IMG/VR virus record: IMGVR_UViG_3300028610_001314
Length of the DNA stretch: 64,000 nucleotides
Direction: 5' to 3' (one strand)
Source: a virus
In this document: positions 1-64,000 of the stretch, one piece after another
Layout: the number at the start of each line of letters is the position of its first letter
Numbering within the stretch: position 1 is the stretch's first letter
Notes under the pieces: generated by a model
Told to the model about the DNA's origin: nothing
The model's database searches: none
The model's input: the letters and a program-made list of their open reading frames with translations, nothing else
Made by a program: the position numbers and the translations under genes

Positions 1-30
1 GGAAATCGAACGAACAGAAAGCCGAACCGC

Positions 31-417
31 ATGGGTAAAAGCGTTAAGAAAAAGTTTGGAATGAAACCATTTATCCCATACCAAAAACCAGAACCATATC
101 GATCAAAAGGCTACAGGGAATACATTGCCACACACCCATGTTGGAGGTGTGGAAAGGGACCAACAGAGGCGGCACATTCAACCCTTGGTCGAGCCGGAAC
201 GTCAACCAAGGCCCCTGATTCTCAATGCCTACCGGAATGTGTCCATTGTCACCGAATCAAAAAGCATATGCAGGGCAGGAGTCCCCAGGCAATAGCGGCC
301 AAAGAAAAAATCATTGAGCTTATGTTAGACTATATTGAAAAAGAATATCGGGCCATAGACAGCAGGATGGTTGTGATCGATTTTTTAACTGATTTCATGA
401 AGGAGAAAAAGATATAA
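31..417 (+). CDS. Zn-binding putative HNH-type nuclease (DUF968-like)
   Basis: CWRCG...AAH...G...KAPD..CLPECVHCH pattern typical of lambdoid DUF968-like proteins. Confidence 0.6.
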   Translation: MGKSVKKKFGMKPFIPYQKPEPYRSKGYREYIATHPCWRCGKGPTEAAHSTLGRAGTSTKAPDSQCLPECVHCHRIKKHMQGRSPQAIAAKEKIIELMLDYIEKEYRAIDSRMVVIDFLTDFMKEKKI

Positions 418-439
418 AATTCATCAAAAGGAAATTCGA

Positions 440-694
440 ATGACCTGCGGTAACGAAACAAAACAGCGCCACATGGAAATGACCCAAGAAGAGAGGGATG
501 AAAATTTTTCTTGGATGTATGACTCATATCACAATGCCATTAAGCATGGAGTTGTCCAGTGCAGGGGTTGCTGGGAATGGCTTTGGTTAAAATATTTATT
601 TAGATGTTTTCATTGCGGTAGTTATTTTTGTACTAAATGTGGTTATGATCATTTCGGACCACATCCAAGGATTACGATAATAAAAGGGAGATAA
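440..694 (+). CDS. Small Cys-rich (zinc-finger-like) hypothetical protein
   Basis: CRGC, CFHC, CTKC..H motifs; collinear with neighbours. Confidence 0.5.
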   Translation: MTCGNETKQRHMEMTQEERDENFSWMYDSYHNAIKHGVVQCRGCWEWLWLKYLFRCFHCGSYFCTKCGYDHFGPHPRITIIKGR

Positions 695-696
695 AA

Positions 697-2463
697 ATGT
701 TAAACCAACAACAAAAAGAAGCCGCTGAAACCAGCTCTAACCAGGTTCTTGTATTAGCACCACCCGGCTCAGGTAAGACCGCGACCATTACAGAAAGGGC
801 TGCATATCTAATTGAACAAAAACAAGTGTCTGGATATGAATTATTACTTTTGACATTCACAAGACGAGCTTCAAGAGAGATGCGCGAAAGACTTCATAAA
901 CGAGTCGGCAATCAGGCTTACAAAATGACAATAGGGACATTTCATGCTGTGGCCCTGAACCTTCTCAATCGATTTGGGGAGCTTATTGGATTCCAGAAAG
1001 AATATAGTACTGTGTATGGAAATTTTGAGGAACAATATCTAATAAAAGATGTTGCCAGAGATATGGGATATTATGACGGAAAGCGGTGGAAAAAGATCAA
1101 AAAAGGGCAAATTGATGCCATTTTTGCCGATTATTATCACAGAGGTATTGAGCCTGGTCCAGCCGCACCTGGATATGATTTCTTTAAAGCTTTCGTTTTT
1201 AGATGCCGTGAGAATAATAGTTTTACTTATGGATCGTTACTCATAGGGTTAAGATCGCTTCTGCCCAAAATATCACAGTATTTACACTGGAAGCACATAA
1301 TTACAGATGAAAGCCAGGACACCGACCCCTTACAGTGGAGCATAATTCGTCAAATTCAAGATCTATGCGAAGCCACCCTGTTTTGTGTTTCAGACACGGA
1401 CCAGGCTATTTACGGTTTTCGTGGAGCCGATACTGGATATTTGATCAGGCACCAGCACGAATTTGACATCCATGAACTGAAAACCAATTACCGTTCAGAT
1501 GCCAACATAGTCAATGCCGCCAACCGATTAATCGAACACAACACAGACAGGCTTGAAAAGACAATGGCCCCCAACTTGGTGTCGATGTTAGAAATACTGG
1601 AGATCCCCAATGTTGACAGTGAAGGCCTGGTAAAAGTCATCAAAACTTTAATAGAAAACAGTCCTGACACAAAACGAGCCGTTCTTGGCCGGGTCCATGG
1701 TATCTTGCAGAAGTTATCCCGGTTATTGGAAGAAGAAGGAATTGATCATACCTACATCGGAAAGAAAACGGCCTTAACCAATTCGGAGGATTTTCGTCGG
1801 TTTCATGCATTTTTTAAACTGATCGTAAACCCCTTTGATAACTTCAGTTTTTTACTTGCTCATACTTTATTGGGTGTTTCCCGTGAAACATACGGAAAAA
1901 TTCGGGTTGCAGCTTCCCAGGAGCACAAAAGCCACTTTCAGGTATGGCAAGAGCTGCCGGGCATATTTAATTTTGCATCTGCTCATGATGAACATGGATG
2001 GGAATTAAAAGCTACCATGGCGTATGTTGGGTTGACGATAAAAGAACGGTTTGTAGGATGTGCAGATGATAGTACGGAGGAAATCGAATCTTTTGTCCAG
2101 GCATGGATAGACGATAATCCCAACGGAGATATCAGAGACTACATGGAATGGCTTGCAACTTTTGATATCCAGGATGAAATGGCAGAGGAACAACCCCTTT
2201 TGACGCTATTAACGGGCCATGCCGCCAAAGGGTGTGAGTGGCCGACTGTTATTATTGCGGGGACTAATGAGGGTTTGATACCGTCCAAACAGGCTATTAA
2301 AAGCGGGGATATTGAAGCAGAAAGAAGGCTTTTTTACACTATGATTACCCGTGCGGAGGATCGCTTGATAATTACAACCCGGCCCACAGAGAAGGTCAAC
2401 GAATATACCGGAGCGATTTCACTGGAGCCGGTGTCACGATTTATAAATGAGATGAAAACTTAG
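697..2463 (+). CDS. UvrD/PcrA/Rep-family SF1 DNA helicase
   Basis: Walker A APPGSGKT, LLTFTRRA, TFHA, DESQD, DQAIYGFRGA, NYRS, TGHAAKGCEW, ERRLFYTMITRA. Confidence 0.95.
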   Translation: MLNQQQKEAAETSSNQVLVLAPPGSGKTATITERAAYLIEQKQVSGYELLLLTFTRRASREMRERLHKRVGNQAYKMTIGTFHAVALNLLNRFGELIGFQKEYSTVYGNFEEQYLIKDVARDMGYYDGKRWKKIKKGQIDAIFADYYHRGIEPGPAAPGYDFFKAFVFRCRENNSFTYGSLLIGLRSLLPKISQYLHWKHIITDESQDTDPLQWSIIRQIQDLCEATLFCVSDTDQAIYGFRGADTGYLIRHQHEFDIHELKTNYRSDANIVNAANRLIEHNTDRLEKTMAPNLVSMLEILEIPNVDSEGLVKVIKTLIENSPDTKRAVLGRVHGILQKLSRLLEEEGIDHTYIGKKTALTNSEDFRRFHAFFKLIVNPFDNFSFLLAHTLLGVSRETYGKIRVAASQEHKSHFQVWQELPGIFNFASAHDEHGWELKATMAYVGLTIKERFVGCADDSTEEIESFVQAWIDDNPNGDIRDYMEWLATFDIQDEMAEEQPLLTLLTGHAAKGCEWPTVIIAGTNEGLIPSKQAIKSGDIEAERRLFYTMITRAEDRLIITTRPTEKVNEYTGAISLEPVSRFINEMKT

Positions 2464-2473
2464 AGGTATTGAA

Positions 2474-2701
2474 ATGAAATTCGACCCAACAGAAAAAGAA
2501 AGTCAAGAAATACAAAATTTGTTTAATGGATATCACCAGGTCTACTGTAATCTTGTAAAGCATTTTCCTGAGTTTAAAGTATTGATAGACGGATTACCGA
2601 ACCTAGATAATATCAATTTAATATTGCCGGAATTAAAACCGATTTTAGCAGATGCGCTTTGTCGTGTGCGTAATTTGGCTGATGGATCGATAGAGATATA
2701 A
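2474..2701 (+). CDS. Hypothetical protein
   Basis: 75 aa ORF with GAGG RBS, directly after the helicase. Confidence 0.6.
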   Translation: MKFDPTEKESQEIQNLFNGYHQVYCNLVKHFPEFKVLIDGLPNLDNINLILPELKPILADALCRVRNLADGSIEI

Positions 2702-2708
2702 AAAAACA

Positions 2709-2918
2709 ATGCTAATCACCCATCTTTTCGACCTGTACGTTCGCAGAAACTATCCACCGGACATCCTTTCGAGAGAACACGGAGACGATGACAAGATGTT
2801 TATCCGTTTCGAGTGGATGTCCGGCAAAACCAGAGAATTTGGATATACCGAAGCATCTTATGATGCAATCTGGAAAAGGTTTAATGATTATTGGGCAGGC
2901 GCTACTTTAAGTCTTTAG
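2709..2918 (+). CDS. Hypothetical protein; last gene of the + block, overlapping the end of the convergent late operon
   Basis: 69 aa ORF in operon context. Confidence 0.5.
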   Translation: MLITHLFDLYVRRNYPPDILSREHGDDDKMFIRFEWMSGKTREFGYTEASYDAIWKRFNDYWAGATLSL

Positions 2919-3429
2919 TCTTGCTTCCACGGCTACTTCCGAACTCAAACGCAAAACCATCTCCGATCATCTTAAGCAAAGCCCCGACTGACATATTGAA
3001 AATAGCCAGCACCGCAGGTTTGATTTCTGCATTGCTGTTAATTTGATAGATAATAAAGACAAGGGCCGCAAAAGCCAGAAAGAGCATTATGTCGGCACGA
3101 TAATTGTGATATCCCGCCTTGGTCATTGCCGTATCTCTTGAACGGGCATCTTACCGGTCAGCCAGGTAAGCCTTTTCGAGTTCGAGTTCTATCTGGGCCA
3201 TGCTCTGTTTAAATTCTAGGGCTAATTTAGGATCATTTTTAAAAGCCTGCTGTGCAACCTGTAATCCCTCCGGAGTATCAATATCCTGCCCTGTGAGCTG
3301 TTTTGCTGTATTGGCAACAGTTTCGGCTACTTTTCCAGCCTTCTCGCCGGCAAAGTGTTTGATTAAACCTGGCGCGAATTCAGTTGCTAACTTTAACGCG
3401 GCCCCGATTGCTAATAGTGGTAATGGCAT
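2902..3429 (-). pseudogene. Holin-like membrane protein interrupted by one in-frame TAA (3151-3153)
   Basis: ORFs 3151..3429 and 2902..3126 share a frame, joined by ...YLADR*DARSRDTA-M; two hydrophobic segments and C-terminal FEFGSSRGSKTKD motif of phage holin-like proteins; next to the endolysin. Confidence 0.65.
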
Positions 3430-3845
3430 TAGACTACCTCAAAGTGAACTAAATCTTGGAAGTCTTGATCAGTTACAGGCTCTCCATCCATGTCCCAGTT
3501 CCCGCCCCATCGGATAGCTATTCCTAATTTAGCCGCGGCTGCTTGGATAATTCCAGCGAGGACACAACAATGAAGCTTGTTCCAGCTAATCTTTCCATTA
3601 ATATATGGAACTGCATCAAAAGCTTTAGCTGGCATCGAATTGTGCTTACTATTCGGCCATTTGACTTTGGTCTTTTGTGGAGATGTATGGAAATAAGAAT
3701 CCTGAACCTCCTTCTTTCTATGACTCTCTATTATCGCAAAGTCCATAATTCCATAAGCCATAGCTTCTCTAGCTACATAAGCTAACCCTGATTCAAGATT
3801 TTCAATATGAAGTATCGAGTTTCTACCAAATCTGTATTCGCCCAT
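3429..3845 (-). CDS. Endolysin, peptidase M15 (L-Ala-D-Glu peptidase type)
   Basis: SKHN...AFD, IRWGGNWD and DLVHFE motifs. Confidence 0.9.
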   Translation of the reverse strand: MGEYRFGRNSILHIENLESGLAYVAREAMAYGIMDFAIIESHRKKEVQDSYFHTSPQKTKVKWPNSKHNSMPAKAFDAVPYINGKISWNKLHCCVLAGIIQAAAAKLGIAIRWGGNWDMDGEPVTDQDFQDLVHFEVV

Positions 3846-3846
3846 T

Positions 3847-4008
3847 TTAATCAGCCCTCATTTCTTCAAGCATCTTTTCAATTCGTTCGTCGGCATCAAT
3901 AATAGTAGTGTCGATTTCTTTCAAAGACTTACATGATTGCTCTGTCTCGCGCTCCTGCGCTCCATTTTTGCCGTTAAATCTCTTTTTAATTCTATCGAGA
4001 AGATTCAC
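3847..4008 (-). CDS. Small lysis-cassette protein (53 aa, GTG start, not in ORF track)
   Basis: Hand translation MNLLDRIKKRFNGKNGAQ...EEMRAD; GGAG RBS; fills the gap between neighbours. Confidence 0.5.
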   Translation of the reverse strand: MNLLDRIKKRFNGKNGAQERETEQSCKSLKEIDTTIIDADERIEKMLEEMRAD

Positions 4009-4255
4009 TGCGCTGTCTCCTTACGATTTCTTCAAGCAAATCGGTTAGTTTTGTTGTGGTTTTAGCCATTGCCAGTGCTTGGCTAACCACTTCTTTATTA
4101 TATGCATCCTTTGCATCCAAAACAACGCCCATTCTCTTGCGCTGTGTATATTGCTCGTATTTGGTCCAAAGGAGTAAAGCGAATATTAACATGCCAGTAG
4201 TACTCAAATCGGCAATTATCGGGTCTAAGATTTTAGTAACTATTGTTTCCCACAT
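3992..4255 (-). CDS. Putative holin/membrane protein
   Basis: Hydrophobic segment TTGMLIFALLLW, charged C-terminus, upstream of endolysin. Confidence 0.5.
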   Translation of the reverse strand: MWETIVTKILDPIIADLSTTGMLIFALLLWTKYEQYTQRKRMGVVLDAKDAYNKEVVSQALAMAKTTTKLTDLLEEIVRRQRSESSR

Positions 4256-4267
4256 CAGCTTCCTCCG

Positions 4268-4543
4268 CTACCTCTTCTTATCTGGATATATAAGATCTGA
4301 ATTTAAATGATAAAGCATATGACGTATTTCATGAGAGAGAACTTCATGGCTTATATAAATCTTTCCAAACTTATCTTCCCCCTCGATTATAAGCAACCTG
4401 TGATCTTCCCACCAATATCCGAACTTGTCTAGTTTAGGTACTATCAAAACCTCAAACGCAGGAACCTTAATGGTAATATTTTTGGCTATAGGAGTGGCGC
4501 AACTAACAAAAAATATTAGACTAAGTAATAACATTGTTCTCAT
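4268..4543 (-). CDS. Small lipoprotein with HExxH motif
   Basis: Signal peptide and lipobox (FFVSC); EVLSHEIRH. Confidence 0.5.
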   Translation of the reverse strand: MRTMLLLSLIFFVSCATPIAKNITIKVPAFEVLIVPKLDKFGYWWEDHRLLIIEGEDKFGKIYISHEVLSHEIRHMLYHLNSDLIYPDKKR

Positions 4544-4544
4544 T

Positions 4545-5402
4545 CTACACTCCTACCCCCATTACCTTTCCAATGCTCGCACTAGTTACTCCATCCACCT
4601 TACCCGGAGAAGCGACTCCGCAGAATTTATGCGCCCATCCAGCAACTTGTCTCATCATCCAAATTGGCACATGCTCAAACATCCCGTATGGATTTAAGTA
4701 TAGTTCTGCTATTTCTTGTAGAGTTAGTTCTTGGTTATACACAGAAACAAATGAAAGTAAGCCATTCCACTCATTCCCTCCCGCAACAACGTCTGTCCCT
4801 ATTATGTTCCTAGCGTCTAATCCAGCAAACGCACCTGTCGCTGTCAGTGTTTGTGACATGCCATCTACATAAGCCTTGAAATTTCCTTGTATTGTAGCTC
4901 CAGCCCCATTGTATGAAACAGCATAATCTCTAGTAAATCCCAACATCTTTGCTGGTGGATAGCCTGTCCTTTGTCTTGTCCAACCAGCATCATTGCTGCC
5001 AAAGAATAATCCGTAATAGCTAGGGCTGCTAAGCTCATCATTGCTTACACCAAAAACAAAACTACCAGAATTGGTTTTTAATGTTAAGATTATGGGATAT
5101 GCATAGGAATCTTCCCATGCATCAACTTTTCCCCTTCCAACAAGAGTGAATGGACGGCCTGTATCCAAGAAAATCTTATCAGTTCCTAAATCCACATACC
5201 CAGTAGAACCGTCAAAGTCTATACCACCAGCTATCCAGCCTGTTCCACCTTGCAACTCTCCCTCATTACCATTTCCACTCAAGTCATAAATCCGATCACC
5301 AGCACCTTCATTCATTACCCAATAACCGACCAATCCCCTTGACAAAGGATGCCTCCAATTAATCTGAGTGCCGGGCAAGGGTTTTTGAAGCTGTGAACCC
5401 AT
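4545..5402 (-). CDS. LamG/concanavalin-A-like domain virion protein
   Basis: GLVGYWVMNEGAG..IYDLSGNGN, IDFDG, VSVYNQELT..EI..LY motifs. Confidence 0.8.
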   Translation of the reverse strand: MGSQLQKPLPGTQINWRHPLSRGLVGYWVMNEGAGDRIYDLSGNGNEGELQGGTGWIAGGIDFDGSTGYVDLGTDKIFLDTGRPFTLVGRGKVDAWEDSYAYPIILTLKTNSGSFVFGVSNDELSSPSYYGLFFGSNDAGWTRQRTGYPPAKMLGFTRDYAVSYNGAGATIQGNFKAYVDGMSQTLTATGAFAGLDARNIIGTDVVAGGNEWNGLLSFVSVYNQELTLQEIAELYLNPYGMFEHVPIWMMRQVAGWAHKFCGVASPGKVDGVTSASIGKVMGVGV

Positions 5403-6046
5403 TATATCCCCGTATTTAAAGTATAAGCCGAAAAAGTATAAACATCTGGTCCATCTGTATCATAGTCAGCATTATAAATTATTCTTATTCTACTTAATGA
5501 AAGGCAGTCTATTGTTAATGTCCACTGAGCCACAACCTCACTCCGAGCATCATCAATGTCCATAATCACAGATGCAGCATTAGTTTGTTCATTAGCAAGA
5601 CCGTCAAGAATGGTGATTGTGTCAGCGCCGTCGCCGCCATTTGCTGTCTGAAAAACGACCTCCGAATTAGCAGCTGTTGTGTTTTTGATGAATTTAAACT
5701 TGCCGTCATTGTCAATCCCGGCAGTTGCAGGATTAGTACAGGCAATTTCTGTTTCACCGGCTGGTTCAGTAGCATCAAATGCAAGCGGAGCAACCGGAGT
5801 TCCAACAGGTCCGACAAATCGAGTATAGTTTGTCCAGTCATCTTTAGCTGGCGTTGCTTCTCCCGTAGTCTGAATAATAACTTCAGGTTGGCCGGTTGAT
5901 GCAACCGCTTCGCCCAAAACGGCTTTAATATTTAAAGTAACCTGATAAGCAGTACTTACGTCAAGCTCGGTGCCGAGTCGCATGGCAGTATTTGCCGTCA
6001 AAACCCATTCATCAAGCGTTGTTTGTGATCCTTTTGTTAGTGCCAT
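5402..6046 (-). CDS. Putative virion structural protein
   Basis: 214 aa, T/A/G-rich, within tail gene cluster. Confidence 0.6.
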   Translation of the reverse strand: MALTKGSQTTLDEWVLTANTAMRLGTELDVSTAYQVTLNIKAVLGEAVASTGQPEVIIQTTGEATPAKDDWTNYTRFVGPVGTPVAPLAFDATEPAGETEIACTNPATAGIDNDGKFKFIKNTTAANSEVVFQTANGGDGADTITILDGLANEQTNAASVIMDIDDARSEVVAQWTLTIDCLSLSRIRIIYNADYDTDGPDVYTFSAYTLNTGI

Positions 6047-6047
6047 T

Positions 6048-6329
6048 TTACATCTCCAAATTATTATTTAAAAAAGTTACAAGATTATCCATTTTAGCAT
6101 GATTAAAAACCTGCTGTTCATTTTTATATCCGTTGATAGCAGACTGCATTAATCCTAAAATTTCTTGTTGTTTGGCATCAATATCCTCACCAAAACGATA
6201 TTTGATCGAAAAGTTCTTGCTGTGAACTTCAACATCTTCGTTAAATATTTTGAGATTCACTACAATATTCCACATCTTTGGCATTGTTTCCAAGACAGAA
6301 ACCTTTGATATTTCTATTTTTAAAGCCAT
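6048..6329 (-). CDS. Hypothetical protein
   Basis: 93 aa ORF with GGAG RBS in late operon. Confidence 0.6.
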   Translation of the reverse strand: MALKIEISKVSVLETMPKMWNIVVNLKIFNEDVEVHSKNFSIKYRFGEDIDAKQQEILGLMQSAINGYKNEQQVFNHAKMDNLVTFLNNNLEM

Positions 6330-6341
6330 GAGCTACTCCTT

Positions 6342-7250
6342 TTAAGCAATTTCTACCCAAGAATTAGATGGATCAAACAGAATCGTATTTGTATCTGGCT
6401 GCTGATAACCGACAACCCTAACTATGTCAGCACTTCCACTTGGCCTAGTCGTCGTCATTCCTCCAGCAGTCGTAGCGTCAACATAGAGCGCATCACCAGG
6501 ACTTGTCCAGTTCCAATCATCCTCCCTGATATAGCCGTATTTTAAAAGTACACATGCATCACCGTCAGACGCCCCGGAAGATATAACCATTGCCAACTCA
6601 ACATCTCCCGCCGTTGCCTCTGCATCTGCATCAGTCTTTTCCCACCTACCATCAGCATTAGCAAGATAAACAAGCTCTCCGAATGCAGCACTCGCATATC
6701 CAATTACCCCTGTTGCTGTGATGCCTGAGTATTTACCATCGGCTGAAATGGCTGAGTCGAGTAAGATTGGATTTTCAGCAACCGTAAGTGTTCCACCTAT
6801 CGTAAGAGCCGCAACTGTCGCACTTCCAGATGTATTGATATTATAGGTATCTTCATCGGTATGAGTAGACATTGCATGTGCAGCAGCGGTAGTTGCTGTA
6901 ATAAGAAAGCCATTTGTATCAAGGACTGCTATCTTTACACCGTCTGTATGTAGAGAATACCCAATCCCAAGCGACATTGTTTCTGGGATAATATATCTCG
7001 GATTACCTCCATCAGCCGGATCAAGCCTAAGTGTAATATCCACTGCAGCACTATGCGTATTAACCAAGGTTATCGCCATAACAACGACTATATCCCCAGC
7101 TGTATAAAGTGCGGCAGTCAAGGTATCAGACAACGATCCCGCGGCGAGTTGAGTCAGCACATCTCCAACCAACCCATGAAAGGTATAATCAACAACCGCA
7201 TCTACACTTGCTCCACCTTCCAAAACATCTGTATTGTCAAGAACTAACAC
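6342..7250 (-). CDS. Putative tail-associated structural protein
   Basis: 302 aa; C-terminal YIREDDWNWT...LYV...GGMTTTRPSGSADIVRVVG module typical of phage fibre/capsid-cement-like proteins. Confidence 0.6.
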   Translation of the reverse strand: MLVLDNTDVLEGGASVDAVVDYTFHGLVGDVLTQLAAGSLSDTLTAALYTAGDIVVVMAITLVNTHSAAVDITLRLDPADGGNPRYIIPETMSLGIGYSLHTDGVKIAVLDTNGFLITATTAAAHAMSTHTDEDTYNINTSGSATVAALTIGGTLTVAENPILLDSAISADGKYSGITATGVIGYASAAFGELVYLANADGRWEKTDADAEATAGDVELAMVISSGASDGDACVLLKYGYIREDDWNWTSPGDALYVDATTAGGMTTTRPSGSADIVRVVGYQQPDTNTILFDPSNSWVEIA

Positions 7251-8912
7251 TCACATTCCTCCGAAGACAACTGCCCACTTAATTGCCTCAGCCTTATGAT
7301 TATGCAAACTTCCTGCATCAGAGCTTCCCCCGACAAGAGCTGTATGCCTTGCCGAAGTCAAATGGTAATGCTCAGCAGCAGTTCCACCCAGCAAACCTGC
7401 CAAATTCTCATGATCCGAAGCTTGAGCCGCTGTAAACTGAGTTTCCCAAACTGACTGAACTTGAACTGGAGCATCAACTCCTTGCTTAATTATAATCCGT
7501 CCGATAAGAACAGAATGCTCAACATGATGTGCGCTTAAATTAGTTGGGGGTGCTTCTGCTTCTGCTCCAGCAGCACTGACAAACTGTGCTTGTCCATATA
7601 CAATAGCTATCTCGTCATCGTCTGCTTCGACATAAATCCAAAGATTACAATATTTGTTATTAGCAAGGTTTGCAAGCGCAGCAGCTCCGGTCTGGGTTAT
7701 ATCATTCCACTTATCAACCCTATATTGATAGAGATCATCATCATACCAGTCACCCTGATCGTCTAAATAATACGCTTCGAACGTATCTGCATCCCCCACA
7801 CTCGTAAACTGTGTTATGGGGAACTCGTTTAATAAACCCCAAAGGGTTCCCCCGCTTACAGTTAATCTTCTCGTAGCAGTTACACCTGGTACGAGTCCAC
7901 CAATATGATTATCTCGAATTAAATGTCCCTGTCCTCGAAACCTCTCGATTATATTGGTAATCCCGTCAGTAACCCACCAAGGATTTTGCAAAATATGCAA
8001 GGTCCCACCAACATTAACTACACTTCCCAGAGAAAATTCCGTATCAAGGTCATAAGTATCGGCTGTCCTTACATCAACCACAGGAGGCGTGCCATAAACC
8101 ACACCAAGGAACCGAGTCGTGTCTGTAGGAATAGCCTTATCCGCTTGAGCCCAATCAAAGCTTAACAATTCTGCGGTATCATCATCGGTTGCTTTGATAA
8201 ATCCAGTCCCAAGAGCAACCCTGACAACTTCACCGCCAATATCAGAAATAACCCCTCCGGTTGCCCTACCCGCCGACCCAAAAAGATTTATGTATTCTCT
8301 AACATTTGTGTAGGTGGCTCCAGCGATAATAGGGATTCCTATCTTCTCGGCACCAGAAGCACCACCAGCAGTAGTCGCACTTAGCTCGGTTTCCGTGTAA
8401 TACCTCGCATCATGAATATGCAAACCACCTGCATCGCTTCCGTCTGTAAGTGTTTCCAACTCCGTCCCCGTAGCCGTGGTGTCAGCATGATCGGCAATAT
8501 CGTGGTCAGATCCAGGTTGAGCAGGAACTAATTCAGACTCAAAGATAGATTCATCAGAATTGAAATTCTTTAGATAACACGTATAGACAAATATAACTGC
8601 ATGATCGCCAGCAGGAGAAGGAGTGCCGCTAAAAGCGTACTCTCCCGCCGTGTTAAACGTAGTGGTGATATTATTTCCGCCCGAGTCAACAGGCGTTTCC
8701 CACGTTGGCTTCCCGTTTGACAGAATAGAAACAAGCGCGTCCGTGTCCGTACCCCACTCGTCTAAAACAAATACCACATCCGGGCCATTGCCAGCGGGTT
8801 TCGTAATCGTACCGCTTGTTATACCGCTACCAGCAGTGTCAAACCAAGTGGCTTTAATGTTTTTTTCTGCTACGTTTACAGGTTGTGGTATGCCATTTAT
8901 GATTTCGGTCAT
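7251..8912 (-). CDS. Putative tail fibre/virion protein
   Basis: 553 aa; HIHDARYYTETE and HENLAGL..G...EHYHLT motifs common in fibre proteins. Confidence 0.65.
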   Translation of the reverse strand: MTEIINGIPQPVNVAEKNIKATWFDTAGSGITSGTITKPAGNGPDVVFVLDEWGTDTDALVSILSNGKPTWETPVDSGGNNITTTFNTAGEYAFSGTPSPAGDHAVIFVYTCYLKNFNSDESIFESELVPAQPGSDHDIADHADTTATGTELETLTDGSDAGGLHIHDARYYTETELSATTAGGASGAEKIGIPIIAGATYTNVREYINLFGSAGRATGGVISDIGGEVVRVALGTGFIKATDDDTAELLSFDWAQADKAIPTDTTRFLGVVYGTPPVVDVRTADTYDLDTEFSLGSVVNVGGTLHILQNPWWVTDGITNIIERFRGQGHLIRDNHIGGLVPGVTATRRLTVSGGTLWGLLNEFPITQFTSVGDADTFEAYYLDDQGDWYDDDLYQYRVDKWNDITQTGAAALANLANNKYCNLWIYVEADDDEIAIVYGQAQFVSAAGAEAEAPPTNLSAHHVEHSVLIGRIIIKQGVDAPVQVQSVWETQFTAAQASDHENLAGLLGGTAAEHYHLTSARHTALVGGSSDAGSLHNHKAEAIKWAVVFGGM

Positions 8913-8922
8913 TTAAAAGCCT

Positions 8923-9510
8923 TTAATAATTAACATAGCGAAACCCAATCGCCCATTCTATATCCTTCAAAGTCAATCCCCTATATTTAATTCTCTCTTG
9001 TTCTGTAAGCGGCCACCGTTTATTCTTAGAACAGTTAAGTTTATTCGAAAGTATTTGCAAATTTCGCTCATGATGTTTTCCGTTTTTAGCCAAAGGCTTA
9101 ATATGGTCAACAACATATCCCCCAATTTTAAGTGAATTAAAATATTTACACAAACTATATAAAAACATAATTTTAGAGAAGACACTATCGTCTGGTTTTT
9201 GGCTTTTTATTCTTGCCTTTCTTTTTCGTTGCATGTGACATTTATATCTTTTCGACTGTGACAAACCATGTTTATAGTAGATGTGGTTTTTTCCGGGTTG
9301 GAATAAATTTTTACTTTTCTTGGCAGCCTCTCTCGTTAAACACCCACATGATCTGGTTTCTCCAATTCTAAGACCAGACCCAACAGCACTGACTGTACCA
9401 CCACAGTCGCACTTACACTCCCATATCGCATGACTGTTTTTAATACCAGCCATTTTTAATACAGTCAGCCTTCCGAATTTTTGCCCATTTAATTCCAAAA
9501 TTTTCCCCAT
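8923..9510 (-). CDS. HNH homing endonuclease
   Basis: N-terminal GQKFGRLTV..WECKCDCG...SCGC domain plus VDHIKPL..NGKH..RNLQIL...N.SK. Confidence 0.85.
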   Translation of the reverse strand: MGKILELNGQKFGRLTVLKMAGIKNSHAIWECKCDCGGTVSAVGSGLRIGETRSCGCLTREAAKKSKNLFQPGKNHIYYKHGLSQSKRYKCHMQRKRKARIKSQKPDDSVFSKIMFLYSLCKYFNSLKIGGYVVDHIKPLAKNGKHHERNLQILSNKLNCSKNKRWPLTEQERIKYRGLTLKDIEWAIGFRYVNY

Positions 9511-9688
9511 TTTATATTATCCAAACAATAGAACCAAAAGAAAAAAATATAGCAATATTAACAAGAAAAAATTCTCTCTTTCTGTCAGGCGAAATCGTGA
9601 AGATATCTCTTTGCGCGACATTAACCCCTTTAAGCGTTGACTTCCAGATAGCCACCTTTGGAATAGTCGTGCTTGTATTAGCGCCCGA

Positions 9689-9844
9689 TTAGCATATTTT
9701 GAAAACGGAATCGACTCCCGCACCAGCGGGTTTCGATACCGTGCCGCTTGTTGTTCCCGAACCAGCCGTTGAAAACCAGGTGGCCTTAACATTTTTCTCT
9801 CCTACATTAACAGGTTGTGGTATACCGTTTATAATTTCGGTCAT
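9689..9844 (-). pseudogene. Truncated diverged copy of the 5' end of gene 7251..8912
   Basis: Hand translation MTEIINGIPQPVNVGEKNVKATWFSTAGSGTTSGTVSKPAGAGVDSVFKIC*, 39 of the first 48 residues identical to the full gene. Confidence 0.75.
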
Positions 9845-9853
9845 TTTAGAACC

Positions 9854-10339
9854 TTAAGCTTTGCCGACTACCGTGATTCCGGTTTTTGAAGGCTTGTATC
9901 TCAGGTGCCAGGTGATCGCTCCGGCAGTTGGGGTGCTATTGCTCATAATCATGTCAATCGTTCCCGGAGGCAATATTAAAGGCGTGGAACAACCCAGAGG
10001 TAACGCCGTGGCTGGCTCTGCATAAACAACCGCATCTCCAATAGCACCAGTAATATATGCCCATGTGTTTACGATAACAGACTGAAGATCAACCGCAGTA
10101 CACATCACAGTATCAGCACCGGCAGTCGGATCCATCTGTAGCTGCATTGTACTTGCACCACCAGACGTAACCGCCGTTGTGAATTCCCCGATAAGCGATA
10201 TGACCTCAATCGCCCCGCCTGTAATCGTAAAGATGTCGGCCACCGTTCCCCCGGTTACAACCTGAGCACCGGCAGATACGGCTTTTTCGGCCATGTCTAA
10301 AAGAGCTTCATAAACTTTTCCATCGACCAATTCAGTCAT
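9854..10339 (-). CDS. Putative virion protein
   Basis: 161 aa, A/G/T/V-rich beta-type composition, late operon. Confidence 0.6.
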   Translation of the reverse strand: MTELVDGKVYEALLDMAEKAVSAGAQVVTGGTVADIFTITGGAIEVISLIGEFTTAVTSGGASTMQLQMDPTAGADTVMCTAVDLQSVIVNTWAYITGAIGDAVVYAEPATALPLGCSTPLILPPGTIDMIMSNSTPTAGAITWHLRYKPSKTGITVVGKA

Positions 10340-10348
10340 ACCGTCCTC

Positions 10349-10951
10349 CTACACCAATGCTCTTGTAAATAATGTAAGGCCCCAGGTGTTCGTATCTGCA
10401 TTGGCAAATCTACAATCGAGCTTATCGCCAGAAGCCATGGGTTTAGGATCATCAAACATATAATTGATCCACTGTTGCCCGTTCATATCTTTTGTATAAA
10501 TCCGATTATCCCAGGCAGAACCCTTGGCCGCATCAACAGTAATGGTGAATTCTTCAGAAGCCGTGGCTGCTGCTGCGTCCAATGTGAGATAAAATCCCAG
10601 GAATTCCCAAGGGGGTCCGGCCCGAAGTTCACCCTGCATCCATGTGTCATAGGTGAACATAGTTTTCCAAGTATCGGTATTAGCTAATGTTTCAGCTACA
10701 TACTTGGCGTAAATCAACATACTGTTTGCATCGGGCAAGCTGACTATAGTTCTTAAGCCATTGTAATTGGTGGTAGCTTCGATGTAAAGCAAGCTGCCAG
10801 CCAATAATCCATGCCCCGTATCAGCCAGATCGGTCGTGTACGGAGGATTTACGCTGTCACCTTCGATAGCGGCCGCAGCGTTGAACGTACCGTTCATTGC
10901 TTTAGCCCCAGTGAAAAACCATTCATCCCGTTTGTTTTTAGGTAAAACCAT
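10349..10951 (-). CDS. Putative virion protein
   Basis: 200 aa, GGAG RBS, late operon. Confidence 0.6.
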   Translation of the reverse strand: MVLPKNKRDEWFFTGAKAMNGTFNAAAAIEGDSVNPPYTTDLADTGHGLLAGSLLYIEATTNYNGLRTIVSLPDANSMLIYAKYVAETLANTDTWKTMFTYDTWMQGELRAGPPWEFLGFYLTLDAAAATASEEFTITVDAAKGSAWDNRIYTKDMNGQQWINYMFDDPKPMASGDKLDCRFANADTNTWGLTLFTRALV

Positions 10952-10962
10952 TTTTCTGTCTC

Positions 10963-13900
10963 CTATTTTATTTGATATGCCTCTTTAAGTGTTATTGGTT
11001 TTTTAGTGTATGATATTGCAGGGGTTGAGGGTGATCTTTGTCTTGACTCCTGCTTTCTCATCATTAATTCATAGGCCCTTTTTGTTTTATCGTTTTTTCT
11101 TTGTATTAACGTATTAAGTTTATTCCTTTTCTCTTTAGGAGTTAAGGTTTTAGAATTGTATACTTTTCTGATCTGCACATTAATATCGCTCAAACTTTTT
11201 CTAATACTATTCATGCGCGGCATTAATGCAAGCTTTTCCTTATTTCTATCACGCAATTTACGGGCTTTGTCAAGATCGCCTGTTTTTTTGTAATCATTTA
11301 TAGTTCCTACAAGCTGATCTATCTCCCGCATAGTTTCATAGAACCTTGTGGCATGCTTGGTGTTTCTCGCCGGTCCAGCCTCTTTAATAAATCTTCCCAA
11401 TAAAGGATAGTCATCGATTTGTTTCTTTGGTTTTGAAGGGAAGTCTCCTAGTTGATATGCCATAATATCGGTTATTCCCAAACCAAACGTTCCTACAGTT
11501 GACAAATAACCTTCTATGAGGGCCTGAGCCCTTTTCGGAGGTATGCCCCACTTCTCGCCTAATAGTTTAAGCGTTTCGGATGTCCAGGGATCAAATCTTT
11601 CACCCGGGATCTTCTTTTTGAGTCTTTCGGATTCAATCGGCCGGCCAGTGAAAAAACTTTTATTCGCCCATTGCTCAATCAGAGGTTTTGCTAATTGGGG
11701 AGTAGGATTCATTGCAAAAGTATCTCTGCCCATATGGTACATAAAATCAATAAAGAATCCTATTTCTTCTTCGCCCGACATGACCTCAGCAGCGGATTCA
11801 AATGCCGTGCTGAAAATAGCGCCCACTTCAAACGGTTTGGGAATCCTAAAATGCTTATCGCCTATCCAAAAATGATAGTACGTCCATTTATCCCAATCTT
11901 CCAACTCCTTCCATTCGTCTTTATCTTTATTGATTGCGTACAGGGTCATGCTTGCCAAGGTAATAAGTCCACCTTTAAGCGCAAAAGATTTCGGGTCTTG
12001 CACCGCGGCCCGGCCTAATTTATATAAGCCCTGCATCCGGGCATTCATAAACGGTACTATTTGAATAAGAAATTGAACTACACCGGCATCGCCACTCATG
12101 GTAAAATCTAAAAGATCCCTTGCTTCGAAAGCAGCTTCAAGGTGTGATTTTTGCTCTGATATTCTCTTTGTATAGAGCGACACCCTTGCAGCATTTTCAG
12201 AAGCGGAACCTATCTTCTCCCAAATATCCAAAAGTTTCTTTGGAGTATCCAATATTCTCGAAGCAACACCTTTGCCCTCTCGCTTTGTTGTTCTCTTGAT
12301 GAAATTCGATAAAACCTTAGCGTCATCGGCCTTGACATAACTGCTACCAAATGCAGCTCCGGACGCCGCAAACTTTACAAAATCTTCATCCTCGCGCATG
12401 GATTTCACAAAACCCTTGGCCGAATCTAAAATAGGAACAAAGGATTTTGAGATAATAGCCGTGTGAAGCGTGTCCCTGATCATATTGGCAACCCTGAAGC
12501 CAGGTCCAAAAGTAGCGCCATAGGTCAAAGCTTTTTTTGATAACCGGAACATCTTCATTGCAATATTATTAAACGAATCCTTTTTCATATTGCTGAGAGC
12601 ATTGAATAATTCAGCATCGTTTACCCTGAAATAAACCCGTTCACCTTCTCTCTGAAATGATAATATGTTATTGTCTTTTAATTGGCCGAATAGAATGACC
12701 GTAGTTTGCCGTGGAGATATCGAGTATTTCTTTTTGTATTTTACAGATAGCTCATTTGCGAACAGGTTGGCATCTTCTTTCGAATCAAATAGACTCGAAG
12801 CTCTTTTTGCACCCGCACCTTTGACAGCGTATCTTGTTTGGATTTTACTGCCAAGAACCCTTACGAGTTCCTTTTTATCAACCTTTTCAACAGCCTTTAC
12901 TCCTAATCTTTCGGCAGAATCATAGGCCTCTGCCCTAGCCATGTTCCTCATAGACTCATGGATAAGATGCATCCAGTTTCTAATTGTGTTTTCTAACGGA
13001 TCTCCTAATTTCTTTTCCGCACCTTTCAGTCTACGTATCTGAGCATCAATATCACGCTTGTTTGATTTGGGGCTATGCAGATATTCTTCTCGCGCTTGTT
13101 CGTCCTCAAATACACGATAAAAAGGAATGTAGAACTCTTGTTCCCATTGCTCCCGTTTTCCCTGGTTGATAATGCCAGCATTTACAGCAAGATCAAGTAT
13201 TCCGCTATTAAATTCGTTGAATTGTTTGTGGAGTTCATCCCATGTGCCCTTTTCTGGATCTCCGATAGATTCGAATATCTTTTTCCTTTCGGTCTCTGTC
13301 AGCCAATTTTCTCTATCTTCTGTCTCGAGTACTTCAGCACGTTTGGCCGCAATCCAATACAGAAGCTTTTCACCATCTTTGCCAAGGGATTTATACCATG
13401 TTAAAAATCCTTTTCTATTGGTATCAACCGTGAGCGCCTTGCCGTCCCATTTTGGTATGCCATGTCTCATGAAGGTGGCAAGTACGCCTTCAATGCCGGT
13501 CTCTATCCTGTGGAGCATGTAAGCTTCTTCGCCAAGCTGATCTTTTATCGGGTGGAGCCGGTCGAAAACTCTCGTTTGCCAGTTATCTCTGACATCATCG
13601 ATCTGCTCCATGGCTTTATCGATTAAGTTCTTATCTTTAACCCCGAATAGCTCCTTTTTCCAATCAGAAGGTTTTTCGGTCTTAAGTTCCTTTTTAAGTT
13701 TTTCCCGGCCTGTTTTGTGAAGTTTCTCCGGAAAGTGCTTTTCCAGAAATGCCCGTTTCTTTTCAACAGCTTCTTCCTTGGCTTTCCTTTCGGCTTTTCG
13801 CTTGGCTATCTTTTCAACAGCAGCAGAAATATCAACCTCGCCCGCTTCGCTTATTATCTTTGCGGCTACGCCTTTGGGTTTTGGAGGTTCTTTAGTTTCT

Positions 13901-16377
13901 GTCTCTAGCTTTGCGATTTCACGCTTTAAATTAGACAATAATGAATTGTCAGAAAGCATGATATTTTCTTTTTGCCGCCATTCTTCCATTAACGCCTTTT
14001 TGGATTCAATACCTGCAGCTTTAAGCGTTATTTCCTTGTTGTCGATTTTCTTTCGGAGAGAATCTATCTTTTCAAATTCTTTTTCGGAATCTAGAGCATC
14101 TTTTTCGTAGTCAGGCAATTCTTTCTTTTTCCTAGCCAATTCATCTTTTTTTATTTCAAACTCAAAATCCTTTTCCAGAAAAGACCTTCTGAGTTTTTTG
14201 CGGGTTCCAGGTTTCAGGTCTTGCTCCAACAAGTAATTTATAAATCCCGTATAAACATCCTCGTTAGACTTTTCCGCTGAATAGATGGTATTTTCCTCAG
14301 TTGCTCGTTTTAAATATGTGTCAACCTCTTTAGGGTCAATTTCTTTGGGGTCTAAATTTCTCAGGATTGTTTTTTTGTAAAGGTTTTCTGCGTATGCCCG
14401 CCTTTTCTTTGGTTTGATTCTGCCTGTTTTCTTTAGCTTATACGGCTTTGGCATTGTGCCAGGGAAAATGCTTTTGACACGTTTCTTGAAATCAAAGAGT
14501 TTGGTTGCTTGTATACTAAATTCCCCATCTCCTGGAACATGAAATGTGTAAAGGTTAGATCCTATGCTCCACCCTTCGGGATTTTCTTTTATGTGTTCAA
14601 CGGCTTCTGGATTTAAATTATTCCCTTCAACATATTCCTTAACTGCCACATCAATCGCCCTGTCAATCTCCGCAATCAAATAAGCCTTCTGTTCCTTCGG
14701 GGTTAATTCAGCGGCTTCTTTTGCAGGAATGTCTACAGAGACCTCCTTTTTCTCGCCCTTGGTGGTGACTTCGATTTCTTCAGCCGGTTTCTCGGCTTTG
14801 GGAATAGCCTTGGCTAACTCAGGATAGTCGGGATGGCTTTCTATCTTGCCTTCGGATATGGCTTGCTCAACAATCTTCTTGTGCCGTTGCTCAAATGCTG
14901 TATCAAATTCTTTTGCCGCTTTTCGTGCCACGTCCTGATATTTAATTTTTCCTCTCGCAGAGGTTGCTTTTGATGAAACACCGGCCATGCTTGTTTTTGC
15001 ATTAATCCATCGGGTTCTTTCTCCAGCAGGCTGATTCCCCTCAAATTCATCCTTGCTCAATTCCCACGGCTCTTTCGCCTTTTCCACGGCTTCAGGCTCA
15101 ACCTCTACCCTTGCTTCAGGTTCGATAGTCGGCTCTACGGCCTCTGTGGGAGTTGGTTTTGCGGGTTTTTCGAGTTTTGCCAGCTTTTCCTGTTCACGAC
15201 GCTCCATTTCAGCTATCTCGGCTTTTGGAGTTACGGGTTCGGGTTCGACTACTGGCTCAGGCTCAATTGGCTTGGTTAATTCAGTGATTTCCTCCTGTGT
15301 TAAAACAGGTTCTTTTTTGGGAGTAACTTCTGGTTCAGCAACAGGCTCTTTGGGCTTCAGGATCTCATCAATTGCAGAAACGGTATATGGTTCATCTGAC
15401 CAAATATCCTTTATTGCCTCAAGATCCTCAGTTGAGATTTCATCCTTCTCGAATTTAGTGCGTATTTCGTCTATCGGTGGAGATGGAATGCCTTCAACAT
15501 CAGCTTTCCTTGCTCTTGCAACACCGCCAGCCAAAGGGCCCATTAGTAATGTTTGAACGCCGGCCGGTCCAGCAGAGGCAACCGCTTCTTCCCATGCGCT
15601 GATTTCAGGTAATCCGGCCTCTTTCCTAAACTCTTTTCGGGCTTCTGCTTGAATTGCTCCTGTAACCATTTCACCAGGGACTTCAACAACACCTAATTTT
15701 AATGTCTGTCCGGTTAATCGTTTGAAGGCTTCCTTGACTCCCTGGCTTGCTGCTTTTTTACCAATGATACCAAATATCTTTGCACCAATTAAATCAGTTG
15801 CAGCCTCTATTCCACCTTCGGCTATCGCTGAAATAATTGCATCACTTTTAAATTTTTCACGGCTTAGGCCAGCTTCTTCAACTTCCTCCAAGAACCTGTC
15901 ATATTCAGCAAGGGAAAATAATGTTCCGGCTCCCCCGGCAAAACCAGCAACGGCTCCCACCGGACCTCCAATAGCCCCACCGACTACCGCGGCCGGAGCT
16001 CCACCAAGGATAGACTGAACCGTTGATTCTATACCCTGAGTAACCGAATTCCAGAAATAACCTTCTTTTTCAGACTCGAAAGGTTCCGCAGTTTTTTTGG
16101 CACGTTCAATGATGTTTGTGGTATCCAGTCCGATTGTTCTGCCGGCCCGGGCATACATCTCGGCTGTTCCGATCAAACCCTTAGCTATGGATGGTCCGAT
16201 AACGCCCTCTTCGCCCACCGGTAGACCCAATTCTTCATAAATAGGTTCTGCCTGAAATTCATCCCAAGGCTTATCACTATCAAGAAAAGCGTCAAAAGAA
16301 TCTCCAGGAAGCGCAGGAGTCCCTTGGAATTCATCCCATGATTGATCGCTATCTAAAAATTGGTCGAATGTACCCAT
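10963..16377 (-). CDS. Large internal virion/DNA-ejection protein with C-terminal LPD38 domain
   Basis: 1804 aa; WKELEDWDKWTYYHFWIGDKHFRIPKPFEVGAIF and following region match LPD38; position after nozzle and pilot genes. Confidence 0.8.
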   Translation of the reverse strand: MGTFDQFLDSDQSWDEFQGTPALPGDSFDAFLDSDKPWDEFQAEPIYEELGLPVGEEGVIGPSIAKGLIGTAEMYARAGRTIGLDTTNIIERAKKTAEPFESEKEGYFWNSVTQGIESTVQSILGGAPAAVVGGAIGGPVGAVAGFAGGAGTLFSLAEYDRFLEEVEEAGLSREKFKSDAIISAIAEGGIEAATDLIGAKIFGIIGKKAASQGVKEAFKRLTGQTLKLGVVEVPGEMVTGAIQAEARKEFRKEAGLPEISAWEEAVASAGPAGVQTLLMGPLAGGVARARKADVEGIPSPPIDEIRTKFEKDEISTEDLEAIKDIWSDEPYTVSAIDEILKPKEPVAEPEVTPKKEPVLTQEEITELTKPIEPEPVVEPEPVTPKAEIAEMERREQEKLAKLEKPAKPTPTEAVEPTIEPEARVEVEPEAVEKAKEPWELSKDEFEGNQPAGERTRWINAKTSMAGVSSKATSARGKIKYQDVARKAAKEFDTAFEQRHKKIVEQAISEGKIESHPDYPELAKAIPKAEKPAEEIEVTTKGEKKEVSVDIPAKEAAELTPKEQKAYLIAEIDRAIDVAVKEYVEGNNLNPEAVEHIKENPEGWSIGSNLYTFHVPGDGEFSIQATKLFDFKKRVKSIFPGTMPKPYKLKKTGRIKPKKRRAYAENLYKKTILRNLDPKEIDPKEVDTYLKRATEENTIYSAEKSNEDVYTGFINYLLEQDLKPGTRKKLRRSFLEKDFEFEIKKDELARKKKELPDYEKDALDSEKEFEKIDSLRKKIDNKEITLKAAGIESKKALMEEWRQKENIMLSDNSLLSNLKREIAKLETETKEPPKPKGVAAKIISEAGEVDISAAVEKIAKRKAERKAKEEAVEKKRAFLEKHFPEKLHKTGREKLKKELKTEKPSDWKKELFGVKDKNLIDKAMEQIDDVRDNWQTRVFDRLHPIKDQLGEEAYMLHRIETGIEGVLATFMRHGIPKWDGKALTVDTNRKGFLTWYKSLGKDGEKLLYWIAAKRAEVLETEDRENWLTETERKKIFESIGDPEKGTWDELHKQFNEFNSGILDLAVNAGIINQGKREQWEQEFYIPFYRVFEDEQAREEYLHSPKSNKRDIDAQIRRLKGAEKKLGDPLENTIRNWMHLIHESMRNMARAEAYDSAERLGVKAVEKVDKKELVRVLGSKIQTRYAVKGAGAKRASSLFDSKEDANLFANELSVKYKKKYSISPRQTTVILFGQLKDNNILSFQREGERVYFRVNDAELFNALSNMKKDSFNNIAMKMFRLSKKALTYGATFGPGFRVANMIRDTLHTAIISKSFVPILDSAKGFVKSMREDEDFVKFAASGAAFGSSYVKADDAKVLSNFIKRTTKREGKGVASRILDTPKKLLDIWEKIGSASENAARVSLYTKRISEQKSHLEAAFEARDLLDFTMSGDAGVVQFLIQIVPFMNARMQGLYKLGRAAVQDPKSFALKGGLITLASMTLYAINKDKDEWKELEDWDKWTYYHFWIGDKHFRIPKPFEVGAIFSTAFESAAEVMSGEEEIGFFIDFMYHMGRDTFAMNPTPQLAKPLIEQWANKSFFTGRPIESERLKKKIPGERFDPWTSETLKLLGEKWGIPPKRAQALIEGYLSTVGTFGLGITDIMAYQLGDFPSKPKKQIDDYPLLGRFIKEAGPARNTKHATRFYETMREIDQLVGTINDYKKTGDLDKARKLRDRNKEKLALMPRMNSIRKSLSDINVQIRKVYNSKTLTPKEKRNKLNTLIQRKNDKTKRAYELMMRKQESRQRSPSTPAISYTKKPITLKEAYQIK

Positions 16378-16378
16378 T

Positions 16379-17317
16379 TTATTTTGTAGTTATCTGTAAA
16401 TAATATTGTTTTGCCTGTTCCCTGGTTATAGTACCGGCTTTGAAAGCATTCCTGATTTCTTCCGGGGTTTTGTATTCTTGTGCCTCGGGTGCTTCCGGTG
16501 TTACTGGTTTAATGATTTTCGCTGCTTCGGGCATCGTATCGCCTATCATACCATCGGCTTCCGTAATCAGTCCCTTTAAAATGTTCTCCCATTGAACAAG
16601 CTGAGACATTCGGGGAGAGACTTCTTCGGGAGATAAGGCCTCTGCGTTTAATTTCGCTATGGAATTATTAACCCCGGCTAAATCTCTGTGCCATTTTGCA
16701 CGATTTGTTTTAGCCTTTTCGACCTTATCTCCTTTATCCTTTACAGCTTTCAGGGCTTTCTTTTCCCTGTCTTTTAAAATACGCATACCGCTTTCAAATC
16801 TTTTTCTCGAAAGTTCCCAATCCCTCAATGTTTTGCTGTAAATCTCCTTTTTATCTTTAGCAGAAGCATCATGTGGAGTATTGATCTCGACTTGGGCATC
16901 AATATCTAGGTCGGGTTCATAACCAAATTTATCTTGAAGTGTTTTCGTGGCTACTGGCCAATTAATATTTGCAAAATCAACCTGAGCAGACGCAGGAGGT
17001 CTTTCCTTCGGTGTTTCTGATATCCGCTGCCACTTTTCCTCTTTGTATGGATCTTCCTCATATTTCCCGGTGGTAGGATTCCAAACCCGCCCAGATTCAT
17101 GCAGTTCAGGAGCATCAGGAGAAGTTGCCGGTATATTGGTAAACTTTCCAAGGAATTCAGGCTGTTCAAAAGGTTCTGCTTTGACAGGCTCTTCGGGAAC
17201 TGGCTTTGTCCTTGGAAGTTTTATATCAGGCTGTATTTTCTGAGCCTCATCGAATTCTTTTTTCCTCTTTTCAAACTCTTCCTCGGATTCTCCGGATTTT
17301 CTTTGTAGTGTTGCCAT
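16379..17317 (-). CDS. Putative ejection/internal virion protein
   Basis: 312 aa, charged helical, between nozzle and LPD38 gene. Confidence 0.55.
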   Translation of the reverse strand: MATLQRKSGESEEEFEKRKKEFDEAQKIQPDIKLPRTKPVPEEPVKAEPFEQPEFLGKFTNIPATSPDAPELHESGRVWNPTTGKYEEDPYKEEKWQRISETPKERPPASAQVDFANINWPVATKTLQDKFGYEPDLDIDAQVEINTPHDASAKDKKEIYSKTLRDWELSRKRFESGMRILKDREKKALKAVKDKGDKVEKAKTNRAKWHRDLAGVNNSIAKLNAEALSPEEVSPRMSQLVQWENILKGLITEADGMIGDTMPEAAKIIKPVTPEAPEAQEYKTPEEIRNAFKAGTITREQAKQYYLQITTK

Positions 17318-17328
17318 TGCCTGTCCCT

Positions 17329-18354
17329 TTACATTTCCCAGTATGGTTTTTGGGTCGGTTCTGTTTTGGTTTCAAAAATGGTTTCTGTGCCAGTTTTAAA
17401 ATAAGTATCCATGGCAGATTCAAAAATAGTCATAACTCTTGTATTTTCAGAAGCCACCCTTTGTCTTTCGCCTTCAACTTCAGCAGCAAAAACCTGATTG
17501 ACGGCATCAAGCTCGGCCTGATATTCATATTTGCGGGCTTCCATCTTGCCAGCATATTTATCCCGAACAGACTGTACAGCCATAGACCAGTTTTTCTCAG
17601 CAGCACCATATTCAAAGCCATATTCATCTCTTTGTAGCTGTACCTGAGCCGTCCAGTTTTTGGTAGCTGTATCATAAGCTACCCGATATTCCTCATTATA
17701 TTGTGATTGGGCTGTTTTGGATGCCTCACCCATAACTCTTTCAAGGTTTGTGCCGTAAACACCAAGAGATTCTTTCAGCGTAAGTCTGCTTTGCGGATCT
17801 CCGCGCCTTCTTGCTCCTGCCGTAATAGCGGCCTGTGCTTCTCTTAGAAGTCTAACTCCTGGTGCGGCCGCTTGTTGTTGAAGTACACGTTGCCTTGCTT
17901 CATCTCTTTCAGGCGCAATAAATTCAGGTGCCGCTTCCATTTCGGGCGCTGCAAATTCAGGGATAGCCTCCATTTCCGGTAGTTGAAATCCGGGAACATC
18001 GGGACGTTCGGGCATTTGAAATTCTGCAAATTCTCCCATTCCAGGCTTTGGGCCAGGTGGTGTCCATGTTTTGGTTGAAGTAGCTGTCGCTGTGTCTCCA
18101 CCAGCCCCAGCTCCCCCATATTGCCCAGATAACTTAGATTTTGTAATATCAGCTTTTTCAGCAGTAAAATCATACCACCAGATACCAGAAGGATTCGTAG
18201 GGGTTTTATTATTCACCCAATATTTTGAAGCCCCGCTTGCGCCAGCAGCCTGAACAGCCTGCATAGCTTTTGGATCGCTTGGACCTCTATGTGTCGAATA
18301 TCCCGGTTTTACAAGTGGTTTTCCAGAAAGGATTGAACCATCTGTTGTTGCCAT
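17329..18354 (-). CDS. Putative ejection/pilot protein with short internal repeats
   Basis: 341 aa, A/Q/E-rich; PEMEA(I/A)PEF tandem repeat and a 22-aa KNW..VQ..RD.Y repeat. Confidence 0.55.
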   Translation of the reverse strand: MATTDGSILSGKPLVKPGYSTHRGPSDPKAMQAVQAAGASGASKYWVNNKTPTNPSGIWWYDFTAEKADITKSKLSGQYGGAGAGGDTATATSTKTWTPPGPKPGMGEFAEFQMPERPDVPGFQLPEMEAIPEFAAPEMEAAPEFIAPERDEARQRVLQQQAAAPGVRLLREAQAAITAGARRRGDPQSRLTLKESLGVYGTNLERVMGEASKTAQSQYNEEYRVAYDTATKNWTAQVQLQRDEYGFEYGAAEKNWSMAVQSVRDKYAGKMEARKYEYQAELDAVNQVFAAEVEGERQRVASENTRVMTIFESAMDTYFKTGTETIFETKTEPTQKPYWEM

Positions 18355-18368
18355 TTTAAATTACCCCT

Positions 18369-19328
18369 TTATGTGGTAAATACTATATTTGTAATACGGA
18401 ATTGATTTCCCGAAATTGGCTGATCTTCATTCAATTGAAGTTGATTTATTTCATCTCCAACACCCCAACTCAATACCAGCGAATCTCCCGAAGTATAATT
18501 TGAATCTCCCCCAGCGTCTCCTGCTCCAGTAGAACCAATCTTGAACTCAAGAGGATTCACTCCACCAGCTACTAACTCCCACGTAACTACTACAGATGCA
18601 GGTTGATAGCCAACATACCATGAACCTGTAGGAGTTAAGTCAATTCTAGTATTCTCAAAGGGTCCAAAACCTTGGGTATCAGAGGTATATTTACCTCCAG
18701 CATAACTTCCTCTATTAATAGTCCAGTAACTTGGACCCATAGCTGTTACGGTTGCAGGTAAAATAGAGATATTATAAATGCCCGTTTTTGTTTCGCTTGG
18801 ATTCCACCCATCTTTAAAGGCTTTTGCTTTTAATGTTGTATTAGAAGACAGCACTATTCCCGCTGGTGTGTATTTTGTTTTATTTTCAGTAGGTTCAGTA
18901 CCATCAATAGTGTAATAAATATCAGCATCAGCCGGAACGGTTATAATATAAACGGTTTGTGCAGAACCATAAGTTCCCGCCACTGGAACAAATATAGGCG
19001 TCGTAATGGTAAATACTGTTTCGGCTGTGGCAATCGGAACTGTTCCCCAGTCTACATCAGGAGTAGTTTGGGGTGGCAGGGGTGGAAAACTTGGTTCCGG
19101 TAATTGCTCATACTCCATCTGTTCGTAACCTCCCCCGCCCTGATCTTCTGGCAAAGCGTTCGTAATATAAGGACGTACAAATTCAGACTCAGGCTTAACA
19201 GTTACATCGGCAATAGCCTTTTCTGTTGAACGACGAAATTGTTCTTGATAGGGTTTATTGCCGCGATATGTCTGTCTTACAGCATCCCTATTTATTAGAT
19301 CGCTTTTTACGTTTGTTAATCTGCTCAT
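18369..19328 (-). CDS. Virion protein with chitobiase/Fn3-associated (CHB_HEX_C_1-like) domain
   Basis: TPIFVPVAGTYGSAQTV...IYYTIDGTEPT...Y...I.LSSNTTLKAKAFKDGW. Confidence 0.75.
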   Translation of the reverse strand: MSRLTNVKSDLINRDAVRQTYRGNKPYQEQFRRSTEKAIADVTVKPESEFVRPYITNALPEDQGGGGYEQMEYEQLPEPSFPPLPPQTTPDVDWGTVPIATAETVFTITTPIFVPVAGTYGSAQTVYIITVPADADIYYTIDGTEPTENKTKYTPAGIVLSSNTTLKAKAFKDGWNPSETKTGIYNISILPATVTAMGPSYWTINRGSYAGGKYTSDTQGFGPFENTRIDLTPTGSWYVGYQPASVVVTWELVAGGVNPLEFKIGSTGAGDAGGDSNYTSGDSLVLSWGVGDEINQLQLNEDQPISGNQFRITNIVFTT

Positions 19329-19473
19329 TTAAAATGCTCGATGTCGTTTCTGGCTTTGTCCAAAATCCTTCTTTATTTAAAGGTGGATCTTGTGGAATCG
19401 GATCACCTTTTTCATCCACCATTGGCACTGTCTTAAAAAATTTCTGTTTCCAATTACGATGATCTGGCTTCAT
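19288..19473 (-). CDS. Small hypothetical protein
   Basis: 61 aa, coupled to nozzle stop. Confidence 0.45.
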   Translation of the reverse strand: MKPDHRNWKQKFFKTVPMVDEKGDPIPQDPPLNKEGFWTKPETTSSILNEQINKRKKRSNK

Positions 19474-22145
19474 TATCTTTCCTTATATATTTGGGTCTTT
19501 AAGCCCATATCAAGCAGTCTCATTTCCTTGCTTGCCGTAGCGTTCTGGACTTTGATTGAAATATTCTGATCATCTATATTAAGTTCAAACCTATGCCGCT
19601 TTATTGTCTGATTGGTAATTTCCGGGGACATAGACAAAGTTTTTGATCCTGCCGATATTGTGTTCCTGGTAAAAGCAACTGTAATATCTCCAGCACTTGC
19701 AGCCACGGCTTCGGCCCTCAAAAGCATTTCAATTAATTGAATATATTCACCCCTGGCGTTTAATTCCATAATAAAAAAAGAATCAATCGCAGTTGAAACG
19801 TCATTTGTGCTGTTGTTTAATAGATATACGAAACCATCATCGATTCCACCGCCTGCCTGAAGTACTGTGATATCACCGGAATCAGCCTCAACTTCGGTCA
19901 TACAGGATAATTCTTGTGCAGGCGTATCGAATGACCATGTTTTTCCTGTTAAATCGAACACCGGGAATACATTCGGCTTGCCAGGGACAATACTATAAGC
20001 TTCGCTAGATGTCATAATGTCGGAATCTATTGACAGGATTGAGGCGCTATCTATGGCAGTTACAGATGCAGAGGTACTATCGGTTGTGTTTTTTACAGTA
20101 TCACCAACCGCAGTGCCATCGGTTGTAAACGCCCCTTCGGTATCCACCAGCTTGTTTGACGATGTGCTTGTTGTGGTACCCGTAGATCGAGACGTACTTG
20201 TGACCAAACCTATCCTGAGTACGTTAAAAGCAGAATCATGAGCAAGCCACATTTTGCTTTCGTAACCACGCCGGATATATTCTGATTTAGTCGGGTCAAA
20301 ATAATTCTGAATATCGTCTGATATGATCGAAACTGTTAATCCGTCTGTTGCGATTACTCCGTATCGAGATAGTGCAAAGCACAGCGTCTTGATTCTTTCA
20401 TCAGTCTTGGTAGCTGTAAGAACACCATCGACAACCGCAACCGACTTGTTATTCATCGTACCCACTTTGGAAGATATTAAAAGCTTACCAAAAGTGTCCG
20501 GTGAATAGCCCTGAAACAATGTAATGGTACCGCCCTCAACACCCTTTTCTTCCTGAAATACCAAAAGTTCATTGTGAAACTTTCGCATAGCAGCAGTTTT
20601 ATTGGTTCTGCCATCCCCGGCCCTTAAGATTCCGTAATCCGTACCATTAAGACTTGTTGGCAAACCCACCGCCGATACATAAATAAAATTAGGGAAAAGA
20701 GTGAATGTATAAGCTGCACGGTCTTTCCAGGCTGCATTACAATAACCCTTTCCTATTTCTTCGATATCAAAATAAGGCATTACCTGAATACTAACCACAA
20801 CACTAGAACTGAAATCGGCTGTGGAATCTTCAATATAAAGATAATACCAATATGCATACCACTGAGAAGACTGAAACTGAGTCGGCTCTGCAGATGTATT
20901 TCGAGCCCATGTAATCCATCCGGAATTAGCAAAACCATTCGTACCGTCTGAAAGTGAACTTACCTCTGTCCAGCCTGCACCGGTCCATACCTTAACATGA
21001 AAAGTAGATGTAGCTGTATTTGGGGTTGCTCCAACATCAACATAAATACCTTGAATCGGATCGGCTGTGCTGAAATAAAGCCTGTCTCTATCATCGCTAT
21101 CATTCCCAGACTCCCTAACCATATCGCTCAAGGTGATAGAGCCGGTTGCGTAGGTTAAATATGCCGTGGATGACTGATCGTAAAACATAGCTTCAATAGC
21201 ATACGGAATTACCCCATCCCATGTATTTACAATATTTTGAAAGCCTGACCCAAAAGTTATTTTTGTTAATTCTACATTGGAATCTAATTGAATTGAAACA
21301 CGAATTTGATACCAAAATCCTACTTGACCATACATATACATGGGAATTTCATCTGAAGGTTGAGTAGTCCATGCCATTGATCCTGTTACAGCCAAAGTTT
21401 CACCATCATCAATCGTACCGTCAACCCAACCATGAGTACCGTTAGTTAGTTGTGTCCAACTATTATTACTCTTACGATAATACATGGTAGCGACCGAATC
21501 TGTATCATTATCCGCACTTACCGTAAAAGTTATACTGGTAGCCGGTACCGGAGTACAAATAAAAATACATTCGTTGTTGCCATATGTGTTTAAAGAGTCT
21601 AAAACAACGACAGTTGAAGTTAATCCATCCGTTGCTTGAATTGTATAATCAGTTCCCTCTACCGGCACATTTGCCGGAGCCGCACTTCCAGCAAATACAA
21701 TAACAGCCGAAACATAATTAGCTGTTCCTGTGTAAGTTTGATGCTGATCAACACCATTGGAATGAATAAGGATATCATCAATCGTTGACCATGACCCTGC
21801 TATCTGACCGGTACTTCCTGTGAACACATCAGAACCAAACACCCCCGTTGTGACAGTAGGCGGCGCACTGGTCGCATCCATTACCACACCGTCCGACATC
21901 TGAGCTAAAAAATGCTTTTCGCTTATTCGCTCTTTCCGGAACTGATAAAGGGATAAAACTTCGTTCGTGCTATCAGCGGTCGTATGAAGTTTGATTTGTC
22001 CGGGTCGTTTTCGAAAACTTGGATGCTCACCCCTAAGATTTTTCATATCACTGAATGAACCAAAGGGCAGCAATGCCTTATGGTGACGAGTTATACAACC
22101 ACCGGATAAAGGTATCGCTGATATTTCAGTGTAAGGTGTAAGCAT
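19473..22145 (-). CDS. Tail nozzle / tail tubular protein B-like
   Basis: 890 aa beta-rich; position after adaptor and before ejection genes as in podoviruses. Confidence 0.65.
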   Translation of the reverse strand: MLTPYTEISAIPLSGGCITRHHKALLPFGSFSDMKNLRGEHPSFRKRPGQIKLHTTADSTNEVLSLYQFRKERISEKHFLAQMSDGVVMDATSAPPTVTTGVFGSDVFTGSTGQIAGSWSTIDDILIHSNGVDQHQTYTGTANYVSAVIVFAGSAAPANVPVEGTDYTIQATDGLTSTVVVLDSLNTYGNNECIFICTPVPATSITFTVSADNDTDSVATMYYRKSNNSWTQLTNGTHGWVDGTIDDGETLAVTGSMAWTTQPSDEIPMYMYGQVGFWYQIRVSIQLDSNVELTKITFGSGFQNIVNTWDGVIPYAIEAMFYDQSSTAYLTYATGSITLSDMVRESGNDSDDRDRLYFSTADPIQGIYVDVGATPNTATSTFHVKVWTGAGWTEVSSLSDGTNGFANSGWITWARNTSAEPTQFQSSQWYAYWYYLYIEDSTADFSSSVVVSIQVMPYFDIEEIGKGYCNAAWKDRAAYTFTLFPNFIYVSAVGLPTSLNGTDYGILRAGDGRTNKTAAMRKFHNELLVFQEEKGVEGGTITLFQGYSPDTFGKLLISSKVGTMNNKSVAVVDGVLTATKTDERIKTLCFALSRYGVIATDGLTVSIISDDIQNYFDPTKSEYIRRGYESKMWLAHDSAFNVLRIGLVTSTSRSTGTTTSTSSNKLVDTEGAFTTDGTAVGDTVKNTTDSTSASVTAIDSASILSIDSDIMTSSEAYSIVPGKPNVFPVFDLTGKTWSFDTPAQELSCMTEVEADSGDITVLQAGGGIDDGFVYLLNNSTNDVSTAIDSFFIMELNARGEYIQLIEMLLRAEAVAASAGDITVAFTRNTISAGSKTLSMSPEITNQTIKRHRFELNIDDQNISIKVQNATASKEMRLLDMGLKTQIYKER

Positions 22146-22943
22146 CTAATTAGCTTCCATTTTTCCAAGCATTCGCTCCATCTTCACTCTATGATCATGA
22201 AAAGCACCATTGGACATTTCCAAAGTTTTTTTAATCTGAATCGCATTATAACCCTGCTTTGCTAAATTAAAAACTTGTAACCGCCTTGGTGAAAGCTTGC
22301 TGATGAATGCTTTTTGAGTACCATTTAAATTTTCAACTCTTCTTAAGAGCAATTCTAATTTAGTGAGCTTCCTCTTGAAGCCCATCTTTTCATGTTTTCT
22401 GATAGTGCCATAGGCTCCATCGGGGCCAGACAACCGACTAGCCACCGAGTAATGCGTTGTTACATCCTCTAAAAACCCAACTGTCTCTGGACCAGTATAC
22501 CCCAAATAGTGCCTGAGATACACAACCCTTCTCATCTTGTCAGTCAACAATGGCCAGCTTTTATTTATTAAATCTCTTGCAACTACTTGATCTTCACAGC
22601 TTTTAACAGCCACTTTCGGATGCTTATGATATTTAGATATGTCATTTTTTTTAGGATGGTGCAGCTTATACCACCAATGATCTTTTCTTTTCTCGTAAAG
22701 AATTGTATGCAAGCTCATCATATAGCCACGCACAAAACTGTTTGTATAAGTATTAACCGCAAATTCTGATTTATTGGCCTTTCCCGATCTTTTCCGTTCT
22801 AAAGCAACCGACATACCAAGCATACCTTCTGAATAAAATTCTTCTCGATCCTGAGCAGGAATTGCTTTAAGGTTGCAATAATGCCCAATAATGGCTTCAG
22901 CCTGCTTGATACATTTATCTATAGTCTGTTGATCAATTTCCAT
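22146..22943 (-). CDS. Sigma-70-like factor with additional C-terminal LuxR-type HTH
   Basis: DREEFYSEGMLGMSVALE...F...TY...VRG (region 2-like), LTDKMRRVVYLRHYLGYT (region 4-like), LSPRRLQVFNLAKQGYNAIQI (LuxR-like). Confidence 0.6.
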   Translation of the reverse strand: MEIDQQTIDKCIKQAEAIIGHYCNLKAIPAQDREEFYSEGMLGMSVALERKRSGKANKSEFAVNTYTNSFVRGYMMSLHTILYEKRKDHWWYKLHHPKKNDISKYHKHPKVAVKSCEDQVVARDLINKSWPLLTDKMRRVVYLRHYLGYTGPETVGFLEDVTTHYSVASRLSGPDGAYGTIRKHEKMGFKRKLTKLELLLRRVENLNGTQKAFISKLSPRRLQVFNLAKQGYNAIQIKKTLEMSNGAFHDHRVKMERMLGKMEAN

Positions 22944-23293
22944 TGAACTGTCTCACCCTTAAACCATGATTCAGTAAATCGTTGGGCTTTCATCCTGTCA
23001 AAGTCTTTACAGGAGAATATATTAACAAAAACTTTTTCTAATACATCTAAAGTATGGATAGTTACATTGCTAGTTTTAAGAAATTGAACTACTGTTGTTC
23101 CTTTTAAATGATCTGGAGCTTTTTGATATTCTTTATCGTCATATAAATAATCCCAAAAATGCAAATCTTCACCTTCCATTTTGATCAACTTACACAACTT
23201 GCTCAGATAATTTTCAATTGATTCCCTTGTGAAAGTATTCGGGTCACAATTATGAAGATCAAGGATTAACTCTTTTCCGTAAGGCTTAGCCAT
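22919..23293 (-). CDS. speD: S-adenosylmethionine decarboxylase family (pyruvoyl-dependent, SpeD/SpeH-like)
   Basis: YGKELILDLHNC, GTTVVQFLKTSNVTIHT, NIFSCKDF; start at MAKPYG, 1 nt after the upstream stop. Confidence 0.85.
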   Translation of the reverse strand: MAKPYGKELILDLHNCDPNTFTRESIENYLSKLCKLIKMEGEDLHFWDYLYDDKEYQKAPDHLKGTTVVQFLKTSNVTIHTLDVLEKVFVNIFSCKDFDRMKAQRFTESWFKGETVQWKLINRL

Positions 23294-23294
23294 A

Positions 23295-24182
23295 TTAATG
23301 CCCCGGTATATTATAAGGGTTGATATTCCACTGCCTACCACTTCCGTAACTGGTCCAGATATCTTCGGGATAAGTATCAAGTGTAGGTCCAGCATAAGCC
23401 CTCAGTGTGGCTAGGAATTGCTGATTCCAGAACTCAACACCGGAAACTTGAGGCTTTTCTTTTGCAATCGGATAATTACCTGTAATTTCAAACACAGCTC
23501 TTGGGGTCATCAGGAAGTGAAAAGGTTCGGGTAAATCTGATACCGTACCGTAATAATCATCGGCGGCCGCGGTTTCAGATATAGTGGCCACTCTTGCGGC
23601 CGTATAATCGTCAATCGTATCGACCCAAATTTTTGTAATATTTTCAATGGTTATGCCATTATAATAATCGGCTATGGATTTGGCTGTTGACGCAAGTGTA
23701 ATCGATAGCTCACCCCCGGCCGCAGCTTTACCCTGTTCAATATCACGGCATTTGCGATAATAAATAAGGGTGTTGACATCTGTTACGCCGGCCTTGTCGA
23801 TTATAAGGGTGTTTCCCTTACGATAATATCTCTGGTCTGAGCCTGATCCACTCGTAGTTCTGCGCTGATCGGTTTGTATCGGGTGAATCTGATTACCGTC
23901 AGAATCCTTGAAAAATCTTAATTGTCCGAAGTCTGCAGGAAGGGTATAGACAGAAGCCACTCCGGTCAAATCAATTTCTTCCTCAAATACATAAGGAATT
24001 CTTGTAAATAGGGTATTATACAGAAACCTCTGGGCAGCGTTAATACCGTCCATAATCTGAGCATTACTATAAGGCCCGGTTGTATCCGTCGCCTGCACGT
24101 AAGCGGTAATATTGGAATTGTACCCTACAAGTTGGATCCATAGTTTTTCAAGGAGGGTATAAGCGTTCAAATAGGTTGCCAT
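23295..24182 (-). CDS. Head-tail adaptor (tail tubular protein A / P22 gp4-like)
   Basis: YSNAQIMDGINAAQRFLY...YTLPADF..LR and LPEPFHFL motifs; position. Confidence 0.65.
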   Translation of the reverse strand: MATYLNAYTLLEKLWIQLVGYNSNITAYVQATDTTGPYSNAQIMDGINAAQRFLYNTLFTRIPYVFEEEIDLTGVASVYTLPADFGQLRFFKDSDGNQIHPIQTDQRRTTSGSGSDQRYYRKGNTLIIDKAGVTDVNTLIYYRKCRDIEQGKAAAGGELSITLASTAKSIADYYNGITIENITKIWVDTIDDYTAARVATISETAAADDYYGTVSDLPEPFHFLMTPRAVFEITGNYPIAKEKPQVSGVEFWNQQFLATLRAYAGPTLDTYPEDIWTSYGSGRQWNINPYNIPGH

Positions 24183-24203
24183 TATACCCTCCTTGAGTAG
24201 ATA

Positions 24204-24977
24204 TTAGGTGGGTTTTTCGGCAGGATACGGAGTCTGATACATTTCTTCGTACATTGATTTGATTTCAAACCGATTTTCCTCCGGCATTGTTTCGATTTCA
24301 TCCCAATTGTTTTTTATAAAACCTGACATGGTGCTAACTTTTAGTGATTTGTATCTCTTTCTGTTTTTCGCTACTAATTCCGTGAGTTCCTGAGCCTGGT
24401 TTGTCTCGATTGCTTTTGCGTCCTTTTCTGTCTTGAGCATGTCTAAAATCTGTTTCATCTGACCAGACAAGTTCGAAACAGTTTCTTTTAGTTCAACATT
24501 TTCGGCCTTCAGGGCCTCTACCTTTGCATCATCTCTTTTGGGCACAGTAAATGGCTTCATGAGTTCAAGACCATGCTCATCGGCCTTTTTTACAAGCAAG
24601 TCCGTAGGTTTATTAAAACCCTTGCCGCCCTCTCTCTGTGCCTCGTTTTGCTGATTAAACACTTCTACCTGGTGTTCCCAGAAACGATTATACTGAGCAA
24701 TCGATTGGGCTTTCTTGACTTCTTCATCATCGCCAAAAACCATTTGAACAAGACCAATCTTGGCATACTCGTTCAGGATGTGACCGGCCCTTTTATCGTC
24801 CATATCGACAATGTGAGCTTTAGGATCTATCACCAACTTAGGATCAGCCGCTTTTAGGGCCTCAATTTTTTCAGGACTCTTATAAGCCGGAATGACTCCA
24901 TCAATTCCCTTGTGCATATATTTGATATCATCTGGGGTAAAATTTGCAACAATCATTGTAACCTCCTGTTTCGACAC
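24204..24977 (-). CDS. Hypothetical protein with coiled coil
   Basis: 257 aa, GGAGG RBS, late operon. Confidence 0.65.
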   Translation of the reverse strand: MSKQEVTMIVANFTPDDIKYMHKGIDGVIPAYKSPEKIEALKAADPKLVIDPKAHIVDMDDKRAGHILNEYAKIGLVQMVFGDDEEVKKAQSIAQYNRFWEHQVEVFNQQNEAQREGGKGFNKPTDLLVKKADEHGLELMKPFTVPKRDDAKVEALKAENVELKETVSNLSGQMKQILDMLKTEKDAKAIETNQAQELTELVAKNRKRYKSLKVSTMSGFIKNNWDEIETMPEENRFEIKSMYEEMYQTPYPAEKPT

Positions 24978-25006
24978 CTATCTAATGATTCCTCACTAAA
25001 CAGATA

Positions 25007-25465
25007 TCATTTTTGAAGCTCGTCTAATGACTTGCCTCTTGGTTTAGGGGTAATCCTTCGATATGTTGAAGGTTTCCCAGGGTTATTAAAAACTTCTCGA
25101 TAAGCATTTTGTAATTGGACCTTATCTGCTTTGGTTGCATGGCGAATATCGTCTGCTCTGGATTTGGCCTCTCTTTCACGATAATCTGCAAAATAAGCCG
25201 CTGTTTCGTCAAGGCATTCCCTCATGTCCTTTCTGTGAAGGTCTCCGGCACATAGCCGCAACAATTCCCTTCTGTCCGGTTGCCTAAATCCTACCTTGCT
25301 TACCACCATGATTTCATCAGGGGGTCCCCAGAACTTTTCCCAGGTGATGACAAACCTGTCTAGGTCTTCCCGAAATCGGCAACCAAGTCTCTGATCAAGT
25401 TGTTTGAGCTGCATCATAAAGAAAGGGTCTGGTTTATACCGTCCTGAATAGATTTTTTGAGCCAT
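25007..25465 (-). CDS. Hypothetical protein
   Basis: 152 aa, coupled to the sulfotransferase stop. Confidence 0.65.
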   Translation of the reverse strand: MAQKIYSGRYKPDPFFMMQLKQLDQRLGCRFREDLDRFVITWEKFWGPPDEIMVVSKVGFRQPDRRELLRLCAGDLHRKDMRECLDETAAYFADYREREAKSRADDIRHATKADKVQLQNAYREVFNNPGKPSTYRRITPKPRGKSLDELQK

Positions 25466-26115
25466 TATGGAATATCTCCCAAGTAATAAGGTGAAACCTT
25501 TAAGTCTTTGTAGGCTTCTGCATCCACCCTCACAATTTCGTCCGGTTCGTTAAAGCCTTTTAAGTCTTTATCTGTTTTGTACCTAGTTCGAGCATTCCGA
25601 TCCACAGCTTTAGCCATTTTTTTAATATTCAGATCTACTTCTAAAAAATCTTCGATCTGCATAGCAGTTACTTCTGGATATTTAACAACTTCTTTATATT
25701 TCAAAAACAATGTCGGAATGTCATGTTTTTTAAGATGGTTGCGTGTCCATTCAATCGCTACGGGAATATTTTCGTCCCAGATACTTCTCATTGAAAAAAG
25801 GGATGAAACAATCTCGCAGATATCGCGCTGCATGAAAATAGCCTTAACAGGTCGATCTATCGGAATCACGCTTGCATATGGGCAAACAATCTTGACAGCC
25901 TTGTTCGCTGTTTCGGATTTATCTAACTCCAATATGCTTTTTCCAACATTTTCTAGTTCCTCGCATCCATACGGCGAATACTTGTGCTGCGGTCCGATTG
26001 TAAGCTCATCGGCAAGAACTTCAATGCTAGCATTGCGAAGCATACGCATCATCATGGAAGTCCCAGAACGTGGGAATCCGGTGACAACTAATGTGATTCC
26101 ATTTAAGTCAATCAT
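25465..26115 (-). CDS. Sulfotransferase-family protein
   Basis: 5'-PSB loop VVTGFPRSGTSMMMRML, KAIFMQRD..EIVSS (3'-PB-like), LFLKYKEVV..PE. Confidence 0.8.
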   Translation of the reverse strand: MIDLNGITLVVTGFPRSGTSMMMRMLRNASIEVLADELTIGPQHKYSPYGCEELENVGKSILELDKSETANKAVKIVCPYASVIPIDRPVKAIFMQRDICEIVSSLFSMRSIWDENIPVAIEWTRNHLKKHDIPTLFLKYKEVVKYPEVTAMQIEDFLEVDLNIKKMAKAVDRNARTRYKTDKDLKGFNEPDEIVRVDAEAYKDLKVSPYYLGDIP

Positions 26116-26116
26116 T

Positions 26117-26665
26117 TTAAACCGTTACTGAAGCCGTTTTCAAAGCGCTCTTGCAATTCTTCAGGTCAACTTTTGCAAGAACCAGTTCCTTTTTATATTT
26201 CTCAACCGCTTCTTTCAGATTTTTGACTTCGGTTCCATGCGCTTCTTTTGCCTTGGCCGCCTTAGCTGCAAAAGATTTCTTTGAATCCCGAATATTTGTC
26301 ATGAGACCTTTGACATTTGCTTTCAAAGCATCCACTTCGGGTTGAAGATCTTCAATTTCAGCAACTTCAGCGACTTCAGGCTTATCTACAAATTCTGGAA
26401 CTTTCTCCACATCATGATCAAGAATAGCCTTGACTATCTCAAGAGCATTGAGAACACCCACATCGTAAGGTTCATCCATATCGGCATTCCGTCTGTGAAG
26501 CTTGTGGATCCATAAAAGCTGTTCCTCCGGCTTCCGCTTTCCATTCGAATAGGCCCATAAATGCTGGTCGGTTAAAACCATTTCCTCAAAAGGAACCGGG
26601 TTCATCAAGGTTGCGGCATAAATGGAATAAAGCCTTTCTGCCACATCTTTTGGTAAATTAATCAT
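26117..26665 (-). CDS. Hypothetical protein with C-terminal coiled coil
   Basis: 182 aa, RBS, late operon. Confidence 0.6.
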   Translation of the reverse strand: MINLPKDVAERLYSIYAATLMNPVPFEEMVLTDQHLWAYSNGKRKPEEQLLWIHKLHRRNADMDEPYDVGVLNALEIVKAILDHDVEKVPEFVDKPEVAEVAEIEDLQPEVDALKANVKGLMTNIRDSKKSFAAKAAKAKEAHGTEVKNLKEAVEKYKKELVLAKVDLKNCKSALKTASVTV

Positions 26666-26682
26666 TTTCCTGTCCTTTGTTA

Positions 26683-26703
26683 AGGGGAGTGGTTAGCTCC
26701 CCT
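26683..26703 (-). other. Intergenic hairpin AGGGGAG-CTAACCA-CTCCCCT
   Basis: Perfect 7-bp inverted repeat after the large beta-helix gene; no strong U-tract. Confidence 0.6.
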
Positions 26704-26712
26704 GTTGGTTGA

Positions 26713-29700
26713 TTAAGCGTCACTATCAAGATCAGGAACTCTATGGGTTTCGTTATCAGCACTCGTGATGACGTTATCAAGAGCGAGTTTATTGGTCCAA
26801 GTGTAAGCAGTTCCAGAACCGTTATTGGTATCTACTATACATCTGTTGCCGATAATATGAAGTGGCATAATACCGGAAGGATCGTTTATACACTTCCCAA
26901 CAGTATTAATCACATTATCCAGTACAAACGAATCAAATCCAAATTCACTTGTACTAACAGTAAGAATACCAACACCAGCAGCCGAAATTCTGTTATTCTT
27001 GATTTGAACCGTATTAGACTGTCCCACTCCAAACGCAATAGCAGCAGTTGTAAAACCGCCACCAGTCTTACCTATGAGATCACAGTTGTCCACGATCAAA
27101 GACGGACATCTGGTGGTAATGTTAATTGCGTGAGTTGCCAATCCAGCAGTTCCATCAAACTCACATTCATGAAATTCAATGCCACCACATTTCGGAGTAA
27201 GAACAAAAATAGGATTAGTAGCGTTTTCACGAAACCAGAAATTATACCAACGGCAACCATAATAATCAGCATCTTCAATAATGTGAGTACCAGTCAACCC
27301 AGGCTTTTGATTATGGTTATAAGAACCAAGACCAACAATGTCAGTCTTTTGGGATAATTTGGTTAAGTCCTCAGTGAAAGTATCGGCTATACAATAGATG
27401 GTATTTCGCCTTGCCCAATTACGGTTAGCAGCAACGTCAGCATGAGCAATGGCTAAAACCTCTGTTAAGGTTTTATAGGCTGAAGCCCAACATCTACCAT
27501 CAAGACCAGTAGTTGCAATATTACCATCGGCATAGAAGATATTACCATCAGCGCCTCGTGCCATCGCAGCCTCTTTGCCATGACCAGCATGATAACGCCA
27601 ATCTTCAGTTCCCCAGTAGTTATTGTCATACCAAGAGGTGAATTTAGACAAAGTAACCGGCGTTTCGCAGTTTATCACTCTATTGCCGACCATTGTGAAG
27701 GTGCCTTCGTTTGGAGTGTTGGTGATTTTAATACCCGTATCACTTGAATCCACACCTATGATCGTATTATTTTCCAATACAAGATCAGGTCGGCCGTCAG
27801 TGTCTTGAGCAAGTTCAATACCTGTCGCTGATGCTAAAGTCATAAACTGACAGTTGAGAACCTTGGCCCTGGTGGTATTCAGATACAGCGCACAAGTCAC
27901 CCAATATCTGAAATGACAATTTTCAATTACAAGATCAGGAGCGTCATAAGTATCATCGGCTTTAATTCCATACTCACCATCTGTGCTATCGAACTTACAG
28001 TTAGTGAATTTGATCTTAAAGAATTCCTCTGTCGTACATATACGAACAGCATCCTTAGTGTCGTCTGGACCATTAAAGCAGATATTGTCAATCCAGACTT
28101 CATGAGCATTGATTGTCATCAAATGACCAGTATTAGTAGGAGCAAGAAACATTGCCTTTGCGTGATTAGGATCTTTGTTTCCCATACCGATTACCTGAAG
28201 GCCTATAGTGGTAATATCAACAGTATTCGCTTCTTCATAGCAAGCATTCGCAGCAGCCATATAAATTGTGTCATTACGAGTAGTAGCGACTGCTATGGCA
28301 GCAGTAAAGGTCTTGAATGCTGATGCCCAAGACCTACCATCACCACCAGTCGTGACATCACTATCACAGAAGAAAACTCGACCTGGATGCTTGTCGCTAT
28401 CCGACATGGAGTGATACTTGTCATCATCAACTCCCCAATAATTACCGTCATACCATGTGGTATACTTGGCAAGTGTAATCGGAGTAGCGCAGTTGGTAAC
28501 ATGGTTGCCTGATATATCCAGATGAGAAGTAGATATAGCAGCACCGGGTAGCTTAATGCCTGTATCACCAAGAGTAAAACCACGAATGGTATTTCCTATA
28601 ATCCTTCCGACTGGTCTTGCACCGCCTCCCTGTGGATACTCAATGGCAATGGCGCTACTTGCAATTATGAATAGGTTGTTTCTGGCAACACAGCGAGTAC
28701 CGTACATATAGAACCCTACAGTGACGCATCCTACAAAAGTACAACCCTCAACATGAGTATCAATGCCGTCTCCACCGATTCCTGTTCCACCGACATTGAC
28801 TCCATATGTATGAGTTCCATTACCATTGAAATGACAATCCCTGATAATGGTCTTGTAACAGGTAGCTGTATTGGCAACCGTGATAATAGGATTAGCCGTA
28901 TTCTGAATGAATGACAGGTCATGAATCTCGCACTCATTAGCATTTACGGACATAATGGTATGACTGGCCGTGGCTTTGATTGAAGTCGTACCCCACATAT
29001 CACCAGTCTTGTTCTGTCCTCTCAGGATAGTACCTTCTACAGCCAGATCAATAACAGCAGCTTCAGTGTAAATACCTTTCTTGATATAAACAGTACAGTG
29101 AGTTGTAGAACCTATTGCAGTAATGGCCTCAGCAACTGTCTTGACCGCCGTATTCGGAGATGTACCCAGACCGCTTGTAGTCCTGTCTGAATCAACCCAA
29201 AAAGTACCACTTTGACCCTTGGGTAATGCTATAACTTCCTGCTCGCCAGAATAATCATCAGTTGAGGTAATGGTACACAGGCTCATCATCTGATATGTAG
29301 TCAGGTTGTTATTGTAGATAGCATTACGTTTTGCAGTAGGATCACCAGTATTCCATGTGTTAATTACTGCCGTAAGTCCATCACCGAAATGGTTGTCATG
29401 GATAAAGGAGTCAGTACAATCGACAACTATACCGTTTGTGCAATTCTGATCAATGTAGTTGTGTCTGAACCTGAGCCGGTACATTACGGCGTTAGCAGAA
29501 CTGACAAGGTAAAATGCATAGGTACATTCTTTAAACACGCAATCTTCAACAGTAATGTCATTGGCACCTTCGGACTGAATACCCACTGAGTCCGAAGAGG
29601 TTGACCGGAAAGTACATTTGCGTATGATAGTACCTGCTGCATTAGAGGTAAGCAGAGTGTTCTTGGCAAGAAAGATCGCCCGGCCGGTTGCACCGTTTGG

Positions 29701-30990
29701 TCGGAACCTGATATTCTCAACCAAGGCGTTTAAACCGTTGATGGTCAGGCATGTACCGCTAGCAGAAGCTACCGTCCAAAGCACACCTTCAGGGCTATTA
29801 CCACAACCCTTAATATGAACGCCGTTGACTCCAGCAGCTATGACTACATCCTCACTATAATCGCTGGTCTGAGCTACGGCAGAAGTTCCGAGGATCTTGA
29901 CAGTATCATTGTCGCCGCAAAGTGTAACAGCAGCCTGAATGGTTGTTACAGCAGTTTCCCATGTCTTACCATCCCCACCAACAGTGGCAGCACTATTAAC
30001 ATGCCAGTTATATCCACCCCTGGAATTAGCATGAGTCTTTTCCACATCTTCTGCGGGAAATGCCTCATCCGGGCCTTGATCGGTAAAATCATTCCACCGG
30101 TTACGAGACATCTCAAGACCACCAGCATCTATCGCTGTTACCTTGGAATCCGTAATAGCTAAGTTTCGGACAATCTTACCAGTTGAAGTTGTACCACTAA
30201 CCTGAATGGCGTGTTGACCGGATGAAAGGTTGACGATCTCGTTGTCGTGCATTTCACAATGAACCTGAGCGTCTCCGACTGAAGGAATATCAATACCGGC
30301 TAAAGCGAAATAACCGTAGATATTGTTATTATCAACTGTAACACCAACCTCATCTTTGGCAAAGTTAATTGCGGAATTGTAATTACCATCAGTAGATGTG
30401 TAGAATTTACAGTCATGGATATGGCATCGGTCGGCTTCATTGTCACTGGTCACGCCGATTGTGATAAAGTTGAGCCCGGTTGCCGTACCCTCCCTGAATT
30501 CGCAATTTGAGATTTCAGCATCGTCACCGGTCACTTCAATCATCATGGCCTGAGATGCAATATTACATTTAAAGACCAGGTTTTCGATCAGGACATTCGC
30601 CGCTGCGATTTTAAAATCAGCGGTCGTTAAAGTTGTGAAAGTAAGGATGGGTCGATCTTCACCGTTCCCCAAGCCAATAATGTTAAGACCGGCAACGTCA
30701 ATATCTACCGCAGAATCAGCGGCAAGATTTTCTGTGTGGTTGGGTAATACATATATCGTATCCCCACGATTAGCGCCATTATCAACACCGGCAGCAGTAA
30801 TAGCCGCATCAATGGTTGTGTGAATATATTCGCTTTTAACCCTCGCCCTAATCCAAGTAGACATTGCCGTAGCAGCGCCCTTGATTACATAGCGAGGATT
30901 GCCGGACAACGGCCCCCTCGCCCCTAAACCTTGAATTTTCGACAGAGAAATAGCTGCCGATTTATGAACGTTTTTATCTCGAATAGTCAT
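26713..30990 (-). CDS. 1425 aa protein of five tandem parallel beta-helix (pectate-lyase-like) modules
   Basis: Recurrent module start (F/W)..D......GDG.(S/T)W..A.KT...A plus right-handed beta-helix coils (I.NC.F, .DC.F). Confidence 0.75.
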   Translation of the reverse strand: MTIRDKNVHKSAAISLSKIQGLGARGPLSGNPRYVIKGAATAMSTWIRARVKSEYIHTTIDAAITAAGVDNGANRGDTIYVLPNHTENLAADSAVDIDVAGLNIIGLGNGEDRPILTFTTLTTADFKIAAANVLIENLVFKCNIASQAMMIEVTGDDAEISNCEFREGTATGLNFITIGVTSDNEADRCHIHDCKFYTSTDGNYNSAINFAKDEVGVTVDNNNIYGYFALAGIDIPSVGDAQVHCEMHDNEIVNLSSGQHAIQVSGTTSTGKIVRNLAITDSKVTAIDAGGLEMSRNRWNDFTDQGPDEAFPAEDVEKTHANSRGGYNWHVNSAATVGGDGKTWETAVTTIQAAVTLCGDNDTVKILGTSAVAQTSDYSEDVVIAAGVNGVHIKGCGNSPEGVLWTVASASGTCLTINGLNALVENIRFRPNGATGRAIFLAKNTLLTSNAAGTIIRKCTFRSTSSDSVGIQSEGANDITVEDCVFKECTYAFYLVSSANAVMYRLRFRHNYIDQNCTNGIVVDCTDSFIHDNHFGDGLTAVINTWNTGDPTAKRNAIYNNNLTTYQMMSLCTITSTDDYSGEQEVIALPKGQSGTFWVDSDRTTSGLGTSPNTAVKTVAEAITAIGSTTHCTVYIKKGIYTEAAVIDLAVEGTILRGQNKTGDMWGTTSIKATASHTIMSVNANECEIHDLSFIQNTANPIITVANTATCYKTIIRDCHFNGNGTHTYGVNVGGTGIGGDGIDTHVEGCTFVGCVTVGFYMYGTRCVARNNLFIIASSAIAIEYPQGGGARPVGRIIGNTIRGFTLGDTGIKLPGAAISTSHLDISGNHVTNCATPITLAKYTTWYDGNYWGVDDDKYHSMSDSDKHPGRVFFCDSDVTTGGDGRSWASAFKTFTAAIAVATTRNDTIYMAAANACYEEANTVDITTIGLQVIGMGNKDPNHAKAMFLAPTNTGHLMTINAHEVWIDNICFNGPDDTKDAVRICTTEEFFKIKFTNCKFDSTDGEYGIKADDTYDAPDLVIENCHFRYWVTCALYLNTTRAKVLNCQFMTLASATGIELAQDTDGRPDLVLENNTIIGVDSSDTGIKITNTPNEGTFTMVGNRVINCETPVTLSKFTSWYDNNYWGTEDWRYHAGHGKEAAMARGADGNIFYADGNIATTGLDGRCWASAYKTLTEVLAIAHADVAANRNWARRNTIYCIADTFTEDLTKLSQKTDIVGLGSYNHNQKPGLTGTHIIEDADYYGCRWYNFWFRENATNPIFVLTPKCGGIEFHECEFDGTAGLATHAINITTRCPSLIVDNCDLIGKTGGGFTTAAIAFGVGQSNTVQIKNNRISAAGVGILTVSTSEFGFDSFVLDNVINTVGKCINDPSGIMPLHIIGNRCIVDTNNGSGTAYTWTNKLALDNVITSADNETHRVPDLDSDA

Positions 30991-31048
30991 TTGGTCCTCC
31001 TTTTACAGTTACCCCCTGCGACATGCAGGATACTGAAGGATGTTAAGG

Positions 31049-31279
31049 TTAGTCTTTGGAAATCCAGCCATCTTCGATTCTGCCATCACCGCCACAGTCA
31101 GGGCAAGATTCACTTCCGTCATGGGAAGCCTTCGACCCTGTTCCCGTACAATGTGAACATTTACGATACTTGTTTTTATCCAACTCAACAGCGGTTTTAA
31201 CTTCATTAATCTTGGCTTCCAGATCGTCACATTTATTTAAAACATCTTGGATTTTGTCTATTACATCTTGTTCGGACAT
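31049..31279 (-). CDS. Small protein with DnaJ-type zinc finger
   Basis: CSHCTGTG...CPDCGGDG after a short coiled coil. Confidence 0.65.
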   Translation of the reverse strand: MSEQDVIDKIQDVLNKCDDLEAKINEVKTAVELDKNKYRKCSHCTGTGSKASHDGSESCPDCGGDGRIEDGWISKD

Positions 31280-31290
31280 TTTGTACTCCA

Positions 31291-31310
31291 GGGAAGGGTT
31301 GCCCCTTCCC
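31291..31310 (-). other. GNRA-tetraloop hairpin GGGAAGGG-GCAA-CCCTTCCC
   Basis: 8-bp perfect stem just upstream of the GGAG RBS of 31049..31279. Confidence 0.6.
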
Positions 31311-31332
31311 GTTTAAGGTTAATTAAATAGGC

Positions 31333-32307
31333 TTATATGGCATATTCCCAAGCAGGAACACCGGCACCAATTGAAACGATGTTGCCCATAGTGTTATAAT
31401 TGGCAAAGCCACTAATTCCGTCAGTGCCAGCCTTGATGTTATTATAATGAATCAGGGTTAGGCTATCTTCCCCCTGTAACTGCCGGATTCCGTATTCAAT
31501 TGGTCCACCCGGGGCCTGCATACTGGCCATTGTGTTATACGAAATCAGAGAGCCCTGGTTGTTTGAATTGCCGGTCAACAGGTTGATTCCGCGCTTATGG
31601 CACATGAACATATTGTTAAAGATATGACTTCGTTGGAACAATCGTTGCGCCTGATTGGTAGTACTATCGGCATACACGCCGAAATTAATCCCGCAATCAA
31701 GTTCATACGTTTTGCTGGTTCCACCAAAGTAACAGTTAGCAATCAAACTGTCTCGTATGTATTCCCACGTTGCCGAACCTGCCTCGCCACGGCCACCAAT
31801 CTGTAGCCCGATTCTGCCATCAGGTGAAGCTGTTTGACCATAAAACCCACAATCTATGATTGCAGAACTGATCATTGTTTGGTCTACGTGAAACGCTTCC
31901 ACGGCATCGACAGTGCTGGTATTGCAATAAAAGTCTATACCGCTGATTGTTGAATTTGACAAAGCCCCACTGTAGCATTGTTCATTGGCTGACGCTTGAA
32001 CAATGGGTCTTTTCATCCCACCAGAAGAAACACCACGGAGCCATACATCTGCAAGATCCTTCTCAATAAACTCCGTATATGTTCCCGGCAAAACGAAAAT
32101 CACATCGCCAAGATCTTCAGTTTCCAATGCCTGGACTGTGAGTGCTCGGCTAATAGTTAAGAACGCATTTTCAACCGACAGCCCATCCCAGGAGTCCGAC
32201 CCGGTTTTCTTAACATAATAGGTCTTGCCGAATGTAGGCATGGCCGGGATCACATAGTTAATATAATTTTGTAGGCTTTTAGCTAAACTTCTGTATTTTA
32301 TACCCAT
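31333..32307 (-). CDS. Single-module beta-helix protein (capsid fibre/decoration candidate)
   Basis: TYYVKKTGSDSWDGLSVENAFLTISRAL...GDVIFVLPGTYTE; paralogous to modules of 26713..30990; directly after MCP. Confidence 0.7.
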   Translation of the reverse strand: MGIKYRSLAKSLQNYINYVIPAMPTFGKTYYVKKTGSDSWDGLSVENAFLTISRALTVQALETEDLGDVIFVLPGTYTEFIEKDLADVWLRGVSSGGMKRPIVQASANEQCYSGALSNSTISGIDFYCNTSTVDAVEAFHVDQTMISSAIIDCGFYGQTASPDGRIGLQIGGRGEAGSATWEYIRDSLIANCYFGGTSKTYELDCGINFGVYADSTTNQAQRLFQRSHIFNNMFMCHKRGINLLTGNSNNQGSLISYNTMASMQAPGGPIEYGIRQLQGEDSLTLIHYNNIKAGTDGISGFANYNTMGNIVSIGAGVPAWEYAI

Positions 32308-32332
32308 TTTCTTTAATCCTCCCTTATAAACC

Positions 32333-32359
32333 CCCCGGGAGTGGATTAGACCCCCGGGG
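32333..32359 (-). terminator. Hairpin after major capsid gene, probable leaky terminator
   Basis: 10-bp stem CCCCGGGGGT/ACTCCCGGGG, loop CTAATCC, weak GGTTTAT tail. Confidence 0.55.
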
Positions 32360-32383
32360 TACGTGGGTTAAGTTAAGTTGTTT

Positions 32384-33718
32384 TTACCAAGGAGCGTTTG
32401 CAGGCTCGGTCAAATCCTTAAGTAAAGTAAGGGCTTGGCGTTCCTCTACGCCTAAATTAGTATACGTGCGGAGAAACATGGTCGCCTGATCGTAATCAGG
32501 TCTCCAGTGCATTTTGTTCGGATCGAACCCGCCCCAGCCAATCGGAGTCAGTTCGTACTTCTTGATGGTCTTTTTGGGTTCGAAGTAGATCTGATTCGGC
32601 TGAGTTACCGGGTCAACGAACATCTCAACAGCGGCATTCTGGCTGAATGACAGAACCTCATACCCGCCCTTGAGTTCCTTCGGTGAAAAACGGATATCCG
32701 GGGCCAACAGACCGAAATACTTCCGGCGCTGTCCGAGTCCCAATCTTATACAATTAACCGGAGTGTGAGACCGTGCGGCACTCATGTCCATGGCCGCAAG
32801 CATAAGGTCGATGGAAAGCTCACGGTTTACATTGGCGTTTCTCATGACGTTGGCTTTAAATTCCGGGTCACTCGTAATGGTAATGCCCTCGAAAGTAGCC
32901 AAATTTGTACCATCGTCAAACATTCCGTCTAGGCCAGTAAGTTCTCTGGAAGTTCCCGTTGTGAGATGAGCGGCCAGCCTTGCACCGTAGCGCACCAAGA
33001 ATGACCCGCTTGCCTGGGTGCTTGCCGCATTGGTGTACGGCGAAGTCCGGGCGGCTGCGATGGGGTGATATGCCCTATAAGCATCCGCAGCCTGCTCAAA
33101 CGTAACAACCTTTGTGATCGGATTAATCGAGCTAATCCTGACAGATGATGCTGATGTTGATAAGGTCGTGGAAGTATAAAAATCGCAGATCATACCTTTT
33201 TTCATGTATCGAGTTCCGCGATCATTATCGAACGCAGCGGTCCATGTTCCAGAACCGTCCGTATCAGGCGTACACACTGCCGAAGTCGTTCCCAGTAAAC
33301 CCCAACCATCTCCATGACACTGACGGTTAAGATCGTTTACCAGTGAGTTATAGGCGTTCATGGTCGCGTCTGTCTGTGCGTTCACGAAAGCCATCTGATC
33401 ACTTTTGCCGGCCTCGATTGCAAGGCCCGACATTCTGATCACGGCGTAAATCAGTCGGGGGGTGATAATCCCCTGTACACCGTCACCGGGCAGAGGTTCG
33501 GGCAGAATAGCGTTTTCTACACGGCCACCGACGCCCTCAACATCTCCCTGCCTGGTTGAAAAATAAAATCCCGTACCACCGGGTCGAATCTCGGCTTTCC
33601 GCGGGGATTCATCGAACTGATTATATGTCATTGTATGACGCGCAAACAGGTCGGTAATCAGTTTCCCGTATACCTGCTTGAACTGATACGTCAATGCTGA
33701 TGTATCAAGTACACCCAT
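32384..33718 (-). CDS. Major capsid protein
   Basis: 444 aa after scaffold; AYNSLVNDLNRQCHGDG, ELTGLDGM, ELSIDLM motifs of HK97-fold coat proteins; downstream hairpin. Confidence 0.85.
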   Translation of the reverse strand: MGVLDTSALTYQFKQVYGKLITDLFARHTMTYNQFDESPRKAEIRPGGTGFYFSTRQGDVEGVGGRVENAILPEPLPGDGVQGIITPRLIYAVIRMSGLAIEAGKSDQMAFVNAQTDATMNAYNSLVNDLNRQCHGDGWGLLGTTSAVCTPDTDGSGTWTAAFDNDRGTRYMKKGMICDFYTSTTLSTSASSVRISSINPITKVVTFEQAADAYRAYHPIAAARTSPYTNAASTQASGSFLVRYGARLAAHLTTGTSRELTGLDGMFDDGTNLATFEGITITSDPEFKANVMRNANVNRELSIDLMLAAMDMSAARSHTPVNCIRLGLGQRRKYFGLLAPDIRFSPKELKGGYEVLSFSQNAAVEMFVDPVTQPNQIYFEPKKTIKKYELTPIGWGGFDPNKMHWRPDYDQATMFLRTYTNLGVEERQALTLLKDLTEPANAPW

Positions 33719-33743
33719 AGTATTTATTTATCTCCTTAATGAA

Positions 33744-34682
33744 TTAAGGACTTACACCACCTTTAGCGAGTTCCAGAAGCACTTTGTTGGCTCTGGCAAA
33801 ACCTTCCTCAACACTTTCGTTTTCCGGAGCCTTTGTTTCTTTCACAACTTTCGTGCCTTCAGGAGTCTCGGTAGGAGAAATCGGGGTGAATTCCGATTTT
33901 CCGGCCGCATATTTGTCAATGGCATCCTGTTGAATGGCCTTGACGAAATCACCAAGCTTTTTCACACCGTTATCAGCCATAGCCTTGACTGCTTTTGAGT
34001 CGGAAATATCCACGGTGTTAAATGGATTCTCAACACCCAAAAGCATTTTTGCAATTTCAGCCGTATTGTCATCAAACCCTTGATTATCAACAACCTTTCC
34101 AACTCGGTCATTGAAATCTTTAACCAAAGTTTTGTTCTCTTCAAGCTGGTCAGTTTTGGCCTTTCTGCTGGCCTGGTCACTTTGAAGATCCTCATACGCT
34201 TTTTTGTACTTATCGGCTCGTTCATCCGGATCAAGACCTTCATCGGCCTCTCGGCGTTCTTTTTCTTCCCAAAATGCCAAGTTTTTTCGGTGTGTTTCGG
34301 CGTACTGTAAGTCCTGTGTTAGTTGATCTGCGTCCCTGGTCCCCAGGATATCTTTAAGGCTCTCACCTTTTTTTATCATCTCGGCAAGATCTTCAATACT
34401 TTCTAACCCGTGGGCTTCAAGAGTCTCGGTCAGACTTTTTTCGGCTGCCCGAGCTTTCAGCCACTTGGGGTCCTGGTCGTAGGGAGCTGCTTTTTCCTCT
34501 TGGTCTGGTTTTACTTCTGTTTCTGTTTCTTTGGAGGCAGCGGATTCCTCCATCTCATTTGCCGCTTTTACGATCTGTTCTGTAGTACTCAACTCGGTGG
34601 CTGGGGTTTCCACCTTCTGTTCTTGCCCCGTTTTTGCCTCGTCGGTTTGGGAACCCGACTCTTGCCCTGTTTCGATAGTCAT
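33744..34682 (-). CDS. Capsid scaffolding protein
   Basis: Acidic helical 312 aa between portal region and MCP. Confidence 0.75.
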   Translation of the reverse strand: MTIETGQESGSQTDEAKTGQEQKVETPATELSTTEQIVKAANEMEESAASKETETEVKPDQEEKAAPYDQDPKWLKARAAEKSLTETLEAHGLESIEDLAEMIKKGESLKDILGTRDADQLTQDLQYAETHRKNLAFWEEKERREADEGLDPDERADKYKKAYEDLQSDQASRKAKTDQLEENKTLVKDFNDRVGKVVDNQGFDDNTAEIAKMLLGVENPFNTVDISDSKAVKAMADNGVKKLGDFVKAIQQDAIDKYAAGKSEFTPISPTETPEGTKVVKETKAPENESVEEGFARANKVLLELAKGGVSP

Positions 34683-34760
34683 TTTGTTGCTCCTTTATTA
34701 AGGCAACCCAAGAGGTTTAAGGAGATAAACACCAGAGATTGCAAGGGTTATAAGTTAATA

Positions 34761-34991
34761 TTATCTTCCAAATTCTTTTTCAAGACGCTTTAAATCCTCT
34801 TTTATTGTTTTCTTCACAGGACGGCTTTTTACTCGGTCATATGGCCCACCCTCTCTGTTCGTACCAAACAATACATCCAAGACAGCATCCTTAATAGTGG
34901 TCTTGCTTTTCTTTTCCAGCTTCTTCTTTTTCTTAGGCTTTGACTTCTTGTAAACCCGTTTATATTTATAGGCCTCTCTTAAGGTCGGCAT
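34761..34991 (-). CDS. Small basic hypothetical protein
   Basis: K-rich 76 aa, coupled to upstream gene. Confidence 0.5.
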   Translation of the reverse strand: MPTLREAYKYKRVYKKSKPKKKKKLEKKSKTTIKDAVLDVLFGTNREGGPYDRVKSRPVKKTIKEDLKRLEKEFGR

Positions 34992-35332
34992 TAGTATTTA
35001 GAATCCTTTATAATATTAACAATATCCCTCAGATTTTTGGCCTTCGGACGTTGTTTCATGGCCAGGTCTGTAATCTGAAGGGAAACATCGGCATGGGAAT
35101 TGTTTTCGTTTACCGATTCGCTCAGGCTTACAACTTCTGCCTCACAAACCAAGTCAACTTTCCCGCCGATAGAGAAATCATCAACATCCAGGCCAAGGCT
35201 CTCAAGGCTTTCTTTTTCGAGACGAATTCTTAATCCGTATGGATAATCTTCGCCCTCCATTGAGTCAACCGCCATAGTTTCCTCGTACTCTTTCTTTTCC
35301 TTCTTGGTTCGTTTCATGCTTTGGAGTTTCAT
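34991..35332 (-). CDS. Head-associated protein (capsid-staple-like)
   Basis: YPYGLRIRLE.ESLESLGL...VSLQITDLA motif; directly after portal. Confidence 0.6.
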   Translation of the reverse strand: MKLQSMKRTKKEKKEYEETMAVDSMEGEDYPYGLRIRLEKESLESLGLDVDDFSIGGKVDLVCEAEVVSLSESVNENNSHADVSLQITDLAMKQRPKAKNLRDIVNIIKDSKY

Positions 35333-37444
35333 TTATGCCTCCGCTGATACCGCCGCAACATTCTCTTTACCGGGGCTTTGTGTCCCTGTGCTTGCAGCTT
35401 CTTTTTCTTTGTCACCATATTTAAGCTCTGCCATTTGTGCGGCTCTCTCCATTTCTGCTTGTTCCTGGGCCTGAATCTCGTAATGATGCATATCGGTATG
35501 ATTAATAAGCACTTTTTGATTAGCTACCGGCCAATCTTTAAAGTCTGGATTTAAAATAACTTTGGTGTGATTGTCATAATGTACCTGATGATTGTCGTAT
35601 TTGTAATAAGGATCATTGCTTAGAACTTCCACTTCTTGAGTTTCTTCGTTAAGCTTGGCGAAAAACAAACCTTCAAGAACCGGTTCAATCCCGGTCCCTT
35701 CATCGGCATCAACTTCAATCTCTTTATCGGTTGCCTGAGAAGCCATGCTGTTTTCACGCCCGGCCCTTTCCTCATGTACAGCATTTACAACCGGCAACCA
35801 GGACATTCCAAGGCGCTTCATTATTTCATACTGTAATCTGGGGTTCTCGGGTATGGCTCCGAAAAAGCCTTGTTCGATCAGTTTCATAATAAATTGGTTC
35901 TGGCCGGCATTTGTAGTCGCAACACCGCTGTCTTTTTCCATGCGTACATCGGTATTATCGTAAAGATCAGCACCTTTAAATGCTTTTATGAGAATTTCGT
36001 TCCCTTCCCCGGTCATTTTCAAAAGTCGTGTCTCTGTGATTAGTTCCTTTGCGAGAATCAATTGTTTCTTTTTAACCCGGTTCCAACTTCGATAAAATCT
36101 TTCTACGTCTGGGCTATGACTCATTTCAGCTGCTTCACGAAGTATGTCAACCATGATTCCGGATGCACCACTCGTAGGAGACTGACCCTTTAAAATATTC
36201 TTGGGATCTCCACCAGCATCTTGAATGTTTTCGATATTAAGTTTTCTTTCAGCCAATACCTGGTCGGGAAATGGGGTGCCTTTGACGACTTCGGGTTTTG
36301 ATCCATATGCCTGAGTAGCTTCATATTGTAGCACCAAAAGGGTTTGTCCTTGCTCTGACTGTCGTTTAAGAACAAGATCTGTTGGAGTTAATACATAGGG
36401 ACGGCCCAAGCTTGCACGATTAGAAGAAAAATCTTTGTCGATTTCGTTGATCATCTTCTGTGGACTGATCAGATCGTCTACGGAAGATGTTGCCCAGAAG
36501 CTTCCAGGGGTGTTATTATATTTAAAATCAGTAATGGTATAAAACCATTCGCCTTCATCATTTACCTTAATGGGCATTTTGGTCTCATTTTCTAAAACCT
36601 TACCGTCTGCTACAGCAACATACCTGCCTTTGGGATATTTTTTGGTAGGTCGATATTCAACTTCTTGGAAATATACTAAATCCTTGCTGTCCTTTTCAGT
36701 AAATGATCCTTGTTCTAAGCTGCGAGTTTTCCATGGACTGACATTCGCTACAAGGGTCATGAGCCGTTTTTCATATTCCAGGTCTATGCCGCCTACGCTG
36801 GCGGTACCCAATTTCACCTTGTAAGTATCTTCAACCCATTCTTTATCCTTTAAAGATCGAATTCCGACATAGCTTTTTTGTTTTAAGAGAACACCCAGGG
36901 AGGGAACCACTATGCTAAAGCCAATTATGTTTTCAATCGTAACCTCACCCTTGGATTGAACCTTTCCGTCTGCATCTGTAAAATATATTCCATTATCCAA
37001 ATTAGCATATGTTCTGATAAATGCATTCCCGGTCAAGATAAGCCACAGGGCTGCCCATTCCTTAATGTCTTCAATTTCATTGCAATTATCGTTATCAAGA
37101 GAACTCATGGCCATGCCTCCGAGTTTTGCAGCATCTTTATCTTTCTGGGTCTCGGAGTTAGGCCATATTCTGGCAGCATATTTTTTGTTGAGAATGAGGG
37201 CTTTCATTGAACGGACATGATCTCGGATCTTGTTGGCAACGGGGGTAAATTCGGCAGGATTAATAAAGGACGGTCCAAAACCACCCTGTTCTACAAACCA
37301 TGAAATCCATTGTTCCCCTAAATAAAACAGGATGTTTCTATACCATGTTAATTCCCGGATTGTTCTGGAATAGTCGGCATTATACCGGAATATGGTGGAA
37401 AAGTCTGTTAGGATTTCTGCATCATCTGGTTTAGATTTTGCCAT
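35333..37444 (-). CDS. Portal protein
   Basis: 703 aa; NKIRDHVR, D.AAKL, DDLISPQKMINE, SGIMVDIL motifs of podovirus-type portals; position. Confidence 0.9.
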   Translation of the reverse strand: MAKSKPDDAEILTDFSTIFRYNADYSRTIRELTWYRNILFYLGEQWISWFVEQGGFGPSFINPAEFTPVANKIRDHVRSMKALILNKKYAARIWPNSETQKDKDAAKLGGMAMSSLDNDNCNEIEDIKEWAALWLILTGNAFIRTYANLDNGIYFTDADGKVQSKGEVTIENIIGFSIVVPSLGVLLKQKSYVGIRSLKDKEWVEDTYKVKLGTASVGGIDLEYEKRLMTLVANVSPWKTRSLEQGSFTEKDSKDLVYFQEVEYRPTKKYPKGRYVAVADGKVLENETKMPIKVNDEGEWFYTITDFKYNNTPGSFWATSSVDDLISPQKMINEIDKDFSSNRASLGRPYVLTPTDLVLKRQSEQGQTLLVLQYEATQAYGSKPEVVKGTPFPDQVLAERKLNIENIQDAGGDPKNILKGQSPTSGASGIMVDILREAAEMSHSPDVERFYRSWNRVKKKQLILAKELITETRLLKMTGEGNEILIKAFKGADLYDNTDVRMEKDSGVATTNAGQNQFIMKLIEQGFFGAIPENPRLQYEIMKRLGMSWLPVVNAVHEERAGRENSMASQATDKEIEVDADEGTGIEPVLEGLFFAKLNEETQEVEVLSNDPYYKYDNHQVHYDNHTKVILNPDFKDWPVANQKVLINHTDMHHYEIQAQEQAEMERAAQMAELKYGDKEKEAASTGTQSPGKENVAAVSAEA

Positions 37445-37464
37445 TATGTCCTTGCCTTGGGCAC

Positions 37465-37529
37465 AAAAAAAGCGAGTAGCATGGACGGTGAACCGAATTT
37501 GTCACCGCATGGAGTCCATGCTACTCGCT
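37465..37529 (-). terminator. Strong intrinsic terminator in the portal leader
   Basis: 16-bp perfect stem AGCGAGTAGCATGGAC/GTCCATGCTACTCGCT with inner 5-bp stem, followed by T-tract, about 20 nt before portal ATG. Confidence 0.75.
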
Positions 37530-37726
37530 TAAATTTTGCATCCCCCGGTTAATTAGGCCGGGGTTAGCCCAAGTTTTTAGTTATGCATATATGTTGTCAA
37601 AATGCCTTTCGATATTGCATTTATTGCAAACTATTGTATTTCCAAACCGATAATTCTCTTCGGAAATATAAGTGTAATGAAAAATTCGACAATATAAAAT
37701 CCGCAACCATGATACATGCTTTATCA

Positions 37727-37990
37727 TTAAGTCACCGGAACTCTCACTTCATCTTTCTGAGCATCAATAAGCTTCTGAGCCTCGATCGCCAGATTGTTTT
37801 CAGCCTGAGTTTGCTTGAGCTTATCCTTAGCACTCGTTTTTTGCTCTTTATTATATAGGGCAAGTTCGCCCAAATTTCTTGAAATTAAAGCGGCTACTAG
37901 CTTGTCTTCGCGGTTTTTGGAGGCCCTTCTGTCATAAGCGTTCATCAATAACAGAAAGATTATGAATAGTATGAAAATGGAGGTTTCCAT
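37727..37990 (-). CDS. Small membrane-anchored protein
   Basis: N-terminal hydrophobic segment IFILFIIFLLLM. Confidence 0.6.
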   Translation of the reverse strand: METSIFILFIIFLLLMNAYDRRASKNREDKLVAALISRNLGELALYNKEQKTSAKDKLKQTQAENNLAIEAQKLIDAQKDEVRVPVT

Positions 37991-38027
37991 GATTAGTTTT
38001 TATCTGTACATGGAATTTAATGTTAAG

Positions 38028-38303
38028 TCAAGTGTTTTCCATGCGTCTAAATTCCCACGTTACACTTCCATCAGAATGTTTTTCAGCTATTATATTATAC
38101 TCTGGTATCAACCCATGCTCTTGGATTTCATCAAAATCATCAGAAATTGCTTGATATTTAATCGCATCATAATGGGGTTCGGGAGCTGCATGAACTATAA
38201 TACATCGTCCCATAATTTCTTTTGCAACCTCTGGATTGTCAACAATGAATATTCCTGATATTACAAACCATCCATACCGCATTGAACCGTATCTGAGTTT
38301 CAT
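38028..38303 (-). CDS. Hypothetical protein
   Basis: 91 aa, ATGA-coupled. Confidence 0.55.
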   Translation of the reverse strand: MKLRYGSMRYGWFVISGIFIVDNPEVAKEIMGRCIIVHAAPEPHYDAIKYQAISDDFDEIQEHGLIPEYNIIAEKHSDGSVTWEFRRMENT

Positions 38304-38665
38304 TTGTTTTCCCCCGCAAGAGCCTTGTCCAGAACGGCAAAAGCCTCATTCCAACCATCTGTATGTCCTCTGCGATATTCTTTCTTGATATTGGCATTTC
38401 TGTGGTGAGCTTTTTCAAAGCCTTCGGCGTAACCGTTCCGATAAGATTCAAATGAAATGCGCTCTACCATAGACAGTTTGCGAATTCGGCTAATTTTAAG
38501 ATAAACCCAGTAGTATGCGTTTCTAACCCACCTGACGACCTTGTTTAGAAGCAACGGATAACAAACACCAATGTCTCTGTCTGGTAAATAATATGAAACT
38601 CCGTATCCTCTTGGAATGATTCCACCCTGAGAAATTTCTATTCCTGAAATCAGTTTTTTAATCAT
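38300..38665 (-). CDS. Hypothetical protein
   Basis: 121 aa, operon context. Confidence 0.55.
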   Translation of the reverse strand: MIKKLISGIEISQGGIIPRGYGVSYYLPDRDIGVCYPLLLNKVVRWVRNAYYWVYLKISRIRKLSMVERISFESYRNGYAEGFEKAHHRNANIKKEYRRGHTDGWNEAFAVLDKALAGENK

Positions 38666-38668
38666 TTT

Positions 38669-38860
38669 TTACCTCATGTGGTGTGAAGGTGGATATTGGG
38701 TTAATTTGTAACAATAATTCTCTGGGCCAAAGTCTTGCATTTCAATTATAACCTCGTTAATATCATCGATTAGGATGGTTGCTGGAAGCTTTGGGCAATC
38801 ATACCCAACTCCTGTTATTTCGTCTGCATGAGTTTCTTCAACAGTTTGGCGTGTTTTCAT
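38669..38860 (-). CDS. Hypothetical protein
   Basis: 63 aa, operon context. Confidence 0.45.
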   Translation of the reverse strand: MKTRQTVEETHADEITGVGYDCPKLPATILIDDINEVIIEMQDFGPENYCYKLTQYPPSHHMR

Positions 38861-39116
38861 TTCGGGCCTCCTTCAACCTCCGTTTAATTTCACGCTCCCT
38901 GATTTCTTCGGGATATGGGATGTCTTGGTTGGTTCTGTGCTGTTTGCCAGCAAAAAGAGTTTTAATGTGAGCCTCTACCTCAGTCCTGACATCCTTCGCA
39001 AACCTTTCAATATTGCGAGTCAGATATTTTCCCCAAGGTGTCTTCGGTCCCGAAATCTTCACTGAACCATAGATTATTTTAGGATTAATTGGTTTCATAC
39101 TGTTTTGCCTTTCCAT
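38838..39116 (-). CDS. Hypothetical protein
   Basis: 92 aa, operon context; start uncertain. Confidence 0.45.
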   Translation of the reverse strand: MERQNSMKPINPKIIYGSVKISGPKTPWGKYLTRNIERFAKDVRTEVEAHIKTLFAGKQHRTNQDIPYPEEIREREIKRRLKEARNENTPNC

Positions 39117-39291
39117 TAATATATCCCTGCAAAGCCCTTCTGGGAATGTCTTCCATTAAGTGTTTTAACCATTTACTTGTTTTAAATATCCTGTCAAAGT
39201 TATCGTTGTAATCCTTGCTGTTTGACTTCTGGTTTTTGCAAAAAAGATTCTGTGTCATTTAGTCCTCCATCGGTATCCATTGCTCTCCTGT

Positions 39292-39579
39292 TTAATTCTG
39301 AGACATCTTAATAATATCAGCCGGTGAAGCACCAGGACGGACCATTAAAATTTTAGATTGATTCTTAGCCTCCTGCTCTCTAATAAAAGCAGAAACACGA
39401 AGTAACGCATTACATAAAAAAGTTATAGCCGTACCATGATCCATCGGGAAGTGCCGTACATCAACATCAAAATCATCATACATATCAATTTCCATCGTTC
39501 CTATAAGCTTATGCTCTCCCTGGGCCTGTTTTTCTTCACGCCTGTTTTCTTTTGATTTTTTCTCACTCATTTTGTTCAC
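39292..39579 (-). CDS. Hypothetical protein
   Basis: 95 aa, operon context. Confidence 0.55.
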   Translation of the reverse strand: MNKMSEKKSKENRREEKQAQGEHKLIGTMEIDMYDDFDVDVRHFPMDHGTAITFLCNALLRVSAFIREQEAKNQSKILMVRPGASPADIIKMSQN

Positions 39580-39812
39580 CCTTTGTCCACTACATTAAGT
39601 ATAAGTTTTGTTATATCTATATTTCCATTTTGTCCATTAAACGGGAGAGGGAAATCAGGATTCCTGGACTCAATTTCTACAAAATGTTCGACTTCCTTTC
39701 TGGAGTTGGCAAAAACCACAACCTCTCCTTTAATGTTAATATCAAAAGCTATCCCAAACATTTTATATCCTGGCTTCACCTCTACTATGTGTGATCCGTC
39801 AAATTTAATCAT
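39576..39812 (-). CDS. Hypothetical protein
   Basis: 78 aa, ATGA-coupled to terL. Confidence 0.5.
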   Translation of the reverse strand: MIKFDGSHIVEVKPGYKMFGIAFDINIKGEVVVFANSRKEVEHFVEIESRNPDFPLPFNGQNGNIDITKLILNVVDKG

Positions 39813-41263
39813 CCATACCTCCCAGTATAATTCTGCTCTGCCTGAATCTGAGCAACAATCTGCTCATACTCTTTTTGAGCTGCCATAGATGCAGGATCTA
39901 AATCAGACTTTTTCTTTTCATGAACCTCTGGTAACTTCATTGGTCGGGCCATAACTATGTGACATGATTCATCATATGTATGGTCAGCTTGTAAATCAGC
40001 CAAATCCTCGACATTATCATCATCCATACACAGCGATGGAATCGTGCTTATAAAATGCTTGCAGGTATCGTAAACCTGAAGCATCGGTCTTGTTTTACCG
40101 TCCTTTGGTATTGCCAATCGCTCCCTGAACTGCCTTATTTTAAGCTTTCTGTCTGGATCTCCTGGCCGAAGGGTAAGCCCAAGACCATTAAACACCTCTG
40201 CCGTACTCGGACCTTGACCACCGCCCTTATAGTCTGGTTTTTTTTGAAAGCAATCACGGCCCGCTAACCTGATAATCGGCTTGCCTGTAATTCCAAGCTT
40301 CAACTCTCTCTGAATAACACCCTTGGCAACATCTGAATCTTGTATTCTTAACCCATCATTCGCAACCTCGTCCCATCCATACCATTCTGCAAAACGATAT
40401 ATCCTGCCATCTCCATCTACCCACCACCAGCCAATAGAAAACGGTGCGCCAAAACCCCAATCGTATGTCATATACAAAGGAGCTGCATCTGGAATAGGCA
40501 GTGGTGTGATAATATGATGATCTTCAGATAAAAGAAACGCCTGCCCGATATAAACGTCCCAATTACCATCAAGCCATGCCTTCCGAAGCATAGGGTCACG
40601 AATTGACATCAATCTTCGAACATACTTAGGATCATTCTCGCATAGAATTTTATTATCTTTAAGGAATGATGGAATAAAAACCCGCGATTCCCCAATATCA
40701 TTATACATTACTGTCCCGGGTTTCATGTTGAATTCAGAACCAAGCTTAAAAGATAGCTTTACGTCATTGTGTCCCGGTCCTCCGGGATTACCAGTACCAA
40801 ACATCCTGCAGGGAACTCCATGGGGCGATCTGAGAGAACCTTGAAGCTTGTCAACCATCTTAATAAAGAAAGGAAATGTGGTACATTCATCAATGCTGAT
40901 TTCCGTATAATTCTCTCCAACATGGTCATTACACATCTCTAACAGTTTGATTGCAGACATGATAAATTTACCACCGTTTTTAAACCTAACGGTATTGACC
41001 TGCTGGTCCCCTCCAATTCTTTCGGCCGGGAGTCCACCCCTGATCAATTCATCAATCCTATTACGGATAGTGGAAAACTCCTTATATTTCCGGCGAACAA
41101 CTAAACCGTTCCATGCGTAATTGTATTTTTCAACTCCGCGGAGATGCCGGCCGATTAGACAATCAGTTTTTCCTCCACCGCGGGAACCTCCAAATAATGT
41201 AAAATCAGCCGGGCAGGTAGCCGCGTCTACTTGAGGGCCTGGTTGTGGGGTCCATATTGCCAT
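39809..41263 (-). CDS. terL: Terminase large subunit
   Basis: Walker A FGGSRGGGKT, Walker B ISIDE, GTGNPGGPGH, RNase H-like YDWGFG and DHTYDE. Confidence 0.95.
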   Translation of the reverse strand: MAIWTPQPGPQVDAATCPADFTLFGGSRGGGKTDCLIGRHLRGVEKYNYAWNGLVVRRKYKEFSTIRNRIDELIRGGLPAERIGGDQQVNTVRFKNGGKFIMSAIKLLEMCNDHVGENYTEISIDECTTFPFFIKMVDKLQGSLRSPHGVPCRMFGTGNPGGPGHNDVKLSFKLGSEFNMKPGTVMYNDIGESRVFIPSFLKDNKILCENDPKYVRRLMSIRDPMLRKAWLDGNWDVYIGQAFLLSEDHHIITPLPIPDAAPLYMTYDWGFGAPFSIGWWWVDGDGRIYRFAEWYGWDEVANDGLRIQDSDVAKGVIQRELKLGITGKPIIRLAGRDCFQKKPDYKGGGQGPSTAEVFNGLGLTLRPGDPDRKLKIRQFRERLAIPKDGKTRPMLQVYDTCKHFISTIPSLCMDDDNVEDLADLQADHTYDESCHIVMARPMKLPEVHEKKKSDLDPASMAAQKEYEQIVAQIQAEQNYTGRYG

Positions 41264-41625
41264 TATTTTACGTTTGTTCCTTCAACTCCACGCATTGTGC
41301 GATCCGCTGTCCGGCTCTGCAACCAGAGCAAGCCTTCTTGAATTTTTGTCAGCGCCAGTGCATTTTCCCTGCACTTGAACTCCCCAGCCTGAAAATGTTC
41401 GAGTCGGTCAATAACAATTGCAAGTAAATCTTCCTGGTGACATCCGTTCACACCGTTTTCTTTTATGGGGCCGTTCTGAAATCGAATATTCCCAAACCGT
41501 CCAGCGATTTCATCGGCAGAAGTAACGGCCGGTGAAAGATAATACTCATGACAAGCTCCACCTTCTCCCGGTTCATCAAATACTTGAATCTCTACATTTT
41601 CATTTGAATTTTTAACTGTCCTCAT
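41263..41625 (-). CDS. tad1: Tad1-family anti-defence sponge (Thoeris/CBASS signal sequestration)
   Basis: GEGGACHEY, IRFQNG, EDLLAIVIDRLEHFQAGEFKCRENALALTKIQEGLLWLQSRTADRTMRGVEGTNVK aligns along its length with Tad1 as recalled ([70 protein letters not shown]); start at MRTVK with AGGAG RBS. Confidence 0.85.
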   Translation of the reverse strand: MRTVKNSNENVEIQVFDEPGEGGACHEYYLSPAVTSADEIAGRFGNIRFQNGPIKENGVNGCHQEDLLAIVIDRLEHFQAGEFKCRENALALTKIQEGLLWLQSRTADRTMRGVEGTNVK

Positions 41626-41833
41626 TGTCTTTCTCCTTTTCCGGTTTATGGTTTTTATCCTTCTTACACTTCCCCTCACACCCCTTACAAGGTGCTTTCA
41701 TAAACTCCATTGATTCAAGAACTTCTATGTATTCCTTTTTAATCAGCAATAGGCACTTACCATATTCCGGGCATGGTGTTTGGAATAGACAGGCTTTGAA
41801 TATCGGGCAGTTTATTTCTTTGTCTTTTGGCAT
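41612..41833 (-). CDS. Small Cys-rich hypothetical protein
   Basis: CPIFKAC...CPEYGKC...CKGCEGKC; start uncertain. Confidence 0.45.
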   Translation of the reverse strand: MPKDKEINCPIFKACLFQTPCPEYGKCLLLIKKEYIEVLESMEFMKAPCKGCEGKCKKDKNHKPEKEKDNEDS

Positions 41834-41838
41834 TATAA

Positions 41839-42270
41839 TTAATAGCCTCTTTTCTGTCTCCAGTTCCAAAGTGTCATGTTTTTCATGCCTAATAATCGTG
41901 CGGCCTCTGTATTGTTCCCTCTGGACTTTTCAACCGCTTTATCGATCAAAGCATGTTTATAATTTTCAAGCGCCTCTTTTAAATTTATAGGCACTTCAAT
42001 ATTACACAAAGCTGAATTTTCATCTGTAATAATCTTAACCCGATCATCTTTGCTTTCTCTTGTCCTATCAATCATCTTGATAGCATCCACTATACGTTGC
42101 TGAATATTCAAATTAAGCACAGATATTGATTGGTTTATTATGATTGGAGCTTTGATGTCTTGCTCTATTTTTAAAGCATTAAGGGCATTGATTGAGGTTT
42201 TGGATGCTTGACCGCCTTGATTAGCGAGTATGTCTAAAAGTAGGTTTTTGGTGGTTTCGAGTTCTTTCAT
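41839..42270 (-). CDS. Protein with C-terminal Fis/NtrC-type HTH (HTH_8)
   Basis: LKEALENYKHALIDKAVEKSRGNNTEAARLLGMKNMTLW. Confidence 0.75.
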   Translation of the reverse strand: MKELETTKNLLLDILANQGGQASKTSINALNALKIEQDIKAPIIINQSISVLNLNIQQRIVDAIKMIDRTRESKDDRVKIITDENSALCNIEVPINLKEALENYKHALIDKAVEKSRGNNTEAARLLGMKNMTLWNWRQKRGY

Positions 42271-42503
42271 GCAACCCCGCAATAAGCATCAATTAAATCA
42301 AACAACTTCTCCATAGATTTTATATTCTTTCTCCAACCTAAAACCAACTTGCTCTTTTTGTCAAGCTTACGACCTAAATGCCATTCTCCACATTTAGGAC
42401 ATAAATAAGGCTTTCCCCAGACTGATCTGTGCTTATCTGTTCGTTTTAAAACTGAAGCTGCATGTTTTCTGCTTTTGTAGCCTATTTTACGGCAATTTCT
42501 CAT
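42267..42503 (-). CDS. Small Zn-finger protein
   Basis: CRKIGYKSRKHA...PYLCPKCGEWHLG pattern common in phages. Confidence 0.65.
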   Translation of the reverse strand: MRNCRKIGYKSRKHAASVLKRTDKHRSVWGKPYLCPKCGEWHLGRKLDKKSKLVLGWRKNIKSMEKLFDLIDAYCGVA

Positions 42504-42524
42504 TTAGACTCCTTGTTAAAAGTA

Positions 42525-42612
42525 GGGGAGCCACCCGCCGACAACGACCTGGCTAACCCTGGCGGGATTAGGAGGGTGCCGTGGCTGGAACACGGCGAAA
42601 CGGGCGCTCCCC
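42525..42612. ncRNA. Candidate three-way-junction structured RNA
   Basis: GGGGAGC/GCTCCCC closing stem, GCCGTG/CACGGC and CCCGCC/GGCGGG arms, fills the intergenic gap. Confidence 0.45.
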
Positions 42613-42616
42613 GTTA

Positions 42617-42763
42617 TTATATTCTCACAAATCCAAGAAAATTACGAGTTTCTAACCCTGCTGGAATCTTCTGGGCAGGAGGCCATGCCCCTTGGCATTT
42701 GTCGCAAACATTCCACCCATTACGAACCGGTCTCAATTTTTCTTTGCATCTTGGGCATTTCAT
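42617..42763 (-). CDS. Zinc-ribbon microprotein (48 aa, not in track)
   Basis: MKCPRCKEKL..VRNGWNVCDKCQGAW; ATGA-coupled. Confidence 0.55.
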   Translation of the reverse strand: MKCPRCKEKLRPVRNGWNVCDKCQGAWPPAQKIPAGLETRNFLGFVRI

Positions 42764-42939
42764 CCGAAATAACCCCGCGGATAGTTCTTAATCCCATTGA
42801 AAAAACCCTTAAAAGCTCTCTTGGCATGAGACCTTTTCTCATAAGCGCCTTCACCCCTGGCCAGAACCTTTTTTCTCAATAACCACTTCCACCGCCATCT
42901 TTCACTTTTTGGTAGCTGATAATATTCTACTGTGTGCAT
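42760..42939 (-). CDS. DUF1508/YegP-like small protein (59 aa, not in track)
   Basis: EYYQ...RWRWKW...VLARGEGAYEKRSHAKRAF; AGGAG RBS. Confidence 0.5.
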   Translation of the reverse strand: MHTVEYYQLPKSERWRWKWLLRKKVLARGEGAYEKRSHAKRAFKGFFNGIKNYPRGYFG

Positions 42940-43312
42940 GATTTACTCCTTTCATTATAAATATAGTAAATGTTTCCGGATCGTCTGCAAGACCGCATCC
43001 ATTTGGATGTGGATCATGTACAATTTCACCATCAAACCAAACTACAGAGTGTAGAAAATCTTTATTTCTTGGACTTGTACCGTTGGCTATAACGTAGCAA
43101 GAGTTTATTAATGAGGGATCTTCCATGGTAATGTCCAATAAGATAAAATCCTGTGATTTGCACCATTCTGCCACGTTTTTGTCAAAATCTCTCGGAGACT
43201 CTGTATGAAAATTCGGAATATTCTTCAAGGGAACCTCTAAAATAGAGGCAATACATGCACTAAAGCAATTTCCAGATTTAAACGTGATATCATCCTGCAC
43301 TATTTCTCTCAT
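42902..43312 (-). CDS. Conserved phage hypothetical protein (possible Cys/His protease-like fold)
   Basis: GNCFSACIASILE...HSVV...IVHDPHP. Confidence 0.6.
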   Translation of the reverse strand: MREIVQDDITFKSGNCFSACIASILEVPLKNIPNFHTESPRDFDKNVAEWCKSQDFILLDITMEDPSLINSCYVIANGTSPRNKDFLHSVVWFDGEIVHDPHPNGCGLADDPETFTIFIMKGVNHAHSRILSATKK

Positions 43313-43333
43313 AATTCCCCCAATTTTAAGCAT

Positions 43334-43362
43334 GGGGCGCTTTGGTTATGAGGGTGCGCCCC
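43334..43362 (-). other. Intergenic hairpin GGGGCGC-ACCCTCATAACCAAA-GCGCCCC
   Basis: 7-bp GC stem between vWA gene and next ORF. Confidence 0.55.
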
Positions 43363-43410
43363 GAACCCACTTCAAAAAGGAACACTGTAAAGGCTCCTTT
43401 TATCTCAAGT

Positions 43411-44028
43411 TTAATGTGGAAGTTGAGAATTTTCCCTTCGCCCAGCAACCCCAGAGCTGTAAGAAGCACAGGCTGCTGTAATTCCAGCGCCAGTAGCGGC
43501 AAAAGCTTGTGCATCGGCGGCCTTAATCCCGATTGAATGGGCTTCAGCAAAAGCATCCTGATTGGCCGCTAAAAACATGAAATCCCACGACTTTTTTTTG
43601 TCCAGCTTTTCAATCATTGTTTTGATTTGAGATTTTGAAAACTCCCGACTGGCATTTTCATGACCATCTGTGAGGATGGTGAAAATAACTTTTAATGGCC
43701 TCTTTCCTTTGTCCATATCCGCAATCCGCTTCTGAACATCATTCAAGGTCTTTCCAACCGCATCCAAAAGCGCCGTAGTTCCCCTCGGAACATAAGTCTT
43801 GTCCGTAAAGGGTTTAACCTTTTTCAGTGCCAGATTTTCGCAAATGACCTCATACTCATGGTCGAACTGCACAAGGGTCAAAGTTGCTTTCCCAGGAAGC
43901 TTCTGTTGCTCTTTGAGAAAGGTGTTGAAACCTCCGATAGCATCATCAACAATAGATCCCATAGATCCTGACCTGTCAATAACGCATACGATTTCGCAAT
44001 AACCAGTTTTTTTAGCCTTTTTAACCAT
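43411..44028 (-). CDS. von Willebrand factor A domain protein
   Basis: MIDAS DRSGSM, PRGTTALLDAVG, ILTDGHENAS. Confidence 0.9.
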   Translation of the reverse strand: MVKKAKKTGYCEIVCVIDRSGSMGSIVDDAIGGFNTFLKEQQKLPGKATLTLVQFDHEYEVICENLALKKVKPFTDKTYVPRGTTALLDAVGKTLNDVQKRIADMDKGKRPLKVIFTILTDGHENASREFSKSQIKTMIEKLDKKKSWDFMFLAANQDAFAEAHSIGIKAADAQAFAATGAGITAACASYSSGVAGRRENSQLPH

Positions 44029-44059
44029 TGGTTTATATCTCCTTTTATCTTAAGTTAAA

Positions 44060-44338
44060 TTATTCTTCCTCCCATAAACAATCAGTCAAAGGATCTAATC
44101 GACCATCATAATTCCTACACCACTTTGGACGATCATTATAAATCTTGCAACCAAACGCGCTCAATTGAGGACACGCTTCTTCTATTACAATCGCCAGCAT
44201 GCCAACAAGATTAACACAGGTCAAACCTCGGGCACGATAAAAATCCATCGCATGAGCGTCTATGAATCTATAATTGGTCATGATTGCAACTTTCTTACAG
44301 CATCTCATGCAGGATAGGCATAGATCAGATTTAGACAT
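44060..44338 (-). CDS. YkgJ-family cysteine-cluster protein
   Basis: CLSCMRCC...CPQL...GCKIYNDRP.WCR.Y; start at MSKSD with GAGGA RBS. Confidence 0.75.
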   Translation of the reverse strand: MSKSDLCLSCMRCCKKVAIMTNYRFIDAHAMDFYRARGLTCVNLVGMLAIVIEEACPQLSAFGCKIYNDRPKWCRNYDGRLDPLTDCLWEEE

Positions 44339-44540
44339 CACTTTCCTCATGCCGGGTGTTCCATGCTTTAATTGCTTTTTGCTTGGTTTTGCCAGATTGC
44401 ATTGCTCCACACTTTCCAACAACATGAAATCCTGTGCGACAATGTATTTCCCACCATTCCTCATTTTCCTTGGCACCATAAAATATAATTGGTTTTAGCG
44501 GCATTTCTCCACAAAACGGACATGGCAATAATTTCATCAT
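44331..44540 (-). CDS. Lar-like restriction-alleviation zinc-ribbon protein
   Basis: LLPCPFCG...IHC...CG......AIKAWNTR. Confidence 0.7.
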   Translation of the reverse strand: MMKLLPCPFCGEMPLKPIIFYGAKENEEWWEIHCRTGFHVVGKCGAMQSGKTKQKAIKAWNTRHEESDV

Positions 44541-44698
44541 TTCCCCCAATTCCACCCGGCATTCTTAGCCCAGAATAACCGGCCGGCAAAGAATTCTCGC
44601 TTGAAACACTTTAGATGTAAGCCTGTACTAGACTTTTTGTTCTTTTGGAATATTCTCTGCCAAAACCAGATGCGCCTTTTGCAGATAAAGCAGTTCAT
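44537..44698 (-). CDS. Cys/His microprotein (53 aa, not in track)
   Basis: MNCFICKRRIWFWQ...LHLKC; overlapping stop/start with neighbours. Confidence 0.5.
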   Translation of the reverse strand: MNCFICKRRIWFWQRIFQKNKKSSTGLHLKCFKREFFAGRLFWAKNAGWNWGK

Positions 44699-44854
44699 TT
44701 ATTTTCTCACCAACCTATTCCAAGCCAAAATTACCCCGACAAATTCAGGATGCTTCGCTACCAACAAACAACATCGGATAGTCCAAATCAAAGGCATTTC
44801 ATCCTCTTTTCTTGGCTCTGGTTTATTACCGCAATCGGAACAGGGTTCTATCAT
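44699..44854 (-). CDS. Second Lar-like microprotein (51 aa, not in track)
   Basis: PCSDCGNKP...IRCC...ILAWN. Confidence 0.5.
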   Translation of the reverse strand: MIEPCSDCGNKPEPRKEDEMPLIWTIRCCLLVAKHPEFVGVILAWNRLVRK

Positions 44855-44903
44855 TTTGGAAACTCCCTTGCTTTATCAATTCAAAAGGGGTTAGGGTTGG
44901 TGG

Positions 44904-45065
44904 TTATCTATCTTCCCAGTCTTGTGCGCTAACTACACTTAATTCATCCCTGTTCGTGCCACAATGAATACAACTTTTCCTGCCGACTTCATTTACAGCT
45001 CGGAAACATGGTTCCACTTTTAATTCTCGACAGCATGTATGGCATAAATAAACTATATCACCCAT
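44904..45065 (-). CDS. Zn-finger microprotein (53 aa, not in track)
   Basis: LCHTC...SCIHCG; coupled to upstream stop. Confidence 0.5.
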   Translation of the reverse strand: MGDIVYLCHTCCRELKVEPCFRAVNEVGRKSCIHCGTNRDELSVVSAQDWEDR

Positions 45066-45472
45066 CACACACACCCCTTTCTTATCAATTCAATTCGCTC
45101 GTTAAGCGTTCTGGTAATCTCGCCCCCTATTTTGCGGAGTTGTTGCTCGGCGTGTTGTAGATTAAACTTCATTTCAATAAGCGGGACGCGGTTTTGTTGC
45201 CTTATAATTGCGGCCCTAAAGCCTTGGTTCGGTTGCTTGATATAAGGATTAAAGTTCTTGTGGGTATCTTGGCACTCAAAATGCCACGCCACAGCATCCC
45301 GCAACTCGGCAAGCTCTCTATCGGTACGTTCAAGCGCATCCCGCAAAACCAAGCTTTCCTGCATTAATATTTCTTTGTCTTTCTCGGCTTTTTTAAGTAC
45401 CAACCACCTGTCCTCAAGCTCGGTCTTCAGGCGTATGATTTCGGCCTGTAGGTTCATTGATTCTGGTGTCAT
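45065..45472 (-). CDS. Coiled-coil hypothetical protein
   Basis: 135 aa, ATGA-coupled. Confidence 0.6.
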   Translation of the reverse strand: MTPESMNLQAEIIRLKTELEDRWLVLKKAEKDKEILMQESLVLRDALERTDRELAELRDAVAWHFECQDTHKNFNPYIKQPNQGFRAAIIRQQNRVPLIEMKFNLQHAEQQLRKIGGEITRTLNERIELIRKGCV

Positions 45473-45831
45473 TTTTTCACCTTCTTGCCTTCCTGTTGAT
45501 CCTTGGGAGCCAAAACACTATTCGCCAAAGGATTGACCCACGGCTTTTCTTTTGAAGGTTTTTCTGATTCGATCTTTTTGGCAGGAGAGGATTTAATCTT
45601 TTCCTCGGTTTTCTTCATTTCGTGCTGATCAGGTTGAGGTTCGGGTTTCTGTCTGAACTCTGCTTCTAACTCGTGAGAAACAACGACTCTTTTTCCCTGG
45701 CTCATATTTGCCTTATGTAAACTGACCAGATAATTACTTACAGATCTGTCAACAAGCTTTGCCTCTGCTCTAATAGATTCCCAAATCTCAGAAGATGGTA
45801 AATAAATAAGTTTTCGGATTCCCTGGGCCAT
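45469..45831 (-). CDS. Putative ribbon-helix-helix DNA-binding protein
   Basis: LIYLPSSEIWESIRAEAKLVDRSVSNYL; first gene after a sigma70-like promoter. Confidence 0.5.
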   Translation of the reverse strand: MAQGIRKLIYLPSSEIWESIRAEAKLVDRSVSNYLVSLHKANMSQGKRVVVSHELEAEFRQKPEPQPDQHEMKKTEEKIKSSPAKKIESEKPSKEKPWVNPLANSVLAPKDQQEGKKVKK

Positions 45832-45869
45832 TATTCCTCCCGAATAGAATATATACTTTGTTAATACTT

Positions 45870-45897
45870 AGTATATACCCCATTCAGAAGATGTCAA
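45870..45897 (-). promoter_or_regulatory. Sigma70-like promoter
   Basis: TTGACA-N16-TATACT upstream of 45831. Confidence 0.6.
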
Positions 45898-46089
45898 GAA
45901 CTATTTGTCCTTAACTAAATCCCGGGCCATTAAATTAGCCTTATGCAAATCAGTCAAATAACGACCTGCAGAAACACGCTTCCCGGTTAAAGACGACAAC
46001 CGAAACGACTCCTTCATAACAGAATCCCAATCATCAGGATCAACGTAAATGTTTACCCTTTTTCCTTTTAACATGGTGTTTTCCCTTGG

Positions 46090-46578
46090 TTAAAATAGTT
46101 CTAGTTGCTTGGATTTATTTTCAAGCCGGGTTCTCATATCCCAAAATCTAAACATATATCCCCGATACATTTTTTCTTTTTGGTGCTTATTTATTTTCTT
46201 GCCGTTAAGCCGCGGAGGTCTTTTCTTTTCTAAACACTTAAAAATGCCATTCCTTTTTTTAAAAATCTCCATATGCCCTGCATATTCAGGAACTTCGCTG
46301 GTCTTAATTAACCCCGAAGGTGTTGCAAACCAAAAATAACGCTGGAAGCATCTCTGATCTTTCTTGAAAAAATGGTGCTTTAGTTTATTAAAATCTGCCT
46401 TGAAGTCTGCCCTGCTTACTTTAATTTCGTATTCAGAAATATAACCGGCTTTTGTAACAGATATTAAATCGGCTTCTGACCATGCCCCTCCGGACAAATA
46501 TATGTTTGGTATAATAAACTCATGGCCCTTGGCTAAAAGATGGTTATAAAGAGCGTTTTGGATTGTAAATTCATTCAT
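46090..46578 (-). CDS. PD-(D/E)XK nuclease, MmcB-like
   Basis: EADLISVT...EYEIKVSRADFKADF.K. Confidence 0.75.
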   Translation of the reverse strand: MNEFTIQNALYNHLLAKGHEFIIPNIYLSGGAWSEADLISVTKAGYISEYEIKVSRADFKADFNKLKHHFFKKDQRCFQRYFWFATPSGLIKTSEVPEYAGHMEIFKKRNGIFKCLEKKRPPRLNGKKINKHQKEKMYRGYMFRFWDMRTRLENKSKQLELF

Positions 46579-47996
46579 TTAAACCTATTCCAGCCTTTCT
46601 GCTTGGTTGACTTCTCAATACGCGGTATTGCATATTGCAAATCAAGATCAATACCGACATATTTTATGCCCAACTCTTCACACACCACGCCTAAAGTCCC
46701 AGATCCAAAGAACATATCTAAAATCAATGCATCTTTCGGAGGCGCAATAAGTTCGACCAAATATTTAATTAGTGATAGTGGTTTAACTGTCGGATGTTTA
46801 TTGTCTTTTCCTCGTTCTGATCGTGAGGCTTTGGCACAATAGAAGAAGCGGGAAGCTCCGCCAGAATCGCAAATTTCTGTTGGGCAATCTGTTCTTTCGT
46901 CCCCCATTTGATCTAAAAACTGGCTGTTTCCATGCTTGCGGATATATTTCCCTTTTGATGGCTGAATTCCCCCGCTTTGTTCATCCAATATCCCAACAGG
47001 ACAATCAGGGTGACAGTTCCATTTTTCTATTTCCTCTAACCCGTTATTATCACCATGTTTATTAAATTCAGTTCTTTTATATTCCCCATAGCAAGCCGTA
47101 TTTTCGTCTCCGGTATGGCTTGGTTCATTTCCTGAAACTGACCCGCTTTTATTCTTGATCTCTTTCGTTCCAACACATTCACATTCTGGGTGGTGAGTTA
47201 ATATTATATTGGCAGGGAACCGGCCTTGTGATTTCATATGCCAATCTGTTTTATGGGTATAGCTCGACTTGTTTTTACGCTTATACCCCTCGGCAACATT
47301 ATCATAAACAGCCCCGCCGTGTTCACGCTTTGCCCCGATGTCACGCGTTGCTATTCGGCTTTTGTCAATATTCAACCCCGCCACACCATGGTTCAGGGCG
47401 TTCTCGGCAAAGGTGCCGTCAACGGACTTCATGGCTACTATTATAGGTTCCCATGCTGGCTTTAGGGCTGTGCCGTATCCGTTCCATTCTTGGGCTTCTG
47501 GGGTTGCTGGAATGGTCAGTTCTATTTCTCCGCTTTCACTTTTGTTCGCAAAATTATTGCCTTGCATTCCGATGTTTGTTATTCTCGTTCCAACAACCTC
47601 ACGATCGGTCCCTGCAGCTTTGTCAATCGCTTTTGAGATATCCAAAGATTTCGGGAAGCCAGAGCCATAGAGCCATTGCATACAGTCTCTAATTTCCCAT
47701 CCGGCATCCTCGATAGCGCACATCAGCCTGTGGTGAGTACGAGTCCCGCCAAAAGCCAAAAGGAAAGCACCTGGTTTTGACACCCTCAAAACCTCTTTCC
47801 ATGTATCAATCTGAAATGCAACACCAGAAGCATCCCACTTTCTGCCCATAAAACCAAGTTCATAGGGCGGATCCGTGACAATACCAGTGAAATAATTATC
47901 CGGAAATGTCGGCATAATATCATTACAATTTCCTTGATAAAGAGTCCCGAGTAGTGAATTATAATCTGGATCCATTATTACCTCACCCTCCAACAA
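46575..47996 (-). CDS. N4/N6 DNA methyltransferase (beta class) with large central insert
   Basis: IVTDPPYELGFMG, GTALKPAWEPI, HPTVKPL, LDMFFGSGT. Confidence 0.9.
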   Translation of the reverse strand: MLEGEVIMDPDYNSLLGTLYQGNCNDIMPTFPDNYFTGIVTDPPYELGFMGRKWDASGVAFQIDTWKEVLRVSKPGAFLLAFGGTRTHHRLMCAIEDAGWEIRDCMQWLYGSGFPKSLDISKAIDKAAGTDREVVGTRITNIGMQGNNFANKSESGEIELTIPATPEAQEWNGYGTALKPAWEPIIVAMKSVDGTFAENALNHGVAGLNIDKSRIATRDIGAKREHGGAVYDNVAEGYKRKNKSSYTHKTDWHMKSQGRFPANIILTHHPECECVGTKEIKNKSGSVSGNEPSHTGDENTACYGEYKRTEFNKHGDNNGLEEIEKWNCHPDCPVGILDEQSGGIQPSKGKYIRKHGNSQFLDQMGDERTDCPTEICDSGGASRFFYCAKASRSERGKDNKHPTVKPLSLIKYLVELIAPPKDALILDMFFGSGTLGVVCEELGIKYVGIDLDLQYAIPRIEKSTKQKGWNRFK

Positions 47997-48199
47997 TACT
48001 TCCTCTCACACGGCAATCCGTTACAGCAGCGACCATCTTTAAAACACGGACATTTGGGATTAGGAAATTTCATGGGGTTTTTTTGCCATGTTTCCAGCTA
48101 ATTAAAAAAATGCTGAATCTGTGAATTTTCTACACCATACAAAGTATATACTAAATAACCTAAATATACGTACACACGATCTTAAATAAACTAAATAAC

Positions 48200-48228
48200 A
48201 CCATACTATACGTATATGCTTGTGTCAA
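48200..48228 (-). promoter_or_regulatory. Sigma70-like promoter
   Basis: TTGACA-N17-TATGGT; overlapped by short repeats (CTAAATAAC x2, ACACCATAC x2). Confidence 0.55.
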
Positions 48229-48269
48229 GTGAATAATGTGTGTAAGGTATTTAAGGGCGATTTGAAAAT

Positions 48270-48788
48270 TTAAACCCGAGAAATACCACCACCAGACCAC
48301 AAAACGTCTATAAACGTCCTATCCCCGCGATGCCAGCGGTTATGGTCGCCCTGGTTACGAAATACCATCAAGTTATTAGGATCATTATTATTACAGTTTC
48401 CATCTTCGTGATGAACAACCTCACCCTCAACCAGATAATAACCGCAATCACGAACAGACTTACGAGCCATCCGCATGCCGTAAACAGACCGAATATACTC
48501 TGGATTCTCAAGATGCTTCCAGTAATGCTCCTTACAACAATAATGATTCCGGGTACGCAAAAACACAGAGCGAGTCTTTAAAAAATTCTTCCCACAGGAC
48601 GGTAACGCGCATTTCGCGGCCTTACGGGTATCAGAGGTCTGGATACCGCTTCGATTCAAAAACCGCAAGACAGAACGACCGGTAACAATACCCCCCGTTA
48701 AAACAGCTATCTTGTCCCCTGAATAGCCCTCGTCCCATAATTCAATTATCTTGTCACCTATAACGGAATCCTTAATCTTATCAACCAT
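48270..48788 (-). CDS. HNH endonuclease with N-terminal HTH and Zn motif
   Basis: EVVHHEDGNCNNNDPNNL......H...H; CALPSCG...YCC. Confidence 0.8.
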   Translation of the reverse strand: MVDKIKDSVIGDKIIELWDEGYSGDKIAVLTGGIVTGRSVLRFLNRSGIQTSDTRKAAKCALPSCGKNFLKTRSVFLRTRNHYCCKEHYWKHLENPEYIRSVYGMRMARKSVRDCGYYLVEGEVVHHEDGNCNNNDPNNLMVFRNQGDHNRWHRGDRTFIDVLWSGGGISRV

Positions 48789-49104
48789 ATTACCCTCCTT
48801 TTTAAAGAAGAATAACACACCAATGACGCAAAGTCAACGTCTAATATCGTAAAAGACCTTTTTAGGGGAACTTGAAATCTACTACTATTGGTTTTTGGTA
48901 TAGGTATACGTATATCCGAAGGGGGGTTTTGCCGGGGTGGGGGGGTCTGTTTTGGTAATGTCTTATAATGTATGGCCGATAACATGTATTATGGTGGCTT
49001 TATAATGAAGCGTAATCAATATAACTATCTAACATCACACAGTTATTAAAACCGTCATAAGTTTACACTTAATTACGGTCCATAGATGCACTGTTCATAG
49101 GGCT

Positions 49105-49763
49105 CTATGATCCAGTCTTATCCTCGATCTGTCCAGCCGGCAGCACTGGCGTGACGTCAATAGCCTTCCTGGACTCTTCAGCCTCAAGCCTCTGTTGCTC
49201 CCAATCTGCAATTGTTTCGGGTTCCTTTGGAAAATCAGTTAGTTTGGTCTCAATAGGACCACCACCAGGGCCGGAGTGTTCGCGCTTCTCCGGAGCATTC
49301 ATTCCACGGACCTTTAAAGCCATATCAAGAGTCTTGCGCTGCGTCTCAATGGCCTCCACTTCAACCTCTTTGACCAATATATCAACCACTTGACCCTTTT
49401 CGTCTTTAACTGGAGCATGAAAGAACTTGGTTTGCTTTGCATCGATCAGGGATCTCAGCTTGAGTTTCAGGAAATTCTCAGACAATCCGGTCTCATCGAG
49501 CCATAATTCTATTTTGTCCGATAGGATTGTGAAGTTTTGACATCCGATATTTCTAAAGGAATCATTTGACTTTGCATTATATTTTGCAGCGATAGCGGAA
49601 GCGGTTGAATTTAAGAAGGTGACACTACTTGACTCATTAAGATAGTGCTTGAGCCACACATGGCGCTTTGTAGCTTTGTTTATCCTTCGTTTTTTTTTTT
49701 GACTGGGAGATTTTTAGATTTATCCGGGTTTGATTTGGTTACGATGGCAGGTGAGTTTTGCAT
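49105..49763 (-). CDS. terS: Terminase small subunit, frameshifted at an A11 tract (49690-49700)
   Basis: LNSTASAIAAKY...FRNIGCQN, RKTLDMALK, KREHSGPGGGPI motifs in 49105..49659; ATG at 49763 with AGGA RBS joins it after a -1 shift. Confidence 0.7.
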
Positions 49764-50139
49764 TTTGTTTAGTTTCCTGATTTAGTGGCGCTAGATTGCT
49801 CTGTGTTAGTTCTTTGTTTGAAGGGATAATAGTAAGTATGGGTGAGATGGAACTCTTTCTTATAATGGTGTTTGATATGTTTAGCGATAGTTTGAAAGAA
49901 TCTTTTTAAATGGATTGATTTTTGTATTTTAGGTCTGGCGTCCATGATGATTAAATGATTAGCATAATGGTTTAGTGAATGTCAATGATATTTTAAGGGT
50001 TGTGTAAGGTTGTATAAGGTTTGAAAGGTTGAATAAAAATGTTGAAAATAAATATATTTTTAATTGGGTGATTTAATGGTGTTTTATTGGATGGTTGAAA
50101 TTAATTGCAATAAAAGTGTATTTATTTTGTATTTTATGC

Positions 50140-50168
50140 TTGACACGGTATATTTAATGATTTATATT
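50140..50168 (+). promoter_or_regulatory. Early sigma70-like promoter
   Basis: TTGACA-N17-TATATT with AT-rich upstream region. Confidence 0.7.
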
Positions 50169-50225
50169 CAATCATACTGTAAAAAGTACATTAGATATTA
50201 ACCCTTAATAAACGGAGATCATAAC

Positions 50226-50408
50226 ATGGCAATTTATTCAAGATTTGGAATAGAGGTTAAAATAGTCAACTACTGCCAGAAAAGCAGTATGGTAGAAGTG
50301 CAAGACGTTGAAGATGGTGAAAAATATAAGGAGATCCACATAGCTGAACTAAAGGCTGATGGTGGAATTCATGAAATTCAAGACGCCATCCATGCAGTTG
50401 TATATTAA
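50226..50408 (+). CDS. Early small protein
   Basis: 60 aa, GGAG RBS. Confidence 0.7.
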   Translation: MAIYSRFGIEVKIVNYCQKSSMVEVQDVEDGEKYKEIHIAELKADGGIHEIQDAIHAVVY

Positions 50409-50484
50409 TCTTTTAGTTTTACCCTTGATTACGATTGAGGGTAAACCGGATTGATTAACCTATAATATAAAGGAGATGTGAAAT

Positions 50485-50667
50485 ATGGAATTAAGGCACA
50501 ATTTAGGCAATAGGTTTTGGCACAAGCTTGACAGGTTGCCAGAAACAGAAGGGGATTTAAAACATCTTGTTAAATTATTTCCTCAAGCTGTTGTCACCAG
50601 GAAATCAAACGATAAAGCCATATTGTTAAGTGAGGCAAAACTTAAAAATCTTCACTGGTATAAATAA
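50485..50667 (+). CDS. Early small protein
   Basis: 60 aa, AAGGAG RBS. Confidence 0.7.
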   Translation: MELRHNLGNRFWHKLDRLPETEGDLKHLVKLFPQAVVTRKSNDKAILLSEAKLKNLHWYK

Positions 50668-50681
50668 AAGGAGCTAAAGCC

Positions 50682-50888
50682 ATGAAAGCTAACTGGACAA
50701 ATCGCAAAAAGGTCTTGGATAAGCGGGAGTTAAACCATTTGCACAAGGATGCTGGTTGCCGGACAAAGGCACAATTCCAAAACAATATTAACCAGCACCA
50801 CAAATGGAGAAAAGAAAATCCCGGCAATCCTGATCCTTGCTTAGAATGCTTGTGGATTGCATCTAAGCTCAATATGTTGCCAGCCTAA
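50682..50888 (+). CDS. Early small protein
   Basis: 68 aa, AAGGAG RBS, H..GC and C..C residues. Confidence 0.7.
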   Translation: MKANWTNRKKVLDKRELNHLHKDAGCRTKAQFQNNINQHHKWRKENPGNPDPCLECLWIASKLNMLPA

Positions 50889-50960
50889 CTCCAAACCATA
50901 GCCGCTTAAGCTACCATCAAGCGGTTATGCTGGGGAGTTAAATAATAGGATTGAAACATT

Positions 50961-51140
50961 ATGAACATTAAAATCAAACCGTCTGAATTGCCAATTATGC
51001 CCGATTATTTATTGCCGGAAAACTTTAACCGTAAACAGATAAACGCCGGGATTAAAAATGCAGGGCAGGCGGTCAAGAAGAAAGCTAAAAACAAAAAGAA
51101 GCGCAAAGCAACACGAAGACAAAAACGCAAAAATAGATAG
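50961..51140 (+). CDS. Early highly basic microprotein (59 aa, not in track)
   Basis: MNIKIKPSELP...KKKAKNKKKRKATRRQKRKNR; AGGA RBS. Confidence 0.6.
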   Translation: MNIKIKPSELPIMPDYLLPENFNRKQINAGIKNAGQAVKKKAKNKKKRKATRRQKRKNR

Positions 51141-51175
51141 TTTGGAGTTAATCAATTAAAAGGAGGGTTTACACT

Positions 51176-51448
51176 ATGAAAAACAATTTGCCAAAATTCA
51201 GGAGTTACGGAAATTATTCAAGCGACAATTACGGCGTTAATTCATTGGTTTTTGAATTACCCAGCATTTCAATTTACTTTAGCTATGAGACACCGGTTGC
51301 TTTTGAATCAATCAAAACGGGTTTGATTATCCGCGAAAATGACTGGGGGCCGACTACCGGGAAACATTTAAACTGGATAGATTCAGACAAATCAAAAAGG
51401 GTTTCCGGTGATGAGTTTGAAAAGAAATTGGCAGAGGCCAGCAGATAA
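51176..51448 (+). CDS. Conserved phage early protein
   Basis: IYFSYETPVAF...N.WGPTTGKHLNWID motif; GGAGG RBS. Confidence 0.75.
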   Translation: MKNNLPKFRSYGNYSSDNYGVNSLVFELPSISIYFSYETPVAFESIKTGLIIRENDWGPTTGKHLNWIDSDKSKRVSGDEFEKKLAEASR

Positions 51449-51456
51449 ACCCTAAC

Positions 51457-51482
51457 GTCCTGAGTATGACAATAAAAGGCTC
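51457..51482 (+). ncRNA. Compact H-type pseudoknot candidate
   Basis: GTC-CTGAGTAT-GAC-AATAAAAG-GCTC; loop GAGT pairs with GCTC. Confidence 0.45.
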
Positions 51483-51496
51483 GAAAGGCTGATACA

Positions 51497-51718
51497 ATGA
51501 CACCAAGTGAATTAAAATATCAAGTTGAGCAGTCGGGGAGCAATCCGTATTTTTTCACCCGCAAGACTATGAAATTTTTCGGAGATACCATGAGAAATTA
51601 TGGGGTCCGGTCAAATGGCAATAGTTGGGAGCTGTATCGGAAACGACCGGTTAAACATGGATTGAACTCATCGGCACACTTTGACAAAAAGACTTTTGAG
51701 CGTGTCCATGATGCCTAA
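51497..51718 (+). CDS. Conserved phage early protein
   Basis: MTPSELK......YFF.RKTMKFFGDTM.NY motif. Confidence 0.75.
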   Translation: MTPSELKYQVEQSGSNPYFFTRKTMKFFGDTMRNYGVRSNGNSWELYRKRPVKHGLNSSAHFDKKTFERVHDA

Positions 51719-51857
51719 AACCTGCCCAAACTGCGTACACATGCCGGAGTTCAATAGTCGCTCCGGTGTGTGTCAAAAATTTAGAGATAGCTTTATAGTG
51801 AGGGATCTCACCCTTGCTAAACAATGTATTTATTACCGGGAAACCGGAAAGGATTGA
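51708..51857 (+). CDS. Early Cys microprotein (49 aa, not in track)
   Basis: TCPNCVH...GVC...QCIYY. Confidence 0.5.
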   Translation: MMPKTCPNCVHMPEFNSRSGVCQKFRDSFIVRDLTLAKQCIYYRETGKD

Positions 51858-51860
51858 ATC

Positions 51861-52151
51861 ATGGAATGGACGGAAACAAGGATATATAAAAATTTTGAGG
51901 ATGTAGCTTACCGTATGGCTATTTATAAAAAAGGTGGTGATGAGGTTTGCTCAAAAAAAATGATGGGAGCAGATCCCGCCGGGCAAAAAGACTTCAGGCT
52001 AATCGCGGCGGCACCGGATCTGCTGGAAGCTTTGCAACACTTATGTAAAACCGTAAGGCCATATATAATGAGCCTTAAGGTCAGGAGAGGGTTTAGCGAA
52101 AAAGTAGCATTGACCGAAGCAGAGAAAGCAATCGTAAAAACTAAATGCTGA
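51861..52151 (+). CDS. Early protein with AAAPDLLEAL motif
   Basis: RLIAAAPDLLEAL is a widespread phage small-protein motif. Confidence 0.7.
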   Translation: MEWTETRIYKNFEDVAYRMAIYKKGGDEVCSKKMMGADPAGQKDFRLIAAAPDLLEALQHLCKTVRPYIMSLKVRRGFSEKVALTEAEKAIVKTKC

Positions 52152-52218
52152 ACCGTCTACTTTATCCCCTGGTTTATGATCAGGGGATAACGCAAACGAT
52201 TAACCGATCAGAGGAAAA

Positions 52219-53160
52219 ATGGAGAATTCAAACAAAAAAACAGGAACATCAAAGCTTAGAGAATTACAAGCTTTACCGCTTGATGAAAAAATAAAGTTAT
52301 CTATAGACGCTGTTAAATGTTGGCATGAGGCCTGGTCCGGTGATGTTTATATTAGTTTTTCAGGCGGCAAAGATTCAACGGTATTAAAACATTTGGTTCT
52401 GTCTCTTTTTCCTGATATTCTTTCGGTCTTTGTCAATACTGGCTTGGAATTCCCTGAAATTGTTAGCTTTGTAAAAACACATGATAATGTAAAAATTATA
52501 AGGCCAAAAATGCCATTTCATAAAGTTATTGAAAAATGGGGTTATCCTGTAATTTCTAAGCGGACAGCTCAATATATTCATGAAGTTAAAAACGCAAAAG
52601 GAAACACAGCCACGAAGCGGTTAAGATTGACCGGTATTAAAACAGACGGCCGGTTTTTCCAAATGTCTATGATTCCTAAAAAATGGCAGTATCTTTGCGA
52701 TGCACCCTTTAAGATTTCTCATCGATGTTGTTTCGAGTTGAAAAAGAAACCCTTTGCGCTCATTGAAAAAGACTTAACTGCCTTCACCGGCATGATGGCA
52801 GGAGACGGAAACCAGCGCGAAATGACCTACTTGCAGCATGGTGGGTGTAATCAATATGAGATCCGCATCCCAAAATCAAACCCTTTGGCTTTTTGGATAG
52901 AAGCCGACATTTGGGAATATATCAAGCGTTTTGATGTGCCATACTCGAGCGTTTACGACATGGGATACGAGCGTACAGGCTGTGTTTTTTGCTTATTTGG
53001 AGTCCACCTGGAACACCAAAAAACCGGAACAAACCGGATTATACGGTTAAAAAAGACACACCCTAAGCTTTGGAAATACTGTGTTTATAAGCTTGGGATC
53101 GGCCGGGTCATGGATTATATCCATATACCTTATGAAGACAGACAGCTTAAACTTTTTTAA
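52219..53160 (+). CDS. PAPS-reductase-family (PP-loop) protein
   Basis: YISFSGGKDSTVL, FVNTGLEFPE, CC..LKKKP, W...DIWEYI, RTGCVFC. Confidence 0.9.
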   Translation: MENSNKKTGTSKLRELQALPLDEKIKLSIDAVKCWHEAWSGDVYISFSGGKDSTVLKHLVLSLFPDILSVFVNTGLEFPEIVSFVKTHDNVKIIRPKMPFHKVIEKWGYPVISKRTAQYIHEVKNAKGNTATKRLRLTGIKTDGRFFQMSMIPKKWQYLCDAPFKISHRCCFELKKKPFALIEKDLTAFTGMMAGDGNQREMTYLQHGGCNQYEIRIPKSNPLAFWIEADIWEYIKRFDVPYSSVYDMGYERTGCVFCLFGVHLEHQKTGTNRIIRLKKTHPKLWKYCVYKLGIGRVMDYIHIPYEDRQLKLF

Positions 53161-53171
53161 AAGGAGGAACC

Positions 53172-53498
53172 ATGCAAGAATTCACAGTCATAGGATTTTG
53201 GGAAGATACCGGGCAAAGGTTTGCCGATTTTATCAGGGCCGAAAGTGCGGACCAGGCCGAAGGGTTGGTAGCGGACAAACAAGGCCCGGAAACATCGGCC
53301 CCAATAGTGGTAGCTGTTATCAAGGGTTATCACAAACCGAAAGAAACGGCAGTACATATAATCGGAACAACAAGGGGGATACCCTACACTCTTTCAGAAG
53401 TAAGAAAGGTGGTCGAAACGCAGCGCATGGATCCTTATCACAAAGAGTTGATGTCGTGGCTTTGTGATGAGATAGACAAAAATAACGCAAACCCTTGA
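53172..53498 (+). CDS. Hypothetical protein
   Basis: 108 aa, AGGAGG RBS. Confidence 0.7.
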   Translation: MQEFTVIGFWEDTGQRFADFIRAESADQAEGLVADKQGPETSAPIVVAVIKGYHKPKETAVHIIGTTRGIPYTLSEVRKVVETQRMDPYHKELMSWLCDEIDKNNANP

Positions 53499-53676
53499 TT
53501 ATTGGTAAAGCCTTGGACATGCGCCAGGGGGAGAAAATTGATTACAGGGGCATATAGAAGGATAAATATCATGAAAAAGCCAAAAAGAAGGCGTAAAAGC
53601 GAAAGACGAAGGTTTTACGACCTGGACAACAGAACCGTTAAAGAGGGAATTGAACGGAGAAAGGTAAAAAGGCGAA

Positions 53677-53862
53677 ATGAAGAAACCAATTAATACTAAA
53701 GAAGCGGCCAAGATCCTGGGGGTTATTCCCCGAAGAGTAACGGCTATGATTACAGCCGGAAGACTGAAAGCAAGAAAGCATGGGCGTGACTGGCTAATCG
53801 AACACGCCGACCTTGAGCCTGTTATGGTACGCAAACCTGGCCGGCCGGCAAAAGCAGATTAA
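53677..53862 (+). CDS. Excisionase-like HTH_17 DNA-binding protein
   Basis: INTKEAAKILGV..RRV..MI..GRL.A.K.GRDWLI. Confidence 0.85.
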   Translation: MKKPINTKEAAKILGVIPRRVTAMITAGRLKARKHGRDWLIEHADLEPVMVRKPGRPAKAD

Positions 53863-53873
53863 CCACCCAAAAA

Positions 53874-53905
53874 TAAAGCCCCCAGCATGAACGCTGGGGG
53901 CTTTA
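53874..53905. terminator. Terminator at convergent junction of early and replication blocks
   Basis: TAAAGCCCCCAGC-ATGAAC-GCTGGGGGCTTTA perfect 13-bp stem. Confidence 0.8.
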
Positions 53906-53939
53906 ACCATCCAGTTGCAATTTCAGTATATAATCAAAC

Positions 53940-54275
53940 TCACAGCCCCGAAGGGCTTAGCAAGGCCCCGGCTTGATATGGGAGGCCGATTATTGACAGT
54001 GGGCGGTTTCCGCTACTCCGGTCATATATTTTATTTAATTTGTGCCCGGCGCTAAGGATATCTAAGAAGATCCGGCCGGAAAGTCTTTCGATCATGGTAT
54101 TATACTTTTTGCTCAATTCGATGATGAATGCCCACAGGGTCGGCAAAGTGCAGGTTTTAAGCCGTGTGCCACCCCCGACCAGATATTGAAAAACCGGCTC
54201 GAAAATCATCATGATCAGCATGACAAAAAGCGATACAAACATTGAAAATAAATTCGATAAAGTACGGTAAAGCAT
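53940..54275 (-). CDS. Hypothetical membrane protein
   Basis: AGGAGG RBS before MLYRTL; hydrophobic N-terminus. Confidence 0.4.
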   Translation of the reverse strand: MLYRTLSNLFSMFVSLFVMLIMMIFEPVFQYLVGGGTRLKTCTLPTLWAFIIELSKKYNTMIERLSGRIFLDILSAGHKLNKIYDRSSGNRPLSIIGLPYQAGALLSPSGL

Positions 54276-54492
54276 CTTGTTCCTCCTTTTCAGTATATCC
54301 TCTAACGTTTCATAAAAAGCCATAACACGGCATGGCCATACAATCAACCATTTTCTTCTTTAAAAACACTATCCGGCATGTTCTCATAATCCGGAAATAT
54401 AATATCAAAGAAATGCAGTAGAAACAGCACGAACAGCAAGCCGACAAAGAACAGCAGCCACAAAAGCCTGAGCGTCCAGAGTGTTATATCCA

Positions 54493-54807
54493 TTACTTTT
54501 CCTCGATCTTAAACGGATATAACGACTCAACAATCTTCTTTTTAGTAATATACATGGCGGTTCTCTTTCCTTTGGTGTCAACGACATGAACCGTTCCGTC
54601 CATGTGGAATTCAACAAAATCAGCTCGGTATTTTACGTTCCCCGGTAGATGTATCGGAACTTCCATCCAAAAAAAAGACACAATGCCGGCCCTAACTTTC
54701 AGCTTAAGCTCATCGTAATACCGCGCCTGCTTCTTGCTGGGAAATTTTATACCATCCCTGATCGTCTGGACAGCTCCGAATTTGTGCCTTGGCTTAAATT
54801 GTTTCAT
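54493..54807 (-). CDS. DUF1064-family PD-(D/E)XK nuclease
   Basis: HKFGA....DGIKFPSKKQARYY...YRADF...VVDTKG. Confidence 0.85.
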   Translation of the reverse strand: MKQFKPRHKFGAVQTIRDGIKFPSKKQARYYDELKLKVRAGIVSFFWMEVPIHLPGNVKYRADFVEFHMDGTVHVVDTKGKRTAMYITKKKIVESLYPFKIEEK

Positions 54808-54909
54808 TTTTTAAGGTGTAAATATATAATAACAGCAATAAAAACAAGTGTTATGCCTAATAGTATGTTGCCAAACACAGTTAATGTCATTATGCCCCGC
54901 TTTCTTTGG

Positions 54910-56241
54910 TTAATAGTTTGGTTCATATGCTAAATTTTTAAATGTAGTTGTTTTTTTATTCCAGTGAAGTTTTGCCATACCAGTAGGCCCGTTGCGCTGT
55001 TTTGCTATATTAAACTCGGCAATACTCTTGTTCGGGTTGTTTTCATCGTCGTTATAAACTTCATCTCGATACAGAAATGCTATAATATCGGCATCCTGTT
55101 CGATATTACCAGAGTCGCGCAAGTCTGACAGCCGTGGTTTTTTATCGGTTCGCTTTTCCAGTTCCCGGTTTAGTTGTGATAATAAAATCACAGGCACTTC
55201 TAGTTCCTTCGCAAGCGCCTTTAATCCGGCCGTAATAGAGCCAATTTCACGATCCCGGGTGGAACCCTTATCCCCCTGGACAAGCTGAAGGTGGTCAATA
55301 ATAAATAGTTTAATCCCTTCTTTTTTCTTTATTTCCCATGCTCTCCTGCGGATCTCATTGTAATGAAGAGAAGCAGAATCATCAAGAAATACAGGCCATG
55401 TGGTTATTTTACCCAATGCCTCTGTGATTTTAAACCAATCATCTTGTTTGAAATTGCCAGATCTAAATCTTTGGGAATTAACTCCGCTTTCCCCCGCTGT
55501 CTGTCTTGCGTAAAGTTGACGTTTAGACATTTCTAAGGAAAATATCGCCACGGGAACACCTTTTTCTCCTAAATATCCAGCTATATTAATCGCCAACGCT
55601 GTTTTTCCCATGCTCGGCCTTGCTGCGATGACAATTAGGTCTGTGTCTTGAAGGCCGCACGTTATTGAATCAACCACATGAAATCCTGTTGCCAATCCGG
55701 TAATTTTCTCTTTCTGGTTGGATATTTCTTCATAATGATCTACTTCTGAGTTTGTTAATTCTCCATATGAAACAAACGTACCACCGGCCCCAGTATCGAT
55801 TTCGCTTATTTGCTTTTGGGTTTGATCGATTATAGACTCGATATTTTCCTGATCTTCAAAACATTGCCTGGCAGTATTGTGTGATATTTCAATCATTTTT
55901 CTTAGGGCATATTTGTCTCTGATTATTTGGATGTGATGTTTAATATTATGACTTATAGGGATCTCGTCTACTAATCTTGCTAAATAGGTGGCTCCACCAA
56001 TTTCTTCTAACTGTTTCAGTTCTCTAAGTTTTGTCGAAACCTCCACTAAACCTGGCGCAATATCTTTGTTTAATAATTCAAGAATAACGGTATATATCTT
56101 TTGGTGAGCAGTTTTATAAAAATGCTCTGGTAATAATTGTAGTGCAATATCGTCTGTATAACCCAAAAGACATGAGGCTAATATTGATACCTCAACGTCT
56201 AAATCTTGTGGCGGTACATGGTTAGTTATCATATAATTCAT
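54910..56241 (-). CDS. dnaB: Replicative DNA helicase DnaB
   Basis: PPQDLDVE, IAARPSMGKT, FSLEMS, IDHLQL, LSQLNRELEKR, SDLRDSGNIEQDAD, KQRNGPTG. Confidence 0.97.
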   Translation of the reverse strand: MNYMITNHVPPQDLDVEVSILASCLLGYTDDIALQLLPEHFYKTAHQKIYTVILELLNKDIAPGLVEVSTKLRELKQLEEIGGATYLARLVDEIPISHNIKHHIQIIRDKYALRKMIEISHNTARQCFEDQENIESIIDQTQKQISEIDTGAGGTFVSYGELTNSEVDHYEEISNQKEKITGLATGFHVVDSITCGLQDTDLIVIAARPSMGKTALAINIAGYLGEKGVPVAIFSLEMSKRQLYARQTAGESGVNSQRFRSGNFKQDDWFKITEALGKITTWPVFLDDSASLHYNEIRRRAWEIKKKEGIKLFIIDHLQLVQGDKGSTRDREIGSITAGLKALAKELEVPVILLSQLNRELEKRTDKKPRLSDLRDSGNIEQDADIIAFLYRDEVYNDDENNPNKSIAEFNIAKQRNGPTGMAKLHWNKKTTTFKNLAYEPNY

Positions 56242-56995
56242 CCACGTTTTCTGGAGTTATTTCTTTTTGTGTTCTGGACTTTTCCTGTTTCGGCATCTTA
56301 ACCCATAATTTATCAAACTGCTTCCGTAGTTTACTTGTAGACAAAATATTTGCTTTCCAAAAATCATCTTGTTGACACCAAATAATTACTTTTCGTAGTT
56401 CATCCGGTGTGCGTTTATCAATCCGTATTGATAGATCAATATGGGAACACCATTTCTGTAAATTTGGTTTTTTAAATTTTGGATTATTTTTAAGGATAAG
56501 ATTAAATAGAAAAGAAGATAATTCAAATTCATCTGAATTCTCACTAAAGATATTATTATCATTCTTTTCATTCTTGTTATGTACCGCTGCTGTACCGTCG
56601 CCGTTCTCCTGCTCGTTCGTTCGCTGTTTCTTTCGTGGTTTCAACATGGGTTGTAAGTCGTTATAATTACATATAGTAAACAAGGTTCCTGCCTGTATCG
56701 TTCGTTGTGTTATTCGTGCGTCCTTCGTAAGTTCTTCGCAAATTCTTCGTACCGTGCTCAAAGACGGCTTTTTTAACCTGTATCCGATCTTATAAGCACA
56801 GTCGTTTTGTATGGTCCGGAGACTTCGGATTAACTGCCCCCTTTTTATCGGAATACCTAAAAATTTATTATCGGCATGATTGGCCTTCCCTAATAAATAG
56901 AGCCATATTTTAAGCTTCCAAGGGCTTGCAAACCAGATGTCGGAACTGAATATCTTCCGATCAATTGTGAATTTAGTCCCTTCACCTTCCCTCAT
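56222..56995 (-). CDS. Phage replication initiator (lambda O-like)
   Basis: KIWLYLLGKANH...IKRGQLIRS winged helix; C-terminal DDFWKANILSTSKLRKQFDKL; upstream of dnaB. Confidence 0.8.
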   Translation of the reverse strand: MREGEGTKFTIDRKIFSSDIWFASPWKLKIWLYLLGKANHADNKFLGIPIKRGQLIRSLRTIQNDCAYKIGYRLKKPSLSTVRRICEELTKDARITQRTIQAGTLFTICNYNDLQPMLKPRKKQRTNEQENGDGTAAVHNKNEKNDNNIFSENSDEFELSSFLFNLILKNNPKFKKPNLQKWCSHIDLSIRIDKRTPDELRKVIIWCQQDDFWKANILSTSKLRKQFDKLWVKMPKQEKSRTQKEITPENVDELYDN

Positions 56996-57183
56996 CTATT
57001 CTCACAATGGGCCGCACAGAGCCCTATGAATTTTTATATGACCGAATCCTTTCTTGAATAGCTTCTTCAACATCCAAGGGAACGCTACCGTGGCGTTCAT
57101 AAAGCCGTTCAAGATATATCTTCAGTTTGTGAATCCGTATTTGTCTTTCGGTATTTTTCATTCATCACCTATTTATATTTTCA

Positions 57184-57381
57184 TTAATTTTTATTTAAAG
57201 TAAGCTTTATGAGCCTGCGAAGGTGGTCGCTCGGGGGCCTACCTTTTTCTAAATACCTTATATACCTTGGCGTAACGCCCAAATCAGCCGCAAGTAGGTC
57301 ATATTTCATTGATTGCGGATAACGCTTCAACAGTTTGATAATATAGGTTTTTACAGATAGTTTGTTCATAATGGCATACAT
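57184..57381 (-). CDS. Cro-like HTH protein
   Basis: LLAADLGVTPRYIRYLEKG..PS; first gene of the replication operon. Confidence 0.75.
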   Translation of the reverse strand: MYAIMNKLSVKTYIIKLLKRYPQSMKYDLLAADLGVTPRYIRYLEKGRPPSDHLRRLIKLTLNKN

Positions 57382-57480
57382 TACTATGAAATGGTTTCAA
57401 TTGTCAAGGAAAAAACAAAAACAATTAAATGAACTTATTTCAAAATAAAGGTTGACAACTCACATTCCTTTATAATAAGG
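57381..57480. promoter_or_regulatory. Divergent promoter region
   Basis: TTGACA on - strand at 57402-57407 (N18-TAATGT) and on + strand at 57452-57457. Confidence 0.5.
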
Positions 57481-57854
57481 ATGAACCATAAAAGTAATTT
57501 GTCCTGATTATAATAAATGTGACAAGCAGCCGCTTAATAAAGAATCAAGCAAACATTGCTATCCTCACGCTCCAGACGAATTGTGTAAGGGCGGGTGTGG
57601 TTGGAATGAAAAATTAAATCAAAACAAACCGTGTGTTCAATTTCCAATAGAAGAAGAACGTCCCGATTAGTAGCCGACCCCAATTCCGTGTGCCACCGGC
57701 CGGGAATCAGGCGAAAACTTGGGAACCGACAAAAACCCGTTGGCTTGTAATTCAGAACAAACTTACAACTGGCAGAACCGGTGAGAGAGGCACAGGGTCT
57801 CAGCTTAAAAGGGAAGGCAACTCGCCGTTTCTGCCAAAACAAGAGGATAGAAGG

Positions 57855-58073
57855 ATGAGATGCAAAATTATTAAAATAGGACCGGCAGACGCTTTTTGTC
57901 GTGAACGTGATATTAAGAGGCTTCACAACCAAAAAGGGGTGTTTAAAAGGTCTGATACAACACCTTGTAAATGGTTGCAGGGCAGGTTTATTTTTGACGA
58001 TCCAAAAATAACCAGCGGCGGACGGCTTAGTTTCTATCAAATATGCATTCAGCCACTTGAGCCGTGGTCATAA
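57855..58073 (+). CDS. Hypothetical protein
   Basis: 72 aa from MRCKII, RBS-like AGAGGATAGAAGG. Confidence 0.5.
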   Translation: MRCKIIKIGPADAFCRERDIKRLHNQKGVFKRSDTTPCKWLQGRFIFDDPKITSGGRLSFYQICIQPLEPWS

Positions 58074-58083
58074 GGAGAATTAG

Positions 58084-59304
58084 ATGTCTGAAAAAACAAT
58101 GGACGTAACAGCAGCCCTTGACCATTTAAGAGAATCACACCCAGATGAAGCTAATTGGCTGGATCAGGTTTATAAAAGGGATGTGGTGGCTCTGGGAACG
58201 GATGAATCATACGCTTTAAGGGACTCAGAAGGCGAAATAAGGTGCTATAAAGAAATGTTGACCCTTTCCACTGCTAATGATGGCTTGGTGAAGATACAGG
58301 GCAGGCATACCATATCAGCACAAGGATATGAAGCCTGGGCCGATGCTGTTGGGGCCTCCGTTATTTTTCCGGCCTCTGTCGTGGTAGACGGTAAAAAAAT
58401 TGGCAATCCACATCTAATCAAAGAAAGTGGAAAGGTGGTTTCTGTTTATGCCCGGGCAATAGCTTTCAGATTTTCCGGCAAAGGTGTACCCATGGCATCT
58501 GATTGGACCACCATTCTTGATCTTCGTATATATAAGATGATTGATTTCTTAGCCAAAACAAAAGAATTCCCACAAGCATTTCAGTTTCTACCAAAAGAAG
58601 TGCTACCAGACGGAGCCGAGACAAACAGGTGGGCCGATTATCCTTTTGATGAGAGCACAACCCTTTGGTTCAACACCGCCCATCCAGAGGCTTTAAGGTG
58701 GCTATCAACGATTTTAAACCGAGAAAAAAAAGCCGTTGATTACGCCCAGACCTTCGCAAAACGAAATGCACTTAAACATCTCTCTGGACTACAAAAACCT
58801 CCACAGAACGCAAGCGCGTGGCCCATGGTTGTATATTCCTGGCGTCCGATCCACGGCCAGATGATTAACTGGAATGCCACGAAATATCTTCAATTGCAAG
58901 ATTCGGTTGAAAAACATATCCATGGTGAGCAGATCCAGGTAGAAACCGGTACCGAGCGAGTTGAAGAAGATGCTGATCAGGTCGGCATGGAAGATACCAT
59001 TGATATTGAAGATAAGCCCGAAACCGACGAGCAACCAGAGGAAATCACCCCAGAAGATAAAGAGGAAGCCATTGACGTAGAGGTTCAGGAAACGGAGCCC
59101 GAACCGGAAGTTGAAGAGCTGGACGCTGTTGAGGAATATTCTTCTGATGATAAAAAGATTGTCGAGTCTTATCAGAAAGCTAAATCCTTTTTTGATGATT
59201 ATGCATATCCAGAAGCATGTAAAAAATTAAAACTAGACCCCAAAGGAAAACATACCGTAGAACAGATGGAGCTAATCAATAAGGCTATTAATAATATGGT
59301 GTAA
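58084..59304 (+). CDS. Putative single-strand annealing protein (Rad52/RecT-like) with acidic C-terminal tail
   Basis: ISAQGY..., AQTFAKRNALKHL end-of-core motif; D/E-rich linker; recombination context. Confidence 0.5.
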   Translation: MSEKTMDVTAALDHLRESHPDEANWLDQVYKRDVVALGTDESYALRDSEGEIRCYKEMLTLSTANDGLVKIQGRHTISAQGYEAWADAVGASVIFPASVVVDGKKIGNPHLIKESGKVVSVYARAIAFRFSGKGVPMASDWTTILDLRIYKMIDFLAKTKEFPQAFQFLPKEVLPDGAETNRWADYPFDESTTLWFNTAHPEALRWLSTILNREKKAVDYAQTFAKRNALKHLSGLQKPPQNASAWPMVVYSWRPIHGQMINWNATKYLQLQDSVEKHIHGEQIQVETGTERVEEDADQVGMEDTIDIEDKPETDEQPEEITPEDKEEAIDVEVQETEPEPEVEELDAVEEYSSDDKKIVESYQKAKSFFDDYAYPEACKKLKLDPKGKHTVEQMELINKAINNMV

Positions 59305-59318
59305 AAAAGGAGTATTTC

Positions 59319-59570
59319 ATGGAAATAATTGGGAAGACCGCAAGCGGGTTTATTGTAAGCATTCCAAAAGATGATTTAGAGATGTTGACCGGACATTATT
59401 ATGGGAAAAGCAGGTTTTATATAGGGCAGAAATTGGTTGTTGACAAGCTGTACAATCAATTGACCAGGCTCACCACCCATGAAAAAGATATCAAAAAACT
59501 GGCTCACAGCCTAAAGACCGCTGCCGGAATGCTGGAAAAGATAGATCCGGTTTTTGAACAGAAGAAATAA
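59319..59570 (+). CDS. Hypothetical protein
   Basis: 83 aa, AAGGAG RBS. Confidence 0.65.
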   Translation: MEIIGKTASGFIVSIPKDDLEMLTGHYYGKSRFYIGQKLVVDKLYNQLTRLTTHEKDIKKLAHSLKTAAGMLEKIDPVFEQKK

Positions 59571-59586
59571 TCAAAGGAGTTTCGTA

Positions 59587-60651
59587 ATGATATCAGCGGT
59601 AAAAGCAAAGGGATTTAAAGGTCTGACTTTCACTCAAGAACTCGGACCTAAAAACATTTTCTTTGGTGGCAATGGTTCAGGGAAGTCTGCCAGGAAAGAG
59701 GCGCTTATTCTTGGAGTCAACGGCCCTACAGGAAAACAAAACTCCGCGGTATTAAATGCTTACGGCAAAGGGGAAAATCCCGTTGAAGTCGGTATAAAGA
59801 TCGTTGATACTTGGTTTGATCGCATATTCAAAAAGGCCAAATCCAGCGTTACCCAAATCCACAAGATTAATAATAAAAAGGTGGATAAAATTAAATTCGC
59901 CACCGAAATGGGGAAGGCTATCGGGACAGTCAGCGCCTTTGATGTTTCCAGTTTTGTGGATGCTTCTGATAAGAAAAAAATCTCACAGGTATTTGATTTA
60001 TTCCCGCCCGAAGGTGATGTTAGCTCTGTGGAAGATGAAATTGACGCACTTAAAACAGAGATTAACGCCAGGCATGCATCTATACGAGTGGCAGAGGAAT
60101 TGGTTGCCAAGCTTACAAAATCAATTGCCGAAACCGAACTACCACCCGGGACCTTGGCTATGACAGTGAATGATAAAGAAAAAATTGCCAATGAAATCGA
60201 TGTTGTTCAAGCTGAGATCCAAAAAGAAAAAGATGCAGAGGCCAAGCGTATAGCAGATGAAAAAACGAAAAAAGCAGAGGACGATGCCAGGGTTGAGGAA
60301 AAGGCAAAAGCCAAGGAACAGGCAGATAAAACGGCCAAGAAAACGGCAGCAGATACCAAGCGCCAGGTAGAAGTAGCCGTAATAGAGACAGAAAAACAAC
60401 ACATCTCTCCAGACGGAGTCGCTGCAGAACAACAAATGCTTAACAAAATGTCACCCAAAAAACGCGCCCAGATCGTAGATCCTCAACAAGTTGCCTCCAA
60501 TAGTTATGATGTGGGCATTAAAGCCGTTGAAACGATCATAGATGTTATCAATAACATGAAAGAATGTAATAACTGCTTTGCGGAAATGGTGGCCAATGCA
60601 GAGCTTAAGAAGCTGTTTGAACTTAAAAAAACTTCGATGATTAAATTCTAA
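59587..60651 (+). CDS. Rad50/SbcC-like ATPase, N-terminal half
   Basis: GFKG...NIFFGGNGSGKS..EAL Walker A, long coiled coil, C-terminal CNNC. Confidence 0.75.
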   Translation: MISAVKAKGFKGLTFTQELGPKNIFFGGNGSGKSARKEALILGVNGPTGKQNSAVLNAYGKGENPVEVGIKIVDTWFDRIFKKAKSSVTQIHKINNKKVDKIKFATEMGKAIGTVSAFDVSSFVDASDKKKISQVFDLFPPEGDVSSVEDEIDALKTEINARHASIRVAEELVAKLTKSIAETELPPGTLAMTVNDKEKIANEIDVVQAEIQKEKDAEAKRIADEKTKKAEDDARVEEKAKAKEQADKTAKKTAADTKRQVEVAVIETEKQHISPDGVAAEQQMLNKMSPKKRAQIVDPQQVASNSYDVGIKAVETIIDVINNMKECNNCFAEMVANAELKKLFELKKTSMIKF

Positions 60652-60655
60652 AACC

Positions 60656-61291
60656 ATGAAAACAAGACCGATAATATTTCAACCCGACTCGGTTCGGGCG
60701 ATTTTTGGTGGTAGGAAATCGCAGACACGAAGGATTGTTAATATTCGCCCTGGAGATCATTTTAACACCAACAAGATTGAAGTCGGAATGGTTTCCGGTG
60801 ATAAGGGCGAATATTACGGGTTTACGTCAGAAGAATATGACTACAAATGCCCCTACGGAGTTCCCGGCGACAGGCTTTGGGTCAGAGAATCTTGGTGCGT
60901 TCATGCCCGATATGACGGACTCAGACCAAAGGTGTTGCCCGAGATAAAATACCTGCAAAATGCCGTAACGCATATGGCAGATGTTTACAAAGCCGAAAAG
61001 TCTTTATGGATGGGCAAGACACGACCATCAATATTTATGCCCCGTAAATATTCCCGCCTTACGCTCGAAATCACGAATATCAGGGTTGAGAGGGTGCAGG
61101 ATATAAGCACGCATGATGCTTATTGGGAGGGTGTTGAAGATTGCGATGTGTTCGGTCACGATGATTGTTTTTATGGAACTGTTGGCAGGGTGTGTTCATT
61201 CGAAAGACTTTGGGACAAGATGCACGGCAAAAAATACCCCTGGTCAAGCAATCCCTGGGTTTGGGTGATTGAATTTAAAAAGGAGCCATAA
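60656..61291 (+). CDS. Conserved phage ASCH/PUA-like protein
   Basis: MKTRPIIF...RAIFGGRKSQTRR, CPYG.PGDRLWVRE, PSIFMPR..SRLTLEIT..RVER, NPWVWVIEF. Confidence 0.8.
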   Translation: MKTRPIIFQPDSVRAIFGGRKSQTRRIVNIRPGDHFNTNKIEVGMVSGDKGEYYGFTSEEYDYKCPYGVPGDRLWVRESWCVHARYDGLRPKVLPEIKYLQNAVTHMADVYKAEKSLWMGKTRPSIFMPRKYSRLTLEITNIRVERVQDISTHDAYWEGVEDCDVFGHDDCFYGTVGRVCSFERLWDKMHGKKYPWSSNPWVWVIEFKKEP

Positions 61292-61875
61292 TGACACAAA
61301 TACCAGAACTAGAACAGCAACTACAGGGACTCAAGGCAAGAAAACTTGAACTTGAAGCCAACGAAAAGATTTTTATAAAGGTCCAGGGTTTGACAGAAAG
61401 CATGGAGAAAACTCGGGCTGAAATTGGGGGCCTAGAGGATGATAACACCCCAGCAAAAGAGTCTCTATCCGAACTCGAATACAAAAGGGCTCAGTTAATC
61501 AAAAAACCCTTGATGATAATGCAAGAATCTATGGACTCTGTAATGCCAGAAGGGAAATCTGCCATTATAGAAATTACAGATGAAAATGAGGTTAAGTTCG
61601 GAATTTTATCAACCGGTCCCGATGGAGTTGTGTTTTCGCCACACGCAGGTTTGTCAGGATCAGAGCAGGTCATGTTCGACCAGGCCCTCACCTTTGCGCT
61701 CATGAAGAATTCTGATCATGTGATATTGTGTTATGAAGCAGCCGAAATTGATGATAACGGTCTGGTAGAACTGATAAAATCATTACATGACCAGAAAGGC
61801 GCTCAGATTATTGTAAATTCATGCCACAACCCAGATGTAACATTTAGCAAAGAATGGAATACGGTTCAATTATAA
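61291..61875 (+). CDS. Rad50/SbcC-like ATPase, C-terminal half
   Basis: Coiled coil then GLSGSEQ signature, ILCYEAAEID (Walker B/D-loop), IIVNSCH (H-loop). Confidence 0.75.
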   Translation: MTQIPELEQQLQGLKARKLELEANEKIFIKVQGLTESMEKTRAEIGGLEDDNTPAKESLSELEYKRAQLIKKPLMIMQESMDSVMPEGKSAIIEITDENEVKFGILSTGPDGVVFSPHAGLSGSEQVMFDQALTFALMKNSDHVILCYEAAEIDDNGLVELIKSLHDQKGAQIIVNSCHNPDVTFSKEWNTVQL

Positions 61876-61887
61876 TATAAAAGTGGT

Positions 61888-62166
61888 ATGGAAACCGTTA
61901 TTACATATAAAGAGTTTTATGAAAAATCTAAAACAGAGCCGCGCCTACAACAGCTTGTTGGTCAATGTCTAATGAGTGCCCTTAAGGTCGCCAAAAAAGC
62001 AGAAAAAGTATTTCCAAATAGCCCAAAAGCGGATATTGGTTATTTAATATTGTCAGCCATTAAAACCATAGGTCAAATAGAAGGTTTCGTGCTTGTTGGC
62101 GAAGAAGAAATTGATGCTGAATATATGAGCGAAATATTAAATTCTTATCAAGGAGCAAGGCCATGA
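61888..62166 (+). CDS. Hypothetical protein
   Basis: 92 aa, operon context. Confidence 0.55.
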   Translation: METVITYKEFYEKSKTEPRLQQLVGQCLMSALKVAKKAEKVFPNSPKADIGYLILSAIKTIGQIEGFVLVGEEEIDAEYMSEILNSYQGARP

Positions 62167-62324
62167 ATTGTCCAAAATGTGAAGCTGAATTAAATGAAGA
62201 TAATTTTAAAATAGTTGTGTGGGACAGTTCGGCCGATATCGAGCTAACCTGCCCTTCCTGTGAAATCGAAGATGACCCCTTTCTTTCTTTCGACCAGGAA
62301 TATTTAAACGAAAATATTTATTAA
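62163..62324 (+). CDS. Zinc-ribbon microprotein (53 aa, not in track)
   Basis: MNCPKC...LTCPSC; ATGA-coupled. Confidence 0.55.
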   Translation: MNCPKCEAELNEDNFKIVVWDSSADIELTCPSCEIEDDPFLSFDQEYLNENIY

Positions 62325-62338
62325 AAGGAGCAAAGGTC

Positions 62339-62743
62339 ATGCTGAAACAAGAATACGCATCAAAAATGGTAAAGGTTAACTTCACACAAGCTGAAATGGT
62401 TGACCTCGGAGGAAGATTAGCTGAACAACATCAGGATTTTGAAGATTTAGAAATCCAGAAGTCCGCAGCGTCTTCAGACTTCACGGCCCGGATTAAGGCT
62501 GTACGCCTTGCTATCGCTGGATTATTCCGCAAGATTAAAGATGGTTTTGAAATGCAGCGACATGATTGTCTCGTTGAATATGATTACAATCTCAACATGG
62601 TTCATTATGTTTTTGAGCGCAATGGCTTACGAACCATTGTTGAACAGCGAAGCATGACCCCGGCCGAAAGACAAGTGGCCTTGGCCTTGGAATTCAAAAA
62701 GAAACTTTTCAACGGCAACAATATCGAAACCTTCATTTCCTAA
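62339..62743 (+). CDS. Hypothetical protein
   Basis: 134 aa, AGGAG RBS, coiled coil. Confidence 0.7.
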   Translation: MLKQEYASKMVKVNFTQAEMVDLGGRLAEQHQDFEDLEIQKSAASSDFTARIKAVRLAIAGLFRKIKDGFEMQRHDCLVEYDYNLNMVHYVFERNGLRTIVEQRSMTPAERQVALALEFKKKLFNGNNIETFIS

Positions 62744-62749
62744 TAAATC

Positions 62750-63169
62750 ATGCGTGTCAAACACAAAGCTGTCATTCGCCACGGAAAAATGAAACTCGAT
62801 GATCCTGACTTGTTCAAAAAGGAGATGAAGTCTTTCAAGGATGGATCTGAGGTTTATTTTGTCGTGAAGCCAAAAGAGCCCACCATAGATGACCAACTCA
62901 GGCGATATTACTTTAGCCAGGTGCTACACTTGATATCAGAAGAAACCGGAATGTTATCGAAAGATGATCTTCACCTAAACATGAAAATCAAGTTTGCCAG
63001 CTATATTGACGAGAGAACCGGCATGACCGTGACACATTCTGTCTTTTCAGATGGATCTACCATGGGTGTTGCTATTAAAAGAAAGTTTATCTGGAATGTA
63101 AAACAGTGGGCCTTTGAGTTTTTAAACATTACGTTTCCAGAGAAGGGTGAGGCTGAAAGTGACCAATGA
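62750..63169 (+). CDS. NinB/YbcN-like recombination protein
   Basis: TIDDQLRRYYFS.VL..ISEETG..SKDDLH..MK..F. Confidence 0.6.
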   Translation: MRVKHKAVIRHGKMKLDDPDLFKKEMKSFKDGSEVYFVVKPKEPTIDDQLRRYYFSQVLHLISEETGMLSKDDLHLNMKIKFASYIDERTGMTVTHSVFSDGSTMGVAIKRKFIWNVKQWAFEFLNITFPEKGEAESDQ

Positions 63170-63328
63170 TGGAACTTATAAAATTTATATTTAGTGGGTT
63201 TTGGATATTTTTTGGGTTCTTGGTATTAATATGTGCAATTTCAAATAGACATTGGAATATCAGAAAACACGGATACCCACCATCCCACTGTGATGCCGAT
63301 GGAGATTTCAAGAAAGAAGAATCTTAAG

Positions 63329-63790
63329 ATGAAAGTGATTAGTTTATGGCAGCCATGGGCCTCCTTGATGGCCTGGGGAATAAAAACAATCGAAACGAGA
63401 CATTGGCCGTTACCTCAAAACATAAAAGGGCCGATAGCTATCCATGCCGCAAAAAAGTTAGTTAAAGTCAAAGATCCTTATTTCGAGGATGCTTTGTTGG
63501 AGCGCAATTTGTCTTACAATGATCTGCCGAGAGGGTTTATTCTTTGCTATTTTGACACAGTAGAATGTATCCTGATCAACTACCGGCAAGATGGTGTGCC
63601 GGATTATCCAGAAAGAGCTTTTGGAGATTATACACCAGGACGATATATGTGGAAAATGAAAGGATTGAATGTATTGCCGTGGCCACTAATGATCCAGGGA
63701 AGGCAGGGAATATGGAACTGGAACACAAGCGAACATCCAATTCCCTCAAATGATGTAGCAAAACCAGAACAGCAATTAAAATTGTTTTAA
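63329..63790 (+). CDS. ASCH-domain protein
   Basis: MKVISLWQPWASLMAWGIKTIETRHW, IAIHAAKK, GRQGIWNW. Confidence 0.85.
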   Translation: MKVISLWQPWASLMAWGIKTIETRHWPLPQNIKGPIAIHAAKKLVKVKDPYFEDALLERNLSYNDLPRGFILCYFDTVECILINYRQDGVPDYPERAFGDYTPGRYMWKMKGLNVLPWPLMIQGRQGIWNWNTSEHPIPSNDVAKPEQQLKLF

Positions 63791-63824
63791 ATATTAAAGA
63801 GCTTATGGCTGAAAGGAGATCAAA

Positions 63825-64000
63825 ATGCCAACGGGATACACAGCAGCAATAGCAGATGGAATATCGTTTAATGATTTTATCATGAAATGCGCTCGGGCTA
63901 TGGGAGCTTGTATTATGATGAGGGATGAATCGGTAGATGCAGAGATTCCCCAAAAGTTTGAACCAAGTGATTATCACAAGAAAGCCCTTGAAACTACCAG
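63825..64000 (+). CDS. Conserved phage protein, truncated by window end
   Basis: MPTGYTAAI.DG.SF..F...CARA.GA.I.MRD; AGGAG RBS; no stop before 64000. Confidence 0.7.
   Translation, partial: MPTGYTAAIADGISFNDFIMKCARAMGACIMMRDESVDAEIPQKFEPSDYHKKALETT

Follow-up and report, generated by a model that had tools for sequence, protein, structure and literature searches.

The clamped terminator junction, a widespread structured RNA family located between virion genes in phage contigs

The leader that precedes the portal gene of the window (the whole stretch of viral DNA that was analysed, 64,000 nt) is one copy of a widespread family of structured RNAs, ~105-130 nt in length, which is new with respect to Rfam 15 and to GenBank phages and was named 'clamped terminator junction'. 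A preliminary description of the same DNA had noticed a strong terminator at this place and proposed that the structural genes are gated by antitermination; the observation was confirmed and the proposed lambda-like gate was partly supported, the element itself being a member of a new structured-RNA family. The family is defined by two covariance models and about 60 sequences with clear compensatory changes. One RNA module thus recurs in dozens of phages with barely related proteins, ahead of the genes for major head, major tail and portal proteins, and this distribution points to a shared control of virion-gene expression that is independent of recognisable regulators. Little is known about the control of late operons in uncultured phages. 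In addition, the family supplies a natural case of a terminator with flanks that cannot pair until it has been read through, a design of interest for synthetic operon insulation.

The element within the late operon

On the minus strand of the window tightly packed genes, all co-oriented, extend from ~49.9 kb down to 3.1 kb. Upstream of the element this block includes a gene of the Fis-type HTH kind, a small Tad1-like gene, the large terminase gene and ~2.3 kb of small ORFs, and downstream of it come the portal gene, a Gp10-like gene and the major head gene. For the portal protein 219 homologues were obtained at E ≤ 1e-50. Within the late-strand block the best consensus promoter lies at 45897-45870 (-), 8.4 kb upstream of the element (TTGACA-16-TATACT, 11/12 matches), and an equally good one was found on the plus strand at 50140-50168 (11/12 matches); between 45.9 kb and the element the consensus scan detected no promoter as good as 11/12. 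The features of the locus are as follows.

39809-41263 (-): large terminase gene, upstream of the element
37727-37990 (-): 87-aa small gene, translationally coupled to the portal gene in most relatives
37581-37727 (-): 48-aa ORF acquired together with the element; it starts on an ATG that overlaps the stop codon of the 87-aa gene, a place taken by the portal ATG in relatives
37600-37595 (-): TTGACA, upstream of P1
37448-37579 (-): whole RNA element (A-rich 5' flank, P1, P2, A-rich linker, P3 with U-tract, P1 3' strand and the start of the ribosome-binding site (RBS) region)
37573-37567 (-): P1 5' strand, 7 nt, starting 7 nt downstream of the 48-aa ORF's stop codon
37563-37543 (-): P2 hairpin, a 6-bp GC stem (37563-37558 / 37548-37543) with a 9-nt loop (37557-37549)
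37531-37542 (-): A-rich linker, pairing with the U-tract in the predicted fold of the read-through RNA
37465-37530 (-): P3, terminator-like arm with a perfect 16-bp stem, an inner 6-bp hairpin and a T7 run
37530-37515 / 37485-37470 (-): perfect 16-bp stem of P3
37521-37516 / 37512-37507 (-): mini-hairpin inside P3, with a 3-nt loop
37471-37465 (-): T7 run
37462-37456 (-): P1 3' strand, beyond the U-tract, closing the 7-bp P1
37442-37455 (-): Shine-Dalgarno sequence (37453-37449) and portal start codon (37444-37442), abutting P1 directly
35333-37444 (-): portal gene, 703 aa, first gene downstream of the element; weak P22_portal and PHROG matches

The motifs that had been named earlier, i.e., TTGACA, the GC hairpin, the 16-bp stem with its T-tract, the mini-hairpin and the closing flanks, are all present in the sequence. 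The terminator was said to lie 20 nt before the portal gene, and the T-run is indeed separated from the portal ATG (37444) by exactly 20 nt (37464-37445), which include the Shine-Dalgarno sequence. As had been argued, there is no room for a promoter between the two, so that the structural genes depend on read-through. In its letters P3 displays a canonical-looking intrinsic-terminator anatomy, with a GC-rich stem-loop and a U-tract directly after it on the transcribed strand. The same anatomy (GC stem and T5-T7) is shared by the five variants that were collected with no T-run as a condition, the loci L002, L003, L006 and L029 included. In a scan of the whole 64-kb window for hairpins with a T-run the site of the element (dG -31.9) was the strongest by far, the scan being insensitive to interrupted T-runs, by which it overlooked a hairpin at 53835-53939. 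The terminator was missed by the consensus scan because the loop limit there is 8 nt.

The 5' strand of P3 in the window can take either of two partners, a proximal one that yields the mini-hairpin (37521-37507) or a distal one (37485-37479), and the loop of P2 contains the 6-nt palindrome TAATTA. Since the 3' strand of P1 is placed beyond the U-tract, P1 is able to form only in the read-through RNA. The minimum-free-energy fold of 37440-37610 (171 nt) is a three-way junction of P1, P2 and P3 with dG of -64 kcal/mol, compared with a mean of -40.9 +/- 3.8 kcal/mol for shuffled controls (z -6.1; 0/200 as stable). Searches of the window for tRNA and tmRNA found none.

Members of the RNA family

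The search pattern was derived from the P3 arm only (GC stem, apex GGTGCC, GC stem and five T), P1, P2 and the linker being absent from it. At least 119 loci in IMG/VR carry this pattern and most of them also carry P1, P2 and the A-rich linker. By pattern and covariance-model searches no fewer than 60 distinct copies were recovered from phage contigs of IMG/VR. Because the large member set was gathered with a pattern demanding a GC stem and five T, the invariance of the T-run in this set is partly by construction. Two early pattern scans returned mostly chance or coding matches, and a scan with a refined pattern added nothing.

For an independent view of the window a covariance model, R2, was built on 45 members with the window, L002, L003 and L006 left out. 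When the window was searched with filters off, the element was matched over its full length with 56.5 bits and an E-value of 3e-11 (E-values from the short model calibration being rough), and this match was the only one in 64 kb. The model gave zero matches in 0.91 Mb of unrelated IMG/VR loci. In 100 pattern loci it gave 75 matches, mostly one per locus, with two each in L308 and L261. Both copies of a contig belong to one operon and to the same strand, at a distance of 5-6 kb (3835-3956 and 9174-9292 in L308; 289-408 and 6264-6362 in L261).

The family was also looked for in established resources. No match at the gathering threshold of Rfam 15 was obtained in the window or in 10 canonical loci, and scans by E-value gave chance hairpin matches far below threshold. 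The region of the window and two canonical elements, compared by blastn with 50,697 GenBank phage records, had no match. Model R2 had no match in a sample of 151 genomes of the phylum to which one MAG carrying a related portal gene belongs, and on three MAGs the phage contig itself was the only match. Hammerhead, retron msr/msd and phi29 pRNA-like RNAs were considered as identities and rejected on missing core motifs, missing neighbour genes or lack of an Rfam match. A catalogue of structured RNAs from IMG/VR comprises 8,495 candidates; terminators are predicted for 1,241 of these, and some candidates precede portal (GP20) or capsid genes (PMC10690425). It draws on the same data source as the present work, and the motif described here may already be among its candidates, to which the catalogue assigns no function (PMC10690425).

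Covariation and conserved features

A check of the structure across relatives, proposed along with the original observation, was run with covariance models and revealed a conserved, covarying fold. In 48 members aligned to model R1 (a model-fitted alignment, which favours the structure) 93.9% of the cells assigned to pairs are paired, compared with 66.5% in shuffles, and 26/28 pairs show changes on both sides. The covariation score was 0.669 vs. 0.212 in shuffles, with 0/500 shuffles as high, and it was at most 0.19 in a slid control, in which the 3' partners were moved by 1-3 columns. The slid control and the pairs read by eye argue that the signal is real despite the model-fitted alignment. 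An alignment of 40 members with MAFFT and RNAalifold recovered the structure only in part, and the model-fitted alignment was used instead. The frequent G.U pairs indicate that it is the sense strand that constitutes the folded, functional RNA.

P1 is 95% paired and has both-side changes at 6/7 pairs in the 48 members. The linker helix behaves similarly: the base that interrupts the U-tract covaries with its partner in the linker in 35/36 scorable members (C-G 13, G-C 11, G-U 2, A-U 9, unpaired 1). Immediately 5' of P1 most members have an A/T-rich, -10-like tract, and an A-rich unpaired tract is conserved at this place. The mini-hairpin and the closing flanks, first noted in the window as a competing structure and a possible closure beside the RBS, proved to be conserved and covarying across the whole family.

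Two features of the hairpins deserve separate description. The loop of P2 contains a 4-nt palindrome in 38/48 members, GGCC in 28, AGCT in five, GATC in four and TTAA in the window, and the loop of P3 is palindromic in just 7/48; this suggests that the P2 loop may be selected for self-complementarity, e.g., for loop-loop dimers. In P3 the apex GGUGCC is conserved, and the upper 5' strand can pair with either of two 3' partners in 44/47 members. Pairing with the proximal partner forms a small hairpin with a GUGC loop and pairing with the distal one forms a long uninterrupted stem; between the two partners lies an invariant CAY, and both track the 5' strand through more than a dozen different sequences.

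Genomic setting and the insertion in close relatives

In the family members examined the copies always lie between co-directional ORFs. The upstream stop precedes P1 by 0-48 nt, and the downstream start usually follows P1 by 9-66 nt and has a strong Shine-Dalgarno sequence of the GGAGG type. The downstream genes encode major head proteins, head proteases, scaffolds, major tail or tube proteins, portals and tail fibres. The upstream genes are mostly portal genes, and large terminase, head closure, neck and protease genes also occur; in L308 one copy follows the portal gene and the second the head-closure gene. From this pattern of neighbours it follows that the element tends to stand where a block of genes for virion proteins needed in abundance begins. 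Many members stand between core genes without any small ORF.

The history of the window locus was approached through homologues of its portal protein from IMG/VR, JGI metagenomes and GTDB contigs. In most of these relatives the homologue of the 87-aa ORF ends with a stop codon that overlaps the portal ATG, i.e., the two genes are translationally coupled, and there is no element between them. In the window the corresponding ATG now starts the 48-aa ORF, and this ORF and the element together form an insertion of ~283 nt with TAATG on both sides. The element is present in three other near-relative lineages as well (L002, L003, which is identical to L039, and L006). The small ORFs upstream of it in these lineages are mutually dissimilar, as judged from translations compared by inspection, and downstream of it lies either the portal gene or two small Cys-rich ORFs and then the portal gene. 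In L165 a different terminator occupies the same hot spot, and in L029, a distant phage with a portal protein 38% identical, the element, likewise preceded by a 48-aa ORF, is located downstream of the portal gene and ahead of the next head gene. The preliminary description had regarded the element as a late switch at the portal gene. This was not supported, since most relatives are devoid of the element and have the portal gene overlapping the upstream stop, and elsewhere the element is displaced or duplicated.

The Cys-rich ORFs between the hot-spot terminator and the portal gene were located at 921-1242 in L002, 4641-4947 in L006 and about 590-800 in L165. One of them ends with CRQCSSCHGCR, the other resembles a zinc ribbon. 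The first has a start similar to that of the portal gene, as if the 5' end of the portal gene had been duplicated during the insertion.

A proposed attenuator or insulator inside the operon

The function that we favour, although we put its chance somewhat below even, is that of an operon-internal attenuator/insulator, the read-through form of which is clamped by P1 beside the RBS, keeps that RBS free and probably bounds or protects the downstream message. Lying inside the long co-directional late operon, the element would be transcribed along with it, and some polymerases would stop at P3 with its U-tract. Such stopping may insulate the block of virion genes from the transcription of the upstream accessory and packaging block. 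Polymerases that pass on would transcribe the 3' strand of P1, which is predicted to clamp the element into a compact three-way junction just a few nucleotides from the RBS of the next virion gene. The folded domain might then keep this RBS free and might serve as a protective or processing boundary of the downstream message.

P1 covaries and forms only past the U-tract, hence the read-through RNA must be under selection. On the level of sequence, the strong covariation of P1, P2 and P3, the recovery of the window copy by an independent model and the rank of its hairpin with T-run, the strongest in the window, argue for the attenuator/insulator, as do the operon-internal setting and the distance of 8.4 kb to the nearest strong promoter on the same strand. 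Against it stands the placement of a terminator ahead of the proteins required in the largest amounts (major head, major tail), which runs counter to intuition unless polymerase reads through efficiently. The partly constructed invariance of the T-run in the large member set also speaks against it, and the model leaves the two-partner design of P3 and the self-complementary loop of P2 unexplained.

Bistable P3 and the palindromic P2 loop are explained neither by the attenuator/insulator nor by the four rivals discussed below, and for this reason a more elaborate version is kept under consideration, namely that of a regulated attenuator before major virion genes, which would represent a new and widespread class of phage cis-regulatory RNA. 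The bistability of P3, together with kissing dimers of the P2 loop or the binding of a factor to it, would set the level of read-through, and P1 would then lock the protecting or activating form. We regard this version as possible, though unlikely. In general design the element resembles HK022 put, the Bacillus EAR element and the conAn system (PMC8191782), which are operon-internal structured RNAs that decide whether polymerase passes terminators. It differs from them in having the terminator within its own structure and a closing helix that can form only once this terminator has been passed; no Rfam match was obtained either, the EAR model included.

RNA processing as the strongest rival

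The strongest rival of the attenuator/insulator is a role in RNA processing or stability, which we judge unlikely. In this case a cut would be made in the ~35-40-bp coaxial rod of P1 and P3 (RNase III) or in the A-rich strand 5' of P1 (RNase E/Y), and the likeness to a terminator would be secondary. The cut might split the short-lived upstream message from a downstream message with a protective fold, thereby raising the yield of major virion proteins. In the pap operon intercistronic processing yields stable mRNA of the major subunit, and in T7 RNase III sites lie between genes. The element is located after low-copy and before high-copy genes, P1 and the linker:U-tract helix both covary, the A-rich unpaired tract 5' of P1 is conserved and P1 ends beside the Shine-Dalgarno sequence, all of which is consistent with such a role. 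The T-phi terminator and the RNase III sites of T7 are comparable in being operon-internal late hairpins that pass part of the transcription or define stable mRNA ends. However, T-phi follows the capsid gene, whereas the element precedes major virion genes, and each T7 site consists of one hairpin, with neither a closing clamp nor a second hairpin. Against processing, the sequence gives no sign of cleavage, and a GC stem with five or more U directly after it is required by a terminator but exceeds the requirements of a helix.

The proposed lambda-type gate

In the gate originally proposed, by analogy to lambda pR'-tR', a constitutive promoter just upstream of the element would give a small RNA unless a phage antiterminator, possibly acting on the apical hairpin of P3, modifies the polymerase. 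The terminator is present with no promoter after it, and the strong intrinsic terminator before virion genes that have to be reached by read-through is what the element shares with lambda tR'/6S RNA and Q. This part of the analogy therefore stood. The promoter part did not: sigma-70-like sites just upstream of the element, the type of site that was searched for, occur in 3/47 members compared with 3.3% of shuffles, i.e., at background. By the scan criteria such a site is absent in the window, L003, L006 and L029. The hexamer TTGACA at 37600-37595 was correctly seen, and the weak -10 attributed to it was a generous description, since the consensus scan pairs it with no acceptable -10.

The A/T-rich, -10-like tract before P1 in most members could be taken for the missing half of the promoter, but a transcript starting 6-8 nt after it would omit the 5' strand of P1, the outer pairs of which nevertheless covary. 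Candidate promoters within the element were rejected too. By eye, the GG-GC spacing of a sigma-54 promoter in P2 and the linker exceeds the required one by 3-4 nt, and a sigma-70 promoter within the linker and P3 would have a -10 without A2; an SPO1-type middle promoter in the U-tract has no matching -35.

The conserved apex GGUGCC and the bistable P3 could be a switch under protein control, and Pseudomonas phages commonly have 5'-UTR terminators, with a long and a short form of the transcript (PMC10914365), which would suit the gate. The preliminary description recognised no Q homologue, and none was found here, as no Q-, N- or other antiterminator-like family was detected among the 40 window proteins scanned (Pfam, PHROG). 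The regulators put forward as candidates (41839-42282, 45469-45831 and 22146-22943) likewise belong to no known antiterminator family in these scans. Further evidence against the gate comes from the setting, i.e., the upstream ORF stops just 0-48 nt from P1, element-free relatives couple the portal gene to the upstream gene, and the position of the element varies, with two copies in one operon in some cases. Unlike lambda tR', the element has no conserved promoter or pause-site region that could be found, it is optional among relatives and does not stand at the head of the late operon, and its terminator is enclosed by a closing helix with the 3' strand beyond the U-tract. Altogether we consider the gate improbable.

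Cassette terminator and small RNA as further possible readings

The element could also be the plain terminator of a moron or cassette and a recombination linker, carried along with inserted small genes and otherwise without a role in portal expression. It came with the 48-aa ORF as the ~283-nt insertion flanked by TAATG, dissimilar small ORFs adjoin it in close relatives, and L165 has another terminator at the same hot spot. A moron is an independent unit of promoter, gene and terminator inserted between late genes, and the window resembles the moron terminators of lambdoid late operons (PMC3594210) in having a small extra gene and a terminator that late transcription must pass. As differences, no promoter of the inserted 48-aa ORF was found and its ATG overlaps the previous stop, and the terminator belongs to a conserved multi-helix RNA family that is found between core genes without any moron as well. 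The PeSL cassettes of T4-type phages provide a second parallel, as conserved intergenic regulatory cassettes that border variable small ORFs and form a possible exchange point (PMC4122927, PMC2839356). Those cassettes consist of an early promoter and a stem-loop and are present in many copies per genome in non-structural hyperplastic regions (PMC4122927, PMC2839356), whereas the element has no promoter, is found in a single copy in the 64-kb window and resides in an operon of virion genes. Most loci hold one copy, many members have no small ORF beside them, and the covariation in P1, P2, the type of P2 loop and both P3 partners goes beyond the needs of a terminator or of a stretch of homology. 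We thus hold a mere cassette terminator to be decidedly improbable.

Small RNAs that arise from early termination are known from late regions of prophages. That the terminated product acts in trans as such an RNA, dimerising through its palindromic P2 loop or using the 5' strand of P1, which is unpaired in terminated RNA, as a seed, is very improbable indeed, as no promoter was found and the covariation of P1 argues that its 5' strand is selected for pairing within the same RNA.

Other hairpins and repeats in the window

Ahead of the major head gene, the gap 32308-32383 contains a hairpin that resembles P2, located at 32334-32358 (-) and made up of 9 bp, all GC. As TTTAT follows it, this hairpin may act as a second, weak attenuator in front of the capsid gene. 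It shares with P2 of the window the arms CCCGG...CCGGG, a loop that contains CTAAT, and TAACC in front. The arrangement CCCGG-N5-16-CCGGG is found in the window only at these two places (2 observed vs. 0.19 expected). GC-rich hairpins without T-runs, often beside TAACC, were also seen in the late-gene gaps 26666-26712, 30991-31055, 31317-31332 and 43334-43410 (-). The motif YTAACC is not enriched genome-wide (69 observed vs. 62.8 expected), yet it is present in most of these short hairpin gaps.

Just upstream of the large terminase gene, the 138-aa protein encoded at 41263-41679 (-) has a sub-threshold match to the Acb2/Tad1 hairpin domain. In the gap 45832-45900 (-) the promoter at 45897-45870 is followed immediately by a long, near-perfect hairpin of ~20 bp (dG of the gap -36), which may be an operator or the leader of a transcription unit that the element would close 8.4 kb downstream. 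The divergent region between the late-strand block and the early genes of the plus strand (49946-50063) contains four close copies of a CAACCTT-like heptamer, which could be operators or iterons. In the replication region, the hairpin at 53835-53939 (-) that escaped the scan is a canonical GC-rich one of 13 bp, flanked by an A-tract and by a T-rich run broken by one A, and it looks like a bidirectional terminator.

Follow-up and report, generated by a model that had tools for sequence, protein, structure and literature searches.

A Tad1-family homologue, predicted to sequester immune signals, encoded next to the large terminase gene of an IMG/VR virus

The window analysed in this work is the whole 64,000-nt stretch of viral DNA from IMG/VR record IMGVR_UViG_3300028610_001314, and the genes described below lie on its minus strand. 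A gene of the Tad1 family of sponges, recognised by homology, fold and pocket residues, occupies positions 41263 to 41625 and encodes a protein of 120 aa (P0001). It is a small stand-alone protein among phage genes, in a contig that also carries terL, portal and terS genes. The start codon is the ATG at 41625, which has a Shine-Dalgarno sequence, AAGGAG, 7 nt on its 5' side (41633 to 41638, by sequence reading), and the same start methionine is found in 39 out of 39 close homologues. A longer form starting at GTG 41679 was considered and rejected, since the homologues begin at the one common methionine encoded at 41625. The gene ends with TAA (41265-41263), and base 41263 is shared with the ATG of terL (41263-41261), so that stop and start form a TAATG with 1 base in common (41261 to 41265), exactly as the first-pass annotation had stated. 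The large terminase subunit gene terL itself extends from 39809 to 41263 and encodes 484 aa (P0002). Its identity is given by the PHROGs matches phrog_979 (5.9e-24) and phrog_2 (1.3e-22) and by a Walker A motif read in the sequence (GGSRGGGKT); a Pfam search of P0002 gave no match. Relatives in IMG/VR have terL proteins that are 73-75% identical to P0002.

A homologue of terS, the small terminase gene, lies 7.8 kb upstream of terL, at positions 49105 to 49659. The candidate has no direct Pfam or PHROG match and does not resemble the GP3_package terS of locus L128; it is identified by homology to the loci L084, L086 and L089. An ORF of L084, which itself matches the terS family phrog_51 (4.6e-26), is 37% identical to the candidate over 173 aa (E 1.6e-17), and over its C-terminal 36-40 aa the candidate also matches the terS adjoining terL in L086 and L089. 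Between terS and terL there is a variable accessory-gene island of about 20 ORFs (41264 to 49104). The loci L086-L089, where terL is 57-73% identical, have no island: their terS directly adjoins terL or overlaps it. The two genes are separated by about 1.7 kb of DNA containing Tad1 in L081, L082 and L084. As the spacing of terS and terL is thus 0, about 1.7 or 7.8 kb across the lineage, Tad1 is carried as cargo in a variable island that divides terS from terL.

The content of the island bears on a suggestion of the first-pass annotation, namely that the small cysteine-rich ORF next to Tad1 and other ORFs around it are candidates for further anti-defence genes. This suggestion is partly borne out, by two members of the island. 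One is a Lar-like restriction-alleviation protein of 74 aa (44331 to 44555), with 33.3 bits to PF14354 (cut-off 28.6) and a phrog_599 match at 1.3e-10; the other is an N6/N4 DNA methyltransferase of 473 aa (46575 to 47996; Pfam N6_N4_Mtase 7e-27, phrog_67 5.3e-54). It does not extend to the cysteine-rich neighbour or to the small ORFs downstream of terL, which have no recognisable family. The cysteine-rich ORF (41612 to 41869) probably starts at ATG 41833, which gives a protein of 73 aa and a 14-nt overlap with the start of Tad1. Read from there (41612-41833) it is not assigned to a family by Pfam, PHROGs, PADLOC or NCBIfam, its Atlas matches are below 0.8 and uninformative, its own model has a pLDDT of 0.41, and no homologue is present at the loci of the relatives. 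The next ORF (41839 to 42282, probable start ATG 42270) encodes a protein with a C-terminal Fis-type HTH (Pfam HTH_8, 28.3 bits, cut-off 22), and an HNH endonuclease is encoded beside terS (48270 to 48818; phrog_7545, 7.9e-11), a 43% identical homologue of which comes after terS in L128. The island further encodes an MmcB-like nuclease, a CxxCxxCC protein, a VWA protein and several zinc-ribbon or cysteine-rich peptides without a family. Another 18 small ORFs, located inside the island or near it, and ten more from the islands of relatives were searched as well; Lar and zinc ribbons came up, together with weak hints of HTH or radical-SAM, and nothing else.

When the sequence was compared at the nucleotide level with known phages, only the Tad1 gene was matched (about 70% to Bacillus phages BSP36/38); as far as such a search can tell, this phage has no close cultured relative. 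A tRNA search found none. A terL scan of genome contigs returned only three contigs, all from metagenome-assembled genomes and with conflicting labels (Gemmatimonadaceae, Methanospirillum, Eubacteriales).

P0001 is a genuine Tad1-family homologue. In a phmmer search against solved structures (PDB) it matches CmTad1 (8KBB) with an E value of 2.9e-25 over nearly its full length and CbTad1 (7UAV) with 1.5e-20 over residues 13-120, and Tad1 of phage SBSphiJ7, the founder of the family, is 54% identical over the C-terminal 90 residues (pairwise E 4e-35). These values bear out the full-length Tad1-like ORF that had been claimed from the sequence. The first-pass annotation had also proposed an HMM search against Tad1 as a check: phrog_2428 is matched at 2e-34, while the Pfam model PF24729 (Acb2_Tad1_hairpin), which spans only the 58-residue hairpin, reaches 22 bits (E 1.9e-4, residues 68-102) against a gathering cut-off of 27. 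The precomputed annotation of the protein collection assigns PF24729.3 to P0001 and to all the close homologues listed. Searches of PADLOC and NCBIfam gave no match for P0001, and chains of Acb2 (anti-CBASS 2) are absent from its PDB sequence search (E <= 10). About 1,600 non-redundant homologues of the Tad1 family have already been catalogued (PMC12393519), and P0001 is an ordinary new environmental member of this well-studied, known family.

The fold is in agreement with this assignment. The monomer was modelled by AlphaFold2 on 40 relatives, with a moderate mean pLDDT of 67 that drops below 60 in the N-terminal sheet; the model has strands at residues 11-15, 25-32 and 45-49, followed by long helices at 64-80 and 86-112. 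At E <= 0.001 Foldseek returns 20 matches for this model, every one a Tad1 chain (best E value 1.7e-8, TM 0.62-0.67) and none an Acb2 chain. The homodimer model reached an ipSAE of 0.82 against 0.00 for the best control, a value that indicates likeness and may be recall, as solved Tad1 complexes exist; the runs agreed in at least 93% of contacts, with a partner pLDDT of at least 85. Of the proteins with a structure solved as a pair, 20 of 30 reach the mark used here, compared with 1 of 23 among those with a single-chain structure. The residues of the hexamer interface of CmTad1 (R88, K96, T95, Q98, E99, M102, W103 and K106) correspond to R86, K94, T93, Q96, E97, L100, W101 and S104 of P0001: six out of eight are identical, one is a conservative change (L100 for M102), and S104 differs from K106. 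By homology, P0001 would be a head-to-tail dimer assembled into a hexamer, i.e. a trimer of dimers.

The ligand pockets were mapped on P0001 through the phmmer alignments, with the roles of the residues taken from Li et al. (bioRxiv 10.1101/2023.11.15.567273), who defined two kinds of Tad1 pocket by structures and mutants. The pocket for gcADPR and cyclic dinucleotides is at the dimer interface and is formed in CbTad1 by F82, N92, R109 and R113; the pocket for trinucleotides is at the three-fold interface, with the pair R90/T97 of CbTad1 equivalent to R88/T95 of CmTad1 and flanked in the latter by C87, A91 and M92 (bioRxiv 10.1101/2023.11.15.567273). The equivalents in P0001 are F78, N88, R105 and R109 for the first pocket, and R86 and T93 with the flanking residues C85, A89 and L90 for the second. 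Among the 40 relatives of alignment A1 the six pocket residues show no variation at five positions, and T93, the sixth, is conserved in at least 90% of them. All four Tad1 proteins tested by Li et al. bound cA3/cAAG as well as gcADPR and differed in their dinucleotide spectra (bioRxiv 10.1101/2023.11.15.567273), and all ten diverse homologues tested by Leavitt et al. blocked Thoeris (bioRxiv 10.1101/2022.05.03.490397). In a wider survey from the Sorek laboratory, around a quarter of the sponge homologues, drawn from three families, inhibited 0 of 7 systems (PMC12393519). As the pocket residues are kept and every tested homologue binds, we predict with fair confidence that P0001 sequesters gcADPR and trinucleotides. 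Its cyclic-dinucleotide preference is not predictable: the guanine contacts of CbTad1 are not conserved, and since L119, one of these contacts, is replaced by E115 in P0001, as it is in CmTad1, the 2'3'/3'2'-cGAMP preference of CbTad1 need not carry over.

It is useful to compare P0001 with the characterised sponges one at a time. Like Tad1 of SBSphiJ7 it is a small stand-alone phage protein, with an RGVEGT tail and a motif KCRENAL (residues 84-90) that corresponds to NCRENAM of the founder. Unlike P0001, the founder has 142 aa with a longer N-terminus, and its gene, in a Herelleviridae genome of 153 kb, has hypothetical genes and no terminase gene as neighbours. CmTad1, from a Clostridioides mangenotii prophage (8KBB/8KBC/8KBD), is both the best solved match and the top Foldseek match. 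It shares the KCRENA motif, the R/T pair of the trinucleotide pocket and the glutamate in the IEGT tail; on the other hand the identity is about 40% (in the Foldseek alignments), the two diverge in the loops around the dinucleotide pocket and in the N-terminal strands, and the interface change from K106 to S104 also separates the two proteins. CbTad1, from a Clostridium botulinum prophage (7UAV/7UAW/8KBE-8KBH), is matched at all six of its pocket residues (F82, N92, R109, R113, R90 and T97) and has the GGA-HEY strand motif in common with P0001; it differs at L119 and in its motif, SSRENAC in place of KCRENAL. Acb2 resembles P0001 in the C-terminal helical hairpin (Pfam Acb2_Tad1_hairpin) and, at the level of the family, in forming a hexamer that binds trinucleotides at the three-fold interface (Li et al., bioRxiv 10.1101/2023.11.15.567273), while P0001 is set apart from it by the Tad1 N-terminal beta-sheet and by the Tad1 residues of the gcADPR pocket.

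Two readings of P0001 other than a sponge of the usual kind need to be discussed. It might have the Tad1 fold and a shifted ligand range, having lost dinucleotide binding or gained another signal through C25, C62 and E115. All sequences of the 40-member environmental subfamily have C62 and at least 90% have C25, and both cysteines are absent from the Tad1 proteins of SBSphiJ7, CmTad1 and CbTad1. C62, moreover, is part of the beta4-alpha1 loop, the segment that in CbTad1 closes over gcADPR (bioRxiv 10.1101/2023.11.15.567273); the divergent dinucleotide spectra of the four tested proteins and the loss of the CbTad1 guanine contacts, with E115 at the position of L119, point in the same direction. 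However, every residue with a mutational role in gcADPR/dinucleotide or trinucleotide binding is kept in P0001, and gcADPR and trinucleotide binding was retained in every homologue tested, so we hold a shifted range to be distinctly improbable. The argument that the first-pass annotation had offered for it, namely that RENAC has become CRENAL and the cysteine has moved, turned out to be mistaken: CRENA is present in SBSphiJ7 Tad1 (NCRENAM), in CmTad1 (KCRENAM) and in 40 out of 40 sequences of alignment A1, which indicates that CRENAM/CRENAL is the usual form of the motif and that RENAC is peculiar to CbTad1. The idea that CRENAL itself may shift the ligand range is accordingly left without support. 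In CmTad1 the cysteine of this motif, Cys87, is one of the residues lining the cA3 pocket (Li et al., bioRxiv 10.1101/2023.11.15.567273). In the other reading, P0001 assists packaging or stands in for the small terminase. Position speaks for it, as in L086-L089 terS is the gene adjoining or overlapping terL, and so does the label 'structural protein' that Tad1 homologues bear in some Bacillus phage records. Against this, the window has a separate terS homologue (49105-49659), P0001 has no terS family match and aligns with Tad1 over nearly its full length, and Tad1 occurs together with terS in L084 and L128; the Tad1 homology effectively refutes this reading, and we give it hardly any credence.

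A further question is whether Tad1 and terL are deliberately coupled, so that production of the sponge keeps pace with that of packaging and late proteins, the triggers of signalling defences. The first-pass annotation had suggested that coupling to terL times the sponge, and there are observations in favour. The TAATG overlap is real, and the AGGA nearest to terL is 14 nt from its ATG, a poor spacing compared with the 7 nt of Tad1's own Shine-Dalgarno sequence, which makes some dependence of terL on upstream translation plausible in this phage. In unrelated IMG/VR contigs, Tad1 homologues directly precede packaging genes: one overlaps a terminase-like ORF by an ATGA (L021), others are directly 5' of terL (L046, L003) or of the portal gene (L075-L077, L007). 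In a set of 68 large ORFs lying no more than 4 kb from Tad1 homologues, moreover, terL families are the commonest label, with phrog_2 in 10; the portal family phrog_156 occurs in 8. However, the overlap is not kept by the relatives. Among the closest ones, L126 separates an 81% identical Tad1 from terL by 218 nt, and L081-L084 place one to four ORFs, over a distance of 340-1168 nt, between the two genes; in L128 several small genes come after Tad1, and the TAATG is repeated only in contigs with an identical Tad1 protein (L129). Nor is the overlap unusual for its surroundings, as 14 out of 60 junctions in the minus-strand gene array have 1- or 4-nt stop/start overlaps, six of which are TAATG. 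Across 80 IMG/VR loci the downstream neighbours of Tad1 homologues vary widely, and no enrichment of Tad1 near terL could be demonstrated, the counts being close to the chance expectation (we estimate that about 15-20% of 8-kb windows in genomes of 40-60 kb contain terL); in SBSphiJ7 and MY192 Tad1 is not close to a terminase gene. A literature search for the placement of Tad1 with late genes or terminase found no paper on such an arrangement. The overlap therefore looks like ordinary gene packing and not like a conserved device, the claim that it times the sponge is weak, and we consider deliberate coupling unlikely.

The explanation that we prefer is that P0001 is very probably a Tad1-family immune-signal sponge that is carried as cargo of the variable island between terS and terL, and whose ligand binding is predicted. 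By analogy with the solved family members, the pocket at the dimer interface would sequester the Thoeris signals 1''-3'/1''-2' gcADPR, and the pocket at the trimer interface would sequester the CBASS cyclic trinucleotides cA3 and cAAG. Sequestration of these signals is predicted to keep the Thoeris and CBASS effectors of the host inactive. The island also accommodates the methyltransferase and Lar-like anti-restriction genes. Tad1 has the same orientation as the late gene array, i.e. as the packaging and structural genes, and since there is no terminator-like site just upstream on the coding strand, it is probably co-transcribed with terL; a promoter and terminator scan of positions 37000-51000 was not clearly above background (47 versus 35.5±5.7 and 13 versus 12.2±3.5 in shuffled sequence). 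As terL lacks a well-spaced Shine-Dalgarno sequence, its translation may rely on ribosomes that finish Tad1.

The aspect that we find mildly new is the position of Tad1 in an island that separates terS from terL. One may speculate further that the terS-terL junction is a dedicated landing site for counter-defence genes, that the sponge is made together with the packaging proteins, and that C62 and C25 might alter the lid loop and the ligand range, but we regard this extended proposal as doubtful. As to the cargo, the junction holds Tad1, the Lar-like gene and the methyltransferase in the present phage, and Tad1 plus unknown genes in the relatives. If the proposal were true, the unnamed small genes of the island would supply new anti-defence proteins, and late production of sponges would be a distinct strategy. 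The useful part of the finding is comparative: terS and terL, which are normally neighbours, lie 0, about 1.7 or 7.8 kb apart in this lineage, with Tad1 repeatedly present in the insert, and for this reason the approximately 20 unnamed ORFs of the island are reasonable candidates for a counter-defence screen. The finding also raises the question of whether sponges encoded in late operons may be timed to the signals that packaging proteins trigger.

The Tad1-family sponge protein P0001 (120 aa, window 41263-41625, minus strand) belongs to a subfamily with cysteines of its own. C62 and C85 occur in every one of 40 environmental relatives, and C25 is conserved in at least 90% of them, whereas the characterised proteins SBSphiJ7 Tad1, CmTad1 and CbTad1 all lack C25 and C62. 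C62 is located in the loop preceding helix 1, and in CbTad1 the loop before helix 1 closes over the Thoeris signal gcADPR (Li et al., bioRxiv 10.1101/2023.11.15.567273). Matches to the C-terminal part of the protein suggest that there are longer proteins bearing a C-terminal Tad1-like hairpin: the solved protein gp184 (PDB 8Y6V chain I, 230 aa) aligns with the last 72 residues of P0001 at an E value of 1.9e-9, and phrog_23843 and phrog_22140, which are profiles of 200-230 aa, match the same part.

Between the large terminase gene terL (39809-41263, minus strand) and terS, the small terminase homologue (49105-49659, minus strand), lies a 7.8-kb island with about 20 accessory ORFs (41264-49104, minus strand). 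In related phages the insert between these two genes measures 0 or about 1.7 kb. The island includes a gene for a 74-aa Lar-like restriction-alleviation protein (44331-44555, minus strand; Pfam PF14354 33.3 bits, cut-off 28.6; phrog_599 1.3e-10), and in the related locus L128 a Lar-like gene is also found downstream of Tad1.

On the other side of terL, between terL and the portal gene, there are 8 or 9 small ORFs of unknown function (37445-39808, minus strand). Several have homologues at the same position in the related loci L081, L082, L086 and L126, which indicates that some of the region has been conserved and does not consist of random cargo. The terL of L126, an ENA contig closely related to the window, is 836 aa long (L126:6013-8523), as it carries an in-frame 352-aa insert to whose two flanks residues 1-32 and 33-484 of the window terL align. 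The insertion point is immediately past the Walker A lysine (GGSRGGGK|T), and the insert gives a faint LAGLIDADG match, which makes it a probable intein lodged in the P-loop of the terminase.

An HNH endonuclease gene (48270-48818, minus strand) directly follows terS. The order terS-HNH is common to the window and L128, whose terS is of a different family (GP3_package), and this recurring arrangement may reflect HNH-assisted packaging.

Follow-up and report, generated by a model that had tools for sequence, protein, structure and literature searches.

The window, i.e., the whole 64,000-nt stretch of the IMG/VR virus record IMGVR_UViG_3300028610_001314 that was analyzed, carries two ORFs encoding the two parts of an ABC-type ATPase (the N-half and the C-half), an ASCH-like gene between them, and, upstream, the gene of a 406-residue protein (up406) followed by a small ORF, whereas a UvrD/PcrA-like helicase gene is situated near its opposite end (Table 1). 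The module belongs to the replication/early block of the window, next to DnaB and beside accessory genes. The ATG of the N-half is preceded by AAAGGAG and its ORF is closed by TAA; the ATG of the C-half overlaps the TAA of the middle gene (TAATG), with AAGGAG located within the 3′ end of the latter. An intact, unrelated gene coupled to the C-half in this manner had been described in the earlier note and is present. Promoter and terminator scans of the region gave results at or below shuffle expectation, and Rfam and repeat scans of it were empty.

Table 1. Genes and sequence motifs of the ATPase locus, in window coordinates.
Feature	Position	Strand	Description
UvrD/PcrA-like SF1 helicase	697..2463	+	588 aa; Pfam UvrD-helicase PF00580 E 1.4e-51, UvrD_C PF13361 E 9.5e-32
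Upstream partner (up406)	58084..59304	+	406 aa; phrog_32428; acidic disordered linker, small C-terminal helical domain
ORF between up406 and N-half	59319..59570	+	83 aa; weak DUF5053 match only; outside the conserved module
N-half of the split ATPase	59587..60651	+	354 aa; ABC N-lobe, ascending helix with LPxG break, charged disordered tether, terminal helix-CxxC-helix hairpin
Walker A GGNGSGKS	59665..59688	+	N-half residues 27-34
Q-loop glutamine Q90	59854..59856	+	N-half; column nearly invariant in alignment A1
Zinc-hook-like motif C327-N-N-C330	60565..60576	+	N-half; turn of helix-loop-helix; invariant in alignment A1
Inserted ASCH-like gene	60656..61291	+	211 aa; phrog_874 E 2.2e-61
C-half of the split ATPase	61291..61875	+	194 aa; descending helix of ~85 residues, then ABC C-lobe
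ABC signature LSGSEQ (L121..Q126)	61651..61668	+	C-half; family consensus LSGGE/Q; L 58/58, S 55/58, G 57/58
Non-canonical Walker B and D-loop ILCY-E149-AA-E152-I-D154	61723..61752	+	C-half; Y148-E149 replaces D-E
H-loop S177-C-H179	61819..61827	+	C-half; C178 52/58, H179 51/58

The motifs that had been read from the two ORFs are all there, namely the Walker A, the coiled coil, and a CNNC near the end of the first, and the LSGSEQ, a Walker B with YE in place of DE, the EID D-loop, and the SCH H-loop of the second. Within the Walker A of the N-half, G27, G32, and K33 were invariant in alignment A4, and the pattern GxxGxGK[ST] was matched by 139 of the 160 sequences of the N-half family, a set composed of the best 150 cluster representatives plus earlier matches. 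Downstream of C327-N-N-C330, only 24 residues precede the stop codon. This terminal position is a family trait, given that CxxC falls within the last 60 residues in 145 of the 160 sequences, the median length of the stretch following the motif being 19 residues. Both cysteines are gone in about 7 members of the set and a CxxxC replaces the motif in about another 7, so bridging by zinc cannot be universal. The distance from LPxG to CxxC ranges from 93 to 281 residues in the N-halves, whereas the C-half is fixed at 180-206 aa. In the predicted model, CxxC is situated between helices 289-305 and 311-326, hook helices with a pLDDT of only ~60, and the tether (residues 256-291) falls below 50. As modeled, the hook of the N-half would consist of a whole helix-CxxC-helix hairpin carried by a variable, largely disordered, and unpaired tether. 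The proposal that the ATPase is split at its zinc hook holds insofar as the chain stops shortly after CNNC; the break does not, however, lie at the apex of a matched coiled coil.

The C-half shows an unusual active site. Across 58 C-halves, E149 and E152 are invariant (58/58 each) and D154 is found in 50, and the five commonest residues at position 148 are V, L, I, Q, and Y, with no aspartate among them, so that the Walker B region follows the pattern hhhhE-AA-E-h-D. The HMMER alignment places E149 opposite the Walker B aspartate of SMC heads. Because the canonical Asp-Glu pair is missing from all 58, ATP turnover may be slow or absent. Before the H-loop, Q172 is likewise found in all 58 sequences. 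The C-half profile matched the C-terminal head halves of SMC3, SMC1, Smc, and Rad50, with E values from 6.4e-11 to 5e-4 and SMC3 as the best match. Of the Rad50/SbcC motif set, the halves retain the Walker A, Q-loop, signature, D-loop, and H-loop in conserved form, and the D-E of Walker B is not found.

The fold of the head was predicted from the natural read-through of locus L001, in which one in-frame TGA was read as W, with an unpaired alignment whose N-half rows cover the N-lobe only, the hook and the N-arm resting on three sequences. The model reached a mean pLDDT of 84.8, with values above 90 for the paired helices and for most blocks of the two lobes. It corresponds to an entire head of the SMC/Rad50 type, with an antiparallel arm whose paired part measures about 85 residues. 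Over residues 1..535, it was aligned to Smc (4i99) with a Z of 16.9 and an rmsd of 4.3 over 264 aa, followed by Smc4 (Z 16.7), MukB 3euk (16.7), SbcC 6s85 (16.3), Rad50 4ncj (16.0), and RecN 4aby (15.0). A Foldseek search with the same model returned 206 matches at E ≤ 1e-3 (E 2e-14), LmuB structures included. Since a read-through chain and an unpaired alignment were used, the docking of the two lobes rests largely on what AlphaFold knows of ABC heads, not on co-evolution. At the level of the predicted fold, the two halves thus correspond to a bipartite ABC head with an antiparallel helical arm, a member of the SMC/Rad50 superfamily. Curated sequence models did not recognize the ATPase: NCBIfam PRK03918 gave 16.5 bits on the read-through against a cut-off of 700 for Rad50, and the Pfam scores were below threshold as well, with 19 bits for AAA_23 (cut-off 27) and 12.9 bits for SMC_N (cut-off 40).

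The two halves of the window share a reading frame, have a foreign gene between them, and show a Walker B that looks degenerate, features that could be expected of a broken gene, an assembly artefact, or a gene disrupted by the ASCH-like insertion with its halves decaying. This explanation is nonetheless extremely improbable. A synteny survey, suggested in the earlier note as a check, found the split to extend well beyond this record: each of the 36 related loci with a complete N-half has a stop between the two halves, in three frame arrangements, at 27-45% identity, and mostly without any insert. Each ORF has its own start and ribosome-binding site, and the columns of the catalytic site, including the two glutamates mentioned above, are invariant among the C-halves, which argues against decay. 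All 160 N-half sequences are stand-alone proteins of 257-488 aa; the family forms hundreds of 50%-identity clusters, the best 150 representatives of which are all of split length and stop at the hook. Of the 2467 matches of the N-half profile at E ≤ 1e-3, 229 reached E ≤ 1e-30, and the C-half relatives were all 180-206 aa long (46/46), those of the L014-type loci, missed by tblastn, being recovered by hhalign (probability 100). No fused full-length form was present among the longer proteins searched, which is weak evidence. Stop-codon read-through was also considered as the source of a fused protein, but the three loci with a single in-frame stop (L001, L026, and L028) are too few to support it. 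The split family is present in IMG/VR phages, with many copies in bacterial genomes; neither half was matched by tblastn in 50,697 phage records, and scans of genome and metagenome contigs with an alignment of close relatives revealed no loci of the closest relatives (61-68% identity). The data support the view that both ORFs belong to a single SMC/Rad50-like ABC ATPase, whose halves must assemble in trans, and that the split between them is natural, ancient, and conserved. The earlier conclusions that no frameshift artefact is involved, and that an SMC-like ATPase is assembled in trans from two halves, are in line with the stop-separated loci and individual start sites and with the C-lobe profile matches, the conserved families, and the read-through head model, respectively.

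The protein encoded between the halves had been regarded as a possible subunit, and its gene is indeed packed tightly between them, coupled to the C-half through TAATG, with a second ASCH gene 2 kb downstream. Its nearest named cluster in the Atlas is ASCH (0.90, 199 shared features); Pfam assigned no family to it at E ≤ 1, and BLASTP against the bona fide ASCH gene of the window gave no significant match. That the ATPase has this protein as its third subunit, or is regulated by it, in the phage lineage of the window is nevertheless very improbable. The gene was absent from the N/C junction of every other locus in the survey, which covered 36 loci at 27-45% identity. In 31 of these loci it is missing from between the halves, which are adjacent in most relatives, and among the other five, four contain ORFs that look unrelated to the middle gene and to each other and one a short gap devoid of ORFs. 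In L017 and L037, its homologues occupy other positions, some of them on the opposite strand. Conversely, homologues of phrog_874 are found in 343 phage records, some of them named ‘RNA-binding protein’, and none of these records matched either ATPase half. Insertions are moreover accepted at all three junctions of the module. Judged by this distribution, the ASCH-like gene appears to be a later, independent insertion of a widespread phage gene and not a subunit of the ATPase.

An observation that the earlier note had overlooked concerns the conserved neighbors of the ATPase, a probable annealing protein upstream and a UvrD-like helicase downstream. In 38 of 39 loci, the gene immediately preceding the N-half is a homologue of up406; the stop-to-stop distance is 1347 nt in the window compared to a median of 1002, the genes abutting in most relatives. 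No match to an annealing-protein family was obtained for up406 in Pfam or PHROG, tblastn against the 50,697 phage records gave no match, and Foldseek of its AF2 model (pLDDT 72.8) against the PDB returned nothing at E ≤ 1e-3. VIA-align of this model gave Rad52 5jrb (Z 6.7 over 121 aa), Sak 8pq8 (Z 6.2 over 110 aa), Mgm101 9yi6 (Z 5.9), and Red-beta 7ujl (Z 5.5); in total, five members of the Rad52 superfamily of annealing proteins were matched over 102-124 aligned residues, in a Z range that the tool calls common. The best BFVD match was a ‘recombination protein Bet’ (E 2.5e-4) with RecT entries below it, and the Atlas leads were RecT and Rad52, at about 0.80. As far as the predicted fold allows, up406 is probably a single-strand annealing protein with the Rad52/RecT/Red-beta fold that belongs to no named family.

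Of 39 loci, 35 carry a UvrD-like homologue on the downstream side of the C-half. In the window, small accessory genes and the contig ends separate the helicase from the C-half; we infer that the two window ends join, based on the 64,498-nt contig, the shared strand, and the GC skew. By analogy with the relatives, and with this wrap of the contig, the helicase of the window would belong with the ATPase halves. The PcrA model scored 265 bits on it, far below the equivalog cut-off, which indicates that it is not a PcrA, UvrD, or Rep orthologue. Both IMG/VR phages and 20 Desulfobacterota genomes keep the order up406, N-half, C-half, UvrD, and the comparison of neighborhoods revealed no further conserved gene beyond these four. 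From the conserved gene order, the functional unit appears to be formed by four genes, i.e., up406, the N-half, the C-half, and the UvrD-like helicase. No Mre11/SbcD nuclease accompanies them: none of the 38 larger window ORFs scanned against Pfam matched Metallophos, which agrees with the earlier reading of the window, and PF00149 was likewise missing from five related phage records (two with a completeness of at least 90%), whereas all 14 control genomes matched. A module without a nuclease is unusual compared to known phage recombination systems.

We consider it probable that the two-chain SMC/Rad50-type ATPase acts within a four-gene, nuclease-free recombination module. The N-chain would provide the Walker A, the Q-loop, and the ascending helix, and the C-chain the descending helix of ~85 residues, the signature, the variant Walker B, the D-loop, and the H-loop; antiparallel pairing of the two helices would unite both lobes in one head, and the tight translational coupling seen in most relatives would yield the chains in 1:1 amounts. 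The N-chain would continue alone through the tether to its terminal helix-CxxC-helix hairpin. Two such hairpins could share a zinc ion, and the heads could engage on ATP, forming an (N.C)2 clamp or tether for DNA. The role may lie in recombination-dependent replication or in break repair of phage DNA, in which single strands laid bare by the helicase would be paired by the annealing protein, with the ATPase keeping DNA ends or partner duplexes in contact. In this reading, the ASCH-like gene is an accessory that landed in an ordinary intergenic junction. More tentatively, the module might represent a nuclease-free phage recombination machine, composed of a two-chain clamp with a tethered hook and an altered Walker B, annealing proteins with a Rad52 fold that form a new family, and a helicase of the UvrD type, in which unwinding and not resection feeds annealing, and which would be widespread in uncultured phages and in Desulfobacterota prophages.

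Two other functions have to be weighed. The ATPase could hide phage DNA ends from RecBCD, SbcCD, Gabija, or Lamassu of the host by capping or bridging them, a counter-defence to which the helicase and up406 would be accessories. The lack of a nuclease and the location in the early region with adjoining accessory genes would fit such a role, as would a variant Walker B that suggests a long-lived, ATP-bound clamp, but a strictly conserved helicase and a partner with an annealing-like fold are the make-up of a DNA-processing pathway, and we regard end protection as unlikely. Of the undescribed end-processing or end-protection system proposed earlier, an undescribed DNA-transaction module without Mre11/SbcD therefore stands in outline, with end protection as this rival. 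Less likely still is a prophage-borne anti-phage defence in which an ABC ATPase and a UvrD helicase exclude superinfecting phages in a Gabija- or Lamassu-like manner. The helicase does match GajB models (E 2.1e-70), the read-through ATPase weakly matches mad3, AriA, PtuA, and LmuB (E 6e-7 to 9e-4; for LmuB 9.2e-4 and on the read-through only), LmuB structures occur among the fold matches, and many copies reside in bacterial genomes. The GajB match, however, is of a generic UvrD kind, as the models of PcrA, Rep, and UvrD score equally, and GajA was matched neither by the halves nor by the read-through. No OLD/TOPRIM, LmuA- or LmuC-type effector, or other nuclease is conserved in the module, the block beside DnaB is one of replication and early genes, phage records classed as complete carry the module, and its fixed partner has an annealing-protein-like fold. 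A recombination module thus remains the reading that we prefer.

When compared to known systems, the ATPase resembles Rad50, SbcC, and T4 gp46 in that its lobes are joined by an antiparallel arm, its CxxC is situated at a helix-turn-helix far from the head, its gene neighborhood is of the DNA-repair type, and its head aligns with Z 16.0-16.3. In contrast to these proteins, it is made of two polypeptides with a paired arm of only ~85 residues, and its hook sits on an unpaired, variable tether instead of the apex of a matched coil; unlike Rad50/SbcC, it has no Mre11/SbcD partner that could be found, and its Walker B is devoid of aspartate. The heads of SMC, MukB, and RecN are the best-scoring folds (Z 15.0-16.9), with SMC3 as the best profile match of the C-half, but the hinge and a kleisin-type gene are lacking here, the arm is tiny, and a CxxC hairpin and two chains are present. 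Heads made from separate polypeptides are otherwise seen in the engineered Rad50 structures (PDB 1F2T, 1II8, 3QKR), with N and C chains apart; those are laboratory truncations without most of the arm and the hook, whereas here a natural cut, located after the hook, characterizes a large family. In our literature search, of incomplete coverage, no paper was found on a Rad50/SMC-like phage ATPase that is split in nature. Regarding the module, it shares with lambda Red Exo-Beta, Rac RecE-RecT, Sak, and Erf an early-region arrangement around a probable annealing protein of the Rad52 superfamily, and up406 also has a C-terminal domain resembling the partner-binding one of these annealers; unlike in those systems, the 5′-3′ exonuclease is replaced by a UvrD-like helicase and an SMC-like ATPase. 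Gabija and Lamassu likewise pair an ABC ATPase with a UvrD-type helicase, and there is weak similarity to LmuB, AriA, and PtuA, but here the head is of the SMC and not the OLD type, neither a nuclease nor another effector is found, the context is that of phage replication, and the partner is annealing-like.

SMC and Rad50 proteins are textbook single chains, in which the length of the arm and the geometry of the hook or hinge are thought to be central. A large natural family in which the chain always ends after the hook would show, without any engineering, which parts of this architecture are essential; its members also combine a paired arm of short length with a flexible tether for the hook and lack the canonical Walker B pair. 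The association of a probable annealing protein and a UvrD helicase without a conserved nuclease of the Mre11 or any other type points beyond the Exo/Beta, RecET, and Mre11-Rad50 paradigms. Given that the module is present in cultured strains (loci L030, from Solidesulfovibrio alcoholivorans DSM 5433, L035, and L038), it can be tested, and it may supply recombineering parts for anaerobes such as Desulfovibrio.

The window is, by composition and gene content, a nearly whole uncultured phage genome (the contig behind it measures 64,498 nt), and it encodes an SMC/Rad50-like ATPase as two separate ORFs, here called the N-half and the C-half, with a third, ASCH-like ORF (the middle gene) lying between them. 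As the earlier note had read from the sequence, the N-half has a Walker A motif (GGNGSGKS, residues 27–34), to which a Q-loop glutamine (Q90) can be added, and terminates 24 residues beyond C327-N-N-C330, and the C-half carries the remaining head motifs. The middle gene is intact and coupled to the C-half, whose AAGGAG lies inside the last codons of the middle ORF.

Coordinates of the ATPase locus, its neighbours and the compared features of related loci (L numbers denote IMG/VR phages or bacterial genomes)
Feature	Position	Strand	Details
Upstream protein	58084-59304		406 aa
N-half	59587-60651	+	354 aa; ATG start eight bases 3' of AAAGGAG; TAA stop
Middle ORF	60656-61291	+	211 aa; start four bases past N-half end; TAATG overlap with C-half ATG
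C-half	61291-61875	+	194 aa; LSGSEQ, Y148-E149, E152-I-D154, S-C-H177-179
Accessory run	61888-63327, 1-417	+	92, 53, 134 (phrog_12688), 139, 53 aa; DUF968-like ORF at window start
Second, bona fide ASCH-domain gene	63329-63790	+	Pfam ASCH E 1.6e-4; phrog_3193 E 5.8e-31
Helicase	697-2463	+	588 aa; UvrD-helicase E 1.4e-51
Segment with no convincing ORF	57382-58083		700 nt
DnaB	54910-56241		
PAPS_reduct gene	52219-53160		E 3.3e-22
HNH_3 (weak)	48270-48818	-	E 2.9e-4
N6/N4 DNA methylase	46575-47996	-	E 7e-27
VWA-domain	43411-44028	-	
Sulfotransferase-like	25465-26115	-	
In-frame junction, L001	6985-6996		TGA
In-frame junction, L026	about 10256-10261		TGA-ATG
In-frame junction, L028	about 10259-10264		TAA-ATG
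Junction insert, L013			181-aa ORF
Junction insert, L019			65-aa and 178-aa ORFs
Junction insert, L041	10212-10916 (234-aa ORF)		234-aa and 68-aa ORFs; insert 1.15 kb; Deltaproteobacteria MAG
Junction insert, L034			about 255 nt
Junction insert, L021			187 nt, no ORF
Helicase, L003	4463-7120		
Helicase, L004	7753-10365		

The split is natural and old. Stand-alone relatives of the N-half measure 316–382 aa (31–67% identity), and an N-half profile searched against 1.84 billion cluster representatives returned 2467 matches at E ≤ 1e-3, of which 229 reached E ≤ 1e-30; the best 150 were all 257–488 aa long, the extra length of the 488-aa relative being a longer linker, and aligned from the first residue through the CxxC hook. 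The C-half profile matched 46 proteins, 180–206 aa without exception, and a search of longer proteins for a fused form found none, which is weak evidence. When 21 loci from IMG/VR and 20 from bacterial genomes were compared, all 36 with a complete N-half showed a stop codon after the hook and then a C-half ORF; in four loci missed by tblastn, a 195-aa ORF occupied the place of the C-half, and that of L014 matched the C-half profile with probability 100. Junctions between the halves mostly ranged from -26 to +21 nt (overlap or gap), which fits translational coupling. A single in-frame stop separates the halves in L001, L026 and L028; the shared frame is probably due to chance, and occasional read-through into a fused chain is possible.

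The two chains each carry half of the ABC motifs, and they are confidently predicted to form one SMC/Rad50-type head with a paired arm. The C-half profile matched SMC3 (E 6.4e-11), SMC1, bacterial Smc and Rad50, in each case in the C-terminal half of the head; the N-half profile matched UvrA, SMC1A and Rad50, all weakly. Head assembly in trans has precedent, because the Rad50 heads in PDB entries 1F2T, 1II8 and 3QKR consist of separate N and C chains. Both halves of L001 were folded as one chain by reading through its single in-frame TGA, with the alignment rows checked for the correct half; since this alignment was unpaired, the docking of the lobes derives from what the network already knew of ABC heads. 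The resulting model (mean pLDDT 84.8) reached 96–98 in most of the N-lobe, around 90 mostly in the C-lobe and mostly >90 in the paired helices (148–185, 193–257, 335–418), with values <50 at residues 256–291 and about 60 in the hook helices (289–305 and 311–326). Foldseek against the PDB gave 206 matches at E ≤ 1e-3, the first of them an Smc head from Pyrococcus together with its arm (E 2e-14), and VIA-align returned Smc 4i99 (Z 16.9, rmsd 4.3, 264 residues), Smc4 (16.7), MukB (16.7), SbcC (16.3), Rad50 (16.0) and RecN (15.0), all covering model residues 1 to about 535. Because these scores are tied, the fold is placed in the SMC/Rad50 superfamily, with no choice made between Rad50 and SMC. 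The complete head predicted here supports the proposal of an ATPase assembled in trans from the two halves.

Several features set this ATPase apart from Rad50. In Rad50, the hook sits at the tip of a matched coiled coil, whereas here a complete helix-CxxC-helix hairpin sits on a tether. The C-half, of near-constant total length, contributes about 85 helical residues to the arm, and in N-halves anything between 93 and 281 residues separates CxxC from the conserved LPxG break; a large part of the N-half arm is therefore unpaired, and is modelled as a long charged helix followed by a disordered stretch. The N-half is cut at a median of 19 residues past CxxC; a split at the zinc hook, as claimed earlier, holds for the cut but not for the hook as apex of a matched coil. 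The hook is common but dispensable, since both cysteines are missing from about 7 of 160 members (among them the L003 N-half tail and proteins P0039, P0061, P0085, P0092, P0148 and P0156) and about 7 have CxxxC (e.g., L019, P0074, P0081). The Walker B motif, called degenerate in the earlier note, indeed has YE for DE, but it is a family trait and no sign of decay: E149 and E152 are invariant in 58/58 C-halves, HMMER placed E149 opposite the Asp that SMC heads have in Walker B, and the five commonest residues preceding it are V/L/I/Q/Y, Asp not being among those listed. Such a motif may imply that hydrolysis is slow or that the catalytic base has moved. Rad50 also has a nuclease partner; in contrast, no metallophosphatase was found among 38 window ORFs scanned against Pfam, in line with the reported absence of Mre11/SbcD, or in five related phage records.

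When the ORFs of 39 loci were clustered into families, four were near-ubiquitous, namely the upstream protein (38 loci), the N-half (38), the C-half (37) and the UvrD-like helicase (35), and no fifth such family emerged. The real unit is these four genes, which lie end to end in compact loci such as L022–L029; the halves co-occur and are coupled family-wide, and their partners are fixed. If the two ends of the contig join, as they presumably do, the helicase of the window lies downstream of the C-half, with about 3 kb of small genes in the intervening stretch. The bacterial genomes that carry copies belong to Desulfobacterota, and cultured strains of Solidesulfovibrio and Desulfovibrio are among them. 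The upstream protein is a highly conserved member of phrog_32428; in its model (pLDDT 72.8) the core is rich in beta structure, the linker acidic and disordered, and the C-terminal domain small and helical. Foldseek found no PDB match for this model at E ≤ 1e-3, and an exhaustive aligner gave Rad52 (Z 6.7, 121 residues), Sak (6.2), Mgm101 (5.9) and Red-beta (5.5); apart from these, only dsRBD-like matches over about 60 residues scored as high. The top BFVD match was 'recombination protein Bet' (E 2.5e-4), RecT accounted for several further rows, and the nearest named Atlas clusters were RecT and Rad52 (about 0.80, a lead only); Pfam and PHROG sequence profiles gave no link to annealing proteins. 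On balance, the upstream protein is somewhat more likely than not an annealing protein.

Relatives of the 134-aa and 139-aa accessory genes take varying positions around the module in other loci. The helicases of L003 and L004 are 870–885 aa long, versus about 590 elsewhere, and a weak Intein_splicing match in the middle of the former (E 7.7e-4) suggests an intein. The segment with no convincing ORF separates DnaB and the other leftward genes from the module, which runs rightward; it has no Rfam match and no repeats except one 14-nt inverted pair, and may serve as a divergent promoter or as an origin. The Pfam scan for a nuclease also returned the methylase, the weak HNH_3, the VWA-domain and the sulfotransferase-like matches listed in the table.

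A three-subunit complex including the ASCH-like protein, as the earlier note had suggested, fits poorly with the distribution of the middle gene: the halves adjoin directly in 31/36 related loci, and the gene (phrog_874, E 2.2e-61) turns up in phages of many hosts (343 records), while none of the 50,697 phage records searched matched either half. Its homologues in L017 and L037 are placed elsewhere than the junction, the inserts of other loci look unrelated to each other and to it, and all three module junctions accept insertions, the window being expanded at all three by stop-to-stop distances. The middle gene is an insertion. Its ASCH-like nature is a reasonable lead (nearest Atlas neighbour ASCH, 0.90), although Pfam did not detect it and it showed no significant similarity to the bona fide ASCH gene 2 kb downstream; in L013 and L016, homologues of the latter occur close to the module. 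The 234-aa protein of the L041 insert has an N-terminus that presumably resembles PAPS-reductase-type phage proteins; the window also has a PAPS_reduct gene.

A broken gene, or a split unique to this genome with decayed motifs, is contradicted by the stop between the halves in every locus with a complete N-half and by the invariant glutamates, and a frameshift artefact had rightly been dismissed. A prophage defence system was also considered; the GajB matches in PADLOC are generic UvrD and the ATPase matches are weak. End protection by the ATPase module is the other rival to the preferred reading, a recombination module.

In a full-text search of the literature within reach, neither an SMC/Rad50-like phage ATPase with a natural split nor the four-gene module was described. 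The superfamily itself is already known; new within the literature searched are that the ATPase is obligatorily built from two chains, that its hook sits on a tether, that its Walker B is altered and that a putative annealing protein is partnered with UvrD. In the proposed recombination module, N-half/C-half heterodimers would pair through ATP-sandwiching heads, and also through one zinc shared by two hairpins, and the complex would clamp or tether DNA, while the helicase would unwind DNA ends and the upstream protein would anneal strands. The outcome for these phages would be nuclease-free recombination-dependent replication or repair.
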